Notes under the pieces: model-generated
Databases searched by the model: none
The model's input: the letters and a program-made list of their open reading frames with translations, nothing else
Told to the model about the DNA's origin: nothing
Part shown: positions 1 through 64,000 of the stretch, in pieces
How positions within the stretch are numbered: position 1 is the first letter of the stretch
Layout of the letters: each line of letters begins with the position of its first letter
Program-made: the position numbers and the translations under genes
Source of the DNA: Longimicrobiales bacterium
GTDB lineage: Bacteria > Gemmatimonadota > Gemmatimonadetes > Longimicrobiales > Gaopeijiaceae
Reading direction: 5' to 3'
Assembly (NCBI GenBank): GCA_963664435.2
Contig: CAXXKM010000003.1
Coordinates: 1,730,205-1,794,204 of the forward strand
DNA length: 64,000 bases

Positions 1-153
1 GTCTTGTTTCCATGCGTGATCCGGCTACGCTTTCGTGGGGATGGACGACACTGCCATGAGTTGCTTCCTCGTCTCGAATTGCTTCCTTGTCTCGGAACGC
101 TTCGTTGTAGGTTGAATCCCGAGCCACTTCGCTCCGCATGGAGGTTACATCCG

Positions 154-1521
154 ATGCCGTTCACTGCGATAGATCCCGCGACCGGCCGGCGCATCCGGGA
201 CTACCCGGAGATGTCTTCCGGGGATTACGCCCGCGCCGTGGCAGGCTGCCAGAACGCCTTTCGGGCCTGGCGCGGCACCCCCATGGAGGAGCGGTCGCGG
301 CTGGTGGGAAGCCTGGCGGCCATCCTCCGCCGGCGGCGCGAAGAGTTCGCCGAACTCATGACCCGCGAAATGGGGAAGCCCGTGCGCGAGGCGCGCGCGG
401 AGATCGAAAAATGCGCGACGGTGTGCGAGTTCTACGCCGGGCAGGCCCCCGGCTATCTGGCTCCGCAACCGGTCGAAACCGATGCCCGCCAGAGCTTCAT
501 CACCTTTCAGCCGATCGGCATCGTCTTCGCCATCATGCCGTGGAACTACCCCTTCTGGCAGGTCTTCAGGTTCGCCGCGCCCAACCTGATGGCGGGGAAC
601 GGGACGCTGCTCAAGCACGCGCCCAACGTCCCGGGGTGCGCGCTTGCCATCGAGGGCGTCTTCCGCGAAGCCGGCTTCCCCGACGACCTCTTCCGGGCCC
701 TGCTCATCGACCACGAGCGCGCCGCCGAACTGATCGCCGACCCGCGCGTGCGCGCCGTGACGCTCACGGGGAGCACGGTCGCCGGGAAGACGGTGGCCGC
801 GACCGCCGCCGCCCACGTCAAGAAGTCGGTGCTGGAGCTGGGCGGCAACGACCCGTGCATCGTGCTCGAGGACGCCGACCTGGAGCTCGCCACCCGCCAG
901 TGCGTGACCAGCCGCCTGATCAACGCCGGGCAGAGCTGCATCGCCGCCAAGCGCTGCATCGTGGTGGAGCCCGTGCTCGCGGAGCTGCGCGAGCGGGTCG
1001 TGGAGGCGATGGGCGGGGCGACCTTCGGCGATCCCTTCGACGAGGCCAACCGCATTGGGCCGCTGGCCCGCGAGGACCTGCGCGACCGCCTGCACGCCCA
1101 GGTGCGGGCAAGCGTCGAGGCGGGCGCAGCGCTGCTGGTGGGCGGCGAGGTGCCCGACCGGCCGGGCTGGTTCTATCCGCCCACGGTTCTGGGCGGCGTG
1201 GCCCCGGGAATGCCCGCCTACGAGGAGGAGCTGTTCGGCCCGGTCGTGTCCATCGTGCCGGTGGCGGACGAGCGCGAGGCCATCGCGGCCGCCAACGACA
1301 CCCGCTACGGGCTGGGCGCCTCGGTCTTCACGCGCGACCTGGAGCGCGGGCGGCGCATCGCGGCCGAGGAGATCGATGCCGGCAACTGCTTCGTGAACGC
1401 CTTCGTGCGCTCCGACCCCCAGCTCCCCTTCGGCGGGGTCAAGGAAAGCGGCTACGGGCGCGAACTCTCCCTCTTCGGCATCCACGAGTTCGTGAACGTG
1501 AAGTCGGTGTGGGTGGATTGA
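154..1521 (+). CDS. NAD(P)-dependent aldehyde dehydrogenase, succinate-semialdehyde dehydrogenase (GabD/Sad)-like
   Basis: IMPWNYP, TLTGS, LELGGNDP, NAGQSCIA (catalytic Cys), EELFGPV and PFGGVKESGYGRE motifs. ATG at 154 follows GGAGG. Confidence 0.9.
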   Translation: MPFTAIDPATGRRIRDYPEMSSGDYARAVAGCQNAFRAWRGTPMEERSRLVGSLAAILRRRREEFAELMTREMGKPVREARAEIEKCATVCEFYAGQAPGYLAPQPVETDARQSFITFQPIGIVFAIMPWNYPFWQVFRFAAPNLMAGNGTLLKHAPNVPGCALAIEGVFREAGFPDDLFRALLIDHERAAELIADPRVRAVTLTGSTVAGKTVAATAAAHVKKSVLELGGNDPCIVLEDADLELATRQCVTSRLINAGQSCIAAKRCIVVEPVLAELRERVVEAMGGATFGDPFDEANRIGPLAREDLRDRLHAQVRASVEAGAALLVGGEVPDRPGWFYPPTVLGGVAPGMPAYEEELFGPVVSIVPVADEREAIAAANDTRYGLGASVFTRDLERGRRIAAEEIDAGNCFVNAFVRSDPQLPFGGVKESGYGRELSLFGIHEFVNVKSVWVD

Positions 1522-1624
1522 TTCCACCCTCCAGCCACTCGCATCTCCGGGGGTTGCTCCGTATCTTGGCACGTTGTGAAAGCGTGCCGGGCTCTCTCCG
1601 GCCAGCGACGCCACGAAGGAGGTG

Positions 1625-2266
1625 ATGACCGTGACCGAAGTCGAGATCATCCGCGACCGCGGTCCCCGCAACTACTCCCGCCGCAAGTTCATCAAGGGCG
1701 TGATCGCGGCGGGCGCGACCGTCTCCGCATCCAGCTACCTCTTCCGGGGCCCGGGGGTGTTGACCGCCGGCCAGGCCCGGGGCGGGGTGGAAAGGCTGAT
1801 GACGCTCACCGTCAACGGCCAGCAGCGGCGGGTGGACGTGCTCCCGTACGAGACGCTCGCCATGACCCTGCGCTACAAGCTGGGACTGACCGGGACCAAG
1901 CTGGGGTGCGACCGCGCCGAGTGCGGGGCCTGCACCGTCCACATCGACGGGGTGCCGCACTATTCCTGCTCGATGCTGACCCACCAGGTGCGCGGCCGTG
2001 AGATTCGCAGCATCGAGGGGCTCGAGAGCCCTGACGGGGAGCTTCATCCCGTGCAACAGGCGGTAATGGACGAAGGCGGCTTCCAGTGCGCCTTCTGCGC
2101 GCCCGGCTTCATCATGACCATGGCGGCATTCGTGGAGGAGAATCCCGGCGCCACCCGCGCCCAGTGCGCGCACGCGCTCTCCGGCAACCTCTGCCGCTGC
2201 GGCGACTACAACAAGATCCTCGATTCGGCGGAGCGAGCCGTCGAGTTGATGGGCCAGCGCGCCTGA
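1625..2266 (+). CDS. Xanthine dehydrogenase/aldehyde oxidoreductase family 2x[2Fe-2S] small subunit with Tat signal (PaoA/YagT-like)
   Basis: SRRKFIKG twin-arginine motif; GTKLGCDRAECGACT; QCAFCAPG; GNLCRCG. Confidence 0.9.
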   Translation: MTVTEVEIIRDRGPRNYSRRKFIKGVIAAGATVSASSYLFRGPGVLTAGQARGGVERLMTLTVNGQQRRVDVLPYETLAMTLRYKLGLTGTKLGCDRAECGACTVHIDGVPHYSCSMLTHQVRGREIRSIEGLESPDGELHPVQQAVMDEGGFQCAFCAPGFIMTMAAFVEENPGATRAQCAHALSGNLCRCGDYNKILDSAERAVELMGQRA

Positions 2267-2294
2267 CGGACGGCGTTTTACGGAGGAGGATGAA

Positions 2295-4712
2295 ATGGCC
2301 GAGAAGGCTATTGGACGAGACATCGCGCCGCCGGATCTGCGAGCCAAGATCACCGGCCGGGCCAGGTACGCCGAGGACTTCCGCGCGGAGGGCATGCTGT
2401 TCGCCAAGCTGCTGCTGTCGCCCATGCCCCACTGCAGCGTGCGCCGCATCGACGCGAGCGCGGCGCTGGCGATGGAGGGGGTGGTCGACATCCTGACCGC
2501 CGACGACCCGATGATGCCCGAGATCACCGGGGTGGGCGCGGAGGCGGCCCTGACCAACGAACCGCTCTACGAGGGCGAGCCCGTTCTGGCGGTGGCCGCG
2601 GTCGACGAGACCACGGCGGCGAACGCCATCGAGGCGATCCGGGTCGACTTCGAGCCCCTGCCCTTCGTGGTGGACCCGCTCGACAGCCTGCGCCCGGGCG
2701 GCCCCAACGCCCGCCTGGACGGCAACATCCAGTGGCGCGAGGGCCAGACCCGCGAGATCCGCGAGTTCAAGTGGACCGACGCCGACTTCGATGCGGCAGG
2801 CCCGGATCGCCTTCCCATGGGCGAGCCGCAGGTCGAGTGGAACGTGGGCGATGTCGGGGACGGGTTCGCGGACGCGGATCTGGTGCTCGAGGAGACGATC
2901 CTGCACCAGTCGCTCTCGCATCACCCGATGGAACCGCGCACCTGCATGGCGTACTGGCAGAACGACAAGCTGTACCTGCACGCCTCCACCCAGAGCACCG
3001 CGCGCACCCATGCCGCCCTGGCCAATCGCCTGGGCCTCGACCAGTCCCAGGTCGTGCTGGTGGCGGAGTACTGCGGAGGGGGCTTCGGCAGCAAGATCTC
3101 CGGAGCGCCCATCAACGACGTGGCCGCGATCCTCTCGCGCAAGACCGGACGCCCGGTCATGCTGCGCATCAACCGCTACGAGGAGACCTACATCGGCCGC
3201 GCGCGTCCCGGGTTCCAGTCGTTCGCGAAGATGGGCTTCAGGAACGACGGGCGGGTCACCGCCATCGATCTCTATATCGTGCAGGACGCCGGCTCCTACG
3301 GCAGCTCGGGCGACTTCAACACCGCCGGGACGGTGGCGTCGCTCTCCTACCAGCCCGAGAGCATGCGTTTCCGCGCGGTGTCGGTGTACACCAACACGCC
3401 TCCGCGTTCGGCGCAGCGGGCTCCGGGCGGCGCCCAGATCGTGGCCATGCTCGAGCCCATCATGGACAAGGCCGCGCGCGAACTGGGAGTCGACCGCCTG
3501 GCGATTCGGCGCGTCAACGCCCCCGGGCCCGATGGTTGGCTGGGCGCGAACCAGGGATCCCTCTCGAGTTGCTTCGCGCGCGAGGCGCTGGACATCGGCG
3601 CCGAGGTCTTCGGCTGGGAGGAGAAGACGCAACTGAGTGGAACCCGGCGGGGAACGAAATCCATCGGCGTCGGCATCGGCGTGAGCCCCTTCGTGGGCGG
3701 CAGCCGGGGAATGGACGGCCTGCTGGTGATCCGCCCCGACGGGAAGCTCTACATCCATCAGGGCATCGGCAATCTGGGCACGCACTCGATCGCCGACACT
3801 GCGCGCGCCGCCGCGGATGTGCTGGACATGGACTGGAACGACTGCGAGGTGGTGTGGGGCGACACTTCCCGCAACCTGCCCTGGAGCTCGAGCCAGTCCG
3901 GCAGCCAGACCACCCATGCCCATACCCGCGCCAACCACGCGGCGGCCCTGGACGCCAAGGCCAAGCTGCAGGAGATCGCGGCCGGCGCGCTGGGCGGATC
4001 ACCCGGCGCCTACGACTGCGCGGACGGACGCGTCTTCCAGAGTTCCAATCCCGGGCGCGGAATGAGCTTCGCCGACGCCGCCCGGCGGGCGATCGAGATG
4101 GGCGGCCGGTACAGCGGACAGGAACTGCCCGACGACCTCAACCCGATGACGGTGGCCTCCGCGACCAACCTGGCCGGCGAGGGTCTGATGGGTGTCGCCC
4201 GCGACAACTACGGGGGCGACGGCAGCATCTGGTCATGGGTGATGGGATTCGCCCAGGTCGAGGTGGATGTCGAGACCGGCCAGGTCGACCTGACCGAGTA
4301 CACCGGCGTGACCGACTGCGGCACGGTGCTGCACCCGCGCAGCCTGGGGGCGCAGATCCACGGCGGTTCGGTGCAGGGCTTCGGACAGGCGCGCAGCCAG
4401 AAGTGGGTCTTTGACCCGCAATGGGGCGTGGCCTTCGCCAAGCGCTTCTACACGGCCCGTCCGCCCGGCATTCTGGACGTTCCGCTGGAGATGAAATGGG
4501 CCGCCGTCGACCTTCCCGATCCGCAGACGCCGGTGGGCGCCAAGGGCATCGGCGAACCGCCCGTCGGGGCGGGGGCGGCCGCGGTCGCGTCGGCGGTCGC
4601 AGACGCTCTCGGCGGCCAGTGCCTGTGCCGGACGCCGCTCACCACGGACGTGGTGCTCGCGGCGCTTACGGGCACCGAGCAGCCGTACCGCCCACTCGAA
4701 ACACACGTGTAA
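2295..4712 (+). CDS. Xanthine dehydrogenase family molybdopterin-binding large subunit
   Basis: KITGRARYAED, PMEPRTC, GGGFGSK, QRAPG and GAKGIGEPP motifs; GGAGG RBS. Confidence 0.9.
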   Translation: MAEKAIGRDIAPPDLRAKITGRARYAEDFRAEGMLFAKLLLSPMPHCSVRRIDASAALAMEGVVDILTADDPMMPEITGVGAEAALTNEPLYEGEPVLAVAAVDETTAANAIEAIRVDFEPLPFVVDPLDSLRPGGPNARLDGNIQWREGQTREIREFKWTDADFDAAGPDRLPMGEPQVEWNVGDVGDGFADADLVLEETILHQSLSHHPMEPRTCMAYWQNDKLYLHASTQSTARTHAALANRLGLDQSQVVLVAEYCGGGFGSKISGAPINDVAAILSRKTGRPVMLRINRYEETYIGRARPGFQSFAKMGFRNDGRVTAIDLYIVQDAGSYGSSGDFNTAGTVASLSYQPESMRFRAVSVYTNTPPRSAQRAPGGAQIVAMLEPIMDKAARELGVDRLAIRRVNAPGPDGWLGANQGSLSSCFAREALDIGAEVFGWEEKTQLSGTRRGTKSIGVGIGVSPFVGGSRGMDGLLVIRPDGKLYIHQGIGNLGTHSIADTARAAADVLDMDWNDCEVVWGDTSRNLPWSSSQSGSQTTHAHTRANHAAALDAKAKLQEIAAGALGGSPGAYDCADGRVFQSSNPGRGMSFADAARRAIEMGGRYSGQELPDDLNPMTVASATNLAGEGLMGVARDNYGGDGSIWSWVMGFAQVEVDVETGQVDLTEYTGVTDCGTVLHPRSLGAQIHGGSVQGFGQARSQKWVFDPQWGVAFAKRFYTARPPGILDVPLEMKWAAVDLPDPQTPVGAKGIGEPPVGAGAAAVASAVADALGGQCLCRTPLTTDVVLAALTGTEQPYRPLETHV

Positions 4713-4727
4713 CCGGAGGCTCCGACC

Positions 4728-5726
4728 ATGGCCGTCATTCGCGACATGATCCCGCCGTGCGAGCTTTTCCAGCCGGCGAGCATCGGCGACGCACTCAACC
4801 TTCTCGACCAGTACGGGGACGACTCCTGGGTTCTGGCGGGCGGACTGGACAGCTTCGACTGGTTCAAGGACCGCATCAAGCGGCCGGAAGCCATCGTGGA
4901 CCTCGGGGGCATCGAGGAGCTCACGGGCATCCGCGCCGACGGTGACGGGCTCGTCATCGGCCCGATGACCTCCCTGACCGAGGTGGCGACCCACCCCGAC
5001 ATCGTCGGCCGCTTCGGGCTCCTGGCCCAGGCCGCCGCGGAAGTAGCCACGCCCCAGATCCGCAACCAGGGCACCCTGGGCGGCAACCTCGCCCAGGACA
5101 CCCGCTGCTGGTACTACCGCGGCGGATGGCCCTGCTACCGGGCAGGCGGAAACATCTGTTACGCCTCGGCGCCCAAGGCCATGAACGCCGAGCACTGCGT
5201 CTTCGGCGCCAGCCGCTGCGTCGCAGTCAATCCATCGGACACCGCGCCCGCCACGATCGCGCTGGATGCGCAGATGGTGGTCACGAATTCGTCCGGCGAG
5301 ACCGTGTACGACGCCGAGGACTTCTTCATCGGCCCCGGCATCGACATCGAGCGCATGACGGTCATGGAGCCCGGCGACCTGCTCACCTCGATCCGCATTC
5401 CGGGCACCTGGGCCGGCGCCGACTTCTACTTCGAGAAAATCCGTGACCGCCAGTCGTGGGACTTCTCGCTGGTGACCGTCGCTTCGGCGATCCGCGCCTC
5501 GGGCGGCACGATCCAGGACGCGCGCATCTCGGTAAACGGGGTCGCGCCCTACCCGATGCGGCTGGACGAGGCCGAGCGGGCGGTCATCGGCCAGGCGGCG
5601 AGCGACGACACCGGCATCGCAGCCGGGGACATCGCCATCCGGCGCGCGCAACCACTCCGCCACAACGCGTACAAGCTCCCGCTCATGAAGAATCTGGTGC
5701 GGCGAGCCGTGCGCGCGGAGGTGTAG
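4728..5726 (+). CDS. Xanthine dehydrogenase family FAD-binding subunit with [4Fe-4S] insert (PaoB/YagS-like)
   Basis: LAGGLD, ATPQIRNQGTLGGNL, RCWYYR..C...C..C insert, NPSDTAP. Confidence 0.9.
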   Translation: MAVIRDMIPPCELFQPASIGDALNLLDQYGDDSWVLAGGLDSFDWFKDRIKRPEAIVDLGGIEELTGIRADGDGLVIGPMTSLTEVATHPDIVGRFGLLAQAAAEVATPQIRNQGTLGGNLAQDTRCWYYRGGWPCYRAGGNICYASAPKAMNAEHCVFGASRCVAVNPSDTAPATIALDAQMVVTNSSGETVYDAEDFFIGPGIDIERMTVMEPGDLLTSIRIPGTWAGADFYFEKIRDRQSWDFSLVTVASAIRASGGTIQDARISVNGVAPYPMRLDEAERAVIGQAASDDTGIAAGDIAIRRAQPLRHNAYKLPLMKNLVRRAVRAEV

Positions 5727-5728
5727 AG

Positions 5729-6565
5729 GTGGAGCTCTGGCGCAGGGCCGCCAATCCATGGAATCAGGACGTCCTCATCGGGATCTCCTTCGACCTGATG
5801 TGGGCCGCGCTGATCGCGGGCGTCGTCTTCGTGACCGCGCACGCCCTCTGGGTGCGCCGCCTGGCGACCGCCAACGGTCACGGCGATGACGCCCCGGCTC
5901 CCCCGGGGCTGCCGATGCGCATCCTGCGCCACACTTTTTCGGCGCGGGCGTTCCACTGGCTGATGGCGATCGCCATGTTCGCGCTGCTCGTCACCGCGTT
6001 CTTCCCGTGGGCGGGCATCCAGTTTCCGTGGGTGACCATCCACTGGCTGGCAGGGGTGCTGCTGATCCTGACGGTCGTCTACCACATCATCCACTCCACC
6101 TTCTGGCAGGACTTCTGGTCGATGTGGGTGGGGAAGGAGGACGTCGAGACGGCGAGGCGCGAGGTGAAGCGCTTCTTCGGCAAGGAGCAGCCCGAGGGCC
6201 CCAAGGCGGCCAAGTACCCGCTGGACCACAAGATGTACCACCACGTCATCGTGGTCGTGACCTTCGCGGCCGTGTTGACGGGCGTGCTCATGATGTTCCG
6301 GGTCGACACCTGGTTCTGGGAGCGCAATCCCTACATCCTCTCCGACGCGATGTGGGGCGTGGTCTACGTGGTGCACGGGCTGAGCGGCGTGGCTCTGATC
6401 TCGCTGGTCATCGCGCACATCTACTTCGCGATTCGGCCCGAGAAGTTGTGGATCACGAAGTCGATGTTCAGCGGCTTCGTGAACCGGAAGGACTACCTCG
6501 AGCACCACGACCCCGAGCGCTGGGCGGGCGACAGCCCCCGGGGGCAGCTCCCGGAACAGACTTGA
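5729..6565 (+). CDS. Cytochrome b/b6-domain membrane protein (formate dehydrogenase gamma subunit-like)
   Basis: RHTFSARAFHW, IHWLAG, KYPLDHKMYH, VHGLSG and AHIYFA heme-His helices; HHDPERW tail. GTG start 2 bp after the upstream stop. Confidence 0.8.
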   Translation: MELWRRAANPWNQDVLIGISFDLMWAALIAGVVFVTAHALWVRRLATANGHGDDAPAPPGLPMRILRHTFSARAFHWLMAIAMFALLVTAFFPWAGIQFPWVTIHWLAGVLLILTVVYHIIHSTFWQDFWSMWVGKEDVETARREVKRFFGKEQPEGPKAAKYPLDHKMYHHVIVVVTFAAVLTGVLMMFRVDTWFWERNPYILSDAMWGVVYVVHGLSGVALISLVIAHIYFAIRPEKLWITKSMFSGFVNRKDYLEHHDPERWAGDSPRGQLPEQT

Positions 6566-6996
6566 CGCGGAGCGAGTTGCGCGCCCGCATCGAGGCGATC
6601 GAGGAAAGCTACGAGTTCTTCCTGGCCTACGCGGCCCAGGGAGCTTCCGGTTCCGGGCCAGGTGCTTCAAGTGGCCAGGTGCGGCAGTTCCTGGCCAGGA
6701 CGGAGGAAGCCCTCGCAGGGCTGGGCGAGGGGGTTGCGGAACTGGCGGAAACGGCGGGGCTGACCCCGGCTTCGGCGTATCGCGGGATGGCCGAGGTGCT
6801 GGCCCGGGATGCCGAAAGCACCCTGGCGGCCGTGCAGCTCGTCTCCGCCCAGAGGTGGGTCAGCTCCCAGCTGATCGACAACCTGAACGCCTCCATCCAC
6901 TTCCGGGCGCTTCTCACCGACCTCTTCCTGATCGACGAGATCCTCGATATCCAGGACGCCGCCCGGGGAGGCGACACCCCTCCCGCAGACGGGTAG
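6562..6996 (+). CDS. Hypothetical all-helical protein
   Basis: TTG start overlaps the upstream stop (TTGA); protein-like sequence YEFFLAYAAQG...SSQLIDNLNASIHFRALLTDLFLIDE. Confidence 0.7.
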   Translation: MTRSELRARIEAIEESYEFFLAYAAQGASGSGPGASSGQVRQFLARTEEALAGLGEGVAELAETAGLTPASAYRGMAEVLARDAESTLAAVQLVSAQRWVSSQLIDNLNASIHFRALLTDLFLIDEILDIQDAARGGDTPPADG

Positions 6997-7079
6997 GCAC
7001 CGCAGTCAAATAGTGTACCGGCCCGGGGGAAGTCCCGAGGCCGGGGTTTCGATGCAATCCCATAGGTGAGGCCGGACCC

Positions 7080-9344
7080 TTGAGAATACGACACAGCCAT
7101 GCCCTGTTGGGCCTGATCGCGCTCGCGTGCGGCGGGGGTGCCGCTCCCATGCCTCCGGTGGCCGCCGACCCGCCCGGGCCGGAGAGGGAGCCCGTCGAGC
7201 TCGCGGACGCGCCGGCGCCCCCCGCAGAAGCGGCAGCTCCCGCGCCCCCGGCGCCGCCCGCTGCCGCTGTCGCCCCAGCGCAGGTCGCCGGCCTCGACAC
7301 CGTGCGCGCCGGACGTTTCGACAACGGGCGCATGTGGACCTTCGAGAACCCGCCCTCCGACTACCTGCGCGGCACCTACGGCATCGACGCGGACTCGGTC
7401 TGGTTCCGCCGCGCCCGGCTGGGCGCGCTGCGCATCCCCGGATGTTCGGCCTCCTTCGTGTCCGGCGAAGGGCTGGTGCTGACCAACCATCACTGCGCGC
7501 GCGAGCACATCTCCGCGGTGTCCCGGGAGGGAGAGAGCCTGCTGGACGACGGGTTCTACGCGGAGAGCATGGAAGAAGAGCGGACGATCGCGGAATTCGA
7601 GGCCGATCGGCTCATCGCGATCCGCGACGTGACGGCGGAGATGGACGCCGCCCTCGAGGGCATCAACGAGCCCCAGGCCCGCTCGCAGGCGCGCGAGTCC
7701 GCCGAGGAGGAGATCGCGGCCGGCATCTCCGAGGAATACGGGGGCGAGGACGCCGGCTTTGAAGTGGAAATGGTCTCGCTCTACAACGGCGGACGCACCT
7801 CGGCCTACATCTTCCGGCGCTACACCGACGTGCGCATGGTGATGGCGCCCGAGCTGTCCGTCGGCTATTTCGGCGGTGACCCGGACAACTTCACCTATCC
7901 GCGCTACGCCCTCGACTTCAGCTTCCTGCGCGTCTACGAGGACGGCGATCCACTCGACACGAGCGAGAACTTCTTCCGCTGGAGCGAGACCGGGGTGGAG
8001 CGCGGCGATGCCGTGTTCATGATCGGCAATCCCGGCTCCACCAGCCGCATCCAGACCGTCGCGGAGCTCGAATTCCGGCGCGACGTCTCCGACAAGGGGC
8101 TGCTGGCCTTCGTCAACAACCGCATCGACGCGCTCGAAGCCTTCTACGAAATGGACCCGGAGGCGGGCGAGGCGATGGACCTGCGCAACTCCATCTTCTC
8201 GCTGATCAACACGCAGGAGGCCTACGGGGGAATCCTGCGCGGGCTGCACGACCCGGTGATCCTGGCGAAGCGCCGCGACCAGGAGCGGGCGTTCCAGGAG
8301 GCCCTGGAAGCCGACCCGGAACTCGAGGCGGAGTACGGCGGGCTGATCGCTCGGATGGCCGAGCTGCAGGAACAGAAGGCCGGGCAGGCCGGCGGTTTCG
8401 GGTCCTTCCTGGCCTTCGCCAGCCCCGACTACGAGAGCGCGGCGCTGTCACGCGCGCTCTTCGCCTTCCAGTACGCCAACGGATCGCGCGCCGGAGCGCC
8501 CGCCGAGGCGCTCGAGGGGGTGATGGAGTCGCTTAGGGAAGTGCCGGATCAGCCGCCGGCGCTGCAGGAGCTGCTGCTGGCCGCCCGCCTGCGCGACATC
8601 GAGGCGAGCTACGGGGCCGATTCCCCGCTTGCCACCAGCCTGCTCGGCGGACGCAGTGCCGAGGATGTCGCCGCCTCCATCGTGGCCGAAAGCGTGCTCG
8701 CGGACTCGGCGCGGGCGGTCGAGGCCGTCCCGAGCGGTGGCGTGGGAATGGGTGACCCGGCCATGCAGCTGTTCGGCACCCTCATCTCCGGCATTGGCCC
8801 CTTCCAGCAGGCGCTCGGGCCCATCTCCGCCCAGGAGGAGCAGATCGCGGCGGCACTGGGGCGGGCGCGCTTCGAGGTCTACGGGACCGACGCCCCGCCC
8901 GACGCCACCTTCTCGCTGCGCATCTCCGACGGCGTGGTCTCCGAGTACGAGTACAACGGCACCTTCGCCCCGGTGGTGACCACCTTCTACGGCCTCTACG
9001 ACCGGCACTACTCCCATGTCTCCGGGGGGACGGGGGACGGCGAGTGGGACCTGCCCGAGCGCTGGCTCGACCCGCCGGGAGATCCTGATCTGTCCACGCC
9101 GATGAACTTCGTGTCCACCAACGACATCATCGGCGGAAACTCGGGCTCGCCCCTGGTCAACGCGGGCCTGGAACTGGTGGGGCTGGCCTTCGACAGCAAC
9201 ACCGAGGGCCTCTCCGGCGAGTACATCTTCCTGACCGACCGCGCGCGCGCCGTTTCGGTGGACGTGCGCGGCATCCTCGAGGCGCTCGAGGAGGTCTACC
9301 TGGCCGAGCGCATCGTGGAGGAGCTGCGGGGCGGAGGGAACTGA
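7080..9344 (+). CDS. S46 family dipeptidyl peptidase (DPP7/DPP11-like), lipoprotein
   Basis: GRMWTF, CSASFVSGEGLVLTNHHC, FGGDPDNFTYPR, PDATFSLRIS and NDIIGGNSGSP motifs; LALAC-type lipobox. Confidence 0.9.
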   Translation: MRIRHSHALLGLIALACGGGAAPMPPVAADPPGPEREPVELADAPAPPAEAAAPAPPAPPAAAVAPAQVAGLDTVRAGRFDNGRMWTFENPPSDYLRGTYGIDADSVWFRRARLGALRIPGCSASFVSGEGLVLTNHHCAREHISAVSREGESLLDDGFYAESMEEERTIAEFEADRLIAIRDVTAEMDAALEGINEPQARSQARESAEEEIAAGISEEYGGEDAGFEVEMVSLYNGGRTSAYIFRRYTDVRMVMAPELSVGYFGGDPDNFTYPRYALDFSFLRVYEDGDPLDTSENFFRWSETGVERGDAVFMIGNPGSTSRIQTVAELEFRRDVSDKGLLAFVNNRIDALEAFYEMDPEAGEAMDLRNSIFSLINTQEAYGGILRGLHDPVILAKRRDQERAFQEALEADPELEAEYGGLIARMAELQEQKAGQAGGFGSFLAFASPDYESAALSRALFAFQYANGSRAGAPAEALEGVMESLREVPDQPPALQELLLAARLRDIEASYGADSPLATSLLGGRSAEDVAASIVAESVLADSARAVEAVPSGGVGMGDPAMQLFGTLISGIGPFQQALGPISAQEEQIAAALGRARFEVYGTDAPPDATFSLRISDGVVSEYEYNGTFAPVVTTFYGLYDRHYSHVSGGTGDGEWDLPERWLDPPGDPDLSTPMNFVSTNDIIGGNSGSPLVNAGLELVGLAFDSNTEGLSGEYIFLTDRARAVSVDVRGILEALEEVYLAERIVEELRGGGN

Positions 9345-9348
9345 GGGG

Positions 9349-10641
9349 CTACAGCCCCGTGCGCAGATAACCCCGGATCGCCGACACCGCCCGCTCCACG
9401 TCCGTGTGCGAGTTGTAGAAGTGGGGCGAGAGGCGCACGCCGGTGCGGTCGCTGCCCCCGCGCGCGGCGGCCACGATGCCGTCGTTCTCCAGGGCGGCCA
9501 CCACGGCCCCGGGTGAGAGTTCGCCCGGGCGGAAGGTGACCACGGCCGCGCGCCTCGAGGACTCCTGCGAGGTCCACATGTGCACGCCGTCCAGGACGGA
9601 GAGCTCTTCGACCAGCGCGGTCGCGAGCTCGCGGCTGCGGGCCTCCACTTCGGCCATCGTGATCTCCTGCAGGAACTCGATCTGGGCACCGAAGGCGCGA
9701 ATGGCGGGCTCGTCGCGCTGGCCCAGGCCCTCGTGGGTGCGGGCGAGGCCCCGCGATCCGCTGTAGGCGCTGTACATGGTCGGCCAGAAGCGGTCGTGGA
9801 CGCGGGCGTTCACGTACAGCACCCCCGTCTCCTTGGGACCGCAGGGCCACTTGTGCGCGCTTCCGGTATAGAAGTCGGGCTGCACTTCGGAGAGGTCGAT
9901 ATCGAAGAGGCCGAAGGATTGGGCCCCGTCGACGACCGAGAAGATGCCGTGCTCGCGCGCCAGGGCGCACAATTCACGTACCGGGAAGAGGTCGCCGGCG
10001 GTGTTGGTGAGGTGGGTGAAGGCGATGACCCGGGTGCTCGGTGTAATCGCCTCCCTGAATGCCCGCACGTAGTAGTCGGCTCCGGGATGCGGGCTCGCGG
10101 GCTCGATCTCGCGCACCGTGTAGCCGAAGCGTTGCCCCTTGGCCTTCCAGGCGAGGTTGTTGCTGGGATGGTTGTCGCGCACGATGACCACTTCGTCGCC
10201 CTGGCCCAGCTGGAGGCCGGTCGACACCCAGTTGTTCGCCTCGCTGGTGTTGCGGGTGATGAGGATCTCCTCGGGGGTGACACCCAGGAATTCGGCCAGG
10301 CGGTCGCGCGTGGGCTCCTTCACGCCGTGCATCTCACCGCGGAAGCTGGGCACCGGCTCGCGGTCCATGCGCTCGGTGTAGTCGTACACCGCCTGCAGGG
10401 TGCTCGCGGGCGACGGGCACAGGTTGGCCGCGTTCATGACCGACAGCTCGGGCGGCATGAGGAAGCGGGCGCGCACTTCCTCCCAGTCCACAACCCGGGC
10501 CGGGCCGCTGCTGCGCGCGACCGGCGCGGAAGGGGACCGGCGCGCGAGGCCCTCGAGCGCGGGATGACCGAGGAGCGCCGCCGATCCTCCGGCGGCGAAG
10601 AGACGGGCGAAATCGCGGCGGTTCATGGACGATGCAGGCAT
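9349..10641 (-). CDS. PLP-dependent class V aminotransferase (cysteine desulfurase/isopenicillin epimerase-like) with Tat-like signal
   Basis: MNRRDF N-terminus; TRNTSEA, VDGAQSFG, GSAHKWPCGP and VRLSPHFYN motifs. Confidence 0.85.
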   Translation of the reverse strand: MPASSMNRRDFARLFAAGGSAALLGHPALEGLARRSPSAPVARSSGPARVVDWEEVRARFLMPPELSVMNAANLCPSPASTLQAVYDYTERMDREPVPSFRGEMHGVKEPTRDRLAEFLGVTPEEILITRNTSEANNWVSTGLQLGQGDEVVIVRDNHPSNNLAWKAKGQRFGYTVREIEPASPHPGADYYVRAFREAITPSTRVIAFTHLTNTAGDLFPVRELCALAREHGIFSVVDGAQSFGLFDIDLSEVQPDFYTGSAHKWPCGPKETGVLYVNARVHDRFWPTMYSAYSGSRGLARTHEGLGQRDEPAIRAFGAQIEFLQEITMAEVEARSRELATALVEELSVLDGVHMWTSQESSRRAAVVTFRPGELSPGAVVAALENDGIVAAARGGSDRTGVRLSPHFYNSHTDVERAVSAIRGYLRTGL

Positions 10642-10742
10642 GTGGTCCTCGCGGTCCCGGGGATCAGTGGGGTCTGCGCTGAAAAGTATGCCCGGCCCGC
10701 CCTGCGCGCGATTGCCGACCGGCGCGCCACCTGAGGGCAACA

Positions 10743-10776
10743 CGACGGGCCGGAGCCCTGCGACCCCGGCCCGTCG
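10743..10776 (-). terminator. GC-rich hairpin downstream of the M16 peptidase gene
   Basis: cgacgggccgg...ccggcccgtcg inverted repeat about 25 bp after the stop. Confidence 0.45.
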
Positions 10777-10799
10777 GCTCGCCGTCCCCGCTGATGTCC

Positions 10800-13565
10800 C
10801 TACGGGATCAGCTTGTTCGCGAAGTCACCCGCGCGGAAGATGGAGATGTTCTCCAGCGACACGTAGTCGCGCAGCGCGGAGTTGACCTCCTCCAGCGTCA
10901 GCACTGCGACGTCCGCTTCCTGAGCGGCGACGAACTCCATCGTCCGATTCGTGAACAGGTTGTTGCTGAGCCCGCTGGCGAGGGCACGGTCGTTGGAGCG
11001 GCCGTTCTGCTGCGCGTCCAGGTACCCGCTCTTCGCAGCGTCCAGCTCATCCTGGGTGAACCCTTCCTCGAGCGCCTTGCTCATCTCGTCGCGGAACGCC
11101 TCGACCACCCGGTCGCCGTTTTCGGGCGCGAAGATGGCGTAGGTCAGGAACAGCCCGCCGTCGTCGACCGGAGGCACCGCCAACTGCGAGCCCACTCCGT
11201 AGGAGAGCCCCTCCTCCTGCCGGATCCGGGTCGCCAGCCGGGAGTTCAGGAACCCCCCGCCCAGCATGTAGTCGGCCATGCGCAGCGCCGGGTACCGGGG
11301 ATCGTCGTCGCGCATGCGGAAGGTGGTGACGGCCACCATCCACGCGTTCGCCTTGTCCGGGGTCTCGATGTCCACGCTGACGGTCTGCGCCTCGACATAC
11401 GGATCGGCGACGCGCTCATAGGGCTCGGGCGCCTCCCAGTCGCCGAACACTTCTTCCAGTACCGCGAGCGTCTCGTCCGGATCGAAGTCCCCGACGACGG
11501 CGATGGTGCCGCCCTCGGCTCCGTAGAACGCGGACCAGAACGCCCTCGCCTCATCGACCGTCGCCGCGTTCAGGCGCTCGATGTCCTCCTCGAAGGTGGT
11601 CGAGTAGCGCGGGTGATCCTCGGGATACTGGTTCAGGTGCCGATTGAAGGCCTGGAAGACCAGGGCCTGGGGTTCCGACTGCTGCTGCTCGATCGCCGCC
11701 AGCCTTTCTTCGCGCAGCAGGTCGAATTCATTGGGATCGAAGGCGGGCTCGCGCAGCACCTCGCCGGCCAGCCGGAGGACGGCCGACAGGTTTTCGCGGA
11801 CGGTGGTGAAGGACCCGCCGGCCGACAGCGCCGATCCGTTCACGCTTCCCTGCGCCCTCAGGCGGTCCAGCTCGTCGCTGATCTCCTGGCGCGAGCGCCG
11901 GGTCGTGCCGCGCATCAGCATCGAGCCCGCCAGCGATCCGGCCGTGGCCCGTCCCATGAGGGCGGCCTCGGTGCCGTGACGGAAGGAAAGCTGCACGTTG
12001 ACCGCGTCGCCGCGGTTCTCCTTGGGCATGAGCGCGACCTCTGCGCCGTTGGACAGCGTCGTGGTCACCGTGCGCTCGTCGATGTTGGCGGGCGTCGGGT
12101 CGAAGGCCTCGCCCTCGGCCACGGCCTCGCGGCCGGTGTAGCCCGCGACCAGCGCCTCCACGTCCGGCGGCTCCGGGATCTCGGCGCGCGCCGGCGCCTC
12201 CTCCGTCGGGTAGAAGTAGCCGATGGTGCGGTTGGAGGGCTTCAGGTAGGCCTGCGCCACCTGGTGCACTGCGGTCGGCGTTACCTGCTCGAGCCGGTCG
12301 CGGTGCAGGAAGAACAGGCGCCAGTCACCCATCGACGCCCATTCGCTCAGCTGGAGCGCGATGCCCTGCGGGTTGTTGAAGGCCAGCTCGATGCTCGACA
12401 GGTAGTCGGTCCGCGCGCGCTCCACCTCCTCTTCGGTGGGGGGCGCCTCGACCATCTCGTCGACCGTGGCGAGCAGGGCGGCCCCGGCTTCCTCCAGCGA
12501 ATCCTCCTGGCGCACCTGCGCGGCGGCCATCAGCACCCCCGGCTCGTTCAGCTGGTAGCCGAAGGCGAACGCGTTCGCCGCCAGCCCCGGCTCCACCAGG
12601 TTCTGGTAGAGGCGCCCGGCCGGCCGGGTCGCGAGGACGTGGGTGAGCACGTCCACCGCCGCGTACTGCTCGTGGGACCCGGGCGGAACGTGGTAGGCGG
12701 CCATCACCAGCTGCACGTCGCCCACCCGCCGCAGGGTCACGGTGCGCTCGCCGTCCTGGGCGGGCTCGGCCGTGTAGGTGTCGAACAGCTCGTTCGCCCC
12801 GGTCCGATCGGGACGCGGGATGGCGCCTAACTCGTCGGCCACCAGCCGGATGGCGTAGTCCGGCTCGAAGCGCCCGGCGATCACGACAAGCGCGTTGTCG
12901 GGCTGATAGTACTTGCGGTAGAAGGCCTGCAGGCGCTCTATGGGCACGTTCTCCAGGTCGGCGCGCGCGCCGATGGTGGAGTTGCCGTAGTTGTGCCAGT
13001 CGTAGGCCGCCGACATGACGCGCTTCTGCAGCACCGCCATGGGCTGGTTCTCGCCCGATTCCCATTCGTTGCGCACCACGGTCATCTCGGATTCGAGATC
13101 CTCCGCCGCGATGAACGAGTTGACCATGCGGTCGGCCTCCAGGTCGATGGCCCAGGCGAGGTTCTCCTCCGAGGCCGGGAAGGTCTCGAAGTAGTTGGTG
13201 CGGTCGAACCAGGTGGTGCCGTTCGGAAAGGCGCCGCGCTCGGTCAGCTCGTCGGGAATGTTCGGGTGGTCGGGCGTCCCCTTGAAGACCAGGTGCTCGA
13301 GCAGGTGCGCCATCCCGGTCTCGCCGTACCCTTCGTGCCGCGATCCGACCATGTAGGTCACGTTGACCGTGATCTGCTGCTTGCTCTGGTCGGGGAACAG
13401 GAGAAACCGCAGGCCGTTGTCCAGCTGGTACTCCGTGATTCCCTCGACGGACGCCACTTCCGTGACGCCCTCCGGCAGCTCCTGCGCCGCCATGGTCTGG
13501 ACCGCCGCGCCCCACAGGGCCAGGGCGGGGGCCCATCGGGGAACACGCTTCGCTCTCAGCTTCAT
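10800..13565 (-). CDS. M16 family zinc peptidase (pitrilysin/PqqL-like, two-module)
   Basis: GMAHLLEHLVFKGT (HxxEH), NGTTWFDRTNY, FYRKYYQPDNA and IRQEEGLSYG motifs; signal peptide MKLRAKRVPRWAPALAL. Confidence 0.9.
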   Translation of the reverse strand: MKLRAKRVPRWAPALALWGAAVQTMAAQELPEGVTEVASVEGITEYQLDNGLRFLLFPDQSKQQITVNVTYMVGSRHEGYGETGMAHLLEHLVFKGTPDHPNIPDELTERGAFPNGTTWFDRTNYFETFPASEENLAWAIDLEADRMVNSFIAAEDLESEMTVVRNEWESGENQPMAVLQKRVMSAAYDWHNYGNSTIGARADLENVPIERLQAFYRKYYQPDNALVVIAGRFEPDYAIRLVADELGAIPRPDRTGANELFDTYTAEPAQDGERTVTLRRVGDVQLVMAAYHVPPGSHEQYAAVDVLTHVLATRPAGRLYQNLVEPGLAANAFAFGYQLNEPGVLMAAAQVRQEDSLEEAGAALLATVDEMVEAPPTEEEVERARTDYLSSIELAFNNPQGIALQLSEWASMGDWRLFFLHRDRLEQVTPTAVHQVAQAYLKPSNRTIGYFYPTEEAPARAEIPEPPDVEALVAGYTGREAVAEGEAFDPTPANIDERTVTTTLSNGAEVALMPKENRGDAVNVQLSFRHGTEAALMGRATAGSLAGSMLMRGTTRRSRQEISDELDRLRAQGSVNGSALSAGGSFTTVRENLSAVLRLAGEVLREPAFDPNEFDLLREERLAAIEQQQSEPQALVFQAFNRHLNQYPEDHPRYSTTFEEDIERLNAATVDEARAFWSAFYGAEGGTIAVVGDFDPDETLAVLEEVFGDWEAPEPYERVADPYVEAQTVSVDIETPDKANAWMVAVTTFRMRDDDPRYPALRMADYMLGGGFLNSRLATRIRQEEGLSYGVGSQLAVPPVDDGGLFLTYAIFAPENGDRVVEAFRDEMSKALEEGFTQDELDAAKSGYLDAQQNGRSNDRALASGLSNNLFTNRTMEFVAAQEADVAVLTLEEVNSALRDYVSLENISIFRAGDFANKLIP

Positions 13566-13684
13566 CAGTCTCTTCTCCAGAATGCGCCGAGGTGACTCTC
13601 GTGACTCCGAAATACCAGGACGCCGGCGCAGGGCGCACTGGTTCGACTTCGATTCCCGGGATCGTCCGGTTTCGATTGTGGGGA

Positions 13685-15634
13685 TCAGCGCTCCAGCAAC
13701 CGTTGCGCGCGGGTGTCGCGTACCAGGCTGACGAACTCCCGCCTGTAGCCCTCTTCGTCGTCGCCCAGCGATCCCCGCGCAAGCTCCAGCACAGCGCCGA
13801 GCGAAAAGTCGCCAACATGCTCGGATCCGCGCAACAGCATGCCGAAGGCGGCCACCGACGCGGCGAAACGCACGTCGCGGGAGCCATCGCCGCCTCTGTC
13901 GAGGAAGGCCTGCTGCACGAGAACGCTCCCTGAATCCTCCGGCCGCTTGTAGCGAAGCTGGACGAACCCGAGTTCCCCGGATGCCGCCCGTCCAGTGACG
14001 TTCGCCGGGTCGCGATAGCGCAGCGGCGGCACCTCCGGCACGTCCGCGGCCTCGACGCCGACCGGCACGATCTCGTAGAGGGCGGTCACGGTATGGCCCG
14101 CGCCCAGCTCGCCGGCGTCCTTTCGATCGTCCGCGAAGTCCTCGGGCCTCAGCGCGCGGTTCTCGTAGCCGATGAGCCGGTAGGCCCGCACCACCCCGGG
14201 GTTGAACTCGACCTGCACCTTCACGTCCTTGGCGATCGTGAAGAGCGTGCCGGCGAACTCGCTCACCAGCACCTTCGCCGCCTCCCGTTCGCTGTCGATG
14301 TAGGCGTAGCTGCCGTTCCCGTGGTTGGCCAGCTGCTCCATCTTCGAGTCCTTCAGGTTGCCGGTGCCGAAGCCGAGCACGGAGAGCAGGACGCCTGACT
14401 CGCGCTCCTTTTCGATGAGGCGAACCATTTCGGAGTCGCTCGACGGCCCCACGTTGAAGTCGCCGTCGCTGGCGAGGATCACCCTGTTGTTCGCGTCTTC
14501 GCTGAAGTTCTCGCGCGCCACCTCGTAGGCCAGCCTCAGGCCGGCGCCTCCCGCCGTGGAACCGCCCGCCTCCAGCCTGTCGATCGCGAAGAGGATCTCG
14601 CCCCTGTCCTTCCCCGACGTGGGAGGGAGCGCCAGCCCGGCATGGCCGGAGTAGACCACGATCGCGACCCGGTCCTCGGGCCTCATCTGCGCGACCAGCA
14701 GGCGCAGCGACGACTTGAGCAGGGGCAGCTTGTCGGGCGGCTGCATCGATCCGGACACGTCGACCAGAAAGACCAGGTTGCTTGCGGGCAGGTCTTCGGA
14801 GGCGATGTCCCGGCCGCGGATGCCGATACGCACCAGCCTGTGCGCGGGCTGCCACGGCGCCGTGCCGACTTCGGTGTTGATGGAGAAGGGATGGGCGCCC
14901 CGGGGCGCGGGATCGTCGTAGGTGAAGTAGTTGACGAGCTCTTCGATGCGGATGGCGTCGACGGGGGGACGCATCGCCCGGGTGATGAAACGGCGCATGT
15001 TGGAGTACGACGCCCGGTCGACATCGATTGCGAAGGTGGAGAGCGGATTGTCTTCAACGCCGAGGAAGCCGGATTCCTCGATGTAGGCGTAGGATTCGGT
15101 GTTGAAGTCGGGTCGGGGACGTCTCCCGATGCCTCCGCTCGCCGACACCGGTGCCCGGGCGGCCACGGAAACCCGTCTCGCCCCGTCGATCCGGTCCACC
15201 GCCTCCACCTGCGGCCGGCCCGCGGGAGGTGGCGGAGCGGGCGTCCCGTACTGCGCCCGGAACGCCGCCTCCACCATTGTCAGGTCGGCGCCCGGGGTCA
15301 TCACCAGGTCGACCCGGGTGGTCGCGCCGGACAGACGGACGGTGCGCACGATGCCCTGATACCCCGTCAGCTCGGCGCGCACCTCTACTTCGCGTCCGTC
15401 CCAGCCGTCGCCCGGAAGGATGAAGGTGTACTCGCCCGCGTCGCCCGAGAGAACCGAGGTCGTCTGCCCGGAGATGAACACCCGGGCGCCGGTCAGAGCC
15501 TCGCCGGTGTCGGAATCGGTGACCCGGCCCGACACGGTCGCGCGTGCGAAATGAGACGGAGCAAGGTCGACATCCGCGGGAGCTGAAAACCACAAGCTTG
15601 CGGCGAGGACCCAGGCGAGGGCTGGAATGGGCAT
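13685..15634 (-). CDS. VWA-domain protein (YfbK-like) with N-terminal carboxypeptidase-regulatory-like domain
   Basis: LSTFAIDVDRASY, FLVDVSGSM (MIDAS), ILASDGDFNVG, TIAKDVKVQVEFNP and YRLIGYENR motifs. Confidence 0.9.
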   Translation of the reverse strand: MPIPALAWVLAASLWFSAPADVDLAPSHFARATVSGRVTDSDTGEALTGARVFISGQTTSVLSGDAGEYTFILPGDGWDGREVEVRAELTGYQGIVRTVRLSGATTRVDLVMTPGADLTMVEAAFRAQYGTPAPPPPAGRPQVEAVDRIDGARRVSVAARAPVSASGGIGRRPRPDFNTESYAYIEESGFLGVEDNPLSTFAIDVDRASYSNMRRFITRAMRPPVDAIRIEELVNYFTYDDPAPRGAHPFSINTEVGTAPWQPAHRLVRIGIRGRDIASEDLPASNLVFLVDVSGSMQPPDKLPLLKSSLRLLVAQMRPEDRVAIVVYSGHAGLALPPTSGKDRGEILFAIDRLEAGGSTAGGAGLRLAYEVARENFSEDANNRVILASDGDFNVGPSSDSEMVRLIEKERESGVLLSVLGFGTGNLKDSKMEQLANHGNGSYAYIDSEREAAKVLVSEFAGTLFTIAKDVKVQVEFNPGVVRAYRLIGYENRALRPEDFADDRKDAGELGAGHTVTALYEIVPVGVEAADVPEVPPLRYRDPANVTGRAASGELGFVQLRYKRPEDSGSVLVQQAFLDRGGDGSRDVRFAASVAAFGMLLRGSEHVGDFSLGAVLELARGSLGDDEEGYRREFVSLVRDTRAQRLLER

Positions 15635-15788
15635 GACACCTCCCGATCCGGAAACGGCTGGCTGCGGGTTCGTTTCCTACTCTCGACCGGGCGATTGTGG
15701 TCCGCCCGCAAGGCGTCCCGCCGTGCCGGCCGCGTTACCTTGGAGCACGCCGAACCCCTCCCTCCCCTCCAACCGCCACCTCCCACCC

Positions 15789-16415
15789 ATGCAACCCACT
15801 TCAGAGCAGCTGGCGCGTCTCGCCGAGGCCGACCCCCGCCTAGGGACCGCCATGGCGCAGGTGCCCGAGTTTCCGGATTTCTCCAGGACCGCCCGCCGCT
15901 TCTCCGCCTTCCACTACCTGTGCCGGTCGATCGTCTACCAACAGCTCGCCGGCGCCGCCGCGAAGACCATCTACGGACGCGTGCGCGCCCTCACGCCCGG
16001 ACGCAACTTCCCCACGCCCGCGGAACTGCTGGCCCTGCCGGAAGAGGAGCTGAGGGGCGCGGGGCTGTCGCGCAACAAGATGCTCGCGCTCAAGGATCTG
16101 GCGCGGCGGGTGGAGTCCCGATCGCTCCGCCTGCGCGGCATCGGGCGGCTACCGGACGAGGCGATCGTCGAGCGGCTGATCGAGGTGCGCGGCATCGGCG
16201 TCTGGACCGCGCAGATGTTCCTGCTCTTCAAGCTGGGACGGCTGGACGTGATGCCGGCGACCGACCTCGGGGTGCGGGAGGGCCTGCGCCGGCTGGACGA
16301 GCTCGAGGAACGGCCCACGCCGAAGGCCGTTCTGGAGCGCTCGGAGGTGTGGAGGCCGCTGCGGTCCGTGGCGAGCTGGGTGCTCTGGCGCCTGACCGAT
16401 ACGCCGGCCCCCTGA
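15789..16415 (+). CDS. alkA: DNA-3-methyladenine glycosylase II family (HhH-GPD)
   Basis: SIVYQQL, LRGAGLSRNK, RGIGVWTAQMFLLF, DLGVR and WRPLRS motifs. Confidence 0.85.
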   Translation: MQPTSEQLARLAEADPRLGTAMAQVPEFPDFSRTARRFSAFHYLCRSIVYQQLAGAAAKTIYGRVRALTPGRNFPTPAELLALPEEELRGAGLSRNKMLALKDLARRVESRSLRLRGIGRLPDEAIVERLIEVRGIGVWTAQMFLLFKLGRLDVMPATDLGVREGLRRLDELEERPTPKAVLERSEVWRPLRSVASWVLWRLTDTPAP

Positions 16416-16586
16416 GGGCTTGACCCGCATCCGCATCGGGAGACCGCGGAGCGTCGTCCGCGCGAGGTTCCCGGGGGCGGTGATGCCCGCGGTGACGGCC
16501 CCTGACGCGGAGACCGGTTGCCGTGCCGCCGGGTCTGGTCGGAATATGTGTCGCACATCCCCATCATCTGCCGGGAACCGAACCAC

Positions 16587-17393
16587 ATGCCCGTCTATCT
16601 TCAGTACTACTTCTGGCTGATCGCCGTCTCGCTGTTCTGTTTCCTCCTCGAGAGGCTCTGGCCCTGGCGCAGGGAACAGCGGGCGCTGCGGCGCGGCATC
16701 TGGCAGGACCTCTTCTGGCTGGTGTTCAACGGGCACTATCTCGGAGTTCTGCTGGCGATGGTGACGGGGCGGCTGGTGCAGTCGTTCAACGGAATGCTGT
16801 TCGAGATGGGGATGCCGGTGCCCGAGTCGCTGGCGCTGGTCTCGTCGCAGCCGCTCTGGCTCCAGTTCGTGGTGTTCTTCGTGGTGAAGGATTTCGTGGA
16901 GTGGAACATCCATCGGCTGCTGCACCTGACGCCATGGCTGTGGGAGTTCCACAAGCTGCATCACAGCATCGAGGAGCTGGACTGGATCGGAAACTTCCGC
17001 TTCCACTGGGGCGAGGTGGTGGTCTACAAGACGCTCTCGTACCTGCCGCTGGTGGTGCTGGGCGTGGATGGGACGGTGATCCTGCTGATGGCCATCGTGA
17101 GCACGCTCATGCAGGACCTCAACCACTCGAACCTGCGCATCGACTGGGGGCCGCTCCGGTACCTGTTCAACTCGGCGAAGATGCACGTGTGGCATCACGA
17201 CGTGGTGCAGCACGGCAGGGGAGGGCAGAACTTCGGCATCGTGCTGAGCGTGTGGGACTGGATCTTCCGCACCGCCTACTGGCCGTCGGACCAGGAGCAG
17301 CCCGACCGGCTCGGCTTCGAGGGGATGGAGGAGACGTATCCGCGCTCGCTGGCGGCGCGGCTGGTGTACCCGTTCGTGAAGTGGCGCCGCTGA
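16587..17393 (+). CDS. Sterol desaturase / fatty acid hydroxylase superfamily protein
   Basis: His boxes HRLLH, FHKLHHS, NHSN and HVWHH; NFG...WDWIF. Confidence 0.85.
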   Translation: MPVYLQYYFWLIAVSLFCFLLERLWPWRREQRALRRGIWQDLFWLVFNGHYLGVLLAMVTGRLVQSFNGMLFEMGMPVPESLALVSSQPLWLQFVVFFVVKDFVEWNIHRLLHLTPWLWEFHKLHHSIEELDWIGNFRFHWGEVVVYKTLSYLPLVVLGVDGTVILLMAIVSTLMQDLNHSNLRIDWGPLRYLFNSAKMHVWHHDVVQHGRGGQNFGIVLSVWDWIFRTAYWPSDQEQPDRLGFEGMEETYPRSLAARLVYPFVKWRR

Positions 17394-17419
17394 TGCGCGA
17401 CGGACGATAGCGCCCGCGG

Positions 17420-20400
17420 ATGGCCACGGGACGGCAGGAAGGACAGTTCTCGTTCGACCTGGAAGGGGACCGGGCGGACACCCCGACCCGCGACGAGGCT
17501 GATCTTCCCTCCGAGGGTCACCCCGTCCGCCCCGACCTCACCGGCACCTCCGCGCTGGTGCGGTCGCTCGCCCGCATCGCCGCCCGGCACCCCCTCGGCC
17601 GCAAGGTGATCGTGTGCCGGACCGGGGGCGAGGGCCGCGAACTCCTGCGTCAGCTCGCGCTCCGCGCGGGCTCGTGGGTGGGGTTCGAGGCCACCACGAC
17701 CCGCACGCTGGCGATCGCCGTGGCCGGGCCCGCCCTGGCCGCGCGCGCGATCCGGTTCACGGACGCCTTCGACGAGGAGGGGCTGCTCGACGAGGCCATC
17801 GACGAGGTGCTGCTCGGAGGCGCGGAAGACGAACACGCCCGGCTGGCCAGAGGGGTGGGGATGAGGCGGGCGCTCGCGCGCGCAGTCACCACCCTGCGGC
17901 TGGCCGGGGTGCGGGCCGGAAGGCTCCGCGACGTGGCGCTCGCCGACCCCGCCAAGGCGCGCATCCTCTCCCGCGTGCTGGGCGCCTACGAGGGCCGGTT
18001 GCGACAACGCGACCTGACGGATACGGCCGGCGTCTACCGGGCGGCGACCTGGTCGCTGCGGTCGGGCGAGGAAGCCGATCGGGCGGGTGCGCTCGCGGGT
18101 CAGCGCGTCTACCTGGCGCCCGGGATCGAGCGGCGGGGCCTTGCCGGCCACTTCCTGTCCGCGCTCCGCCGGCGGGGTGCGGAGGTGCTGGAGGCGGATC
18201 CGGTGCGGGGGCTGGCGGTGCCCGGTTCCATGGTGTGGCGCGCGGCCCGGGAGGGCGCCGGGCGCCTTTCATGGTTGCACGACGTGGAGGGGGCGCCGGC
18301 CGCGCTGGAAGGAGCCTCAATCCCCGCGAGAGGAGTCCCGTCCGCCGCAAGAGGAATCCCGGCCCCCGCGGGAGGAGTCCCGTCCGGCAACGCCCGGGAC
18401 GCGGGCGCCACACTGGACATCTTCGTGGCCAACAGCGTCGAGGCCGAGCTGCGCGAAGTGATGCGGCGGGCGCGTGAGCGCGGCCTGGGATGGGACGAGG
18501 TCGAGATCGTGGCCACGGAGCCCGCCGCGTACGGCTCCGCCCTGCACGCGCTCGCGGAGCGGATGGGCGTCCCGGTGACCTTCGCCACGGGGCTGCCGGT
18601 GGAGCGGACGCGACCCGGCCGGGTCGCGACGGCGTACTTCCGCTGGATCGAAGGCGGCTTCGACGCCGGGGTGGTGCGCACGCTGCTCTACGCGGGCGAC
18701 CTCGCCGCCCCCCGGCCCGACCAATGGATCCGCGGAGCCACCCTGGCCCGACGACTGCGCTCGCTGCGCATCGGATGGGGGCGCGACCGCTACCTCCCCG
18801 CGATCGAGCGGGCGCTGGCGGAGGTCGACGAGTACCGGGCCGGCAAGTACGAGTCGGAAGAGCAGCTCAAGCGCCGCAGGCAGCGAGCCCGCCGCGAGCT
18901 TCGGGGGCTGCGCGGCATGCTGGCTCCCGTGCTCGCCGCCACCCCCGCGGTTTCCATGGACCCCGGAGCCGGCGGCGCCCCGGTGTCGCCGTCGCAGGTG
19001 GCCCGCGGGCTGCGCCGCTTCCTGGCCCGCACCTCGCCGGGGAGCTCCGTCGACGACACCGCCCTCGAACGCACGACCCACGCCCTCGAGCGCATCGAGG
19101 CGGCCCTCGTCCGCAAGACCGACTACCGCGCCGCCGCGGCCATCGTCCGCGGCCACCTTGCCTTTCCCGTCCCCGCCCCGCGCGCGGAAGGGAGCGCGCC
19201 GTGGAGTTCGGCGGGAGGAGCGCTCTACCTGACCGACATCGGGGCCGGCGGCCGGACGGGTCGCCGGGCCACCTTCGTCGTCGGCCTGGACGCCCACCGG
19301 CTGGGCGGCTCGGCCACCCAGGACCCCTACCTCCTCGACCGCGACCGCATGCAGCTGGCCGGGTCCGACCTGCCGCTCTCCACCGACCGCATCCGCGAGC
19401 GCCGCTTCCAGCTGGCGGCCCTGCTTGCGCGGCTCAAGGGTTCGGTCTGCCTGAGCTACGCCGCCTGGGATCCCGCGGAGGCGCGCGCGGTATCGCCGTC
19501 CGCGGAGCTCCTGCAGGCCTTCCGGCTGATGCGGGACGATCCGGCGGCCACCTTCGAGGACCTGGATGCGCACATCCGCCGCCGCGCGGGCCTGGTCCCG
19601 CGCCGCGCGTTGCGTCTCGACTCCACCGACGTCTGGATGGCGTCGCTCGAGAGGGATGGCCGACTGCTGGACGGCGAGGAGCTGGTCCGGGAGGCGTTCC
19701 CCCGCCTCGGGGCGGGATGGCGCGCGCGCGATGCGCTCGCCGGTGACGCAATCACCGTCTTCCACGGCCAGATCTCCCCTCGTCCCGAGCTCGACCCGCG
19801 CCGGAATACCGAACGCGCGGTATCGGCCAGCGCCCTGGCAACGCTGGGCGCCTGCGCGAAGCGCTACCTCTATCGGTACGTGCTGCGCGTGCGGCCTCCC
19901 GACGATCCGGCTTACGACCCCGAGGGCTGGCTGGACGCCCTCGGGCGCGGGAGAATCCTGCACCATGTCTACGAACGCGCCCTGATCGAGGCGCGCGACC
20001 AGGACATCGGTTACGGCGAACCGGCGTTCGACCGCCTGGTCGCGGCGATCCTGGACGAGGAGGTGGGCCGCGCGGTGCGCGAGGTGCCCGCTCCCAGCGA
20101 TGCCGTGCGCGCGCGGGAGCTGGAGGCGCTTGCGGGCGACGCGGCATCGTTCGTCGACATGATTCGGCGGAATCCGCCGGCCTGGATCGCAACCGAGCAG
20201 GCGTTCGGGATCAGGGGCGAACCCGCGCTTCCCTTCCCCACGCCTTCCGGCGACGTGATGGTGCTCGGCGCCATCGACCGCATCGACAGGCTTCCGTCCG
20301 GATTGCGGGTGGTGGACTACAAGACCGGCGGGACCTTCAGCTTCGCCGGCAGGAAGGGTATCTGGGACGGCGGGAGGCGGCTGCAGCATGTCATCTACTC

Positions 20401-20794
20401 GGTGGTCGCAAGCCAACTGCACGCCGCACGGACCGTGGCCATGGAATACCATTTCCCCACGCGCAAGGGGGAGAACCAGACCCGGGGGTTCCCCGCCGGC
20501 GACCTGATCGCGGGGCCTGAACTCGTCGCCCGCCTCCTCGACCGGGTCGCCGGCGGCCATTTTCTCCCCACCAACGACGCCGCCGACTGCCGCTTCTGCG
20601 ACTACCAGGCGATATGCCGGGTGCGCGAGACCGACTTCGGCGTCAACTCCCCGCTGGCGGAGTGGGTGAAGGAGCGCATCGCCGAGGCGCCCGAGCTCGA
20701 GGGACTGCGCGCCATCCGTAACTGGGACCAGGAGGGAGCCGGTTTCCTGCACGCGCTCGAAGCCCACTCCGGCCCCGGGGATGCGCACTCGTGA
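17420..20794 (+). CDS. addB: AddB-like helicase/nuclease subunit B (PD-(D/E)XK nuclease)
   Basis: C-terminal GAIDRID, VVDYKTG and LQH..Y motifs; Fe-S Cys CRFCDYQAIC; overlaps addA (GTGA). Confidence 0.8.
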   Translation: MATGRQEGQFSFDLEGDRADTPTRDEADLPSEGHPVRPDLTGTSALVRSLARIAARHPLGRKVIVCRTGGEGRELLRQLALRAGSWVGFEATTTRTLAIAVAGPALAARAIRFTDAFDEEGLLDEAIDEVLLGGAEDEHARLARGVGMRRALARAVTTLRLAGVRAGRLRDVALADPAKARILSRVLGAYEGRLRQRDLTDTAGVYRAATWSLRSGEEADRAGALAGQRVYLAPGIERRGLAGHFLSALRRRGAEVLEADPVRGLAVPGSMVWRAAREGAGRLSWLHDVEGAPAALEGASIPARGVPSAARGIPAPAGGVPSGNARDAGATLDIFVANSVEAELREVMRRARERGLGWDEVEIVATEPAAYGSALHALAERMGVPVTFATGLPVERTRPGRVATAYFRWIEGGFDAGVVRTLLYAGDLAAPRPDQWIRGATLARRLRSLRIGWGRDRYLPAIERALAEVDEYRAGKYESEEQLKRRRQRARRELRGLRGMLAPVLAATPAVSMDPGAGGAPVSPSQVARGLRRFLARTSPGSSVDDTALERTTHALERIEAALVRKTDYRAAAAIVRGHLAFPVPAPRAEGSAPWSSAGGALYLTDIGAGGRTGRRATFVVGLDAHRLGGSATQDPYLLDRDRMQLAGSDLPLSTDRIRERRFQLAALLARLKGSVCLSYAAWDPAEARAVSPSAELLQAFRLMRDDPAATFEDLDAHIRRRAGLVPRRALRLDSTDVWMASLERDGRLLDGEELVREAFPRLGAGWRARDALAGDAITVFHGQISPRPELDPRRNTERAVSASALATLGACAKRYLYRYVLRVRPPDDPAYDPEGWLDALGRGRILHHVYERALIEARDQDIGYGEPAFDRLVAAILDEEVGRAVREVPAPSDAVRARELEALAGDAASFVDMIRRNPPAWIATEQAFGIRGEPALPFPTPSGDVMVLGAIDRIDRLPSGLRVVDYKTGGTFSFAGRKGIWDGGRRLQHVIYSVVASQLHAARTVAMEYHFPTRKGENQTRGFPAGDLIAGPELVARLLDRVAGGHFLPTNDAADCRFCDYQAICRVRETDFGVNSPLAEWVKERIAEAPELEGLRAIRNWDQEGAGFLHALEAHSGPGDAHS
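18322..18384 (+). repeat. Three imperfect 21-bp in-frame tandem repeats in addB
   Basis: ccccgcgagaggagtcccgtc / cgccgcaagaggaatcccggc / ccccgcgggaggagtcccgtc (PARGVPS-AARGIPA-PAGGVPS). Confidence 0.7.
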
Positions 20795-23700
20795 GCGCGC
20801 CCATCGTCGAGGAGCGCCCGGCACGGGATCGCGCGCACCGGACCGATCCCGACCCGCGGCCGCCGCCGGTCGACGAGGCCGAGCGCCAACGCGTGCGGAC
20901 CGAGCTCCGCACCAGCTTCCTGGTCGAGGCCGGCGCCGGCTCGGGCAAGACCACCCTGCTCGTGGACCGCATGGTGGCGCTGGTCGAGAGCGGTGCGGAC
21001 GTCGCCGGAATCGCGGCCGTCACCTTCACGCGCAAGGCGGCGGCGGAGCTCCGGGAACGGTTTCAGGTGGCGCTGGAGCGGCGGTATCGCGAGGCGCGCG
21101 CGGAACCCGAGGAAGCGGAAAAGACGACCGTGCTGCGGGAGGCCATCGACCGCATCGACCGTGCGTTCCTCGGCACCATCCACGCCTTCTGCGCGCGCCT
21201 GCTCCGCGAGCGCCCCATCGAGGCCGGCCTCGATCCGGAATTCCAGGAAGCGCAGGAGGCGGAAGCCCAGCTCCTCCAGGAACGCTTCTGGACGAGCTTC
21301 GTCGAGCGCATCATCTCCGACTCGGATCCCCTGGTTGAGCAGCTGGCGCGGGCGGGACTCCGGGTGGATCAGCTGCGCAAGGCGTTCGACCAGATGGTGG
21401 AAAACCTCGATGTCGAGTATCCCGCGGAGCCCGTCGCCGCGCCGGGGCCCGAGGAGGCGGACGTGGTACGCGGCGTGCTCGAGGAGCTGCTCGACCGAGC
21501 GCTAGCGCTGATCCCCGACGACGAGCCTGAACGCGGATGGGATCCGACCCAGCTGATGGTGCGATCCCTCCGCTACACGCGCCGTTTCCGGGGATGGGAC
21601 GACCTCGCGGCGCTGTTTGACGCGGCCGGCCAGATGGCTTCGAGGAAGGGCTTCACGCTCAACCGCTGGCCGCAGCCTACCCGGGAAGGAAAGGCCGAAG
21701 TCAAGCGGCTGAGGGACGATCTGGCAGCTCTGGGAGAGGACGAGAGCCCGATTCGCCGGCATCTCGACCGCTGGCTGGCGCACCGCTACGCGATGGCGAT
21801 CCGGCTGGTGCGGCGCGCGGCCCTCGAGTTCGCCGAAGAGCGCCTGCGCATCGGGCTGCTCAGCTTCCACGACCTGCTGATGCTGACGGCGAAGCTGCTG
21901 CGCGGCCATCCCGACGTGCGCCGGGATCTGGGGGAACGGTACCGCTACGTCCTCATCGACGAGTTTCAGGATACCGACCCCATCCAGGCGGAGCTGCTCT
22001 TCCTGCTCGCATCCGAGCCCGAGCCGCGGGCGGCGGATGCCGGACCTCGGCCGGACGACGACAGGCAGCCGGCGGGCCATCGGCGACCGCAGGCGGACGA
22101 CATCCCTCATCCGGACGACTGGCGCACCGTGATTCCGCGTCCCGGCGCGCTCTTCGTGGTCGGGGACCCGAAGCAGAGCATCTATCGCTTCCGGCGCGCC
22201 GACATCGCCGTCTACAACCAGGTGCGGGCCCGCTTCAGGGAGTTTGGCGCGGTCCTCCGGCTCATCACCAATTTCCGCTCGCGCCAGACCGTCGCCGACC
22301 TGGTCAACGAGGTCTTCGACCAGCCCGACCGCTTCCCCCGGGAGGAAAGCGACCGCCAGGCCTGCTTCGCGCCCATGGTGCCCTACCCGCGACCGTCCAA
22401 CGGGCCCGAGGGCTTGTTCGATTACTTCGCGCCCAAGGCCCGGCGCAATGCGGACGCGGCGCGCCTCGAAGCGGCGATGCTCGCGAGCTGGATCCGGGCG
22501 CGCATCGACAGCGGAGAGCGCGCGGCGGGCGACTTCCTGGTGCTCACCCGCAAGAAATCCCATCTCGACCTCTATGCGCGCGCATTGGAGGAACGCAACG
22601 TTACCATCGATGTGTCCGGGGCGCAGGCGGGGCCCGAAGAGGAGCTGCGCGAGCTCGTGCTGCTGCTCGAGACCCTGATCGACCCGGGCAATCCGGTGAA
22701 CGTCGTTGCCGTCCTCACCGGGCTCTTCTTCGGCATCGATCACGAGCAGCTGGCGCAGTACGCGCTCGCCGGAGGCAGGTTCGACTTCACCTCCAGGCCG
22801 CGTGACTGGGGTCGGGAAGGCGGGGGCGCTCCCGGCGGCATGCCCGATTCGGAGGCGGCGGAGGCGCTCAACACGCTGCACGAGTGGTGGAAGGAGAGCC
22901 GCCGGGAACCCGCCGACGTCGTCATCGGTCGCCTGGTGGACCGTCTGGGGCTCATGCCCTTCGTCGCGAGCAGCACGCTCGGGACGTTGCGCGCCGGCAT
23001 CCTGGCCTACGCGCTGGACTCGGTGCGGGCGGAGGCGCTGCGCGGCAACGCGTCGCTCGCGGGGGCGGCGGAGGCGCTGGAGGCGGCACTGGAATGGGAG
23101 GACGCGGAAGCACCCTTCGATCCCGGCCACGGCGACGCCGTACGGGTGATGAACCTGCATAAGGCCAAGGGCCTGCAAGGCACCGTGGTGGTTCTCGCCA
23201 ACCCCGTGCAGGGCGTCTCGCACACTCGATACCTGGATGCCCATACGCGCCGCACGGCGGAGGGTGGAGCGGAAGCGTTTGCCGTCGTCACCGCGCCGGC
23301 GGGTCCCTACCGTTCGTTGACGCTGGCGCAGCCACGCAACTGGTCCGCACTCGCCGAGGAGGAGGTGCGGTTCCTGGAGGCAGAGGAACGGCGCATCCTG
23401 TACGTGGCCTGCACCCGCGCGCGGGAGGAACTGGTCGTGGCGCGAAAGGGCGGCAAGTCCTGCTGGGGCATCTTCGACGGCTGGCTGGATCGGAACGCCG
23501 TGACCCTGCAGCTCACCGCCGACCAGCCGCAGTCGCGGGAGAAGATGGCTCGAGGCGTCGGGGAGCTGCTGGCGGAGACGGCAGCGACCGAAGCCGGGAT
23601 GGCCGAGGGAGCCCGCCCGTCGTACGAGTTCGCGTCCATCACCGAGCTGGCGAAGGGCGACGAAACGGATGCACGCGAGGACGACGGCGCGCGGTCGGCG

Positions 23701-24249
23701 CAGCCGGATGACCCCGTCACTCCGTCCGTACCGGATCGCACGACACTCCGGGGCTACGAGTGGGGCAGCGCCGTGCACGGGACCCTGGCGGCGGCGGCAC
23801 AGGGGGTCGAAGGCAAGGCGCTCGAGCTGGTGGCCCGGGCGCTTCTGGTCGAACACGAGCGTCCGCTCGACGAACACGGGGCGCCCGCCGAGCTGGGTGA
23901 ACTCATGTCGCTGGTCGCGGGGGTCCGGGAATCGGAGCTCTGGCGCCGTGCCGAGCAGGCCGACATGCGCCAGCCCGAAGTGCCCTTCGCCCTCGAGCGC
24001 CCCGCCGACAACGGCAGGATCCCCCGGGTGGTGGAAGGGGTCATCGACCTGGCCTTCCGCGAGGCCGGCGGCTGGGTGATCGTGGACTACAAGACCGACG
24101 TGGGCGACGATCCCGACTTCCCGCGCCGGCGGCGCGCCTATCGGCGCCAAGTGGACCTGTACGCGGAATGCTGGGAAGAGATCACCGGCGAGCCCGTCAA
24201 GGAAAGGGTGCTTCTGTTCACGACAATGGACGAGGAGGAGAGTTGGTGA
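20791..24249 (+). CDS. addA: AddA-like UvrD helicase/nuclease subunit A
   Basis: EAGAGSGKT, VTFTRKAA, TIHAFC, IDEFQDT, VGDPKQSIYRFR, NFRS, HKAKGL and YVACTRAR motifs; C-terminal GVIDL..IVDYKT. Confidence 0.9.
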   Translation: MSAPIVEERPARDRAHRTDPDPRPPPVDEAERQRVRTELRTSFLVEAGAGSGKTTLLVDRMVALVESGADVAGIAAVTFTRKAAAELRERFQVALERRYREARAEPEEAEKTTVLREAIDRIDRAFLGTIHAFCARLLRERPIEAGLDPEFQEAQEAEAQLLQERFWTSFVERIISDSDPLVEQLARAGLRVDQLRKAFDQMVENLDVEYPAEPVAAPGPEEADVVRGVLEELLDRALALIPDDEPERGWDPTQLMVRSLRYTRRFRGWDDLAALFDAAGQMASRKGFTLNRWPQPTREGKAEVKRLRDDLAALGEDESPIRRHLDRWLAHRYAMAIRLVRRAALEFAEERLRIGLLSFHDLLMLTAKLLRGHPDVRRDLGERYRYVLIDEFQDTDPIQAELLFLLASEPEPRAADAGPRPDDDRQPAGHRRPQADDIPHPDDWRTVIPRPGALFVVGDPKQSIYRFRRADIAVYNQVRARFREFGAVLRLITNFRSRQTVADLVNEVFDQPDRFPREESDRQACFAPMVPYPRPSNGPEGLFDYFAPKARRNADAARLEAAMLASWIRARIDSGERAAGDFLVLTRKKSHLDLYARALEERNVTIDVSGAQAGPEEELRELVLLLETLIDPGNPVNVVAVLTGLFFGIDHEQLAQYALAGGRFDFTSRPRDWGREGGGAPGGMPDSEAAEALNTLHEWWKESRREPADVVIGRLVDRLGLMPFVASSTLGTLRAGILAYALDSVRAEALRGNASLAGAAEALEAALEWEDAEAPFDPGHGDAVRVMNLHKAKGLQGTVVVLANPVQGVSHTRYLDAHTRRTAEGGAEAFAVVTAPAGPYRSLTLAQPRNWSALAEEEVRFLEAEERRILYVACTRAREELVVARKGGKSCWGIFDGWLDRNAVTLQLTADQPQSREKMARGVGELLAETAATEAGMAEGARPSYEFASITELAKGDETDAREDDGARSAQPDDPVTPSVPDRTTLRGYEWGSAVHGTLAAAAQGVEGKALELVARALLVEHERPLDEHGAPAELGELMSLVAGVRESELWRRAEQADMRQPEVPFALERPADNGRIPRVVEGVIDLAFREAGGWVIVDYKTDVGDDPDFPRRRRAYRRQVDLYAECWEEITGEPVKERVLLFTTMDEEESW

Positions 24250-25103
24250 GCCAACAGACGGACGTAGGCGCCCGCGCGGCGTCGGATGCCGCGGATCGAC
24301 GGGATCGCGCGGCGGCTTCGGGCGCGGATGGAGAGGCCGCGCCCGGTCGTGATTCCCTCCGCATCCGCATCATCGGCTGCGGCGACGCGTTCGGCAGCGG
24401 CGGACGGCTCCAGACCTGCCTGTGCGTGGAGTCCGACACCCGCCGCTTCCTGATCGACTGCGGCGCCTCGGCGCTCGTCGGGCTCAGGAAGTTCGGCGTG
24501 GATCCGAACGCCATCGACACCGTGCTCGTGACCCACATGCACGGCGACCACTACGCGGGCATCCCCTGGCTGGCGCTCCAGCGGGCGGCCGCCGGGGTGC
24601 GGCGGCCCCTTGCGGTCCTCGGGCCGAAGGGCATCTCCCGCCGCCTGCCCGGGCTGGCGGACCATCTCTTTCCGAGCGCGTCCCCGCGTCCGGACCGCTT
24701 CAACCTCGACATTCGCGAATACGCATCCTTTCGCCCCACGGCCCTGGCGAGAGGCTGGCCCGGCGGCGTGACCGTGACCGGCTACCCCGTGTCCCACGTG
24801 CCTGCCACCAACCCGCACGCGCTGCGCATCGAGGCCGCGGGCAAGGTCATCGCCTTCTCGGGCGACACGGCCTGGGATGACCGCCTGATCGACGCGGCCG
24901 CCGGCGCCGATATCTTCATCTGCGAGGCCTGGAGCCTGCGGCCTGCCGCCCCCGTCCACCTGGACATCGAGACGCTGCGCGCGCGCCGCGCGGACCTGGA
25001 CTGCGCGCGCATCATGCTCACGCACATGGGCGACGATGTGCTGGCGGCTCTGCCCATCGAGGGCTTCGAGGCCGCCGAAGACGGGATGGTGGTCGAGGTC
25101 TGA
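24246..25103 (+). CDS. Metallo-beta-lactamase fold hydrolase (RNase Z/BN-like)
   Basis: GCGDAFGSGGR, THMHGDHYAG, FSGDT and LTHMG motifs; overlaps the addA stop. Confidence 0.85.
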   Translation: MSQQTDVGARAASDAADRRDRAAASGADGEAAPGRDSLRIRIIGCGDAFGSGGRLQTCLCVESDTRRFLIDCGASALVGLRKFGVDPNAIDTVLVTHMHGDHYAGIPWLALQRAAAGVRRPLAVLGPKGISRRLPGLADHLFPSASPRPDRFNLDIREYASFRPTALARGWPGGVTVTGYPVSHVPATNPHALRIEAAGKVIAFSGDTAWDDRLIDAAAGADIFICEAWSLRPAAPVHLDIETLRARRADLDCARIMLTHMGDDVLAALPIEGFEAAEDGMVVEV

Positions 25104-25190
25104 TCATCACCGCAGGCGTCTCGCCGGGTGCCGTTCTGGTACCGGGACCCTCATCCAGCGGCCACCGGGACGCTGCCGAGGCCCATGGCG

Positions 25191-25511
25191 TTACCGCGGG
25201 ACCGCATCGCGCGCCCGAATGTCCTCCCGCCATCCGCGTTCCCTTCGCGCTCGCGCAAGCTCGTAGCTCGCCTGCATCCGCATCCAGTGATCGGCGGTAC
25301 CCCAGCCGAGGGCCTCCAGCGCCAGCGCCATGTTCGCCGAGACGCCGGTCTTGCCATTCAGCAGTCGCGACAGGGTCCCCCGCTCGCACCCAAGGTGCGT
25401 CGCCGTCTCGGTGACGTTCCATCCGACCTCGTCCATGCTCTCACGGATCAGTTCGCCCAAGTGCGGGGGATTCAGCATCGCACCCACGCGCTCACCACCT
25501 GTGCCGTTCAT
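25191..25511 (-). CDS. higA: HigA family antitoxin (HTH)
   Basis: PPHLGELI, TLSRLLNGKTGVSANMAL and WMRMQASYEL motifs; downstream of the toxin. Confidence 0.9.
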   Translation of the reverse strand: MNGTGGERVGAMLNPPHLGELIRESMDEVGWNVTETATHLGCERGTLSRLLNGKTGVSANMALALEALGWGTADHWMRMQASYELARARRERGWREDIRARDAVPR

Positions 25512-25529
25512 GATCTGTCCTCCTTCCCT

Positions 25530-25802
25530 TCAGTGGTAATCTACCAGATCCACGTCGACGGCCTCGCCGTCCTCGAAGCGGAACACCACGCGCCAGTTGC
25601 CCGACACGCGCACGCTCCATTGGCCTGCCCGGTCTCCCTTCAGCGGATGCAGCCGGAAACCGGGCGCGTCCGCGCTCCTGGGATGCGTCGCTTCCTGCAG
25701 CCGGAACAGGATGCGCCGGAGGCGCGGCACCAGTTGCGCTGGGAGCCGAGCCCGGGCATCCCTCTCATGGAGTGCCCGGAGTTCCTTGTGTCTGATCTTC
25801 AT
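25530..25802 (-). CDS. higB: HigB family (RelE/ParE) toxin
   Basis: KIRHKEL, PGFRLHPLKGDRAGQWSVRVSGNWRVVFRF and VDLVDYH motifs. Confidence 0.9.
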   Translation of the reverse strand: MKIRHKELRALHERDARARLPAQLVPRLRRILFRLQEATHPRSADAPGFRLHPLKGDRAGQWSVRVSGNWRVVFRFEDGEAVDVDLVDYH

Positions 25803-25809
25803 GGGTTAC

Positions 25810-25828
25810 TGTAGCGCGTCGCGCTACA
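25810..25828 (-). promoter_or_regulatory. Palindromic operator overlapping a putative -10 box of higBA
   Basis: tgtagcgcg-t-cgcgctaca perfect 9-1-9 palindrome; minus-strand TACAGT lies 5 nt before the higB ATG. Confidence 0.65.
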
Positions 25829-26095
25829 CGCCGCTAGCGGCTACTCGACGACAGGCGGAGCCGCACGGTGAGAGACCCGAAAGGTGCTCGAACAAGGGTA
25901 CCTCCGGCGGTTTCCCGCGTTCGTCGCGAGCCGTGCTATACAGACTCTCGAAGGCTACCCCAGGTTTACCTCCGTTCTCGACCAGGGAGAGCCAACAGAA
26001 TCCGTCCTGGCTCGGCGGAAAAAATGGTAGGGACCTCAGCACCGATGATCCCGTAACCTATTTCCAGTAAATAGGTTATGATGTACAGTAGGTTA

Positions 26096-26266
26096 GCCGC
26101 TCTGGTACCGGGCCAGCGCGCGATGCGGCAGGAGATGGGCAAGCTCGGAGACCGCATGAGTCGGCTCGAAGAGCGAATGGCCCGGCTCGAAGGCTGGCTT
26201 GGTGGTTTTCTCCAGGGGAAGCGGGAGGCGGACGTCCAACAGCTAGAACGGCGCGAATCCCGGTGA
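26096..26266 (+). pseudogene. 3' part of a small membrane-anchored coiled-coil gene, apparently split by the higBA insertion
   Basis: ALVPGQRAMRQEMGKLGDRMSRLEERMARLEG heptads; a matching 5' fragment IITAGVSPGAVLVPG is at 25103-25147. Confidence 0.5.
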
Positions 26267-27880
26267 CCCGAAGCGCTCCATCGAGAGGTGCTCGGCGATC
26301 GGCCACGCATAGGCCGCGATGACGAGGATGGCGGCGACGGTAAACCACAGGCCGAACCGATCGAGGATGGGCGCCCTGCCGTTCTCGCCCTGGAGCGGTT
26401 CGGCGAACTCAATGGGTTCGGGATCGATCCTCCTTCCCGCCAGGCCGGTCCCGAGCATCACCGCCACGTAGCACGCGGCGCTGATGAACAGCAGGATGCC
26501 GCCGACCGCGGAGATGCCGGTGCCGGCAACCCACTGCTGGGCGATCTCGCTGCCTCCGTAGCTGGCGTCGTACACGCGCCGCGGCATGCCGGCCAGCCCC
26601 GTCAGGTGGTTGGCGATGGAGAAGAGCAGCATCCCGCCGAACCACAGGTAGGGCTGGATGCGCGCCAGGAGCGACAGCTCGAGCTCGCGGCCCGTCAGCC
26701 GGGGCATGAGGTAGTACGACGTGCCCATGAAGGTCAGCGCGACCGCGGTCCCCACCGTCAGGTGGAAGTGTCCCTGGATCCAGGCGGTGTTGTGCACCAT
26801 GGCGTTCATGCCGTACGCCGCGTTGATGGCGCCGCCGAAGCCGCCCACGGCGAACATCAGCATGGCCAGCGCGACGCTGGAGAACGCCGGATCGCCCCAG
26901 GGAAGCTCCTCGAGCCAGTTGAGCAAGCCCCTGGCGCCCTTCATGCGGCCCGCGATCTCGAACGACGCGATGACGGTGAAGGCGGTGACGAAGCTCGGGA
27001 AGAGAATCAGTTGCGTGTTGAAGGTGTGGAAGAGCTTCCAGCCGGCCTGCACGCCGGGATCCAAGAGCTGATGGTGGAAGCCCACGGGCGTGGACAGCAG
27101 GATGAACAGCACGAACGCCAGCCGCGCCAGCGGATCGCTGAAAAGCTTCCCGCCCGCGATCCTCGGCGTGATGGTGTACCAGATGACGTAGGCCGGCAGC
27201 AGCCAGAAGTAGACCAGCGGGTGGCCGAACCACCAGAAGAGGATGCGCGCCAGCAGGGGGTCGATGGTGTCGACGATGCCCAGCGACCAGGGGATCAGCA
27301 GGATCAGCACCTCCGCCGCCACGCCGATGGTGGCCAGCACCCAGACGATGATCGTGGCGAGCATGCCGTGCACGGGGAGCGGCGTGCGCACGCCCGGATT
27401 CTCCTTCTTCCAGACCATCCAGGTGCGCGCCATCACCCAGCACCAGCCCCACGAACCGACGATCAGGAGCGCGGCGCCGATGTAGAACAGGGGGTGGGCC
27501 ATCAGCGGAGGATAGAAGGTGTAGAGCACCGACGCCTCGCCCCACAGGATGGTCCAGGCGGACATCGCGGTGCCGGCGAGCGCCACCCACCAGGAAGCCC
27601 AGGCCAGCTTCCTCGGGACGATGGGCCGGCCCAGCGCGCGCTCGGCCACCACATAGCCGAAGCCCATGATGAAGAAGGTGGTGAACACGAGCGCCATCAG
27701 GACGCCGTGCGCCGTCACCGACATGTAGTAGACGCCCGCGCTGCGGAACGGCAGGTCGAGGTTGGCCCGCGAGAGCGACTGCATGAACGCCATCCCGGAG
27801 GCCGCCGCAAAGGCCGCGATGGCGACCCACAGATTCGCGAGCGCGAGCTTCCGGGCCGCATGCTTCCCGCCCCCGGTCAT
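26243..27880 (-). CDS. cbaA: ba3-type (B family) cytochrome c oxidase subunit I
   Basis: TAHGVLMA, WWFGHPLVYFW, PVGFHHQ, VHNTAWIQGHFHLTVG and GMPRR motifs. Confidence 0.92.
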   Translation of the reverse strand: MTGGGKHAARKLALANLWVAIAAFAAASGMAFMQSLSRANLDLPFRSAGVYYMSVTAHGVLMALVFTTFFIMGFGYVVAERALGRPIVPRKLAWASWWVALAGTAMSAWTILWGEASVLYTFYPPLMAHPLFYIGAALLIVGSWGWCWVMARTWMVWKKENPGVRTPLPVHGMLATIIVWVLATIGVAAEVLILLIPWSLGIVDTIDPLLARILFWWFGHPLVYFWLLPAYVIWYTITPRIAGGKLFSDPLARLAFVLFILLSTPVGFHHQLLDPGVQAGWKLFHTFNTQLILFPSFVTAFTVIASFEIAGRMKGARGLLNWLEELPWGDPAFSSVALAMLMFAVGGFGGAINAAYGMNAMVHNTAWIQGHFHLTVGTAVALTFMGTSYYLMPRLTGRELELSLLARIQPYLWFGGMLLFSIANHLTGLAGMPRRVYDASYGGSEIAQQWVAGTGISAVGGILLFISAACYVAVMLGTGLAGRRIDPEPIEFAEPLQGENGRAPILDRFGLWFTVAAILVIAAYAWPIAEHLSMERFGSPGFAPF

Positions 27881-28455
27881 CGGTCACCCTCCGTCCCGGC
27901 CGGCGCCCCCTCGGTCTCGGCCGCCGCCCCCTCGGTCCCGGCCGGCGCGCCGTCCTCGCCATCCGACGACCCCGACGGCCCCGGCATGTCCTCGACGATG
28001 AGCGTCGCCGACATCACGTGATGGCCGACCCCGCAGTACTCGTTGCACACGATGAGGTACTCGCCGGCCCGGTCGAACCGGGTCGTGAACTGGCTCACGT
28101 AGCCGGGCACGACCATCGTGTTGCCGTTCGTCTGCACGATCTGGAACCCGTGGATCACGTCGGGGCTCGTCATGCGGAACGTGATGTCCCGTCCGCGCGG
28201 CACCCGGATCTCCAGGGGCAGGAACGCGAACATGAAGGCCTGGATCACGACCGTCGCGGTGCCGTCCTCATGCAGCGTGACGCCCGGGCTGCCGAATTCC
28301 TCGTCGGTGCGCACCGACGCCGGATCGATGGTTTCGACGTGGCTGGGCGGCTGCATGGCGCGCCCGACCGTCGTGTAGCCCATCGCCGCCAGGAAGACGA
28401 CGATGATCCCCGCCGCGGCGTACATCCAGATCTTCTCGTACAGATCCACGTGCAT
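27877..28455 (-). CDS. cbaB: ba3-type cytochrome c oxidase subunit II (CuA)
   Basis: Single TM helix; SPDVIHGF and CNEYCGVGHHVM motifs. Confidence 0.92.
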   Translation of the reverse strand: MHVDLYEKIWMYAAAGIIVVFLAAMGYTTVGRAMQPPSHVETIDPASVRTDEEFGSPGVTLHEDGTATVVIQAFMFAFLPLEIRVPRGRDITFRMTSPDVIHGFQIVQTNGNTMVVPGYVSQFTTRFDRAGEYLIVCNEYCGVGHHVMSATLIVEDMPGPSGSSDGEDGAPAGTEGAAAETEGAPAGTEGDR

Positions 28456-28462
28456 GGCCGCC

Positions 28463-28648
28463 TCACTCGGTCAGGGGACCCCGGGGCACGAACACCCCGA
28501 AGTACATGATCAGCCAGCCGATGACGAACAGCAGCCCGTAGATGCCGACGATGGCGAGGGTGCCCCTTGGGTGACCCCCGACATCGACGGGCTCGTCGAG
28601 TGAACGATCGGGTTGATCGTCCGAACGATTCGGTCGATCGTCGCTCAC
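28463..28648 (-). CDS. cbaD: ba3-type cytochrome c oxidase subunit IIa
   Basis: HPRGTLAIV...W...YFGVFVPRG single helix; upstream of cbaB with GGAGG RBS. Confidence 0.75.
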   Translation of the reverse strand: MSDDRPNRSDDQPDRSLDEPVDVGGHPRGTLAIVGIYGLLFVIGWLIMYFGVFVPRGPLTE

Positions 28649-28775
28649 GGATCCTCCGAGTCCCGCGGACGGTTCGGGAAGCGTGAAGTGGCCTGCTCCC
28701 ACACGGTACGGATTAATACAACTCGTCAACCGAGCCGGGTCCCTGTCCGGGAGACGGCCATGGTCAACCGCCCCT

Positions 28776-31700
28776 CTAGAACCTCATCCTCGCCCCCACC
28801 TGCGCCCTCCGCGTGTCCCCGAGGCCGCTCCTGATCGAGCCGTCGAAGTTGAAGAGCAGGGAGCCGTGGGCGGTGTCGAGGAAGTTGTCCTGGTTGGTGG
28901 CGTTGAAGACCTCGAACACCGGCTCGAGCACCATTCCGCCGCCCAGCACGAACTCCCGGGAGACGCGGAAATCCCAGGTGAAGAAGGCGTTGTCGCGGCG
29001 CAGGGTGTTGCGCTGGAGCACGGATCCGTCGGCGCAGATGCGGTCGGCGGGTTCGGCGGCGCGTTCGCCCGGACTCGCGCACTTCGCCGAGACAGGTGAC
29101 GCGCTGAGCAGCCGGAACATGTGGGACGCGTTGACGCCGCCCGGGAGCGAGAACACGAAGTAGCCGTTGAACTGGTGGCGCCGGTCGCGGTCCGACCAGC
29201 CGTACTCGGCGTCCAGGTTGCGCGGATCGGCGTAGCGGTAGGTGAACGGGTCGCGCTCGTTGTCGTCGTCGGAGCGGTCGAACCCCAGGGTATAGTTCAC
29301 GTCGTAAGCGAAGCCGCCGGCTTCGCCCTGGCCGCGCAGCCCCAGCGTCAGCCCGTGATAGCGTGAGCGCGCGCTCGACTCACCGACGGTCAGCGCGTTG
29401 ATGCCCCCGCCCGACGGGTGCGTGCCGATCCCGAAGGGCGACCCCAGCGCGGCGGCGTTCCGGTCGACGAAGCGGAAGAGGCCGTCGGTGCGTGCGTGCT
29501 GCCAGGAGACGCTCGCGGTCACGACGGAGGTGAGCGCCCGCGTCGCCTCCGCCCCGAACGACCAGGTGCGCGGCAGCTCCAGATTCCTGTCCGCGACCTG
29601 GATGTCGGGCAGGAAGGGCGCGGCCGCGGACCCGTCGATCTGCTCGTCGATGGCGGGCACCGGCCCCAGCACGGCCGCGTCGGCGCTGCTGCGGAAGAGG
29701 ATCTGCTGGAAGGCCCCGTTGGTGGTGCGGTACTGGGCGAAGACGAGCCCGGGGATGCGCGCGTTGTAGGCCCCGGCGTTGAGCCGCACCACGGTTCGCC
29801 CGCCGTCCACGTCCCACGCGAGCCCGAAGCGGGGCTGGACGTTGTCGAGATCGTCGGGGATGGCCCCGTCCGAAGGGAATCGCGGGTCGCTCAGGTACGG
29901 CGCGTAGAAGGTCTCCTCGGGCCGGATGAAGACGTCGGGATGCCAGGCTCCCTCCCAGCGCACGCCCAGGTTCACCGTCAGGCGGTCGCTGGGCTTCCAG
30001 GTGTCCTGGAGAAAGAACGCCAGCTCGTGCGTGAGCATGCTCTGGAGGCCCAGTTCGTCGGCGGGCACGCCGGGGACGGTTGCCGACTGGAGGTAGAGGA
30101 GCACCGGCCCCGTGACCGAGCTGTCCGCCGGGCACGCGCCGGACGTGCTGGCCGAGCCGTCCGAGCAGGTCACGTAGCCGCTGCCGTGGGTCGCGAAGCC
30201 GATGAAGCCATCCACGGAATCGAAGATGTAGCGGCTGTTGGCGAAGCCGATGAACTGCTGCTCCACGGAGGTGCGGTTGTATTCGACGCCGGCCTTGAAG
30301 AGATGGGCGCCCGACAGCCAGGAGACGTTGTCGACCAGTTGCAGGCGCGTATCGTACCCCGGATCGATGGGCAGGAAGAAGGGGAGGCCGATGCGGAAGC
30401 CGTCGGCGAAGTCCATGCCGATGTCGGGAAACGGGCGCCCCCCGAGCCGCGCGAACTGGGGCGGCCCGGGAAGGCGTGCCCCGGGGATGAGCGGCCCCCC
30501 GTACCAGCGCGGCCGGTCCTCGCCTGCCCACTGGAAGCGGAACTCGTTGGAGACCGTGTTGCCCAGCAGCGAACGCAGGCTCGCGTTGACCGCGTGCGAG
30601 TAGTCGCGCTCGATGCCGTTGGACGAAAGCCCCCACGAATCCACATCGAAGGTGCCGTTCACCTGTTCCGACCAGGTGTAGTTGTACTTGAAGGACGCCT
30701 GATGCCGCTCGCCTGCGCTGACGTCCAGCTTGGCGATGAGCGCGCGCGCGTCGTCGGTGCGCTCGATGGGGCCGAATTCATCATCGAAGAGCCCCGGCCA
30801 GCGCGACTGCAGGAAGCCGTCCAGCCTGCGCAGGTTGGCTTCGCTGTTGACCAGCCGCTGCTGCTGCTTGGTCTCGCTGGAGCTCTGCTGATCGTAGGCG
30901 ATGAAGAAAAAGGCCCGGTCGCGCACGATCGGCCCGCCCACGGTGAACCCGAACTGCCCCCGGCCGAAGTCCGGCTTGGCGCCCCCGCGGGCCTCCGGAT
31001 ACGCAGCCGAAATCGCGTCCCACTGGCCGTAGTAGTGGGCCGTCCCGGTGAAATCGTTGGTGCCCGACCGGGTGACGACGTTCACAAATCCACCCGCCGA
31101 GCGCCCGAACTCCGCGGTGGCGCCCTGGTTCACCACAACCATCTCCTCGATGGCGTCCTGGTTGAAGGTGAAGGCGGGACGCTGGCCGCCCCTCTGCTCG
31201 CCGAAGAAGGCGTTGTTGAAGTCGGCGCCGTCGACGATGAAGTTGTTGAAGATGCCGCGCTGCCCGCTGACGTTCAGCTCGTCGCCGTCCGGGCCCTGCG
31301 AGATCGACACGCCGGGGGTCAGCAGGGTGAAATCGAGGAAGTTGCGGCCGTTCGATGGCAGCCCGTCCACGACCTCCTCCGAGAAGCGCTGCGAGCTGGT
31401 GACGTCTTCGGTGTCGAGGAGCACATCGCGCTCGCGGGTGACGGTGATGCCCTGGAGCTCCACCGGCGCGAACCCAAGCGAGAGCAGGAGTGTCTCGCCG
31501 ACCCGGAGCACCAGCCCTTCCCGGCGATCGGTCCCGAACCCGTCGGGTGCGGTCGCGGTCACGTCGTAGGTGCCGAGCGGGAGCAGGGTGCGGGCGAAGG
31601 TGCCCTCGGCGGTGGTCTCCACCGTGGTGCGGAACCCGGTCTCCCGGTGCTCGATGAGAACCACGGCGCCCGCGACGGGGGTGCCGGCGGGATCGCGGAC

Positions 31701-31874
31701 CGTGCCGCGCACGACTCCGGTGGTGGCCTCGGCCTGGGCGGATGCCGTGGCGGGAGAGAGCGCGGCGGCGAGGGCGAGTGCGGCCGCGAAGGTCAGCCGG
31801 GCAAGCAGCGCGCGTGGGGTTGTCCGGTGCGCGGTTGCAAAAGGCGCGGCGCGGACGAGCGAGCGGTTGCGCAT
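28776..31874 (-). CDS. TonB-dependent receptor (Oar-like) with N-terminal carboxypeptidase-regulatory-like domain
   Basis: LPSNGRNFLDFTLLTPGV, AEFGRSAGG.VNVVTRSGTN, QDTWK...TVNLGVRWE and QPRFGLAWD motifs; C-terminal F. Confidence 0.9.
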   Translation of the reverse strand: MRNRSLVRAAPFATAHRTTPRALLARLTFAAALALAAALSPATASAQAEATTGVVRGTVRDPAGTPVAGAVVLIEHRETGFRTTVETTAEGTFARTLLPLGTYDVTATAPDGFGTDRREGLVLRVGETLLLSLGFAPVELQGITVTRERDVLLDTEDVTSSQRFSEEVVDGLPSNGRNFLDFTLLTPGVSISQGPDGDELNVSGQRGIFNNFIVDGADFNNAFFGEQRGGQRPAFTFNQDAIEEMVVVNQGATAEFGRSAGGFVNVVTRSGTNDFTGTAHYYGQWDAISAAYPEARGGAKPDFGRGQFGFTVGGPIVRDRAFFFIAYDQQSSSETKQQQRLVNSEANLRRLDGFLQSRWPGLFDDEFGPIERTDDARALIAKLDVSAGERHQASFKYNYTWSEQVNGTFDVDSWGLSSNGIERDYSHAVNASLRSLLGNTVSNEFRFQWAGEDRPRWYGGPLIPGARLPGPPQFARLGGRPFPDIGMDFADGFRIGLPFFLPIDPGYDTRLQLVDNVSWLSGAHLFKAGVEYNRTSVEQQFIGFANSRYIFDSVDGFIGFATHGSGYVTCSDGSASTSGACPADSSVTGPVLLYLQSATVPGVPADELGLQSMLTHELAFFLQDTWKPSDRLTVNLGVRWEGAWHPDVFIRPEETFYAPYLSDPRFPSDGAIPDDLDNVQPRFGLAWDVDGGRTVVRLNAGAYNARIPGLVFAQYRTTNGAFQQILFRSSADAAVLGPVPAIDEQIDGSAAAPFLPDIQVADRNLELPRTWSFGAEATRALTSVVTASVSWQHARTDGLFRFVDRNAAALGSPFGIGTHPSGGGINALTVGESSARSRYHGLTLGLRGQGEAGGFAYDVNYTLGFDRSDDDNERDPFTYRYADPRNLDAEYGWSDRDRRHQFNGYFVFSLPGGVNASHMFRLLSASPVSAKCASPGERAAEPADRICADGSVLQRNTLRRDNAFFTWDFRVSREFVLGGGMVLEPVFEVFNATNQDNFLDTAHGSLLFNFDGSIRSGLGDTRRAQVGARMRF

Positions 31875-31881
31875 GGGCCGC

Positions 31882-33183
31882 TCACGAACCTCCATGCACC
31901 AGCCGATCCGGAACGCGGCGGAGCAGCAGGAACCCGGTCAGCATCAGCGCGGTGAGCACGAGGAAGCCGGGGCGCTGGTTGCCGGCCGCCAGGAAGGTGG
32001 CCCAGCCGAAGAGCACCGGTCCCAATACCGAGGACGTCTTTCCGCAGAAGGCGTAAAACCCGAACATCTCGGCTTCCCTTCCCTGCGGGATCAGGAGTGT
32101 CAGGTAGGCCCGGCTCGCCGACTGCACCGAGCCCAGGCCGAGTCCGGCCACGACGGCCAGACCGTAGAAGACGGCCGTCGACTGTACGAAGTAGGCGGCG
32201 ACCCCGGCGATCACCCACATGATCAGCACGCCGGTGAGGATTCTCCGGGGACCGAGACGATCGGTCGGTTTGGCGAGCGTAAGGGCCCCCGCCATTGCCG
32301 AGAACTGTACCACGAGGAAAAGGATGATGGCTTCCGTCTGATTGAAGCCAAAGGTCTCGGTGGCGATGACGGCGGCCATGACGATGACGGTGTTTATGCC
32401 ATCGATATAGAAGAAATACGAGGTGAGGAAGCGGCGGAGGTCGCGGAGCGCCCAGACCTCCCGCAGGGTCGCGAGAAAGCCTCGTGTTCCCAGCACCGCC
32501 GCTTCGCCCACGCTCACGTCGCTTCCCCGGTCGGACGGCAGATGGCGGAACGCGGGGATGGAGAAGACCAGGAAGAAGCCCACCACCAGCAGCCAGACGG
32601 GTTCGATCTGGTCGACGAAGAGCGCTTGCAGGAATACCAGCGCCAGAATCAGCCCCAGAGCGGACCCCAGATATCCCCAGCCGAAGCCGTAGCCCGATAC
32701 CGCGCCTCGCTCCTCGGGCGGAGTGATGTCCGAAAGGTACGCGTTGTAGAAGACGAGCCCTCCTTCGAAGCCGATGTTGGCGACCACGAAGAAGGCGAAG
32801 CCGGCGAACACCATCCCCGGCCCGACCGTGGTGAGCAGCGACACTCCGACGAGACAGACCGCCACGTAGACGGCCAGGAAGCGTTTGCGTAGCCCGCACC
32901 GGTCCGCGATTCCACCAAGCAGGGGCGCGGAAAGCGCAACCATCAGCACCGAGAGCGAGACGGCCGAACCCCACCACAGCTCCCCCTCGCCCCCTTCGCC
33001 CCCCACCACCGTGGAGACGTAAAACACCGGGAAGACCGCCGTGGTCATCACCGCCGGATAGATGGAGTTGGCGAAATCGAACATCACCCACGAGCGGACC
33101 TGGCGGCGGCGCGTGGTTTCCGCCTCGTCCCTTTCGGTGCGGCCCGCAGGCGGTGGGGATCCCGAGCCTGCTTCCTCGCTCAC
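31882..33183 (-). CDS. MFS transporter (UMF1/ATG22-like)
   Basis: SWVMFDFANS, VFYNAYL, SGYGFGWGYLGS and EMFGFY motifs; about 12 TM helices. Confidence 0.85.
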   Translation of the reverse strand: MSEEAGSGSPPPAGRTERDEAETTRRRQVRSWVMFDFANSIYPAVMTTAVFPVFYVSTVVGGEGGEGELWWGSAVSLSVLMVALSAPLLGGIADRCGLRKRFLAVYVAVCLVGVSLLTTVGPGMVFAGFAFFVVANIGFEGGLVFYNAYLSDITPPEERGAVSGYGFGWGYLGSALGLILALVFLQALFVDQIEPVWLLVVGFFLVFSIPAFRHLPSDRGSDVSVGEAAVLGTRGFLATLREVWALRDLRRFLTSYFFYIDGINTVIVMAAVIATETFGFNQTEAIILFLVVQFSAMAGALTLAKPTDRLGPRRILTGVLIMWVIAGVAAYFVQSTAVFYGLAVVAGLGLGSVQSASRAYLTLLIPQGREAEMFGFYAFCGKTSSVLGPVLFGWATFLAAGNQRPGFLVLTALMLTGFLLLRRVPDRLVHGGS

Positions 33184-36100
33184 TGCCCGCCCCCCGGTCT
33201 CCGGTAACGCACCGGCGGCGGGGGCTCGTCCTCGAAGGTGACCCTCTGCGTCTCGAGCAGGCGGAGGGCTTCATGCACGGCCGTTTCCAGCTGCGGGTCG
33301 CCGCCGGCAATCACTGGGGCGGGGTCGTTGCGCACCTCGATGTCGGGCGCGACCCCCTCGGCCTCCACGGCCCACTCCCCGTTGACGTCGAAGAAACCGC
33401 CCCGGGGGGCCACGAAGCCGCCCCCGTCGATAAGGGGCGGGGTGTCCCAGGTACCCACAAGACCGCCCCACGTCTTGGTGCCAACCAGCGGGCCGACCCC
33501 CTTGAAACGGAACAGGTAGGGCAGCAGGTCGCCGCCCGACCCCGCGCGCTCGTTGATCACCATGACCTTGGGGCCGAACAGCCCGGCCATCGGCTGGGTC
33601 CACGGCTTGCGGTCGCCCGCGCGCGAGTTGAAATAGCCGGTGAGTTCGCGGTCGAGCATGTCCACGATGTAGTCGGCCGCCGAGCCGCCGCCGTTGTTCC
33701 GCTCGTCGATGACCGCCCCCTCGCGATCCTGCTGGGCGTAGTACATGCGGTTGAAGTACTGGTATCCGCCCTGCCCCGTGTTGGGGAGCCACACGTATGC
33801 GAGCCGGCCGCCGCTCATCTCGTCCACGCGGGCCTGGTTTTCCGCCACCCACGCCCACCGGCGCAGAATGCCCTCGTTCGCGATGGGCTCGACGATGATG
33901 TCGCGGGTCTCATCCATGGAAGGCGAGGGTCCCACCGTCAGGGTGATGGTCCGTCCCGCGGTGCCCTCCAGCAGCTCGTAGGGGTTGGTGGACGCCAGCA
34001 GCTCGGCCCCGTCCACGGCCAGCAGGTAGTCGCCCTCGGACACGTCCATCCCGGGGATGGAGAGCGGCCCGGCGGTCCCGGGCGTCCAGTCGCCACCGTG
34101 GTAGATGCGGGTGATGCGGTAATAGCCGCCGTCCTCCTCCAGGTCCGCGCCCAGCAGGCCGGTGCGGGGGTTGTCGAGCTCGGGATAGTCGCCCCCGCGC
34201 ACATACGAGTGCCCGACAGCGATCTCGCCCGAGAGCATGTCCAGGAGCTGGTTGAAGTCCGACCGGTGGCGCACGTCCGGGAGCCAGGCCGAGTACCAGT
34301 CCCAGACATCGTCCCACGGCGCCCCGTGCTGGTTGTCGACGTAGAGGAAGTCGCGCATGAAGCGCCAGCCGTCGCGGAGCATCTGCGCGTACTCGGCCGT
34401 CGGCTCGACGCGCACCCGCATCCCGTCGAGGTCGAGGCGGCCGTCGTTTCCGCCGGGCGGGCCCGCGGTGCCCACCACCCGCCAGCTGCCGCCGGTCCGG
34501 AAGAGCAGGTGCTCGCGGTCGTGGGACACGGTGACCGCGGTCGCCTGCTCGACGAACTCCTCGGCCTCCCGGTCTTCGACGGAGTACTTGAGCAGCTCCC
34601 CGCCCCCGAAACCCCCGCCCGCCATCACGAACACCGTCCCCTCGGGCCCGGGCGCGAGTCCCGCGTAGTCTTCCAGGGGAAGGCCGGGCGCGTCGATGAT
34701 ACGGCGGGCGATGCCATCGAAATCGATCGAGACGGCAGTGGGCGCGTCCTGGTCGGAACGGGACGCACCGCCCCCGGCGCCACTTCCGCCCTCGCCCGAG
34801 CCCGGGCCGCCGGCCCCGGAACCACCCTCTTCGCCTTCACCGTCATCCTCCCCCTCCTCGTCGCTCCGCGGCAGGAACGGCGAGGGCTCGTCCTCATCCA
34901 GCAGCGCCAGGTACAGGGCGCGCGTGACCGGCCGGTCGTAGGAGGTCATGTCGAGCCAGCCGGTGTTCAGGCCGTAGTCGGTGGAGGCGAGGAAGTAGAG
35001 GTACTTCCCCGATTCATCCCACACCGGGGTGATCGCGTCGGACATGCCGTCGGTGAGCTGGTGCGTCTCGCCCGAGTCCGTGTCGTGCACGAAGATGGCG
35101 CGCAACTGGTTGTCGAGCCGCCGCGCGTAGGCGATCCAGCGCGAATCGGGCGACCACAGGGGGTTCATGGTGCGCTGCGGATGGGCGAAGCGGTCGGTGT
35201 CCACGTGCTCCACCTCGCCCGATTCCACGTCCAGCACCAGCACGCGGTAGTGCGTGTCGGTGAAGGCCAGCTTGCTGCCGTCCGGCGACCATTCGGGCCT
35301 GAAGTAGAACGACGGCTCCGTGATTTCGATGCGGCGCGGATTGGCCCCGTCCTGCTCGGCGATCACGAGCCCGTATTCGTCGGCCGCGTCGTTGAACCAG
35401 GCAATGCGCGACCCGTCGGGGGACCAGGCCGGGTGCCGGTCGGCCACCCCCGGCGTGCGGGTGAGGTTGCGCCACGAGCCCTCCTCCGCCGGCACGCTGA
35501 AGATCTCGCCGCGCCACTCGAAGAGTGCCCGCTTGCCGGTCGGGGAAAGCCGGGCGTCACGCATCTGCTGGGGCGGCACCTGCTCCCAGCGCGCTCGCGA
35601 CCAGTTCATGTCGCCGGCCACGTGGATCTCGAGCGCGCGCGTGCGCCCGGACGCGGGATCCAGTTCATGCAGGTAGCCCGCCTGCTCGTAAACCACGACG
35701 CCGTCCCCGACCCCGAGCGACTTCACGTCGAAGTCCGCGTGCCGCGTCAGCTGCCGCTCCGCCCCCGTGCGCGGATCGAACGACCACACGTTGCTGGCCC
35801 AGTCCCGTTCGGACATGTAGTAGACCACGCCGTCCATCCACACCGGGTCCATGTGTCGCTCGCCTTCCCAGGAGGGCGTGGTGCGCTCCCAGTCGGCGGT
35901 CGCCACGATCCCGATCGGCTGCGCCTGCCCGCCCCGGTAGTTCCGCCACTCCGGGTCCCAGTAGCCGATCTCCTGGTAGGCAATGTACGCCCCGTCCGCC
36001 GACATCCCGCCCAGGTACGCCTGCGGCAGCGCGAGCGGCTCCGGCAGCCCGCCCGCCGGCGGCACCGTGTAGAACTTCCACAGCCGGGTGGGCACCGCGT

Positions 36101-36518
36101 CCCGGCCCGACTGGAAGAGGATCTCACCGGCAGGAGTCCACCCCTGCACCACGTCCGCCGCCGGATGCCAGGTGAGCCGCCGTGGCTGTCCGCCCGTGGC
36201 CGGCATCAGGTAGACGTCGGTGTTGCCCCCGTACTGTCCCGAAAAAGCGATCCACTGCCCGTCCGCGCTGATGGCCGGGTCGGTCTCCGCGCCCTCGGAG
36301 CTGGTGAGCCGCATGGCGTTGCCCCCGTCGCGGCCCGTGAGCCACAGGTCGTTGGCGTGCACGAAGACGATGTGCGTCGCGCTCACATCGGGCTGGTGGA
36401 GGAAGCGAGTGCCCTGGGCCTGGGCAGAGCCGGGGATGCCGGCGGCGGCGATGGTGGCCGACCCCACCAGCGCGAGGACGAGGACGAGACGGGACCGGGA
36501 AGGAACAGGACGCGACAT
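33180..36518 (-). CDS. Tricorn-like S41 peptidase (beta-propellers, PDZ, catalytic domain)
   Basis: PD40 repeats; WRNYRGG, DERNNGGG, INERAGSGGD, GTKTWGGLVG and EGVAPD motifs; signal peptide at 36518. Confidence 0.92.
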   Translation of the reverse strand: MSRPVPSRSRLVLVLALVGSATIAAAGIPGSAQAQGTRFLHQPDVSATHIVFVHANDLWLTGRDGGNAMRLTSSEGAETDPAISADGQWIAFSGQYGGNTDVYLMPATGGQPRRLTWHPAADVVQGWTPAGEILFQSGRDAVPTRLWKFYTVPPAGGLPEPLALPQAYLGGMSADGAYIAYQEIGYWDPEWRNYRGGQAQPIGIVATADWERTTPSWEGERHMDPVWMDGVVYYMSERDWASNVWSFDPRTGAERQLTRHADFDVKSLGVGDGVVVYEQAGYLHELDPASGRTRALEIHVAGDMNWSRARWEQVPPQQMRDARLSPTGKRALFEWRGEIFSVPAEEGSWRNLTRTPGVADRHPAWSPDGSRIAWFNDAADEYGLVIAEQDGANPRRIEITEPSFYFRPEWSPDGSKLAFTDTHYRVLVLDVESGEVEHVDTDRFAHPQRTMNPLWSPDSRWIAYARRLDNQLRAIFVHDTDSGETHQLTDGMSDAITPVWDESGKYLYFLASTDYGLNTGWLDMTSYDRPVTRALYLALLDEDEPSPFLPRSDEEGEDDGEGEEGGSGAGGPGSGEGGSGAGGGASRSDQDAPTAVSIDFDGIARRIIDAPGLPLEDYAGLAPGPEGTVFVMAGGGFGGGELLKYSVEDREAEEFVEQATAVTVSHDREHLLFRTGGSWRVVGTAGPPGGNDGRLDLDGMRVRVEPTAEYAQMLRDGWRFMRDFLYVDNQHGAPWDDVWDWYSAWLPDVRHRSDFNQLLDMLSGEIAVGHSYVRGGDYPELDNPRTGLLGADLEEDGGYYRITRIYHGGDWTPGTAGPLSIPGMDVSEGDYLLAVDGAELLASTNPYELLEGTAGRTITLTVGPSPSMDETRDIIVEPIANEGILRRWAWVAENQARVDEMSGGRLAYVWLPNTGQGGYQYFNRMYYAQQDREGAVIDERNNGGGSAADYIVDMLDRELTGYFNSRAGDRKPWTQPMAGLFGPKVMVINERAGSGGDLLPYLFRFKGVGPLVGTKTWGGLVGTWDTPPLIDGGGFVAPRGGFFDVNGEWAVEAEGVAPDIEVRNDPAPVIAGGDPQLETAVHEALRLLETQRVTFEDEPPPPVRYRRPGGGQ

Positions 36519-36701
36519 CGGCTTGGACTCCGTGGGCGGGGCACGTGAAGGCGATGATTGGGAAGCTGACGCTTGGGGGCGAAGGCGCAAGGAGGAGTGC
36601 GGCCGAGTGGCGGCAGGTTCGCGCTTGCTCGCACGGCATTTGCGCCATAGGCTGGCTACGAGGTTCTGTCGCTTCGCATCCACCTTCGGAGGAAACCCGA
36701 G

Positions 36702-37967
36702 ATGGCATCGAACAGCCGCTCCCGCATCTCTCGCCGCACCTGGATCGCCGCCACTTCCGGGGCCGTGGCCGCGGGCCTGATCAAGACCCAGGCCGACGCC
36801 GTCAAGCTGGTGGCGCAGGAGGCCCCGACACCGCCCGACGACCCCACCAGGGTCCCGGGCCGCTTCACCTCCGAGGTGGGCGTGCGCGCGCCCGAGGAAC
36901 GCCCGCGGCGGCTCACCCGCTCGCAGACGCTCTCCAGTTCCTCGCGCACCCCGCTGCAGGAGCTGCAGGGCACCATCACGCCCGCGGACCTGCACTTCGA
37001 GCGCCATCACGCTGGCATCCCCGACATCCGCACGGGCCGGCACGAGCTGCTGGTGCACGGCATGGTCGAGCGCCCGATGGTCTTCTCGATGGCCGACCTG
37101 AAACGCTACCCGTCGGTGGCGCGCACCTACTTCCTCGAGTGCTCCGGAAACGGAGGCGGGGCCTACAATCGCGAGCGCATGCCGGTCGAGATCAGCCCCC
37201 AGGCCCTCGACGGGCTCCTCAGCACCAGCGAGTGGGTGGGCGTCCCGGTCAGGACCATCCTGAACGAGGTGGGCGCCGACCCGGCCGCGACCTGGATCCT
37301 GGCGGAAGGCGCCGATGCCGCGGTCATGTCGCGCAGCGTCCCCATGGAAAAGATCATGGACGACGCCCTCCTCGCCTACGGGCAGAACGGCGAGGCCATC
37401 CGTCCCGAGCAGGGCTATCCGCTGCGCCTGCTCTTGCCCGGCTGGGAGGGCAACGCCAGCGTCAAGTGGCTGCGGCGCATCGAGGTAACCGACCGCCCGA
37501 CCATGACCCGCGACGAGACCTCGCGCTACACCGATCCGCTCAAGGGCGGCCTGTCGCGCCAGTTCAGCTTCTTCATGGACGCGAAGTCCACCATCACCTT
37601 CCCCGCGTACCCGTATACGCTCCCGGAGCCGGGATGGTGGGAGGTCCAGGGGCTCGCGTGGACGGGGCGCGGGCGTATTACACGCGTCGACATCAGCACC
37701 GATGGCGGCGATAGCTGGACCGAAGCCGAGCTGCAGGAGCCCATCCTGCCCAAGTCGACGGTCCGCTTCCGGCATCTCTGGAACTGGGACGGCAGCGAAA
37801 GCCTGCTGATCAGCCGCGCGGTCGACGAGACGGGCTACGTGCAGCCGACCGTGCAGCAGCTCTGGGAGGCGCGCGGCGAGCGCACCGCGTACCACAACAA
37901 CCAGCAGAGGGTGTGGAAGGTCGGGGCGAACGGCGCCGTCACCTTCGGCCTGGGAGACCTGGTATGA
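36702..37967 (+). CDS. soxC: Sulfite oxidase family molybdoprotein SoxC with Tat signal
   Basis: SRRTWI, GTITPADLHFERHHAG, FLECSGNG, RPEQGYPLRL, GWEGNASVKWL and SRAVDETGYVQP motifs. Confidence 0.88.
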   Translation: MASNSRSRISRRTWIAATSGAVAAGLIKTQADAVKLVAQEAPTPPDDPTRVPGRFTSEVGVRAPEERPRRLTRSQTLSSSSRTPLQELQGTITPADLHFERHHAGIPDIRTGRHELLVHGMVERPMVFSMADLKRYPSVARTYFLECSGNGGGAYNRERMPVEISPQALDGLLSTSEWVGVPVRTILNEVGADPAATWILAEGADAAVMSRSVPMEKIMDDALLAYGQNGEAIRPEQGYPLRLLLPGWEGNASVKWLRRIEVTDRPTMTRDETSRYTDPLKGGLSRQFSFFMDAKSTITFPAYPYTLPEPGWWEVQGLAWTGRGRITRVDISTDGGDSWTEAELQEPILPKSTVRFRHLWNWDGSESLLISRAVDETGYVQPTVQQLWEARGERTAYHNNQQRVWKVGANGAVTFGLGDLV

Positions 37968-38545
37968 GGCGCACCGCGCTGGCCGTCATCGCGCTCGCGC
38001 TCGCTTGCTCGCCCCCGGGTTCCGATGGCGGGGGCGCGTCGGGCGCAAGCTCCGCGGACGGCGCCGAGCCCCCGGAGCGCTTCGGCTTCGGGAGTGCCGC
38101 GTCCGTCGAGCGCGTCGCCATGTGGGACATCGACGTGAAGCCCGACGGGGAGGGGCTGCCACCCGGCAGCGGCACCGTCGCCGAGGGCGAACAGGTCTAT
38201 CTCATGCAATGCATCGCCTGCCACGGTCCCACCGGCACCGAGGGGCCCAACGATGTCCTGGTGACCCGCGAGCCCTGGGAGGAGTGGCCGGCCGGCCGCA
38301 CCGTCGGCGGCTACTGGCCCTACGCCACGACGCTCTACGACTACATCGTGAAGGCGATGCCGCAACTGACCCCGGGCACCCTGACCCCCGACGAGACCTA
38401 CGCCGTGATCGCGTACATCCTCTACCTGAACGACCTCGTGCCCGAGGACGCGGTGATGAACGCCGAGACACTGCCGGGCATCGAGATGCCGTACCGGGAC
38501 CGCTTCGTGCCCGATGACCGGACGGGGGGCAGCGTTATCAGGTAG
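37964..38545 (+). CDS. soxD: SoxD-like monoheme cytochrome c lipoprotein
   Basis: WDIDVKPDGEGLPPGSG, CIACHG and TVGGYWPYATTLYDYI..AMP motifs; overlaps the soxC stop. Confidence 0.85.
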   Translation: MRRTALAVIALALACSPPGSDGGGASGASSADGAEPPERFGFGSAASVERVAMWDIDVKPDGEGLPPGSGTVAEGEQVYLMQCIACHGPTGTEGPNDVLVTREPWEEWPAGRTVGGYWPYATTLYDYIVKAMPQLTPGTLTPDETYAVIAYILYLNDLVPEDAVMNAETLPGIEMPYRDRFVPDDRTGGSVIR

Positions 38546-38584
38546 CCGGAGCGCTCGCCGGGCAGCGGATCGCAAAAGGCGCCG

Positions 38585-38854
38585 TCACGCGCCCGCCGCC
38601 GGCACCAGCAGCTTGTCACGCAACTGGCGGACGTCCTCCCGGATGTCCTGGATATCGATCCGGAGCGCGTCGATGTCGTGGCGGACGTCCTCCCGCAGGA
38701 CGTTCATCTCGCCGCGCATCTCGGCGCGCAATTCGCTCATCTCGGTGCGCAGTTCACTCATTTCGCTGCGCATGCTGACGAACAGAGTGACCTGGAGGCC
38801 CACCAGCGTTACGCCGACGGCAAGAATGGCGATCAATTCCTGGCTCAGCTTCAT
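38585..38854 (-). CDS. Small membrane-anchored coiled-coil protein, copy 1 (89 aa)
   Basis: N-terminal hydrophobic helix plus (EMSELRT) heptads; GAGGAG RBS. Confidence 0.75.
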   Translation of the reverse strand: MKLSQELIAILAVGVTLVGLQVTLFVSMRSEMSELRTEMSELRAEMRGEMNVLREDVRHDIDALRIDIQDIREDVRQLRDKLLVPAAGA

Positions 38855-39092
38855 GCGTTCTCCTCTTTCGAGTCACGGATGGAGTCACGCAGGTGCTCAA
38901 AACCTTGATCGCCGATCGGGAGAGCCAGCCCGATTCAATGCCTTGTGCACGGCACCTCGTCTTCAATAGTGGCACCGGGGCGCGGGCGGCGCCATGGGAG
39001 AATGGGATGATGGGGGCCGGCGCAGCACCTCGCTTCTGCCCAGGAAAAAGTAGCCCCTGGACTTGAGATCGAGCGTCAGGCAGCGATCATAA

Positions 39093-39395
39093 TCACGCGC
39101 CCGCCGCCGGGACCAGCAGTTTGTCGCGCAGCTGACGGACGTCCTCCCGGATGTCCTGAATGTCGATCCGGAGCGCGTCGATGTCGTGGCGGACGTCGTC
39201 CCGCAGGACGTTCATCTCGCCGCGCATCTCCTCGCGCAATTCGCTCATCTCGGTGCGCATCTCGCTGCGCAGTTCACTCATCTCGCCGCGCAGTTCACTC
39301 ATTTCGCCGCGCATGGTGACGAACAGGGTGACCTGGAGGCCTGTCAGCGTTACGCCGACGGCGAGGATGGCGATCAGTTCCTGGCTCAGCTTCAT
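39093..39395 (-). CDS. Small membrane-anchored coiled-coil protein, copy 2 (100 aa)
   Basis: Near-identical to 38585-38854 with 11 extra codons in the heptad region. Confidence 0.75.
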   Translation of the reverse strand: MKLSQELIAILAVGVTLTGLQVTLFVTMRGEMSELRGEMSELRSEMRTEMSELREEMRGEMNVLRDDVRHDIDALRIDIQDIREDVRQLRDKLLVPAAGA

Positions 39396-39567
39396 GCGTT
39401 CTCCTCTTTCGAGTCACGGATGGAGTCACGCAGGTGCTCTAAAACCTTGATCGCCGATCGGGAGAGCCAGCCCGATTCAATGCCTTGTGCGCGGCACCTC
39501 GCATTCAATAGTGACACCGGGGCGCGGGCGGCGCCATGGGAGAATGGGATGATGGGGGGCAGGGTGC

Positions 39568-42500
39568 TCAGGGCGAGATGAGGGCGGAATAGCCCGTCGG
39601 ATCTTTGACGGCATAGTCGTCGCCCGATATTTGCAACAGTCGTACGCGGTATTGGGCGCGGAAGGAGCGGTGGGGCACCCAGAACTCGAGAACGGGGCCC
39701 GGGGAGAGGGGCCCGGCGATGATGACCTGGGTCGGAGCGGTGGCGCGGGAGCGGTACAGTTCGTAATCCGCGGCGCGCAGCGAGTCGATCGTCGGGCCTT
39801 CGATGCCCGGGATGTCGATGGGCCCTTCGATGCTGAGATGGGCACCGATGTCGCGGGTGCCGGGGGGCAGGGTCAGTGCGACTTCGAGATAGCCGGGGTC
39901 GAGTTCCACCGAGTAGTCCTGCGCGGCGACAAAGCCGCCGACGTCGACCTCGATGCGGACCTGTCCCGGCCCGGCGGTGCGCACCCATCCGTCGGGGTCG
40001 ATGGTGGCGATGGCCGGGTCGCTGGTGGTCCAGGCGATGCGGGCCGGGGCGACGCGATGTCCGTTCGGGTCGTTGGCGACCGGGAGGGTCACCTGTACCG
40101 AGTCGCCGAAGAGGAGGCGGGGGCCACCCCAGTCGACCTCGACCACCGCGCCGCGCTGCGCGACGACGACGGAGGCGGCCGCGGTGGCGTTCCCGCTCGC
40201 GGCGGCGACCTGGGCGCGGCCGTTGCCGACCGAGACGGCCGTGCCGGTCGGGTCCACCGTTACGACCGACGGGTCGCTGGTCGACCAGGTGACGGGCGCG
40301 GCCGGCATGACCTGTCCGTTCTGGTCGTGGATGGTCGCCTGGAAGCCGACCCGTTCCCGCAGCGCGACCAGGTTCACGGCGGCGGGGACCACCACAGCGC
40401 TGGTCGCGACGGGCGGCTCCACCACGTCGTCCGCGCCACACCCCAGGGCGAGGGCGGCAGCGAGCAGGAGCGTAAGATGGTATTGGGTTCGATATTGCAA
40501 ACGTAAGCGTGCTGTCAATCGATATGGTTTCTGTAAGCGGTTTATTGATCGATATGGTTTTTGTAAGTGATTTGTCGATCGATACCGATTTCGTCTTGCG
40601 ATTGGAGGAACGAACCCGCACGCGTCATATCGCCGCCGGTGCCGCGGGCGAGGGCGGCGTGCGCGGACGGTCGAGGGGAGTGCGGGAGCCGGGTGAGGGA
40701 CGACGTCGGGCGACGGAGCAGGAACGGCGGGTGCCGGGGCGGTTGGAAGGAAGATGGCGGCGTGCGGAATGGCCGGAGGCAAGGCGAGCTCATCGCCGGA
40801 GGCTGCCTTCGCGGCCGAGGCGCCAGCCGCACCTCCGGCCGGGGCGCTACCCCCCACCCCACACCGCCCCTCCCCGCGGCCGCAGCGGGCGACCCAGGAG
40901 AGCGCGTCGCCCAGGTCGTAGGTGCGGTCACGGTTTCCGAGGCGGTCGAGGGCCAGGGCCTGCACCGCGTCCAGTTCGTGTTCGCCAAACACGGCCGATA
41001 TGGCCGCCTCGACCGGCAGGTCCTCCCCGACCAGCAGGCTGTCGACCACCACGACCGACCGGGGGGTCGCACCACCTTCCACCCGGATGTGAATCGTGTC
41101 CACGTAGGTGCCCGGGCCGAGGTCGCCGGGGGTGCGGCGCACCACCACCCCGCCCCCCGCCACCCCGCGCGCCACGACCAGTTCGAGCCACGACGACCCT
41201 CCATGCGCGGCCGTCCAGGTGGCCGCGCGCGACCCGTACCCCCCCACCTCCACGACCAGGGTGTCCACCAGGGGCTGGGTCACCCCCGCCAGGGTGGCCG
41301 CCGCCCCGCCCCGCCCGGCGACCGTCACGGTGGTCGCGGCCGCCACCCGCAGGGAGTCCACCAGCGTGGCGGGAAGCACGTACGGCCCGTCTCCCGCGAC
41401 CCGGATGGTGTCCAGGTACAGTCCGGCCGCGAGGCCGTCCACCCGACGGGTCCACCGGACCCGACCCGGGCCCGTTCCGGCCGAGTCGACCAGCTCCAGC
41501 CACGCGGAACCCCCGTGGGTCGCGCGCCACGCCACCTGCGCGGCCGCGGGCCCTGCGACCGCCACCTCGGCGGAGTCGGCCACCGTCCCGGTCGCGTCCA
41601 CCGGCACCTCCGTATACCGGCCCGCCGCGGAGAACGCCAGCGTGTTCACCGCCCGCACCACCAGCCGAACCGGCAGCACCGCCCCGCCCGCGGCCGCGCC
41701 CGCCCCGGCAACCACCACCGTCACCGTATCCACGTACTCCCCGGGCGCGAGGTCGCCGGGATCGATCCGCCACGCGACCGAGTCGAGGGCGCCGCCCTCC
41801 GCGCGCGTCAGGTCGAGCCATCCGGCGCGGGCGCCGGCAGCGGTCCACCGCGCCTCCGGCCACCCGGTGCCGTAGATGCGAACCGGCGCGCCCCCGTCCA
41901 CCGGGTCGCCGCCCCGGGCGACCACCACGCCCCGCTCCCCCCGCGTCTCCGCCACCAGCGGCGCGGCCGCCGGCAGCGCGAACGCGCCCCGGCCGTGGGT
42001 CGCGGCCACCATGACGCCCGCGGCCGGCTCCACCGCCAGGTCGAACACCGCGACCATCGGCAATCCCTCGCCCACGCGGGCCCAGCTCCCGCCGGCCTGA
42101 GAAGAAAACACGCCCAGGTCCGTCCCGATGTAGATCCGGGACAGGTCGGACGGGTCGAGCAGCACCGTGTTGACCGGATGATCGGGCAGGTCGCCGGTGA
42201 TGTCGCTCCACGACGTCCCGTAATCGCGGGTCGCGAACACGTGGCCCGTGCCGAAACCCGAGAACACCGCGAACGCGGTCGCGGGATCGTGCGGATGCAC
42301 CGCGATGTCGCTCACGTAGCGCATCGGCAGCGGCCCCGAGACCGTGCGCCACGACCCGCCGCCGTCCCGCGTCACCACGACATCCGACTCCGATGTCCCG
42401 AAATAGACCACGCGCGCGTCCGAGCGGCTGGGCGCGATCGCCGAGATCCGCCCCTCGGGGGCCTCCGCGACGGGCTCCCAGCGCCCGCCGCCGTCGACCG

Positions 42501-44130
42501 TCCGATACAGCCGCTCGGTGCCGAAGTAGAGCACGTCCGGGTCGAAGGGATCCATCACCAGCGGAGGAATGAAGAGGGCGTCGTCGCCGAGGTCGATGCC
42601 GTAGCCGCGGAACCGGAAGGACCCGCCGCCGTCGGAGCGCCTCGGCCCTCCGGTCCCGCCCCGCCACTGGGTCTCGGCCCACCTGCGGTCGAAGCGCGGG
42701 TCTAGCGCCGTGAACCCGCCGTCCCCGCCCATCACCTGCGGCCACGACAGATCGCCGTCCCCCTGGACGGTCCCGTTGTCCTGGGTGCCCGCCAGCACCG
42801 AGATCGCATCCGCGCGCGGATGAATCGAGACCCCGGCATAGAACTGGGTCAGGGAGAGGTTGGTGTTGAGGCTCTCCCAGGTGTCGCCCCGGTCCGGGCT
42901 CCGGTAGACGCCCCCGTCGTTGCCCGCCAGCAGCATGTCCGGCGCGCGCGCATCCACGGTCAGGACGTGCTGGTCGACGTGGATGTCCACGCGGCCGATG
43001 GTCGAGAAGGTCTCCCCGCCGTCCACGGAGCGATACAGCAGCACGGCCCCGAAGTACACCACGTCGGGGTCGGTGGGATGCACGGCCAGCGACTGGTTGT
43101 ACCAGCACTGCCCGCAGCGGACGCCCCCGGCGGACGCCCGAGTCCAGGAATCGCCTCCGTCGGAGCTCCGCGCCATCACCACGCCCCCGGACTCCCCGGC
43201 CGAGAGATAGAGGATGTCCGGACTGGAGCTTGACTGCGCCAGCTGCGCGCGCCAGGGCAGGACCCCGAGCCCCACATCCACCTCCCGCCAGGTCAGCCCG
43301 CCGTCGCCGGACCGGTGCAGGGTGGCGTGACCCGTCTTCTCCTCCCCTTCGGCGAGCGCCGCGAACAGCACTTCGCGGTCGCCGGCGTGCACGAGCACAT
43401 CGGTGACCACGCTGTCGAGCACCTTCGTCCAGCCGCCCCCCGAGTCGGTCGAGATGAAGAGCCCGCCCTCGGTCGCGGCGTAGACCGTGGTCGCGTCCAG
43501 CGTGCCGGCGGTCGCCGAGTCGACCACGATGCGCGAGATGGTTGTCCCGCCCATCGGCCCGGTGAAGACGCCCTCGCCCAGCCGGGTCCAGCTCTCGCCC
43601 CCGTCGGAGGAGCGCAGGACGCCGCAGCCGTAGTAGCTGTCGGCCGAAAAGTGCTGCTCCCCGGTGCCCGCGTAGACGATGTCCGGGTCGACCGGGTCGA
43701 GCGCCAGCGCGCCCATCGCGAGCGAGCACTGCTGGTCGGTGAGCGGCCGCCAGGAGGCCCCGGCGTCCTCCGTGCGCCACACCCCGCCCTGGGCCCCGCC
43801 CGCGAAGATCACGTCCATGTTCGCGGGATGGACGACTACCGCCGATACCCGCCCCGTGGAGGTGGTGTAGGACTCGATGATCTCGGGTCCGAGCGGCTCC
43901 CAGGCACCAAGGGTCCTCGCGCGCGCGGCGGCGGCGCCGGGCGGAAGGCGAAGAACCGCGCGCCGGAGGACGCTCTCACGGGCGACCTGGAGCCGCGCGC
44001 CCCATCCGGGCACGCCGGGGGAGCGGCGCTGCTCAAGAAAGAACTCCCAGCGTCCGCCGGGATCGTCCTGCTGGGCCGAGGCCGCCGACGCCCAGGCAAG
44101 GAGCGCGACGGCGGCCAGGATCCTCGACAG
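39568..44130 (-). CDS. Secreted BNR/Asp-box beta-propeller protein with Ig/BACON-like modules, read through into an Ig-like (Big_2) lipoprotein
   Basis: Repeated SxDGGxxW Asp-boxes; IHVDQH, GNDGGVY, GTQDNG and AATHGRG motifs; internal LLLAAALALGC lipobox; WSTSDPSVVTVD Big_2 motifs. Start uncertain. Confidence 0.75.
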   Translation of the reverse strand: MSRILAAVALLAWASAASAQQDDPGGRWEFFLEQRRSPGVPGWGARLQVARESVLRRAVLRLPPGAAAARARTLGAWEPLGPEIIESYTTSTGRVSAVVVHPANMDVIFAGGAQGGVWRTEDAGASWRPLTDQQCSLAMGALALDPVDPDIVYAGTGEQHFSADSYYGCGVLRSSDGGESWTRLGEGVFTGPMGGTTISRIVVDSATAGTLDATTVYAATEGGLFISTDSGGGWTKVLDSVVTDVLVHAGDREVLFAALAEGEEKTGHATLHRSGDGGLTWREVDVGLGVLPWRAQLAQSSSSPDILYLSAGESGGVVMARSSDGGDSWTRASAGGVRCGQCWYNQSLAVHPTDPDVVYFGAVLLYRSVDGGETFSTIGRVDIHVDQHVLTVDARAPDMLLAGNDGGVYRSPDRGDTWESLNTNLSLTQFYAGVSIHPRADAISVLAGTQDNGTVQGDGDLSWPQVMGGDGGFTALDPRFDRRWAETQWRGGTGGPRRSDGGGSFRFRGYGIDLGDDALFIPPLVMDPFDPDVLYFGTERLYRTVDGGGRWEPVAEAPEGRISAIAPSRSDARVVYFGTSESDVVVTRDGGGSWRTVSGPLPMRYVSDIAVHPHDPATAFAVFSGFGTGHVFATRDYGTSWSDITGDLPDHPVNTVLLDPSDLSRIYIGTDLGVFSSQAGGSWARVGEGLPMVAVFDLAVEPAAGVMVAATHGRGAFALPAAAPLVAETRGERGVVVARGGDPVDGGAPVRIYGTGWPEARWTAAGARAGWLDLTRAEGGALDSVAWRIDPGDLAPGEYVDTVTVVVAGAGAAAGGAVLPVRLVVRAVNTLAFSAAGRYTEVPVDATGTVADSAEVAVAGPAAAQVAWRATHGGSAWLELVDSAGTGPGRVRWTRRVDGLAAGLYLDTIRVAGDGPYVLPATLVDSLRVAAATTVTVAGRGGAAATLAGVTQPLVDTLVVEVGGYGSRAATWTAAHGGSSWLELVVARGVAGGGVVVRRTPGDLGPGTYVDTIHIRVEGGATPRSVVVVDSLLVGEDLPVEAAISAVFGEHELDAVQALALDRLGNRDRTYDLGDALSWVARCGRGEGRCGVGGSAPAGGAAGASAAKAASGDELALPPAIPHAAIFLPTAPAPAVPAPSPDVVPHPAPALPSTVRARRPRPRHRRRYDACGFVPPIARRNRYRSTNHLQKPYRSINRLQKPYRLTARLRLQYRTQYHLTLLLAAALALGCGADDVVEPPVATSAVVVPAAVNLVALRERVGFQATIHDQNGQVMPAAPVTWSTSDPSVVTVDPTGTAVSVGNGRAQVAAASGNATAAASVVVAQRGAVVEVDWGGPRLLFGDSVQVTLPVANDPNGHRVAPARIAWTTSDPAIATIDPDGWVRTAGPGQVRIEVDVGGFVAAQDYSVELDPGYLEVALTLPPGTRDIGAHLSIEGPIDIPGIEGPTIDSLRAADYELYRSRATAPTQVIIAGPLSPGPVLEFWVPHRSFRAQYRVRLLQISGDDYAVKDPTGYSALISP
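40472..40592. repeat. Four degenerate AT-rich ~30-bp tandem repeats
   Basis: gtaag...tcgata.. recurs with period 30 (first unit 31 nt) inside otherwise very GC-rich DNA. Confidence 0.8.
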
Positions 44131-44137
44131 GAGGGCC

Positions 44138-44410
44138 TCAGGGTGACGAGCACGTCAACCGCTCCGGCGGCCGTGCCCGGCATCGCTCGGCGATGATCAT
44201 GCCCATGGCGTTGCCCCCGCAGACGCTCTCCTGGGCGGCCGAGGCCGCGGCTTCGCGGGTGGGGCCGGCGCCCATGCGGCACACCTCCTCCCCGTCGAAG
44301 ACCAGGCAGACCTCGCAGCTGACGGTCGCCGGGGCCACCGACGAGTACATCACGTAGCCGAGGAAGATGAGGATCCCCGCCCCGATGCCCAACGGTATCA
44401 GACGCTTCAT
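44138..44410 (-). CDS. Small Cys-rich membrane-anchored hypothetical protein
   Basis: N-terminal TM helix; CEVC, VCR, VCG, RCR and LTC; GGAG RBS. Confidence 0.7.
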   Translation of the reverse strand: MKRLIPLGIGAGILIFLGYVMYSSVAPATVSCEVCLVFDGEEVCRMGAGPTREAAASAAQESVCGGNAMGMIIAERCRARPPERLTCSSP

Positions 44411-44428
44411 CCAGCCAACTCCTTCGCT

Positions 44429-45682
44429 TTACGGGACCGGCGTCGCCCGCCAGAAATCGATCCCGCCGGGCTGGTAGCGCAGTTCGGCGCTCGCCACCCG
44501 CTCGAGCGCCACGAGGTCGAAGACGTCGAGCGTGCCCGGCGTGGCGCCGACGGCCTCGTTGGAGACGAAGGCGTAGCGTCCGTCCGGGCTGGTGACCACG
44601 CCGTGGGTGATCGGCCGGGTGGTCGGAAGCCGGGCGAGCTCCTCGCCGGTTTCCAGCGAGATCACCGAGACGGCCTGTTCGCCCTTCAGGGTCGCCACCA
44701 GCAGCGAGCCGTTCGCGGTGACGTCAAGGTTGTAGGGCGCGGTTCCCGTCGGGAAGCGCCGGCGCACCGTCCAGTCCCCGGCATCGATCTCGAGGATCTC
44801 GTCGTTGCGGTTGCAGGCCACGTAGACCACGCGGTCTGCGAGCGCGCCCGCGCCCGGCTCGGCCCAGGTCGGCGAACACACGGCGTCCGACCCGCCCGCC
44901 ATGCCCGCCATGCCGCCGGCCTCCGCCTCCGCGCCGCTCATGACCATCACGTGCGCCCCCATCCCCTGGTCGCGCGCATCGAGCGGACCCTCGCGGCCCG
45001 GCGCCAGCGAGAAGCGCCGGCTCACCTCCAGGGTGGTCAGGTCGAACTCGACAAGCTGGTCGGAGTGCATGCACGCCGAGTACTGGCGCCCGCCGGAGGC
45101 GCTCACCCGGCTGCCGTGGGGCATGAGGCAGGTGGTGACGCGCGACAGCTGGGTCATGGTGGGGGTGTAGACCACCGACAGGTCCGAGGGGACCATGTCG
45201 CCGTGCAGGTTGAAGTTGGCCACCACCAGGAACTGGCCGTTGGGGGTGATCCCCATGGTGGCCGGGAAGAGCCCCAGCTCCGCCCGCGCGACGAGAGTGT
45301 CGACCCCCGTCGCGAACTTCCACACGTACCCGTACGGCGTGCCGTGGGCGATGGTGAGGTACCAGAACGCCCCGTCCGGCGAGACCGTGAGCCCATGCGC
45401 CCCGTCGTTGTCGGCGGGCATAATCCCGACCGGGATCTCCTTCTCCACCTCCGCGCCGGCGCCGGGCCTGAACACCACGCGGCTCACGATGTCGGACGAC
45501 TCGTTGGCCACGTAGAGGCGGTACTCGACGCCCTCGGAGGCGGCCTCCTGCGCGGCGGCCCGCGCACCCGCATGCACGAAGACTGCAGCCAGCGCCGCAC
45601 ACGCGAACACCGCCCGGCGGCCGCCGAAGCCACGCCCGGCCGACCGCCGCCCATGCCGCAGTGAGCGGCCGAGAATGTCCAT
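44429..45682 (-). CDS. YncE/YVTN-type beta-propeller protein
   Basis: LYVANESSD, AHGLTVSPDG, VYVACN and THGVVTSPDGRYAFVSNE repeats; signal peptide. Confidence 0.8.
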   Translation of the reverse strand: MDILGRSLRHGRRSAGRGFGGRRAVFACAALAAVFVHAGARAAAQEAASEGVEYRLYVANESSDIVSRVVFRPGAGAEVEKEIPVGIMPADNDGAHGLTVSPDGAFWYLTIAHGTPYGYVWKFATGVDTLVARAELGLFPATMGITPNGQFLVVANFNLHGDMVPSDLSVVYTPTMTQLSRVTTCLMPHGSRVSASGGRQYSACMHSDQLVEFDLTTLEVSRRFSLAPGREGPLDARDQGMGAHVMVMSGAEAEAGGMAGMAGGSDAVCSPTWAEPGAGALADRVVYVACNRNDEILEIDAGDWTVRRRFPTGTAPYNLDVTANGSLLVATLKGEQAVSVISLETGEELARLPTTRPITHGVVTSPDGRYAFVSNEAVGATPGTLDVFDLVALERVASAELRYQPGGIDFWRATPVP

Positions 45683-45686
45683 AAGC

Positions 45687-46019
45687 CTAACCTGGCTCGT
45701 CACCGAGACGACCGCGCATGTAGCCCTCCAGGTGAGCGATGTCCTCGCGAACGCGGGAGATCGCCTCAGCGTTGCGGGAGATCGCCTCAGCGTTTCGAGA
45801 GATCGCCTCAGCGTTGCGGGCGATCGCGTCAGCGTTGCGGCCGATCAGTTCAGCGTTGCGGTCGATCCGGTCTCCCAAACGAGTCTCCATCGCACTCATT
45901 TCGGATCGGATGAACCCGTAGAAGCCTCCAAGCGCCGCCAGCAGCATGATGAACTGTCCCCACTCCTTCATCCATCCCATCGGACCTGGCGGCTGCCCCG
46001 CAGTATCGGGATCGATCAT
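45687..46019 (-). CDS. Small membrane-anchored coiled-coil protein with RNAEAIS heptad repeats
   Basis: TM helix then 5x 21-bp repeats (45753-45857) and a HLEG tail; GGAGG RBS. Confidence 0.75.
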   Translation of the reverse strand: MIDPDTAGQPPGPMGWMKEWGQFIMLLAALGGFYGFIRSEMSAMETRLGDRIDRNAELIGRNADAIARNAEAISRNAEAISRNAEAISRVREDIAHLEGYMRGRLGDEPG

Positions 46020-46302
46020 GTGCAATGCCTCCGGTGCGTTCCCCCAAAATCTGGCGCGCAACGCCCGAAACCGCCACAACAAGGGGCTGGCAACGCAACT
46101 CGCGAGGGCATGGCGCCATGCACCCGTGAATCTCGCCGTTTCCAACGGGCGAGGCCATGGCGGAATGGGGCGAGGGGAACCCTCCCCCTTAGGCGGGGGA
46201 AACCGTTAACCCACCTGGATCCGTGGTTTTCCTCGACGGACGGGGGGACGACCCGCTCCGGCGGGCAACCTGCATACGAAGGCGAAAAGAGCGAGGTAGA
46301 CG

Positions 46303-46650
46303 ATGAAGGAAAGTTTTGCGATTCAGGAAGTTGGTGTCGCGCTGGCCAAGCTTGAGGGTCGTGTTGTCACCGGGTTCGATCAACTGAACGGACGGATCTC
46401 CGCATTGGAGTCGAAGCTCGCCACGCGGATCGAAGACGTGGAGGCACAGGCGGACAAACGGAGCGTGGGGTTCGAGAGCAAGGTCGACATGGTGTCGGCC
46501 AAGTTCAAGCAGGTTCGATACTCGCTGGACGGGCTGGAGGAGCGACTCGGCCAAAGGGTCGAGGGATTGGACACCAGAGTCCGGAAACAGCTCGGCGTTC
46601 TGCAAGCTGCGATCGACGCGATCGGCGCGCACTTCGCCAGTTCGACGTAG
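46303..46650 (+). CDS. 115-aa coiled-coil hypothetical protein (left copy)
   Basis: Heptad pattern; same-length paralog at 60638-60985. Confidence 0.75.
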   Translation: MKESFAIQEVGVALAKLEGRVVTGFDQLNGRISALESKLATRIEDVEAQADKRSVGFESKVDMVSAKFKQVRYSLDGLEERLGQRVEGLDTRVRKQLGVLQAAIDAIGAHFASST

Positions 46651-46655
46651 CCGGG

Positions 46656-46678
46656 GCTTCCTCCGGTCGAGAGGAAGC
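46656..46678 (+). terminator. Hairpin after the 115-aa gene
   Basis: gcttcctc-cggtcga-gaggaagc. Confidence 0.5.
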
Positions 46679-46741
46679 TGGCGGCGTGTCCGGCCCCGAA
46701 TGGTGCAAATCCCAAGACGTGATAACGGACAGGATACCAGG

Positions 46742-47893
46742 ATGGAGCGACCGAGGACGCTCAGCGCGAGTTTCGTCAAGACAGTCCGGCGGCCCGGCCG
46801 ATACGGAGACGGACGGGGAGGCTACGGGCTGTCGCTGCTGGTCAAGCCCACATCGACGGGACGGATCAGCAGGACGTGGGCGCAGCGCCTCTACATCAAC
46901 GGCAAGGCCGTGAACCTGGGTCTGGGCGCGTATCCGGTGGTGACGTTGAAGGAGGCGAGGGCCAAGGCGCTTGAGAATCGGCGAATGCTGGCGCGGGGGA
47001 TGGACCCCAGGAGCGGCGGCATGCCGACCTTCGCGCGAGCGGCCGAGAAGGTGATTGCGATCCACAGGGCGAACTGGAAGCCGGGTGGTGACACCGAGCA
47101 GCAGTGGAGGGCCAGCCTGCGCGATTATGTCCACCCGAAGATCGGGCACAAGACGGTGAACAAGATCACGACGACGGACGTGATGGCCGTCCTGCTGCCG
47201 ATCTGGAACGAGAAGCGGGTGACGGCGACGCGGGTGCGCAACAGGATTTCGGCGGTGATGAGGTGGGCCGTCGCGAAGGAGTACCGGGAGGGGAATCCGG
47301 CCGGCGACACCATCGCGGCCGCACTTCCCAAGAACGGGGTCCCCAAGGTCCACCATCGCGCATTGCCTCACGCCCAGGTCGCGCAGGCGCTGGCCAGAGT
47401 GCGTGCAAGCACGTCACAACCCACTACGAAACTGGCATTCGAGTTTCTCGTGCTCACCGCGTCCAGATCGGGCGAGGCCCGCAGTGCGAAATGGACCGAC
47501 ATCGACTTCAGGGCCGCCACATGGACCGTGCCGGGCATACGCATGAAGATGGGACGCGAGCATCGGGTGCCGTTGTCTTCACGTGCCCTCGAGGTGCTCG
47601 CCCAGGCGCGCCGGCGATGTAACGGATCCGACCTGGTATTCCCCTCTCCGGCAGGCCGCAAGCTGACCGGCAACACACTCTCTCAGCTCTGCCAACGGCT
47701 TGAGATCGCAGCGGTTCCGCACGGCTTCCGCTCCTCGTTCCGCGACTGGTGCGCCGAGCGCGGCGTACCCCGCGAGGTCGCCGAATCCGCGCTCGCGCAT
47801 GCGGTCAAGGGCGTCGAGGGAGCATACCTGCGAACCGACCTCTTCGAGCGGCGGCGAGAGGTCATGGAAGCGTGGGGTGACTACGTGCGGTGA
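46742..47893 (+). CDS. P4-like tyrosine integrase with arm-binding domain
   Basis: PGRYGDGRGGYGLSL and LGLGAYPVVTLKEAR (arm domain); TASRSGE (R), MKMGREHRVPLS, PHGFRSSFRDW (HxxR), LAH and AY catalytic residues all present. Confidence 0.92.
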   Translation: MERPRTLSASFVKTVRRPGRYGDGRGGYGLSLLVKPTSTGRISRTWAQRLYINGKAVNLGLGAYPVVTLKEARAKALENRRMLARGMDPRSGGMPTFARAAEKVIAIHRANWKPGGDTEQQWRASLRDYVHPKIGHKTVNKITTTDVMAVLLPIWNEKRVTATRVRNRISAVMRWAVAKEYREGNPAGDTIAAALPKNGVPKVHHRALPHAQVAQALARVRASTSQPTTKLAFEFLVLTASRSGEARSAKWTDIDFRAATWTVPGIRMKMGREHRVPLSSRALEVLAQARRRCNGSDLVFPSPAGRKLTGNTLSQLCQRLEIAAVPHGFRSSFRDWCAERGVPREVAESALAHAVKGVEGAYLRTDLFERRREVMEAWGDYVR

Positions 47894-47894
47894 C

Positions 47895-47990
47895 CGTGAG
47901 TCATATTCCAGGCGCATAACCATAGTGATAACAACACCGGCTATGCACTCATAACATACTGTTATATTGTGACTTATAAGTAGTTTGTGC
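47895..47990. mobile_element. Putative att/recombination site downstream of the integrase
   Basis: AT-rich tract with 12-bp-spaced ataac repeats (gcataac catagtgataac), also echoed upstream of int (gtgataac at ~46719); ends where surface-protein coding sequence begins. Confidence 0.5.
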
Positions 47991-50900
47991 CGGGGAGTAT
48001 ATCCGCTCGTCCGCAGTGGTCGGCAACGTGGTTGCGGCCGACGCCATGATGAGCGGCGGCGACGGCCAGCCCGAAACGCTGGCAGGCGTTACGGTCACGC
48101 TGGGCGGTGAGCACGCCATGGGCGAGACCATGGAGACCGACGAGACCGGCGGCTTCGCGTTCACCGGGCTCCGGGCCGGCACCTACACGGTCACGATCAG
48201 CGACTATCCGGAGGACGTCTCCTTCGAGACGGTGATGGTCGAGGTAGCGGTCGAGGTCGGCGATGTCGGCCAGGCCGACTTCACGGGCCACTTCATCCGC
48301 ACCTCCGCGGTCGAGGGCCAGGTGATCATCGAAGGCGAGGGCCTTGCTGGGGTGACGGTTACCCTGAGCGGCGGTCCCGCCGACGAGAGCTACACCATCA
48401 TGACCGACGCCGACGGCATGTACCGGTTCGAGGAATTGCGTCCCGGCGCCTACACGGTCTCGATCTCTGACTTCGACGCGCGCGACTACGAGTTCGCGTC
48501 CACGTCCCAAGACGTGAACGTGGATCTCGATGAGACCAGCACCGTGTCGTTCACCGGCGTCCTGCTCCGCACCTCCGGCATCAGCGGCCGGGTGAGCGTC
48601 GAGGGCATGGGCCTCGGCGAGATCACGGTCACGCTGGCGGGCGCGGACGACCGCACCGCGATGACCGACGCGGGCGGCCAGTACTCCTTCGCGGGCTTGG
48701 CGGCCGGCGACTACACGGTCTCGATCGCGGTCGACAGCGACGCCTACGTCTTCGAGTCGATGAGCACGGACGTGACGGTCGGCGACGACGAGTCGGCGAT
48801 CATTAACTTCGAGGGCGCGCACGCGCGCACCGCGAGCGTGTCCGGCATGGCGTACGTTGACGAGGCGACCAAGAACGACATGTTCGACGAGGGCGAGCAT
48901 CCGCTGGCGCACGCCGGTCTTCCGGTGGTGCTGGTGGGCCCGGGCGTCAACGAGCAGCGGGTGAGCCTCACCGACTCGACCGGCGCGTTCTCCTTCACAG
49001 GCCTCCGCGCCGGCCCGTACCAGTTGGTCGTGACCATCAACGCCACGGTCGCCGCGGCTCTCGCGGCCAACGACTTGGCTTACGGCGGACCCGGCGAGGG
49101 CTACGCGGTCGCCCTCGGTGTCGGCGAGGCTGTGACGCAGTCGGTTCCGTTCGACATCACGCACACCAGGGTCAACTTCACAGCCTCGCTGAGGAGCGGT
49201 GAAGAGATGGGTGCCGCGCTTCCCGGCGCGATCGTCGATTTCTTCTCGGACGCGGCCGGTGAGACCAAGATCGGCAGCGGCATGACCGGCGAAGAAGGCT
49301 CGGTGATGATCCGGGTCGCGCGCGCCGGCACCAGCGGCAACATGGTCCACGCGAGCGTCTCCGCCGACGGCTACCATGTGGCCGACGGCATGACGGTCGT
49401 GTCGTGGAACCCGCAGTACAACATGGCCGCGGGCGCCAACGAGAACGACATCGTCAACCTGAACGTCGACGTGGCCATCAGCGGTGCCACCGTCACCACC
49501 GAGTACGGTGGCGGCGACACGCTCGCCAACTGGGCCATCAGCGTCATGGCAGGCGAAGACTCGGTCGCAGGCGCGCCGGAGAAGCTGGACACAGCCGGCG
49601 TCGCCGCGTTCACGACCACCGTGGGAGCCGACGACCTGCCGGCGACCTTCACCATCGCCGTCGACGACGACCAGGCCAACACGCTGGACGGCGGCGAGAG
49701 CTACGACGGTGGCTCGGTCGAGTACACCCACACCGGCCTCATGCTGGCGGGCACCCAGAACGCCGACATGATCGAGGTGGCGTTCACGACCCAGACCCTC
49801 AAGGTCTACGTGCACCACGAGCTTGATCAAGTCGAAGGCTACACCGGCAACATCCTCGGCGGTGACGAGAGGGACGGTAAGGGCGCCGACCGCAAGGTCG
49901 ATGTCGACCTCCGCTACATCGACGACTCCGGACGCTCGCGCGCGTTCACGGCTGCGGACAGCATCAGCGAACCGAAAGACAATGGTGACGGCGGTGCGTG
50001 GGTCTTCAGCAACGTGCCGGCCGACATGAACGTGATCGCCAACGCGTCGAAGGCCGACAACACCGACCTCAGCATCATGATCCTCGATGAGGGCGGGCAT
50101 GCCGATGAGCTCGCCGCCTACACCGGCACGGATGCCAACGGCATCACCGGCGGCCACTTCGGTGCGCAGGGCGGCTACAGCCACACGGTTTCGCTCTGCC
50201 CGCTGCAGGACGAGAACCCGCAGGACCACGACGCTTGCTCGTCGTTCGCCTACGTCAGCACGCACTCGGTGAGCGGGCTGATCTGGAAGAACGTGGTCGT
50301 CAAGAGCACCGAGACTGCCAACGATGACAGATTCTCGTTCGGCAAGACCGACGGAGTCGACGTATATGATCCCGAGGGTGCCCCCCCCACGTTCGTAGCC
50401 GGCATTTCCGTCAGCCTGAGCCCGGTCGAGGGCAAGAATCTCGCGGGTGACGAGGAGTCCGCCACCACTACGGAGAAGCCGGTCCGGGGGCCGGGTGAGA
50501 CCGCCAAGGGCAATGAAGTGCTCGACGAGACCCACCAGTTCGCCTTCAACAACATCGCGGCCGGCGTCTACAAGGCCAGCGTGACGGACGGCTGGCGGGC
50601 GAGGCTGGGTCCGAAGGGCGCCACGGCCATGGTCGGCAACGCCTTCAACCCGCTCGCGGGTGACGTCTCACTCGACGTCACGCCGGCGACGACCACCGTC
50701 TACGGCTACGTGAAGGACGCGGAGGATTTCCCCGTGGACAGCGTGAACGTGAACGTGAACGGTGTTGTAGCGATGTCCGACGTACACGGCCGCTACATCG
50801 CGGAGTACGTGCCGAACGTGGCGAGCCGCAAAATCGGCACCGTGACGCACACGAACAGCGTCTTCGTCGAGACCGCCCATGGAGGAAGCGGGGAGACGCG

Positions 50901-52290
50901 GAACATCCAGGCCTTTGCCGCAAACAGCCGGATCCGGCAGGACGTCGATCTTTCGGGCGTAGGCACGATCGCCTCGATCAGCGGTACGGTCACCGCGTCC
51001 GGCAGCGGCGCGCCGATCGCCGGTGCGGAGATCAAGGTTGACGGCAATGCCCCGACCAACGCGGCCAAGACCGGTGCGAACAGGGGCAAGCTCGTGACGG
51101 GCGCCGACGGCACCTACACGGCAGAATTCGCGGCCAAGGACCTCGGCGAGAGCGCCGATGTGACCGTGTCGAAGGACGGCATGAGCTTCGCGCCTGCGAC
51201 GCTGTCTGTTCCGGCCCACGCCGGATCGGCGGTCTCGGGCATCAACTTCACCGGCTTCCAGCATGCGACGATTTCGGGCCGGGTGAGAGGTCCGGACGGC
51301 AACGCCATGGGTGGCGTTACGGTCACGGCCACGAACGTGGTCGCAGGCGCAGCCGGGGACGACGTCTTGAGCACCAGCAACGCGAGAGGCACCTTCGTGC
51401 TCAGCGTACCGTTCGGCGCCTATGACATCGAAGCGTCGTTGGCGAACCACAGCTTCAAGTATCCGAACGACAACCAGAGGGTGAGCGTCGCACCGGGTCA
51501 GAGCTTGAACTTCGGCGCGATCGAGGCGCTGTCGCCTGGGGCTAGGAACCTCAGCGCATCGCGTGCCCGCACGGAGGACGACGAGTCCACCGAGGACATC
51601 GACGAATCCGAACGCTACGATGGCAACATCAGCGTGAAGTTCGTCGACAGCGCCACGGACGTGCCCGAAGGGTTCACCAGCCCCGCCACGCACGAGGTGC
51701 AGCACAACTACACCGGCACCTTCACGGATGCGAGCGCAACCTTGGTGACGCGCGACAGCCTCGGCACTACGGTCAATGTCCCGGGCAGCTACACGTTCAC
51801 GTCGCCGGGCGATACCACCTTCATGGTTCGAGTGGTGACGTCGGTCGCACACCCCACCGATTCGGACCTTACCTTCACGATCGAATCCGATCCGGTCACG
51901 GTCGGCGCGGTCGATCCGTCGACCAGCGGTGTCACTGCGAGTCGTGCGGCGACTGCCGATACCACCGTTGCCGACACCCTCACCGTCACTTGGGACGCCG
52001 ATAGCAACACCAGTTCCGAGTTCCGGATCATGGTTGAGGTCGCCTCCGAAAACACTGGTTCGACTTTGTGGCTCGTCGCCTCAGGTGGAGAGCCCGCCAC
52101 CATCGCAAGCACCACCAGGAGTTGGAGCTTGGAGTGGATTCATGACTTCACCGCGAGCTGGAACACGGTGGGTGGAACGGCGATTGCGATCACGGACGTC
52201 GAACTCAACAAGCCGTTCAGAGTTCGCGTCGACTCGAGACAGGGCAGTGCTGGCGACTTCACCGAGGGTACGCCAGTAGATGTCCCATAA
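47989..52290 (+). CDS. Large Ig-like (Cna-B/SdrD-B/carboxypeptidase-regulatory-like) repeat surface protein, 5'-truncated
   Basis: Repeated GVTVTL.G...TD..G.Y.F..L..G.YTV.I modules. The frame opens mid-linker (AGEYIRSSAVVGNV) after TAA at 47977, with no signal peptide or RBS. Confidence 0.8.
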   Translation, partial: AGEYIRSSAVVGNVVAADAMMSGGDGQPETLAGVTVTLGGEHAMGETMETDETGGFAFTGLRAGTYTVTISDYPEDVSFETVMVEVAVEVGDVGQADFTGHFIRTSAVEGQVIIEGEGLAGVTVTLSGGPADESYTIMTDADGMYRFEELRPGAYTVSISDFDARDYEFASTSQDVNVDLDETSTVSFTGVLLRTSGISGRVSVEGMGLGEITVTLAGADDRTAMTDAGGQYSFAGLAAGDYTVSIAVDSDAYVFESMSTDVTVGDDESAIINFEGAHARTASVSGMAYVDEATKNDMFDEGEHPLAHAGLPVVLVGPGVNEQRVSLTDSTGAFSFTGLRAGPYQLVVTINATVAAALAANDLAYGGPGEGYAVALGVGEAVTQSVPFDITHTRVNFTASLRSGEEMGAALPGAIVDFFSDAAGETKIGSGMTGEEGSVMIRVARAGTSGNMVHASVSADGYHVADGMTVVSWNPQYNMAAGANENDIVNLNVDVAISGATVTTEYGGGDTLANWAISVMAGEDSVAGAPEKLDTAGVAAFTTTVGADDLPATFTIAVDDDQANTLDGGESYDGGSVEYTHTGLMLAGTQNADMIEVAFTTQTLKVYVHHELDQVEGYTGNILGGDERDGKGADRKVDVDLRYIDDSGRSRAFTAADSISEPKDNGDGGAWVFSNVPADMNVIANASKADNTDLSIMILDEGGHADELAAYTGTDANGITGGHFGAQGGYSHTVSLCPLQDENPQDHDACSSFAYVSTHSVSGLIWKNVVVKSTETANDDRFSFGKTDGVDVYDPEGAPPTFVAGISVSLSPVEGKNLAGDEESATTTEKPVRGPGETAKGNEVLDETHQFAFNNIAAGVYKASVTDGWRARLGPKGATAMVGNAFNPLAGDVSLDVTPATTTVYGYVKDAEDFPVDSVNVNVNGVVAMSDVHGRYIAEYVPNVASRKIGTVTHTNSVFVETAHGGSGETRNIQAFAANSRIRQDVDLSGVGTIASISGTVTASGSGAPIAGAEIKVDGNAPTNAAKTGANRGKLVTGADGTYTAEFAAKDLGESADVTVSKDGMSFAPATLSVPAHAGSAVSGINFTGFQHATISGRVRGPDGNAMGGVTVTATNVVAGAAGDDVLSTSNARGTFVLSVPFGAYDIEASLANHSFKYPNDNQRVSVAPGQSLNFGAIEALSPGARNLSASRARTEDDESTEDIDESERYDGNISVKFVDSATDVPEGFTSPATHEVQHNYTGTFTDASATLVTRDSLGTTVNVPGSYTFTSPGDTTFMVRVVTSVAHPTDSDLTFTIESDPVTVGAVDPSTSGVTASRAATADTTVADTLTVTWDADSNTSSEFRIMVEVASENTGSTLWLVASGGEPATIASTTRSWSLEWIHDFTASWNTVGGTAIAITDVELNKPFRVRVDSRQGSAGDFTEGTPVDVP

Positions 52291-52300
52291 CCCCTTCAAC

Positions 52301-52399
52301 ACCATCAGCCTGGCTGACTAACCGTCAGCCAGGCTGATGGTCGCAGGCCGCGGGACAGCGTCACCCCCCGTTCGGGACTCCCGAACGGGGGGTGACGCT
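52301..52399. terminator. Two long perfect hairpins between the surface-protein genes
   Basis: accatcagcctggctgac-taacc-gtcagccaggctgatggt (18 bp stem) and agcgtcaccccccgttcggga-c-tcccgaacggggggtgacgct (21 bp inverted repeat). Confidence 0.7.
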
Positions 52400-52464
52400 C
52401 ACCAGACGACCGGTAAGCAAATGACTATTCCACCGCGCATTTCACCTGACGCGGAGAAGGCACG

Positions 52465-55400
52465 ATGATTCCGAATCAGCCTGGCGTACCCGTCCGTTCC
52501 CTCTTGGCGGCCGCAGTGGTCTGCGCGCTCCTGGTTCCATCTGCGGGCGTACAGGCTGAGGAGCCATATGTGGGCGGTTCGCGTGCGGGCGTCCCGTCGG
52601 TTGTGGAATCCCCAGTGGCGAGCGACGTGGCCGTCCCCCCCACGACCTCGATTTCATGGAGTTGGATCGGGTCCACACAGAACTCTGCCAGCGTCGTCAT
52701 CCGTTTCTCGCAGAGCGTGACCGGCTTCACGGTCGACGACATCAACATCACGTGCACGCACCCGACCGCGGCGTGTGCAGTGGCCGATCCGCTGGACAGT
52801 GACGAAGGCAGGAGGTTTGTCGTCACGATGAGGATGCCGGAACAATATGACGGCCTGGTGTTCTTCCATATCCCTGGGAACGTGGTGCAGAACAGCTCGC
52901 AGGAGGGGAATACCCCGTCGAGAGTGGTCAACATCAACGTGGACACCAGGGGCCCTGTAGTCAGCGACGCGAAGGTCAACGGCGACGAAGTCGTCATCGC
53001 CTTCGACGAAGACCTCGATGAGGATTTCGTCCCATCGACCAGCTATTTCCAAGTCGCCTTCGGAAATAGCACCGTGTCACACGACGTCAAGACCGTGTCC
53101 CGGGTCGAAGTGGCCACCCGCGATGTGTTCCTGCTTCTGGCAAGCCCCGTCGATACGCTCGACGCGGTTCGGGTGTTCTACGACGACCGCGGCGCCGACG
53201 CGCTTCGGGATCTGGCCGGCAATCGCGCGTTCGGCTTCGACAGGGCGGTGCGAAACGTCACCGGGGAGGCGCGCACCGGGGTGCCCGGAGAGCCGCGCAA
53301 GCTCACGGCGGAGGCCGACGGCCCCGACGCGATCATACTGGAGTGGGAGGCGCCGAGTTCGAATGGCGGTCGCGAGATCACCGGGTACCTCATCGAGTGG
53401 TCGGAAGACGGCCGCGACCCGTGGTCGACTCTGGAGCGCAATACCCGGAACACCGACACCAGCTACCGCGACGACAAGGATCTCACCGGGGGCGTCACGC
53501 GGCACTACAGGGTGTCGGCCATCAACTTCAACGGGGCGGGTGACCCCTCGAACGTCGCCGACGCCACCACCGAGGATGTCCTGCCGGACGCGGCTCGGTC
53601 GTTGACGGCGCAGGCCCGGGGGATGTCCGCCATCGAACTGAGGTGGCGCGCCCCCTCCTCCAGCGGCTCGACGCCGGTCACCGGCTACCGCATCGAATGG
53701 TCGCGGGCCGGACGCAGCCCCTGGACGCGGCTCGAGGCCGACACCGAGTCCACGGCCACCACCTACACCGACGACGAGCTCAGCCCCGCCACCACGCGCC
53801 ACTACCGCGTAGCAGCGATCAACCGGGCGGGTCTGGGCCCGTGGTCCAACACCGCCCAGGCGACCACCGACGCCACCCCTCCGAGCCCGCCCATAGCACT
53901 GAGCGTGGTTCCGGGCGCGAGGAGAACCGACGAACTCCTCCTCACCTGGTCCGCCCCGCCCGACGACGGCGGCAGCCCGATCACCGGCTACCGCATCGAG
54001 AGGTCCGCCACCGGCGGCGGCGGCTGGATCATCCATGTGCCCGGCACGGGCAGCACGGCCACCATCTACACCGACAGCAATCTCGGCCCCGCCGCCACCT
54101 GGTTCTATCGCGTGTCCGCGATCAACGGCGTGGGTACGGGACGCGCCTCCAACGTGGCCCAAGGCACCACCGATGCGGCGCCTCCCGGGCAGCCGCAGAA
54201 CGTACGCGCCCGCGGAACGGGACCGAACAGCGTCCTCCTCGTCTGGGACCGGCCGGAGAGCGACGGAGGGGCGCGCATCACCGGCTACAGCATCCGGATG
54301 CTCGGGCCCAACGATCGCTCCTGGATCATCATCCGTCCCAACACGGAGGAGACGACAACGACCTTTACGCACACCGGGCTTGACCCAGTGACCCGGTACC
54401 AGTACCAGGTCGCGGCCATCAACCGCGTGGGCGCCGGGCAGTGGTCGCTCACGGGGGCGGCCCTCACGCACGCGGACTTCGCCGCGGCCCCGACTGGGCT
54501 GACGGCCCGGGCAGTCGGCACCTCGCGCATCGACCTGTCGTGGAACGCGCCGCGCTACACCGGCGGCGTCTCGATCTTCGGCTACCGCGTCGAGGCCTCC
54601 GACGACGAGGGCGCGACCTGGAACATCATCCGCCGCAACACGAACTCGGCGACGACGGCGTTCTCGGACGTGAACCTGAGGCCCGCAACCACCCGCCACT
54701 ACCGGGTCGCCGCCATCAACCTCGCGGGGGTGGGGCCGTTCTCGAACGTGGCGCGGGCGACCACCGAGGCGACTGTTCCGAGCGTGCCGCGACGTCTCAA
54801 CGCCGATGCGGCCGGCACCTCGCAGATCGTCCTCTCCTGGCAGGCACCCGCGGACGACGGGGGCGCCCGCATCACCGGCTACCGCATCGAGGTCACGGCC
54901 GACGGGGGCGGGAGCTGGGAGGACTTGGTGGCCGCCACGCGCAGCACGGCCACCGTCTACACGCACAGCGGGCTGGCGCCGGCCTCGACGCGCCATTACC
55001 GCGTCTCGGCGATCAACCGGATCGGCGTGGGCAACGCGTCGCGGGTCGCGGGCTCCACCACGGACGCGACGGTGCCCGACGCGCCCACCGGGCTGGTCGC
55101 CACCGATGTCTCGCCCACCCAGATCGACCTGTTCTGGCTCGCGCCCGACTACAATGGCGGTGCGCCCATCACCGGGTACCGCATCGAGGTGTCGGAGACG
55201 GGCGCCGCCTGGGCGGACCTGGTCACCAACACCGAGTCCACGGTTGCCACCTTTTCGCATACCGCCCTGCAGCCGGGCAGCGTGCGCCACTACCGGGTGT
55301 CGGCGATCAACCGGGCGGGCACCGGCGCGGCGTCTGCGAGCGCAACGGCGGCGACCGACGACCCCGTGCAGCGGGCGGGCCGGCTCAACACCCGCGTCCT

Positions 55401-56763
55401 GCCGCAGGTGGCCGCGGCGATGACCTCGAGCACCGTCTCGGCGATCGCAAACCGCGTCAACGCGGTGGCCAACGGGATGGGCATGGAGCAGAGCGTGGAG
55501 ACGAACGGACTGTCGTCGATGGCCGCGAGCCTGTCCGCGCCGGGTCCGGGCGGCCTCGGCCTCGGCCAGAATGACGGCGCCGGCTTGGCCGCCCTATTCG
55601 GCGGCACCTCATTCCTGATGCCGTTCGGCACCCCGGACGCGCCGCAGCAGTCCGCGACCGGCATGCAGATGGCGAGCTGGGGTGCGGGCGAGTACCACTA
55701 CATGGGCGAACCCGGCGCGAGCGAGCTCGACTGGAAGGGCAACATGGTGAGCGCCCACGTCGGCGTGGACATGCGCGTGGGGCCGGACATCCTGGCGGGT
55801 GTCGCGGGCTCGTACAACTCGGGCTCCTTCGACTTCACCGACAAGACCGGCGCCCGACCGGTGGCCGGCACCTACGGCACCACCATGACCAGCGCGCATC
55901 CTTACGTGGCCTGGTTCCCCGGCGCGCGCGGCGCCTCGGTGTGGGGTTCGGCCGGGATCGGCCGGGGCGACATCGAGGTCGACGACGAGCGGGAAGGGCT
56001 CCGCACCAGCCCCGCCAGCATGATGACGGGGGCGGGAGGCGCGAGCTACCAGCTGTTCACGAGCGGCATCGGTGGCGTGAGCCTCAAGGCCGAGGGCTGG
56101 AGCGGCCGGTTCGAGGTCGAGGGCACCGAGCAGATCGGCACGGTGACGCTCGACATGCAGCGCGCCAAGCTTGCCCTTGAGTTGACGCAAGGCTTCCGCA
56201 CCGACACGGGGCAGGAGATGGCGTTCGTGCTCGAGGGCGGGATGCGCTACGACAACGGCGACGGCATCAACGGCACCAGCGCGGAGGTCGGCGGCGGGCT
56301 CCGCTACACGAACTCCGGGCTGGGATTGACCGCGGAGGGCCGCGGCCGGTTCGTCATCTCGGCGCGCCAAGGCTACGAGGAATGGGGCCTCGGCGGCATG
56401 CTCATGTTCGACCCGGCGGCCCCGGGCCAGGGGCTGCAGGTCCGGGTGGCGCCCGCGTACGGCGACCACAGGAGCGGGGTCAACCAGCTCTGGGAGCGCG
56501 GGGTGTCCGACGCGGTGGGCGGCCAGGACCTGGGCATGGGCCCCAACGTGGACGGCGAAGTGGCCTACGGCATCGCCGGCTTCCAGGGGACGCCCTACAG
56601 CGGCTTCTACCTCGGCAAGAGCGGGACGCGCGCCTTCTCGAGCGGCGTGCGCTACGATCTGGGCGCGGGGGTCGGGCTGCGGCTGGAAGGCACGCGGCGC
56701 GAGAGCGCGCTGGGTGCGGCCCAGCACTCGGTGGGCGTCCGCGGACGGATCAAGCTCCGGTAG
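52465..56763 (+). CDS. Fibronectin type III repeat autotransporter-like adhesin
   Basis: Signal peptide, Ig-like and SwmB-like modules, 7 FN3 repeats (WxAP..GG..ITGYRIE...TRHYRVSAIN..G), C-terminal beta-barrel-like domain (GMRYDNGDG, EVGGGLRY, YEEWG). Confidence 0.85.
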   Translation: MIPNQPGVPVRSLLAAAVVCALLVPSAGVQAEEPYVGGSRAGVPSVVESPVASDVAVPPTTSISWSWIGSTQNSASVVIRFSQSVTGFTVDDINITCTHPTAACAVADPLDSDEGRRFVVTMRMPEQYDGLVFFHIPGNVVQNSSQEGNTPSRVVNINVDTRGPVVSDAKVNGDEVVIAFDEDLDEDFVPSTSYFQVAFGNSTVSHDVKTVSRVEVATRDVFLLLASPVDTLDAVRVFYDDRGADALRDLAGNRAFGFDRAVRNVTGEARTGVPGEPRKLTAEADGPDAIILEWEAPSSNGGREITGYLIEWSEDGRDPWSTLERNTRNTDTSYRDDKDLTGGVTRHYRVSAINFNGAGDPSNVADATTEDVLPDAARSLTAQARGMSAIELRWRAPSSSGSTPVTGYRIEWSRAGRSPWTRLEADTESTATTYTDDELSPATTRHYRVAAINRAGLGPWSNTAQATTDATPPSPPIALSVVPGARRTDELLLTWSAPPDDGGSPITGYRIERSATGGGGWIIHVPGTGSTATIYTDSNLGPAATWFYRVSAINGVGTGRASNVAQGTTDAAPPGQPQNVRARGTGPNSVLLVWDRPESDGGARITGYSIRMLGPNDRSWIIIRPNTEETTTTFTHTGLDPVTRYQYQVAAINRVGAGQWSLTGAALTHADFAAAPTGLTARAVGTSRIDLSWNAPRYTGGVSIFGYRVEASDDEGATWNIIRRNTNSATTAFSDVNLRPATTRHYRVAAINLAGVGPFSNVARATTEATVPSVPRRLNADAAGTSQIVLSWQAPADDGGARITGYRIEVTADGGGSWEDLVAATRSTATVYTHSGLAPASTRHYRVSAINRIGVGNASRVAGSTTDATVPDAPTGLVATDVSPTQIDLFWLAPDYNGGAPITGYRIEVSETGAAWADLVTNTESTVATFSHTALQPGSVRHYRVSAINRAGTGAASASATAATDDPVQRAGRLNTRVLPQVAAAMTSSTVSAIANRVNAVANGMGMEQSVETNGLSSMAASLSAPGPGGLGLGQNDGAGLAALFGGTSFLMPFGTPDAPQQSATGMQMASWGAGEYHYMGEPGASELDWKGNMVSAHVGVDMRVGPDILAGVAGSYNSGSFDFTDKTGARPVAGTYGTTMTSAHPYVAWFPGARGASVWGSAGIGRGDIEVDDEREGLRTSPASMMTGAGGASYQLFTSGIGGVSLKAEGWSGRFEVEGTEQIGTVTLDMQRAKLALELTQGFRTDTGQEMAFVLEGGMRYDNGDGINGTSAEVGGGLRYTNSGLGLTAEGRGRFVISARQGYEEWGLGGMLMFDPAAPGQGLQVRVAPAYGDHRSGVNQLWERGVSDAVGGQDLGMGPNVDGEVAYGIAGFQGTPYSGFYLGKSGTRAFSSGVRYDLGAGVGLRLEGTRRESALGAAQHSVGVRGRIKLR

Positions 56764-56779
56764 GGGAGGGAGGAGCGTC

Positions 56780-57862
56780 ATGGCGACCAAGCGGCCGACC
56801 GCGCCCGGCGCGCGCGCGGCCCGGCCGAACGGGGAAGCGCGCTACGTCGGCTGGCAGTGCCGCCTGTACCCGAACCGGCCGCAGGCGCGCCTGCTCGCCC
56901 TGTGCCGGGAGGGGCTCCGCGAGCTGTCGAACGCCCTGCTCGGCGCCTCGAACCTGCAGTATTCCCAGACGGGCCGGCACATGACCGGCAAGGAGTTCCG
57001 CGCGGCCGCCCAGGACTGGTGGCGCCGCAGGCCGAACCGCGACCCGTTCCCGTCCACCGCCATCTACCAGATCGCGACCGACATGCACGGAGCGTTCCGC
57101 AACTGGCACACCAAGCCACGCGCGCGCCAGGGGCTGCCGAGGTTCAAGCCCGAGGGACGCGCCCCCGGGATCTACGTGGCCAGCCACGGCACCCGCTTCG
57201 ACGGCAACCGCGTCCGCTTGCCGAAGTTCGGCTGGATGCGCTGGCTGGGCGGGAGCCTGCCCGCTGGCCGGCTCGAGGGCCCGAAGAGCCGCACGACGCT
57301 CGGCATGGTGTACGGCCGGGTCTGGCGCGACGCCGGCGAGCGCTGGATGTTCTCGTGCGTGTTCGAGTGCGGCCCGGTCGATGCCGCCGCGCCCACGGCG
57401 GAGGTCGCCGTGGTGCGCCAGGACGGCCCGGGCATCGCCGTCGAACTCGACGGCAGGCCCATCGAAGTCCCGGGACCGGACGAGCGCTCCGACGCCGACA
57501 GGCAGCGGATGAGGCGGCTCCAGCGCCGCTTGAGCCGCTGCACCGAAGACTCGAAGCGGCGGGCCCGCGTTCTCGAACGGTTCCGCAATGTCGCCAGGAA
57601 CATCAGGAACCGCGAGCGCGACCGCCACCACAAGCTCACCACCATCGTCGTCCTCGCCGCCGGCACGATCATCGTCGAGGGCGTCAGCAGCGAGATGCTG
57701 CGCCAGCTCGAGTACAAGGCCCGTTGGCACGGGCGCCAACTGCAGGTACGGCGAGGCCCGCCGGAACCGGAGGCGCGCAAGCGCCCCGAACGCGCGCGGA
57801 GACCGGTAACTCCGGTCCGGTCCGTGAAGCGCGAATCGTCGAACGAAGGCCGGAGAGTTTGA
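56780..57862 (+). CDS. TnpB-derived protein, predicted nuclease-dead (TldR-like)
   Basis: RLYPNRPQ, AFRNW..GLPRFK, VRLPKFGWMR, RRLQRRLSR, HHKLTT, IIVEG and RQLEYKARWHG motifs. RuvC-I Asp is replaced; the zinc finger and RuvC-III are absent. AGGAG RBS. Confidence 0.8.
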   Translation: MATKRPTAPGARAARPNGEARYVGWQCRLYPNRPQARLLALCREGLRELSNALLGASNLQYSQTGRHMTGKEFRAAAQDWWRRRPNRDPFPSTAIYQIATDMHGAFRNWHTKPRARQGLPRFKPEGRAPGIYVASHGTRFDGNRVRLPKFGWMRWLGGSLPAGRLEGPKSRTTLGMVYGRVWRDAGERWMFSCVFECGPVDAAAPTAEVAVVRQDGPGIAVELDGRPIEVPGPDERSDADRQRMRRLQRRLSRCTEDSKRRARVLERFRNVARNIRNRERDRHHKLTTIVVLAAGTIIVEGVSSEMLRQLEYKARWHGRQLQVRRGPPEPEARKRPERARRPVTPVRSVKRESSNEGRRV

Positions 57863-57920
57863 GTTCGCCGAAGGCCGGAACCGACTCAATACCCGCCGGA
57901 CGGGCCCAACCGGCCCGTCC
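57750..57920 (+). ncRNA. Putative omegaRNA/guide RNA overlapping the tnpB-like 3' end
   Basis: gtgaagcgcgaatc (SVKRES, resembling the typical TnpB SxKQE tail), ggaaccg end, 14 unique nt, then a 9-bp hairpin. Boundaries are approximate. Confidence 0.45.
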
Positions 57921-58403
57921 CGCGCGACCACCACCACGACGAGGAGGCACCCACCAGCCCCGGCTCACGCAACCTGCGCGGCGCGGCTCTCGAAGTTTCC
58001 CGCCGGCCGGGTGGCGCGGTTACCGAACGTTCACGGATCCACCGTGGACACCAAAGTGCGGCGCCCGTCAGCCACGCAGTCAGCGACCCGCAGGGTGATC
58101 GACCCGCCGCCCTCCGACGGTCCCATCTCGCACGCGCCCCGGAGTGGCAACGTCGCTGGACGCGGGCAGGAGCATACGACCGGCTCCGGTTGGCCCCGGC
58201 GGATCGATACGGCAGAGAGGTTTGGGCGCGCTACGCGTGGTTCCGACGACGTGCCGAACCTGATCACTCGATCCGGTCGTCTGTTTCCTTCTCCCACCGG
58301 CCCTTGTCCCGGCGGCGCCGCCGTTGTTTCCGTGGCTTGCGCGACGGACGTTGCCCCACCCTCCGCTTCGGCGGCTTCCGTCCCTTGGGTGGGCGCCACT
58401 TCT

Positions 58404-58759
58404 TCACGCCGTCTTCCCGGCGGAGGCTCCGCGCCGACCCGCCTTCTCCAAGCAGCGGACGACCGACGTGGCCACGGTCTCGGCGTACCCGGCGTCCGGA
58501 GCTGTCCGTGCGTGCCTGAACCAGAGTTCTGCCGGGGTCTTCATGCCGCTCCTGGCCTGCCGCGCTGCCGCGCCAAGACCACGTCCAGGGATTCCAGCGC
58601 GGCACCGTGGTCCTGGTTTTGGACCAGCCGATCGGCACGCACGACGTTGCGGTCGTTTCGGATGTCGGGGGGGAGTTCCTCGCCTGCCGCCACCGTTGGT
58701 CCCGCTACAATGGCAAGACCCAACGCCGTCCCGGCCATCCACGAATTCGATCTGCTCAT
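58404..58759 (-). pseudogene. Frameshifted remnant of a secreted helical (TPR-like) protein
   Basis: Signal peptide plus ELPPDIRNDRNVVRADRLV..GAALESLD in one frame, continuing TPAELWFRHAR..VVRCLEKAGRRG in another. Confidence 0.55.
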
Positions 58760-58819
58760 GATTGCCGTCTCCCCGTCCCCTGGGTCGTGCAGCGCGGCCA
58801 CAATGCACCGGGGCCGTTG

Positions 58820-59065
58820 GGGTTGTCAACTTCGGCGGCTTCCCGCGGGCCACGAACGCCTCGTACTCGTGCTTCAGGACGGGATTGTGCCGAACCAAGG
58901 CCATCGCGCGCAATGCAAAGCAGCCGGCGCACCCGATGCCTGCCGCCCTGGATGAAGCTCCGTCCCCTTCAGTTTCCGGACTCCCGGGCTGACCGGGGCG
59001 AGTCCGGCGAGGCTGGCGGCACGCGGCCGGTGAGCATGCCCGGTTCTGTGATGTCGGCATCGACC
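58820..59065 (-). pseudogene. IS110 family transposase C-terminal remnant
   Basis: Fragments across frames: ASLAGLAPV, RESGN*RGRSFIQGGRHRVRRLL and VRHNPVLKHEYEAFVARGKPPKL. Confidence 0.7.
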
Positions 59066-59088
59066 GCAGGGCGAGCGTGTACAGCGAA

Positions 59089-59304
59089 TTACTTGTACCG
59101 ATACGTGATGCGGCCCTTCGACAGATCGTAGGGGGACATCTCGCATCTCACCCGGTCGCCCTCCAACACCCGGATGTAGTGCTGGCGCATCTTGCCGGAG
59201 AGATATGTGTGGATCTCGTGGCCGTTCTCCAGCCGGACCCGAAAGGTGGCGTTGGGCAGGACTTCGATGACCGCCCCTTCGATTTCGATCGCCTGTTTCG
59301 CCAT
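59089..59304 (-). CDS. infA: Translation initiation factor IF-1
   Basis: [69 protein letters not shown]. Confidence 0.95.
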
Positions 59305-60637
59305 GAACGGCCCTCCTTATCGTGGCCGAGGAGGCGCCACGTCCGTCCAACCTCCGGGACGCGATGCCGTCGCGCAAGCGGCGCGGGGCCGACCGGCGGG
59401 CTGCGGAGAGGGCGGGGAGGAGGCACGGCCCGGGGGGTGGACGATGCGCGAGCAGTGCTCGGCGGGGGCAGCGGCTCAGCAAGTATGTGAACGGGATGGG
59501 GCAGATGAGAGGGTGCCGCTCAAGTATGTGCCCACGCGAAGGCTGCCCACTTCCTGGTCTCTCCCAGCGCCAGACGTTTGCTCCGCGAGACAAGTCACGA
59601 AGCGTTCCCGCCTGATGGCCGACAGTGCGGGAGTCAAGCGACCGGCACGAAGGCGATTCGTGGAAAAATGGGGTCAACGGCGTGGGAAACCTCCGCTGCG
59701 TTGTTGAAAAACGATCCGTGATTCGTCGTTCGCCTCGCGGAGGTCAGGCGGAGATCCCGCTCGTGACGTCACCAGCGCACGGCGAGGACCGAGGAAACAT
59801 TGGCGCGCCAAGCCCATAGGGGATCGGTGCCGACCTTCCAAGTCGCCATGCGAAAGACCGGATATCCCGCCAGCACGGTTGCATCGTCCTCGCTGGCCGG
59901 ATCCGCCTCCGGCCCCTCCAGGAGGGGAGGAACCCGTCCCCGTCCCCGACGCTCTGGAGGACTACTGTAGTGCCGTGCGGGATGCCTTCAAGGACGTTCC
60001 GGGGCTCGCGGGTCACTCGAATCCGCGTGCGGTTCATTCAGTGCGCGTCGGGCATCGCGACCGTGAGCGGTGACGACCGCTCGTTGGCGGGTTCGCTCAC
60101 GCGCGGCTGCGACTTCTTCTTCGGTGGACCCGCAGCATCGCGCCGCAATATGAACCCCGCGTGAGGGCTGCCAAAGACATGGTGCGCAATTCGGAACGGA
60201 CGAAGTAGGGATGCGATTGTGTCGACGCGGTCAATCGAGCCGCCTTCCAGAGCTACGCCGAGTCTCCCCTCTTCCCCTGTCAACTCGAGGGCTCGGCGCG
60301 CGCCCGCGCTCGATGGTGCTCGAACTCGCATCCGCGCCGATGAAGGGTGCAAGTGATCGCCCCGCACTCGCGGCAGCGGCCCGTCGCGTCATTCCGGCAG
60401 AAGCGCGTCCCGCTGCCATCTCTTGCGCGGCACATCCTCGCGGCAACGCGGGCACACAGCGCGCTCAGCGCCGCCGGCGTCCGGAATTGCCGAAGACCTC
60501 CGTGGTTGGACCTCCGCAGTCGGCGCACTGCACGGCCTCGGCCTGGACATGGCAATAGCTCACGTCGCGGAACTCGTCATTCGTCCCGATCGCGCATCCT
60601 GGCCAAATGGTCGATCATCAGGATAGGAGAACCTCGA

Positions 60638-60985
60638 CTACTGCGAACTGACGAAGTGCGCGCCGATCGCGTCGACCGCGGCTTGTAGAGCGCCGAGCTG
60701 TTTGTGGACCTCGGTGTCCAATCCGTCGACCCTCTTGCCGAGGCGGTCCTCCAGCCCGTCGAGCGAGTATCGAATCTGCTTGAACTTGGCTGACACCATT
60801 TCAATCCTGCTCCCGAGCTCGACGTTCCCTTTGTGCGCGTGCGCCTCCACGTCGTCGATCCGCGAGCCGAGCTTCGATTCCAATGCGGAGATCCGTCCGT
60901 TCAGTTGATCGAACCCGGTGACGACGCGACGCTCAAGCTTGACCAGCGCGACACCCAGCTCCTGAATCGCGAAACTGTCCTTCAT
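60638..60985 (-). CDS. 115-aa coiled-coil hypothetical protein (right, inverted copy)
   Basis: About 27 substitutions versus 46303-46650 by manual count. Confidence 0.75.
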   Translation of the reverse strand: MKDSFAIQELGVALVKLERRVVTGFDQLNGRISALESKLGSRIDDVEAHAHKGNVELGSRIEMVSAKFKQIRYSLDGLEDRLGKRVDGLDTEVHKQLGALQAAVDAIGAHFVSSQ

Positions 60986-61229
60986 TGTTTATCTCGCTCT
61001 TTCGTCCCGCATGCGCATTGACCGCCCCTACACGGTCCCCGTCCGTCAAGGGAAACCATGGCATCCAGCGGGTCAACCAAGGCGCTCGCGCCTCGATTCG
61101 ATGCTCACCCGGATGATCCGTTCCGCCGCCATGGCGCTGATTGCCTTCCATGTGTGATCACCGTCCCTGGGAATCGGTCGGGACGCCATGGGCGCGCCGC
61201 ATCCTAGACCTCCCACCACCGTCGCCGGT

Positions 61230-61410
61230 CTACGATCCTCCGGTCGTGCGATGCTGTGCGATCAACCGCGTAAGTTGGGCGCGGGAGAACCCGGTGCCCC
61301 GTTGGAGCAGTGCCTTGATCTTCGACTTCTCTTTCTTGCGGAGACCGTGGTAGCCGGTTCGGTCCAGCACCTTCGCAATGAACATGTAGCGCGCTCCCCT
61401 GGTCTTTGTG
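61230..61410 (-). pseudogene. N-terminal fragment of an integrase-core (ISNCY/IS1202-like) transposase
   Basis: RYMFIAKVL..GYHGLRKKEKSKIK..LQRGTGFSRAQLTRLIAQHRTTG followed by a stop. Confidence 0.5.
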
Positions 61411-61989
61411 TTCACGCTTCCTCCCCGTCGGTCTGCCGAGATCTCTTCGCCTCCAAAGTGGAGGGCCTCAGAGAGTCCTTCTGGTGCTACCGCCACCAAG
61501 AGCAAGAACCGCACCAGCGTCAAACGCGACTGGGACGGATGCTGCGCGCAAGGATCACGCCACCCCGGCGAGTGGGTGCTCTCATCCGCGGGCTCGAGGA
61601 TGAGCCGGGCGAGGGCCTTCCACTCCGGCCTGGTGACCGCGCTGTACGCCAGGGGTCTGAATTCGGGACCCTTGACCGCTCTCTTGTGGCGAACGCCGGG
61701 CGAGCGCGTCGCCTCATCCCTGCGTTAACCCTAGGCCCGTCGGACCTCCGCCTGCGGCCCAGAAAGGTCGACAGCGTATGCGCGTTTCGGCACCGGCGTT
61801 CCGGGACGCGACACCCGGTGGTCAAGAATCGAAGTAGCCGCCGTTCGGATGCTCGCCATTTGTTTGCCATTTTCCGGCTTTTTCGGTACGCTGAAGCAGA
61901 TGTGGTGTCTCGGCAAGAAGCGCAGATCGTGCAGTCCTGATTGAACTTAGACGATTTATTGCCGCGAATCACCCGGCCCCAGAGTTCCT

Positions 61990-62031
61990 CTTACAAGCAG
62001 GAGGTCGGCGGTTCGAATCCGTCAGCGCCCA
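61990..62031 (+). tRNA. 3' fragment of tRNA-Val(TAC), probable att site; not an intact tRNA
   Basis: CTTACAA loop, gcaggaggtc, T-arm ggcgg-TTCGAAT-ccgtc and acceptor agcgccca. The 5' half and the 5' anticodon-stem strand are missing. Confidence 0.8.
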
Positions 62032-62145
62032 TGGCCGGGGGGGGCACGAGGTTCCGCAATCGCTCCATTCCGTGTATCCTGTCTTGTCGTTCCGTCGGAT
62101 GGGGCAGTCCGTGGAGTCTCGTGCACCCACAACGCAGGAGATGTA

Positions 62146-62439
62146 ATGAACAAGAAGGAAATGGCGGCCGCTCTCGCGCAGCAGGCCAACCTCTCCAGGC
62201 GAAGGCAGCCGATGTCCTCAACTGCATCTTCGACACAAGTGCCGGATCGGGCATTATCGCCGGCGAACTCGACGCGGGGGGCAAGGTGACGGTCCCCGGC
62301 TTCGGCAGCTTCGGCGTCAAGTCGCGTGCGGCGCGTATCGGACCAACCGGCGACCGGCGAAAAGATCACCATCGCGGCGAAGAAGTACGCGTACTTCAAG
62401 CCCGGAAAGCCGTTGCGGGACCGCATCGCAGGGGGATAG
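62146..62439 (+). CDS. hup: HU DNA-binding protein (frameshifted in this assembly)
   Basis: MNKKEMAAALAQQANLS / QAKAADVL..KVTVPGFGSFGVKSRAARIG / PATGEKITIAAKKYAYFKPGKPLRD; needs 2-3 single-base corrections. Confidence 0.85.
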
Positions 62440-62615
62440 ATCCTCGAACGCAGCTGTACGCAGTACGGAGAGCATTCCGGCGCGCCCGGGCGTGGCCGGG
62501 CCGCGGGGCCCGCGATTCCGGCCGACCCGTGCCCAGGTGGCCTGATCCATAACCCGCCGGCGCGCCGGATGCTCACTCCCACTCCTCAACGCTCAGGACC
62601 CTGGTCGACCGAAAC

Positions 62616-64000
62616 GTGAATCCTCCGCCCCCTCGCGGTCGAGTCCGCGGGCGATTCGCGCGCCAACGAGCCGCCGGCGAGCGGGGTCACCCGCTGGGCC
62701 AAGGTCATCGACCATTCCCGGTGCATCGGCTGTCATGCCTGCACCACCGCCTGCAAGTCCGAAAACGAAGTCCCGCTGGGCGTTACCCGCACCTACGTCA
62801 AGTACGTCGATGCCGGCGAGTTCCCGCGGACCCGCCGGGCCTTCCAGGTAACCCGGTGCAACCAGTGCGAGGACGCGCCGTGCGTGACGGCCTGTCCCAC
62901 CTCGGCCATGTACCGCCGGTCCGACGGGATCGTGGACTTCGACAAGGAGGCGTGCATCGGCTGCAAGGCCTGCATCGCCGCCTGCCCCTACGACGCCTCT
63001 TCATCAACCCCGAAGACCATTCCGCGGAGAAGTGCAACTTCTGCGCGCACCGGCTGGACATGGGGCTCGAGCCGGCTTGCGTCGTGGTGTGTCCCACGGA
63101 AGCGATTCTGGTCGGGGACCTGGGCGATCCGCTTGCCAAGGTGACCCGGATGGTGCACGAGGACGCGCTCACGGTCCGGCGCCCCGAGAAGGAGACCCGC
63201 CCGAAGCTCTTCTACAAGGACGCGCGCCAGGTGACTCTGGACCGCTGGCGGCGGCACGGCCCGAGGGGGGGCTCTTCATGTGGAGCGAGCAGGGAAGCGG
63301 GGCCGACCAGGTGACATCGGGCCACCCGGGCCGGAGCAACTCCTCCGCGGGCGCGATCCTGAGCTACGACGTGCCCCACAGCGCTCCCTGGGACGCGCGC
63401 GTCAGCCTCTACACCTGGACGAAGTCGATCGCCGCCGGAGCCTATCTGGCGCCCCTGCTGCTGATCCTCTTCGGGGCGCTCTCGTGACGGACCCGCTCTG
63501 GCTCTTCGGCGCCCCGCTGCTGGCGATGGTGTTCCTGGTGCTGACCACGGGCCTTCTGATCTGGGACCTGGAGCATCCCGGCCGCTTTCACTACATCCTC
63601 CTGCGGCCGCAGTGGCGAAGTTGGCTGGTGCGCGGGGGCGTGGTGCTGACGGGCTTCGGGGCCGTGCTGGCGGCCCATCTGGGGGCGGCCTGGGCGGAGC
63701 CCCCGGGATCGCCCGCGTGCTGGCCCTGGCCGGAGGACCGCTGGCCGCGATGACGGCGGTGTATACGGCCTACCTGTTCGCCCAGGCGAAAGCCCGCGAC
63801 CTGTGGCAGAATCCCCTGCTTCCGCCCCACTTCCTGGTCCAGGCGCTGCTCGCGGGAGCGGCCGCCGTCCATCCTCTGGCGGCGCCGGGGCAGCGTCCGT
63901 TGCTGGCGGGAGCCTTCGCGGCCCTCACCGCCGCCCACCTCCTGCTGGTCCTGGGCGAGATCACCATCACGCACGGCACCGCGCACGCGCACCTGGCCGT
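62616..64000 (+). CDS. NrfC/DmsB-like 4x[4Fe-4S] protein fused to an NrfD/PsrC-like membrane domain (frameshifted, runs off the window)
   Basis: CIGCHACTTAC, CNQCEDAPCVTACP, CIGCKACIAACP and KCNFC..PACVVVCP motifs; YTWTKSIAAG, DLEHPGRF..RPQWRSWLVRG and YTAYLFAQAKARDLW in shifting frames. Confidence 0.8.

Follow-up and report, generated by a model that had tools for sequence, protein, structure and literature searches.

What does a nuclease-dead TnpB do as the last gene of a surface-protein operon? The question is raised by P0001, a small protein encoded behind an autotransporter gene in the window (the whole stretch of 64,000 nucleotides that was analysed), for which the original prediction proposed a domesticated RNA-guided regulator linked to surface adhesins.

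A nuclease-dead TnpB clade in surface-protein cassettes

P0001, its start and its neighbours lie as follows.

46700..47893, + strand: tyrosine integrase (Pfam Phage_int_M, Phage_integrase, Arm-DNA-bind_3)
47989..52290, + strand: IgLP, a 5'-truncated copy of a gene for a surface lipoprotein of ~1550 aa with Ig/CarboxypepD_reg repeats
52465..56763, + strand: FN3-repeat autotransporter with seven fn3 stretches and an Autotransporter domain (E 5.6e-6)
56765..56775, + strand: ribosome-binding site GGAGGGAGGAG, read from the sequence
56780..57862, + strand: P0001, nuclease-dead minimal TnpB (TldR-like), 360 aa
57416..57418, + strand: R213 at the position of the RuvC-I catalytic Asp, from pairwise alignment to P0041

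Re-reading the sequence recovered everything that had been listed for the gene: an uninterrupted ORF of 360 aa, TnpB-type motifs, and a start 16 bp after the autotransporter stop at 56763 that is preceded by its own ribosome-binding site. The relationship to TnpB was upheld by profile models and by structure: P0001 matched the TnpB model PF01385 (E 3e-7), reached E 4.8e-21 against NF040570, yet below the cut-off of that model, and gave a confident AlphaFold2 model, folded over about residues 20-326 (about 310 aa), with ISDra2 TnpB (8h1j) as the top fold match (E 4.3e-21). As first read, the RuvC-I Asp is replaced by Arg, R213 standing opposite the Asp of the intact relative P0041, and the zinc finger and RuvC-III are missing with the reading frame kept, so that at least two of the RuvC D-E-D residues are lost; a further 19-aa segment directly after E300, absent from the earlier account, is also deleted in frame. 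The RuvC-II Glu reported as retained does align in P0001 (E300, against P0041) but is not invariant across the clade. The DNA-binding REC/WED part is conserved. By contrast, the 'SVKRES' tail is not a protein motif; it is translated RNA scaffold, the DNA being conserved while the frame shifts. In P0001 the tail has a pLDDT below 50, and many homologs carry frameshifts or truncations in it.

In a FastTree tree of 121 proteins, the dead proteins formed one clade of 45 members (support 99), six of them longer forms and 39 minimal, and the RuvC-I Asp was present in 0/45. The clade is nested among intact D-E-D TnpBs, its sister rows are intact and its decay is stepwise, and the same in-frame deletions are retained across genera. 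A dN/dS below 1 had been suggested as a check, and the median was 0.34 (range 0.14-0.66; 694 pairs of 39 genes, by a simple counting method on high-GC DNA with the RNA overlap excluded). Of the four copies in the source genome, two are identical and belong to a 16-kb duplication, and the other two (group 2) are 52% identical to them. Relatives were present in 15/18 other genomes of the genus; a sample of 150 genomes of the family gave none in other genera at E 1e-40, but further Gemmatimonadota MAGs beyond the genus set have them, some of these records bearing other taxon labels. The close relatives with names are Candidatus Palauibacter, which we take to be sponge symbionts, in agreement with the library label of the RNA data. 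The absence of an adjacent TnpA extends to the whole genome (96% complete), in which no Y1 transposase, serine recombinase, resolvase or zinc-finger-bearing TnpB was found.

The IgLP gene, whose family is the one matched by the guides described below, heads the operon upstream of the autotransporter. DNA ending near 47988 replaces the promoter and the first ~115 codons of the window gene, which is cut at 47989 beside the integrase, so that the window operon has lost its promoter. The intact twin (L034) is whole at C3:1146330, with the junction to the intact copy at C3:1145985, and has a sigma54-type promoter and a start without a guide site. The motif TGGCAY-N5-TTGC, which we read as a sigma54-type promoter, lies upstream of 47/59 IgLP starts. 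The expectation of conserved linkage held for surface-protein genes in general, since 43/46 repressor loci have an IgLP, autotransporter or LRR gene within the fetched DNA (our own gene caller; loci partly redundant; L085, an intact-type relative, excluded) and the other three all end at contig edges. This conserved link to non-transposon genes accompanies the lack of TnpA. Placement behind an autotransporter, however, is a feature of one subfamily only, the window type (group 1); group 2 genes are divergent from IgLP, behind an AraC-like HTH gene to which they are translationally coupled and which has no counterpart beside the window-type copies, and the full-length dead forms lie upstream of IgLP.

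Several other features of these loci were observed. The 16-kb duplication is inverted and 99.87% identical (window 47989-64000 and G000:C3:1129957-1145985), reaches the contig end, and could be either a real repeat or an assembly artefact. A small gene in two inverted copies, 83% identical (46205-46656 and 60632-61077), flanks the integrase-IgLP-autotransporter-repressor block. The AraC-like HTH gene (L037:7027-7884) and its orthologs encode ~280 aa, have no Pfam hit and fall in Gemmatimonadota atlas clusters. Many cassettes have integrases and conjugation genes at their flanks, and such genes also interrupt IgLP genes: G010 has one that is broken near codon 9, with a direct repeat of 9 bp (L038:6035-6065, L298:7650-7660), and whose 5' part lies against an integrase and a trb conjugation cluster, suggesting that IgLP genes may be integration sites.

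The guide RNA and its putative target site

The 3' end of the gene contains the following RNA elements.

57740..57893, + strand: omegaRNA-like guide RNA over the last ~40 codons, conserved as DNA across frameshifts and present in RNA-seq contigs
57755..57758, + strand: hairpin-loop GGCC, predicted 5' strand of a pseudoknot, from loop/3' motif covariation
57854..57868, + strand: guide-like segment 1, AGAGTTTGAGT..., after the first GAAGGCCG unit and antisense to IgLP codons 3-7
57879..57893, + strand: guide 2, (G)AACCGACTCAA..., after the second GAAGGCCG unit and in the same sense as the IgLP start

The predicted omegaRNA-like tail was borne out both by this DNA-level conservation and by sponge metatranscriptome contigs that run from 57740 to 57893 and from 57742 to 57893 with no mismatch, indicating an RNA of ~150 nt expressed at the 3' end of the gene. 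Contigs of four RNA runs were mapped, and two of the runs yielded window-RNA contigs, which show neither strand nor level; the contigs derive from two study codes with at least one data set in common (X1 = X2). Paralog-type contigs had depths of 611 and 90, one of them running into adapter two bases past TCAA, and one low-depth contig (runs X1 and X2, with identical tables) stops at 57868. Contigs cover just 57708-57893 of the gene, the uncovered remainder of the ORF says nothing on expression level, and mRNA cover is too sparse for comparing paralogs.

Pairing between the hairpin loop and the 3' GAAGGCCG motif was pseudoknot-compatible in 49/51 parsed copies (GGCC/GGCC 38, GGCC/GGUC 5, GGCA/UGCC 4, GGCG/UGCC 2), with one compensatory event. 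The single-sequence fold was not significant (z-score -1.0), RNAalifold did not recover the pseudoknot and found few compensatory pairs (4/33), and the sole match of an Rfam search was a chance miRNA. In ISDra2, as given in the part of PMC10097598 used here, the guide follows three bases after the end of the pseudoknot core, and this spacing places the terminal guide at 57879-57893, with a start that is uncertain within 57878-57881. A guide beginning after the terminal TCAA/TCAG (57890 onward) was discarded, as its genome matches were at chance level and the contigs end 2-4 nt later; TCAA was also rejected as a transposon end, because the conserved end acts as guide and stem and there is no transposase.

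The 12-mer GAACCGACTCAA (57878-57889), with which the conserved part of the RNA ends, had a single non-self match in the 4.5 Mb genome, where 0.18-0.21 would be expected, and that match is the start codon of an IgLP paralog at C1:913503. Across the genus there were 34 matches in 14/19 genomes; the 30 examined comprised 10 RNAs, 17 IgLP start codons and 3 others, so that 17/20 non-RNA matches were IgLP starts. When the 3' ends of other genes were compared with four paralog start windows, 22/3328 reached 12 nt and 5 reached 13 nt; reversed-pattern controls were near zero, and are weak because word frequencies are skewed. Guide and target also covary: targets with AGA at Arg3 go with guides xAGACTCAA (xAGAC for CCGAC) in G062, G063, G064 and G009, while a second G063 copy retains the other guide. 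The G066 guides match their targets at just 7-8/12, and no IgLP target was found in the fragmented assemblies G065 and G018; a 12-nt match in G065 falls in an amidohydrolase-like gene and was set aside as probably due to chance. Elsewhere, in L134 (G012) and L139 (G014), an unrelated gene has TGAA plus a 10-nt match to the window guide in its leader, a possible off-target.

The IgLP genes beside the repressors lack the site. Its seed occurred in 0/10 IgLP starts beside group 1 or full-length repressors versus 42/48 others, in a set of 58 distinct starts that are not independent and partly share descent, the latter fraction being inflated because many IgLP loci had been retrieved by the guide pattern or by a query containing the seed. 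Near autotransporter starts the seed was found in 0/17. The earlier suggestion of a link to competing surface proteins was correct in that the conserved guide matches the 5' region of related genes, the IgLP paralogs, but not in naming the FN3 autotransporter as the partner. By register, the candidate TAM is ..CATG/..GTTG or WTGAA (..ATGAA); no intact transposon relative with ends was obtained. Guide 2 is oriented like the guides that gave repression in 5'-UTR assays of TldRs, as presented in the portion of 10.1101/2023.11.30.569447 considered here, and published accounts provide precedents for 9-11-nt guides and for targets downstream of the TSS. Full-length dead members gave no clean target past a 6-nt seed, and a search for their targets by 10-mer was abandoned because the 10-mer is too common.

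Segment 1 and guide 2 address the same IgLP site on opposite strands. The three best non-self 11-nt genome matches of segment 1 (57854-57864) are all IgLP starts; six of its bases are accounted for by pairing with guide 2, and the remainder tracks the target (segment/target pairs GAGAG/CTCTTC in the window, GGGAG/CTCCTT in G007 and GAGTAG/CTACTC in other genomes). The 3' GAAGGCCG unit is duplicated together with its guide, and three units are found in L057, L074 and L086; in G009, the two segments are on separate RNAs, with the antisense segment alone behind the gene. Group 2 shows the same convergent geometry. Its guide has a 13-nt match, on the opposite strand, in the 5' UTR of a conserved paralog without a repressor on its contig, and the site occurs in 0/30 IgLPs with a repressor nearby versus 13/28 without; the 11-mer alone is unspecific, IgLP leaders making up 4/15 of the non-RNA matches examined. 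Group 2 segment 1 matches at 7-8/12 and may be a mere anti-guide stem.

Probable repression of rival cassettes and other readings

We consider it probable that P0001 is a domesticated, nuclease-dead TnpB of the TldR type that acts as an RNA-guided repressor and silences rival surface-lipoprotein cassettes. P0001 would bind the ~150-nt RNA from its own 3' end, and at the start codon of IgLP paralogs the 3'-terminal guide would pair with the template strand, the TAM side (..CATG or ..ATGAA) facing the sigma54-type promoter of these genes. By analogy with TldR biology, the bound RNP is predicted to form a TAM-dependent R-loop and to block the elongating RNA polymerase as a roadblock. The lipoprotein gene of the own cassette would escape through its different start, a difference that is visible in the sequence, and the group 2 guide would address the 5' UTR of the conserved paralog that lacks its own repressor. 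The resulting hierarchy among lipoprotein-autotransporter cassettes may set which surface protein the symbiont displays. Two complete genomes keep 21 and 7 IgLP genes and no such repressor was found in them (G006, with 21 paralogs, has no dead TnpB of the P0001 family), indicating that the system is unnecessary for keeping paralogs.

If the RNP acted on mRNA instead, the antisense segments (window segment 1 and the group 2 main guide) would prevent translation by pairing with the leader or the first codons of the IgLP mRNA, and the protein would be an RNA chaperone. In a comparison with 3331 called gene leaders, the terminal 16 nt of group 2 give their best duplex energy with the core IgLP leader; the rank of window segment 1 is 14-20, the antisense segments tolerate G-U-type changes and share no TAM, and the lone antisense segment in G009 fits the same scheme. 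Moreover, the main guide of group 2 is oriented in the way that gave no repression when a TldR was assayed on a 5' UTR, according to the part of 10.1101/2023.11.30.569447 drawn on, which keeps mRNA pairing a rival. The terminal guide of the window, however, is sense and cannot pair with mRNA, still covaries with its target, and belongs to a protein whose DNA-binding part is conserved, and we regard this explanation as unlikely.

A very unlikely reading, in our judgement, is that guided DNA binding serves activation or recombination, with the AraC-like protein as a partner or with integrases directed into IgLPs. It would account for the translational coupling in group 2 and for the integrases and conjugation genes that flank cassettes and split IgLPs, but window-type copies have no AraC-like partner, the targets lie downstream of the promoter, and the lack of sites in own-cassette genes fits the silencing of rivals. 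We find it highly improbable that the locus is a decaying IS200/IS605 remnant in a recombination hot spot whose guide matches are old insertion footprints. Although a frameshift or an inserted IS disrupts some clade copies (G005), mobile elements abound at the loci and dN/dS is not very low, a remnant of this kind is at odds with the shared in-frame deletions, the missing transposase, the abundant RNA, the two target sites and a guide-target covariation that falls at a synonymous position.

The target genes themselves show a further pattern. In seven genomes, eight IgLP genes have an identical CGA->TGA stop at codon 3 in frames that are otherwise open (1500-1800 codons): G000:C2:13002, G000:C2:54970, G002:C34, G003:C374, G004:C2, G007:C29, G010:C1 and G011:C25. 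Two of the four target paralogs of the source genome carry it. In the repressor-less paralog, the stop was present in 5/7 genomes with a matching guide RNA and 0/6 without, G009 (AGA) being excluded and guide absence being judged in partly incomplete assemblies. The stops are scattered over the tree of the upstream DNA, and one group 2 IgLP of G002 has the stop with no matching guide found. The pattern would be compatible with deamination of the displaced strand as well as with the loss of a gene that is silenced. A more speculative joint reading, which we hold only tentatively and as a whole consider doubtful, combines tandem guides for the two strands, a tiered rivalry of cassettes and an R-loop footprint at codon 3. 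Two guides would converge on one 17-18-bp site with an overlap of 5-6 bp, a geometry that would have arisen for two targets; they would compensate for the lost C-terminal domains or give two RNP forms; and the C-to-T stop at codon 3 would have arisen repeatedly, mostly in genomes with a matching guide.

Relation to known systems

At the level of sequence, the clade has the attributes of a TldR (dead RuvC, no TnpA, an RNA and a guide match), from which DNA binding and repression are predicted, and the best reading is a new TldR clade outside the fliC, oppF and csrA clades: these three genes were absent among the recurring annotated neighbours, and the described TldR clades were not matched. An active IS200/IS605 or IS607 element does not correspond to what was found, as there is no TnpA, the TnpB is not intact and the guide is fixed across the genus; nor does a type V CRISPR system (Cas12m/dCas12f-like), as two to three short units lie in one RNA and all address one site.

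The fliC_P-associated TldR of Wiegand et al. (10.1101/2023.11.30.569447) is likewise a nuclease-dead TnpB beside a surface-protein gene without TnpA, has a guide that matches a paralog elsewhere, and spares its own copy through TAM/seed changes. In contrast, P0001 belongs to another TnpB lineage and phylum, its partners are an Ig-repeat lipoprotein and an autotransporter, the predicted target of its clade, behind a sigma54-type promoter, is the start codon or the 5' UTR, repressor subfamilies that differ in their guides occur together in one genome, tandem guide units are present, and a prophage location was not seen. With the oppF-associated TldR, in the sections of 10.64898/2026.09.22.753285 compared, P0001 shares its position as last operon gene, a short guide, C-terminal decay, a target downstream of the TSS and, apparently, the tuning of a paralog family. 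That TldR represses oppA of its own locus, whereas the IgLP neighbour of P0001 has no site, and the segment after the RuvC-II Glu is deleted in P0001 by comparison. ISDra2 TnpB (8h1j; PMC10097598, as excerpted) shares the fold, an omegaRNA over the ORF 3' end and a pseudoknot before a ~16-nt guide; P0001 differs in lacking the RuvC-I Asp, the zinc finger/RuvC-III and a transposase, and in its fixed guide.

The literature searched gave no description of the P0001 clade, of its partner, of TnpB with Gemmatimonad and sponge, or of a tandem omegaRNA. The terms Gemmatimonad, Palauibacter and Longimicrob are absent from five supplementary files of PMC10705468 and one of PMC10691335; the larger PMC10691335 data and the supplements of 10.64898/2026.09.22.753285 could list the clade. 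The system would be a fourth natural TldR regulon, with none described for this phylum in that literature, and would give a sponge symbiont a means of selecting from its many large Ig/FN3 surface proteins. Because the guide, target, escape sequence and covariation can be read from the sequence, it is directly testable in E. coli, and, with a folded part of ~310 aa, the protein is a candidate programmable repressor of very small size.

The tandem two-guide RNA may illustrate an early step from omegaRNA to array, or recognition of two strands by a TnpB. The omegaRNA arrays of sigma-TnpB and the Cas12 arrays from duplicated omegaRNA segments, in the part of PMC10691335 referred to, likewise involve an inactive TnpB-family protein; here only the 3' GAAGGCCG unit and guide are duplicated (2-3 copies), there is no sigma factor, and the two guides are directed at opposite strands of one site. 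The dual-spacer guides of TIGR-Tas, to the extent that PMC12045711 was drawn on, share the idea of one RNA with two segments for both DNA strands, but the protein is unrelated, and the segments here overlap by 5-6 bp and complement each other, dual pairing being hypothetical. As in the sigma-TnpB/Cas12 array systems (PMC10691335, same part), stand-alone omegaRNAs occur here too: L034:13926-13812 and 13711-13598 (- strand), L043:3552-3697 and 5308-5371, and L046:14998-14923 (- strand). These copies lie upstream of IgLP or repressor genes and carry their own guides. The guide of the copy lying upstream of the intact cassette has a 12-nt match in the source genome, at the start codon of G000:C1:893433, which encodes a TonB-dependent receptor, and 9-nt matches at window-type IgLP starts in three other genomes; most of its matches in the genus are unrelated.

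Follow-up and report, generated by a model that had tools for sequence, protein, structure and literature searches.

Our analysis points to a nuclease-dead TnpB that is probably a TldR-like repressor, one that would keep rival surface-protein cassettes silent in the manner of fliC-TldR. This reading of the 64,000-nucleotide stretch of DNA analyzed here (hereafter the window) draws on a dead TnpB gene, its linkage to surface-protein genes, a conserved RNA, guides that match their targets and covary with them, the escape of the linked gene copy, and metatranscriptome RNA, all of which we observed. The window's own genome is referred to as G000, and its contigs as C1, C2 and C3. The features concerned are as follows, with the basis of each call in brackets.

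46700..47893, + strand: tyrosine integrase (Pfam PF00589/PF22022/PF13356)
48016..52290, + strand: 5'-truncated large CarboxypepD-repeat surface lipoprotein gene, of the target gene family (Pfam PF13620, six matches; paralogs)
52465..56763, + strand: Fn3-repeat surface protein, encoded by the cassette's second gene (Pfam PF00041, seven matches)
56780..57862, + strand: nuclease-dead TnpB (TldR-like), 360 aa (profiles, alignment, structure match)
57740..57894, + strand as judged from homology: omegaRNA-derived guide RNA, overlapping the TnpB gene at its 3' end (RNA contigs, conservation, covariance model)
57749..57763, + strand: 5' hairpin whose loop GGCC (57755-57758) forms a pseudoknot with the GGCC of a repeat (covariation)
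57844..57853, + strand: repeat 1, CGAAGGCCGG (alignment of two-unit RNAs)
57854..57868, + strand: spacer 1, AGAGTTTGAGT(TCGC) (genome match, covariation)
57869..57878, + strand: repeat 2, CGAAGGCCGG, the scaffold end (conservation, pseudoknot)
57879..57894, + strand: spacer 2, the main guide, AACCGACTCAA(TACCC) (genome match, covariation)
57893..57924, + strand: GC-rich hairpin just past the RNA end, with no U-tract (folds of 10 relatives)

The TnpB open reading frame matches PF01385 at 31.1 bits, with the NCBIfam TnpB models scoring under their cut-offs, and its AlphaFold model (pLDDT 80) is matched by Foldseek to ISDra2 TnpB (8h1j) with an E-value of 3.8e-21. The RuvC-I Asp is replaced, Glu300 of RuvC-II is retained, and RuvC-III is deleted along with the zinc finger. 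Relatives in an intermediate clade, P0035 and P0039, carry a D-to-A change in RuvC-I that represents an earlier step of loss, and the nearest intact relatives, P0042 and P0045 (33-38% identity to the window protein), retain the D-E-D residues. The dead family is found in 16 of the 19 genomes of the genus and divides into three clades: A, that of the window; B, about 53% identical; and C, in which the zinc finger is retained. A profile search of G000, which is 96% complete, returned neither a Y1 transposase (PF01797) nor a resolvase (PF00239). At the sequence level the locus shows what is expected of a TldR, namely an inactivated RuvC, no tnpA in G000, a lasting link to a non-transposon gene, an omegaRNA-like scaffold at the gene's 3' end and a fixed guide to the 5' region of a relative of the linked gene; the D-E-D triad, transposase and variable flank-derived guide of an IS200/IS605 or IS607 transposon TnpB are absent. 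No active relative was recovered together with its locus for reading the ancestral TAM; the candidate locus, L074, is broken. There (7100-8720), a broken alphaproteobacterial TnpB close to the active relative P0042 lies behind what by eye resembles an IS1595-type transposase. G005 and G112, the two complete genomes of the genus in which neither a dead TnpB nor the RNA was found, hold many lipoprotein paralogs (37 and 9 matches, respectively) with different 5'UTRs. Contigs L041 (G123) and L244 (G185) are near-identical to contigs of the window genus yet binned in other taxa, and were probably mis-binned or recently transferred.

The dead TnpB frame begins 17 nt past the Fn3-repeat gene, which is itself preceded by the CarboxypepD-repeat gene. 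The lipoprotein gene is present in 36 of 50 TnpB neighbourhoods, which are related and in part duplicates, and the Fn3 gene (cluster 2) is a recurrent neighbour as well, in 27 of the 50 loci; a distant dead TnpB from another family shares the lipoprotein-gene neighbour. The C-terminus of the Fn3 protein appears to be a barrel or autotransporter domain, a label that has no Pfam match. At ~70-110 nt upstream, most lipoprotein 5' ends carry a TGGCAC-N4-TTGC box, which we take to be the sigma-54 consensus; a sigma-54 gene is present in the genome. Window positions 52275-52400, which separate the lipoprotein gene from the Fn3 gene, hold two strong hairpins with sub-threshold Rfam matches only, a possible mRNA-stabilizing or attenuating element. 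In the window, the lipoprotein gene has lost its promoter and ~115 initial codons to an integrase element that stands in their place, the junction falling at 47989 by comparison with the intact copy at G000:C3:1145985. That the window's own cassette is truncated in this way counts against the repressor reading. The last 16 kb of the contig (47989-64000 of the window) form an inverted repeat of G000:C3:1129957-1145985 at 99.87% identity, in which the promoter and those ~115 codons survive in the internal copy alone; this could be a real integration allele or a contig-end assembly artefact. The intact twin of the lipoprotein gene starts at G000:C3:1146330 (minus strand) with the 5' sequence ATGAACCGTTTT, and comparison of 5' ends indicates that this start escapes the guide. 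Its cassette adjoins relaxase, integrase, ArdC and type IV secretion genes, neighbours that suggest a mobile cassette. At G000:C1:1085500-1095500, a relaxase/integrase element splits the lipoprotein gene from the Fn3 gene in the second clade-B cassette. At G000:C1:913900-914826 (L087:10401-11327), a ~300-aa gene with no Pfam match, possibly a regulator, lies between a divergent cassette promoter and a clade-B tldR, a placement that recurs in many loci.

The original prediction, made from the letters of this stretch, had described a scaffold end, and this held: the scaffold is of omegaRNA type, with its 3' end here, next to the dead TnpB. RNA-library contigs from two studies, which give neither strand nor level, cover 57740-57893 and 57742-57893 at 100% identity. 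The contig of a relative, at depth 611, spans 57747-57889 plus two bases before running into adapter, and that of a clade-B relative passes from adapter to a start at 57744. Within 55500-58500, sponge RNA contigs cover 57708-57893 only, besides one relative's 151-nt piece in the Fn3 gene; the TnpB protein gene has no RNA-contig cover, a point against the repressor reading, though it proves nothing. An RNA ending at 57868 is represented by one 161-nt contig (X1/X2, depth 2.7, starting inside the gene), possibly a single data set filed twice and weakly suggestive of a shorter RNA. Conservation runs from ~57745 to the TCAA at 57889, with variable sequence further 3'; 10 distinct two-unit clade-A RNAs keep the block up to TCAA, and 26 distinct RNAs of clade B have its homologue. 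With a covariance model made from 23 of these RNAs, copies are found in 16 of the genus's 19 genomes and in 11 of the class's 146, and Rfam returned no match over the RNA stretch at E<=5.

Folding z-scores are -2.3 for 57740-57960 and -1.1 for 57740-57894, the fold alone being weak evidence. In a hand-drawn structure, 95.9% of cells are paired and three pairs are changed on both sides, against a control inflated by related sequences. A 3-bp helix (columns 31-33/48-50) was rejected on failing at one pair, probably through misalignment. The pseudoknot with repeat 2 is kept at all four pairs in 23 of 23 rows, one pair having changed on both sides; that with repeat 1 pairs in 97.6% of cells, with one-sided changes only. 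The 3' end is laid out as repeat-spacer-repeat-spacer, and the GG(C/T)C core of repeat 1 is present in 36/36 distinct two-unit RNAs, which were selected by a pattern requiring that core. Three to four repeat-spacer units occur in the RNAs of L046, L047, L075 and L063, and in G116 the two spacer types sit on separate single-unit RNAs. L018, L025 and L032 have a partial second copy of the RNA 5' end downstream of the guide. The elements named in the prediction are largely where it put them: gtgaagcgcgaatc is present, one base to the left of the start given, at 57824-57837, and the direct repeat cgaaggccgga stands at 57844 and 57869, each copy preceding a target-matching spacer and so not incidental. 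The hairpin at 57898-57920 is likewise there, extended by folding to 57893-57924; it varies in sequence, folds strongly in the 6 closest of 10 relatives (-18 to -32 kcal/mol) and was not called as a terminator. It lies just beyond the RNA's apparent end, as its proposed role of 3' mark would have it, and is a probable 3' boundary element.

Spacer 2, the main guide, links this RNA to its putative targets. Its first 11 nt, AACCGACTCAA (57879-57889), recur directly behind the ATG of a lipoprotein paralog, G000:C1:913503 (minus strand), and TG+AACCGACTCAA has one site in G000 against 0.03 expected under an order-4 Markov model; in the RNA gene itself, spacer 2 is preceded by GG, not TG. Guides and targets change together across two genera. 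In G119 the guide AGCAGACTCAAA faces ATG-AGCAGACTCAAA (protein start MSRLK), in G118 AATAGACTCAAG faces ATG-AATAGACTCAAG, in G117 AAGAGACTCAAGA faces ATG-AAAAGACTCAAGA, and in G116 the orphan RNA AACAGACTTAA faces ATG-AACAGACTCAA, in the sole core copy with AGA among 15. Among the matches listed for the 17 genomes with a clade-A-type RNA, an exact target of at least 11 nt after TG is found in nine and a one-wobble target in two, and the other six (G106, G120, G121, G122, G123 and G124) show a mismatch or a degenerate RNA, or yielded no target; G239, G243 and G409 seem to repeat G119, G117 and G120 and were counted once in this tally. The second RNA in G118 (L043) has a mismatch at +4 and no exact target, no target was found for unit 2 in G119 (one of two such units), and in G000 three of the four MNRL-type paralogs have seed mismatches to the guide; misses of these kinds count against the repressor reading. 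At L226 in G121, where no lipoprotein target was recovered, the guide matches 12 nt at the start (MKRLKD) of a secreted amidohydrolase-like gene with two seed differences. TG precedes the spacer-2 targets in clades A and B, which suggests a short TAM ending in TG, unusually so at 2 nt, that for clade A would be the ATG start codon.

The guide's start is placed at 57879 because of changes at guide positions 2-4 and the A that precedes the guide in two RNAs; a start at 57882 behind a TAM of TGAAC was considered and given up, as 57880-57881 covary with targets. Consequently the IS-end-like motif ggaaccg, found at 57877-57883 as predicted, consists of two scaffold bases and the first five guide bases. 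The expectation that a fixed guide would point to a surface-protein gene at its 5' end held, with a different start and ~11 fixed nt. actcaatacccgcc, correctly located at 57884-57897, had been proposed as that guide; the conservation asked of it extends only to the TCAA at 57889, its last 8 nt being unconserved, and the 14-mer occurs in G000 only as its own two copies. Near matches at C3:1188113 and C3:1199779 are not at recognizable promoters or gene starts. The alternative of a guide beginning after TCAA fared no better, that stretch being unconserved and without an excess of genome matches. The absence of a target within the window, also noted at the outset, stands, the targets lying in paralogous cassettes on other contigs.

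The mechanism that we infer, from RNA binding by the protein through TAM recognition, DNA binding and repression to the role of spacer 1, would proceed as follows. The domesticated, nuclease-dead TnpB would bind a ~154-nt RNA encoded at its own 3' end, and the complex would read a TAM ending in TG, for clade A the ATG start codon. Spacer 2 would then pair with the template strand at the first codons of paralogous surface-lipoprotein genes, and the bound complex would block RNA polymerase from the targets' sigma-54-type promoters. The carrier cassette would escape its own guide, its N-terminal codons being recoded (MNRFTK, not MNRLKL), so that an incoming cassette could silence the residents and substitute its surface proteins. 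Spacer 1 would address the opposite strand at that site, whether as an alternative guide (with the repeat-1 pseudoknot and a shorter RNA) or by capturing the displaced strand. For spacer 2, bottom-strand pairing with the TAM on the promoter side is the orientation that repressed in 5'UTRs according to the part of Wiegand et al. (10.1101/2023.11.30.569447) consulted; the same part counts against the mechanism in clade B, whose main guide lies in the orientation that repressed poorly.

Escape and targeting extend across the clades. Each of the nine clade-A-linked cassette starts differs from the A guide at 4-7 positions. For clade B, the guide AACGAATCAGGG matches the TldR-free 'core' copy in its 5'UTR, on the antisense strand and after GGTTG, and TG+AACGAATCAGGG has two sites in G000, both in core-copy 5'UTRs, against 0.02 expected. 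Clade-B-linked UTRs hold the B target in 0/21 and the A target with at most one mismatch in 20/21 (a 22nd was not parsed), and the B site is present in 15/15 core copies, a class partly chosen by that site. Orphan clade-C RNAs that precede ATGAACCGTTTT cassettes have AATCGCTT, a match to the ATGAATCGCTTC class of other genomes. This pattern of matches suggests that clade A, clade B and orphan RNAs form a tiered targeting hierarchy of surface-protein cassettes. No target was found for the clade-C guides AATCGTCACC, AATCGTGAC and AATTTGGTG, the last searched genome-wide. Two tandem orphan clade-C RNAs lie upstream of the intact cassette promoter (L091, G000:C3:1146530-1146928); the guide of one matches 11 nt after the ATG of a gene, TonB-receptor-like by eye, at C1:893433, perhaps by chance, and that of the other has no target in G000.

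Core copies G000:C2:13002 and C2:54970, which lie within an inverted duplication, have TGA at codon 3 in frames that are otherwise open over ~1,770 codons. The CGA-to-TGA change falls at guide position 4, on the strand that an R-loop would displace. On a tree of 15 core copies it requires at least three changes, which may equal one gain and two losses, and a single change is allowed by 0% of bootstrap trees. A TGA core copy is present in 5/8 genomes with a clade-A-type RNA versus 0/6 without (Fisher p 0.03, the genomes being kin and not independent), and in G102, which has no clade-A-type RNA, the change occurs in another copy. Its cause may be deamination, escape or relaxed selection.

Spacer 1 is the reverse complement of target codons 3-7, on the opposite strand of the spacer-2 site. 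It has three non-self sites in G000, all of them paralog starts, against 0.06 expected, and it covaries with targets, reading AGTAGTTTGAGT where these have ACTCAA(A/G)CTACT; its 3' end also takes part in a long stem, 57836-57844/57863-57871. Clade B has the same two-spacer layout with its own site, of which 8 nt match in several genomes. Comparison of targets revealed no common TAM in front of the spacer-1 sites, a point against spacer 1 as a second true guide. On these sequence relationships, spacer 1 may be an alternative guide or a displaced-strand clamp, both about equally; a form ending at 57868 would fit the X1/X2 contig, a weak fit. A purely intramolecular role was rejected, for spacer 1 pairs with spacer 2 (-7.6 kcal/mol) but its distal bases match the target only; that pairing may serve as an extra latch. 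The same geometry raises the question of whether control could act on RNA, with the protein as a chaperone and spacer 1 pairing with the first codons of the target mRNA so as to block translation, as its antisense relation to codons 3-7 and a duplex of -16.6 kcal/mol with the target, versus -7.6 with its own spacer 2, would allow. We consider this unlikely, since clade B has the opposite polarity (its spacer 1 being sense and its spacer 2 antisense to the mRNA), the clade-A spacer 2 is sense and unable to pair with mRNA yet covaries with its target, and the match begins exactly after TG in both clades.

DNA-level repression has also to be weighed against a CAST-like use of the complex, in which the dead TnpB would mark lipoprotein genes for recombination, integration or gene conversion. 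Integrase and relaxase elements do interrupt or flank cassettes and several lipoprotein paralogs are truncated, but the integration junction in the window lies ~345 nt downstream of the guide site, no integrase is constant among the neighbours, and the escape of linked copies together with 5'-end targeting suits repression, which leaves this reading very unlikely. It is highly improbable that the complex activates or licenses sigma-54 promoters or protects target mRNA: a Cas12f-derived activator is on record (discussed in the part of Xiao et al., 10.64898/2026.09.22.753285, consulted) and an imperfect inverted repeat in the core 5'UTR spans both target sites, but the sites fall past the -24/-12 box, within the transcribed region, the site is avoided by the linked cassette, and seed-position changes and a nonsense allele accumulate in targets. 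That the guide is 57884-57897 or follows TCAA, or that a decaying scaffold matches common signal-peptide starts by chance, is hardly credible, for although MNRL/MKRL starts are common and near matches occur at the G121 amidohydrolase start and, for an orphan guide, the TonB-receptor-like start, the former placements lack targets and conservation as described above, the 13-mer TG+AACCGACTCAA has a chance of ~3e-6 in five 100-nt 5' windows, and independent guides match one gene family.

Beyond the repressor itself, we tentatively suggest, as a possibility that we would not yet favor, that the omegaRNA is a functional mini-array in which two pseudoknot registers, each presenting one guide, or a spacer-1 clamp would let one dead TnpB read both strands. 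New units would come from tandem duplication, keeping pace with changes to the target paralogs' start codons, persistent R-loops would leave the C-to-T nonsense scar, and the result would be a multi-tier arms race in a phylum, Gemmatimonadota, for which the consulted part of Makarova et al. (PMC12669027) reports no CRISPR-cas loci. By titles and the starts of abstracts, we found no account of this clade or of a two-spacer omegaRNA, which bioRxiv supplements and subscription papers may yet list; searches for TldR in Gemmatimonads returned nothing, and those for TnpB in Gemmatimonads nothing about this clade. In the part of the PMC10705468 supplementary files consulted there are no Gemmatimonad, Palauibacter, Longimicrob, fibronectin, carboxypeptidase or autotransporter entries. 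Features that appear to be new are the tandem guides on both strands, the putative use of a start codon as TAM, and the 3-4-unit mini-arrays of relatives. The system would add a TldR-type regulator in uncultured sponge symbionts, one that seems to govern which cassette of large surface lipoprotein and Fn3 adhesin-like protein comes to be displayed, several clades apparently silencing one another. A dead TnpB with a two-guide RNA that matches rival gene copies points to surface-protein cassettes engaged in a natural arms race by gene silencing. For start-codon CRISPRi, a binder of 360 aa with an apparent TG/ATG TAM and a guide to both strands would offer a compact scaffold, and as guide, TAM and targets are now specified, the system is directly testable in E. 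coli.

In type V CRISPR mini-arrays and nascent Cas12 systems arising from TnpB, repeat-spacer units derive from the RNA 3' end, as do those of the window's relatives, and the RNA described here may link the single-guide omegaRNA to the CRISPR array as a natural intermediate, which bears on the origin of Cas12 from TnpB. Type V arrays have 25-40-nt repeats processed to crRNAs, and adaptation, whereas the window RNA has 10-nt repeats in 2-4 units inside one RNA and its processing is weakly hinted, so that by its repeats it does not fall under type V CRISPR-Cas. In the IS110 bridge RNA, two RNA segments are complementary to opposite strands of one target; the protein there is unrelated, and a two-strand clamp is just one reading of spacer 1. 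With TnpB of IS200/IS605 and IS607 elements and its omegaRNA (ISDra2, ISFba1), the window system shares its fold, an RNA overlapping the gene's 3' end and a pre-guide pseudoknot; unlike these, it has lost catalytic residues and the zinc finger, no tnpA was found in G000, its guides are fixed and its repeat-spacer is duplicated. The fliC_P-associated TldR, as described in the part of Wiegand et al. (10.1101/2023.11.30.569447) consulted, likewise combines a dead TnpB and a downstream RNA and is tied to a variant surface gene, its guide directed to the 5' region of the host paralog and its own copy expressed. It has a single guide at a sigma-28 promoter with TAM GTTAT, in contrast to the two opposite-strand spacers, the target within the first codons, the apparent TAM ending in TG, the lipoprotein and Fn3 cassette, and the several clades targeting one another of the window system. 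The oppF-associated TldR, in the parts of the same study and of Xiao et al. (10.64898/2026.09.22.753285) consulted, resembles it in a short (9-11 nt) guide, targets on either strand, multiple target paralogs, a roadblock downstream of the start site and a guide folded in the apo state, and differs in having one guide, in targeting oppA of its own operon with TAM TTTAA and in belonging to Enterococcus. The window system would appear nearest to fliC_P-TldR in its logic and to oppF-TldR in its short guide and downstream roadblock.
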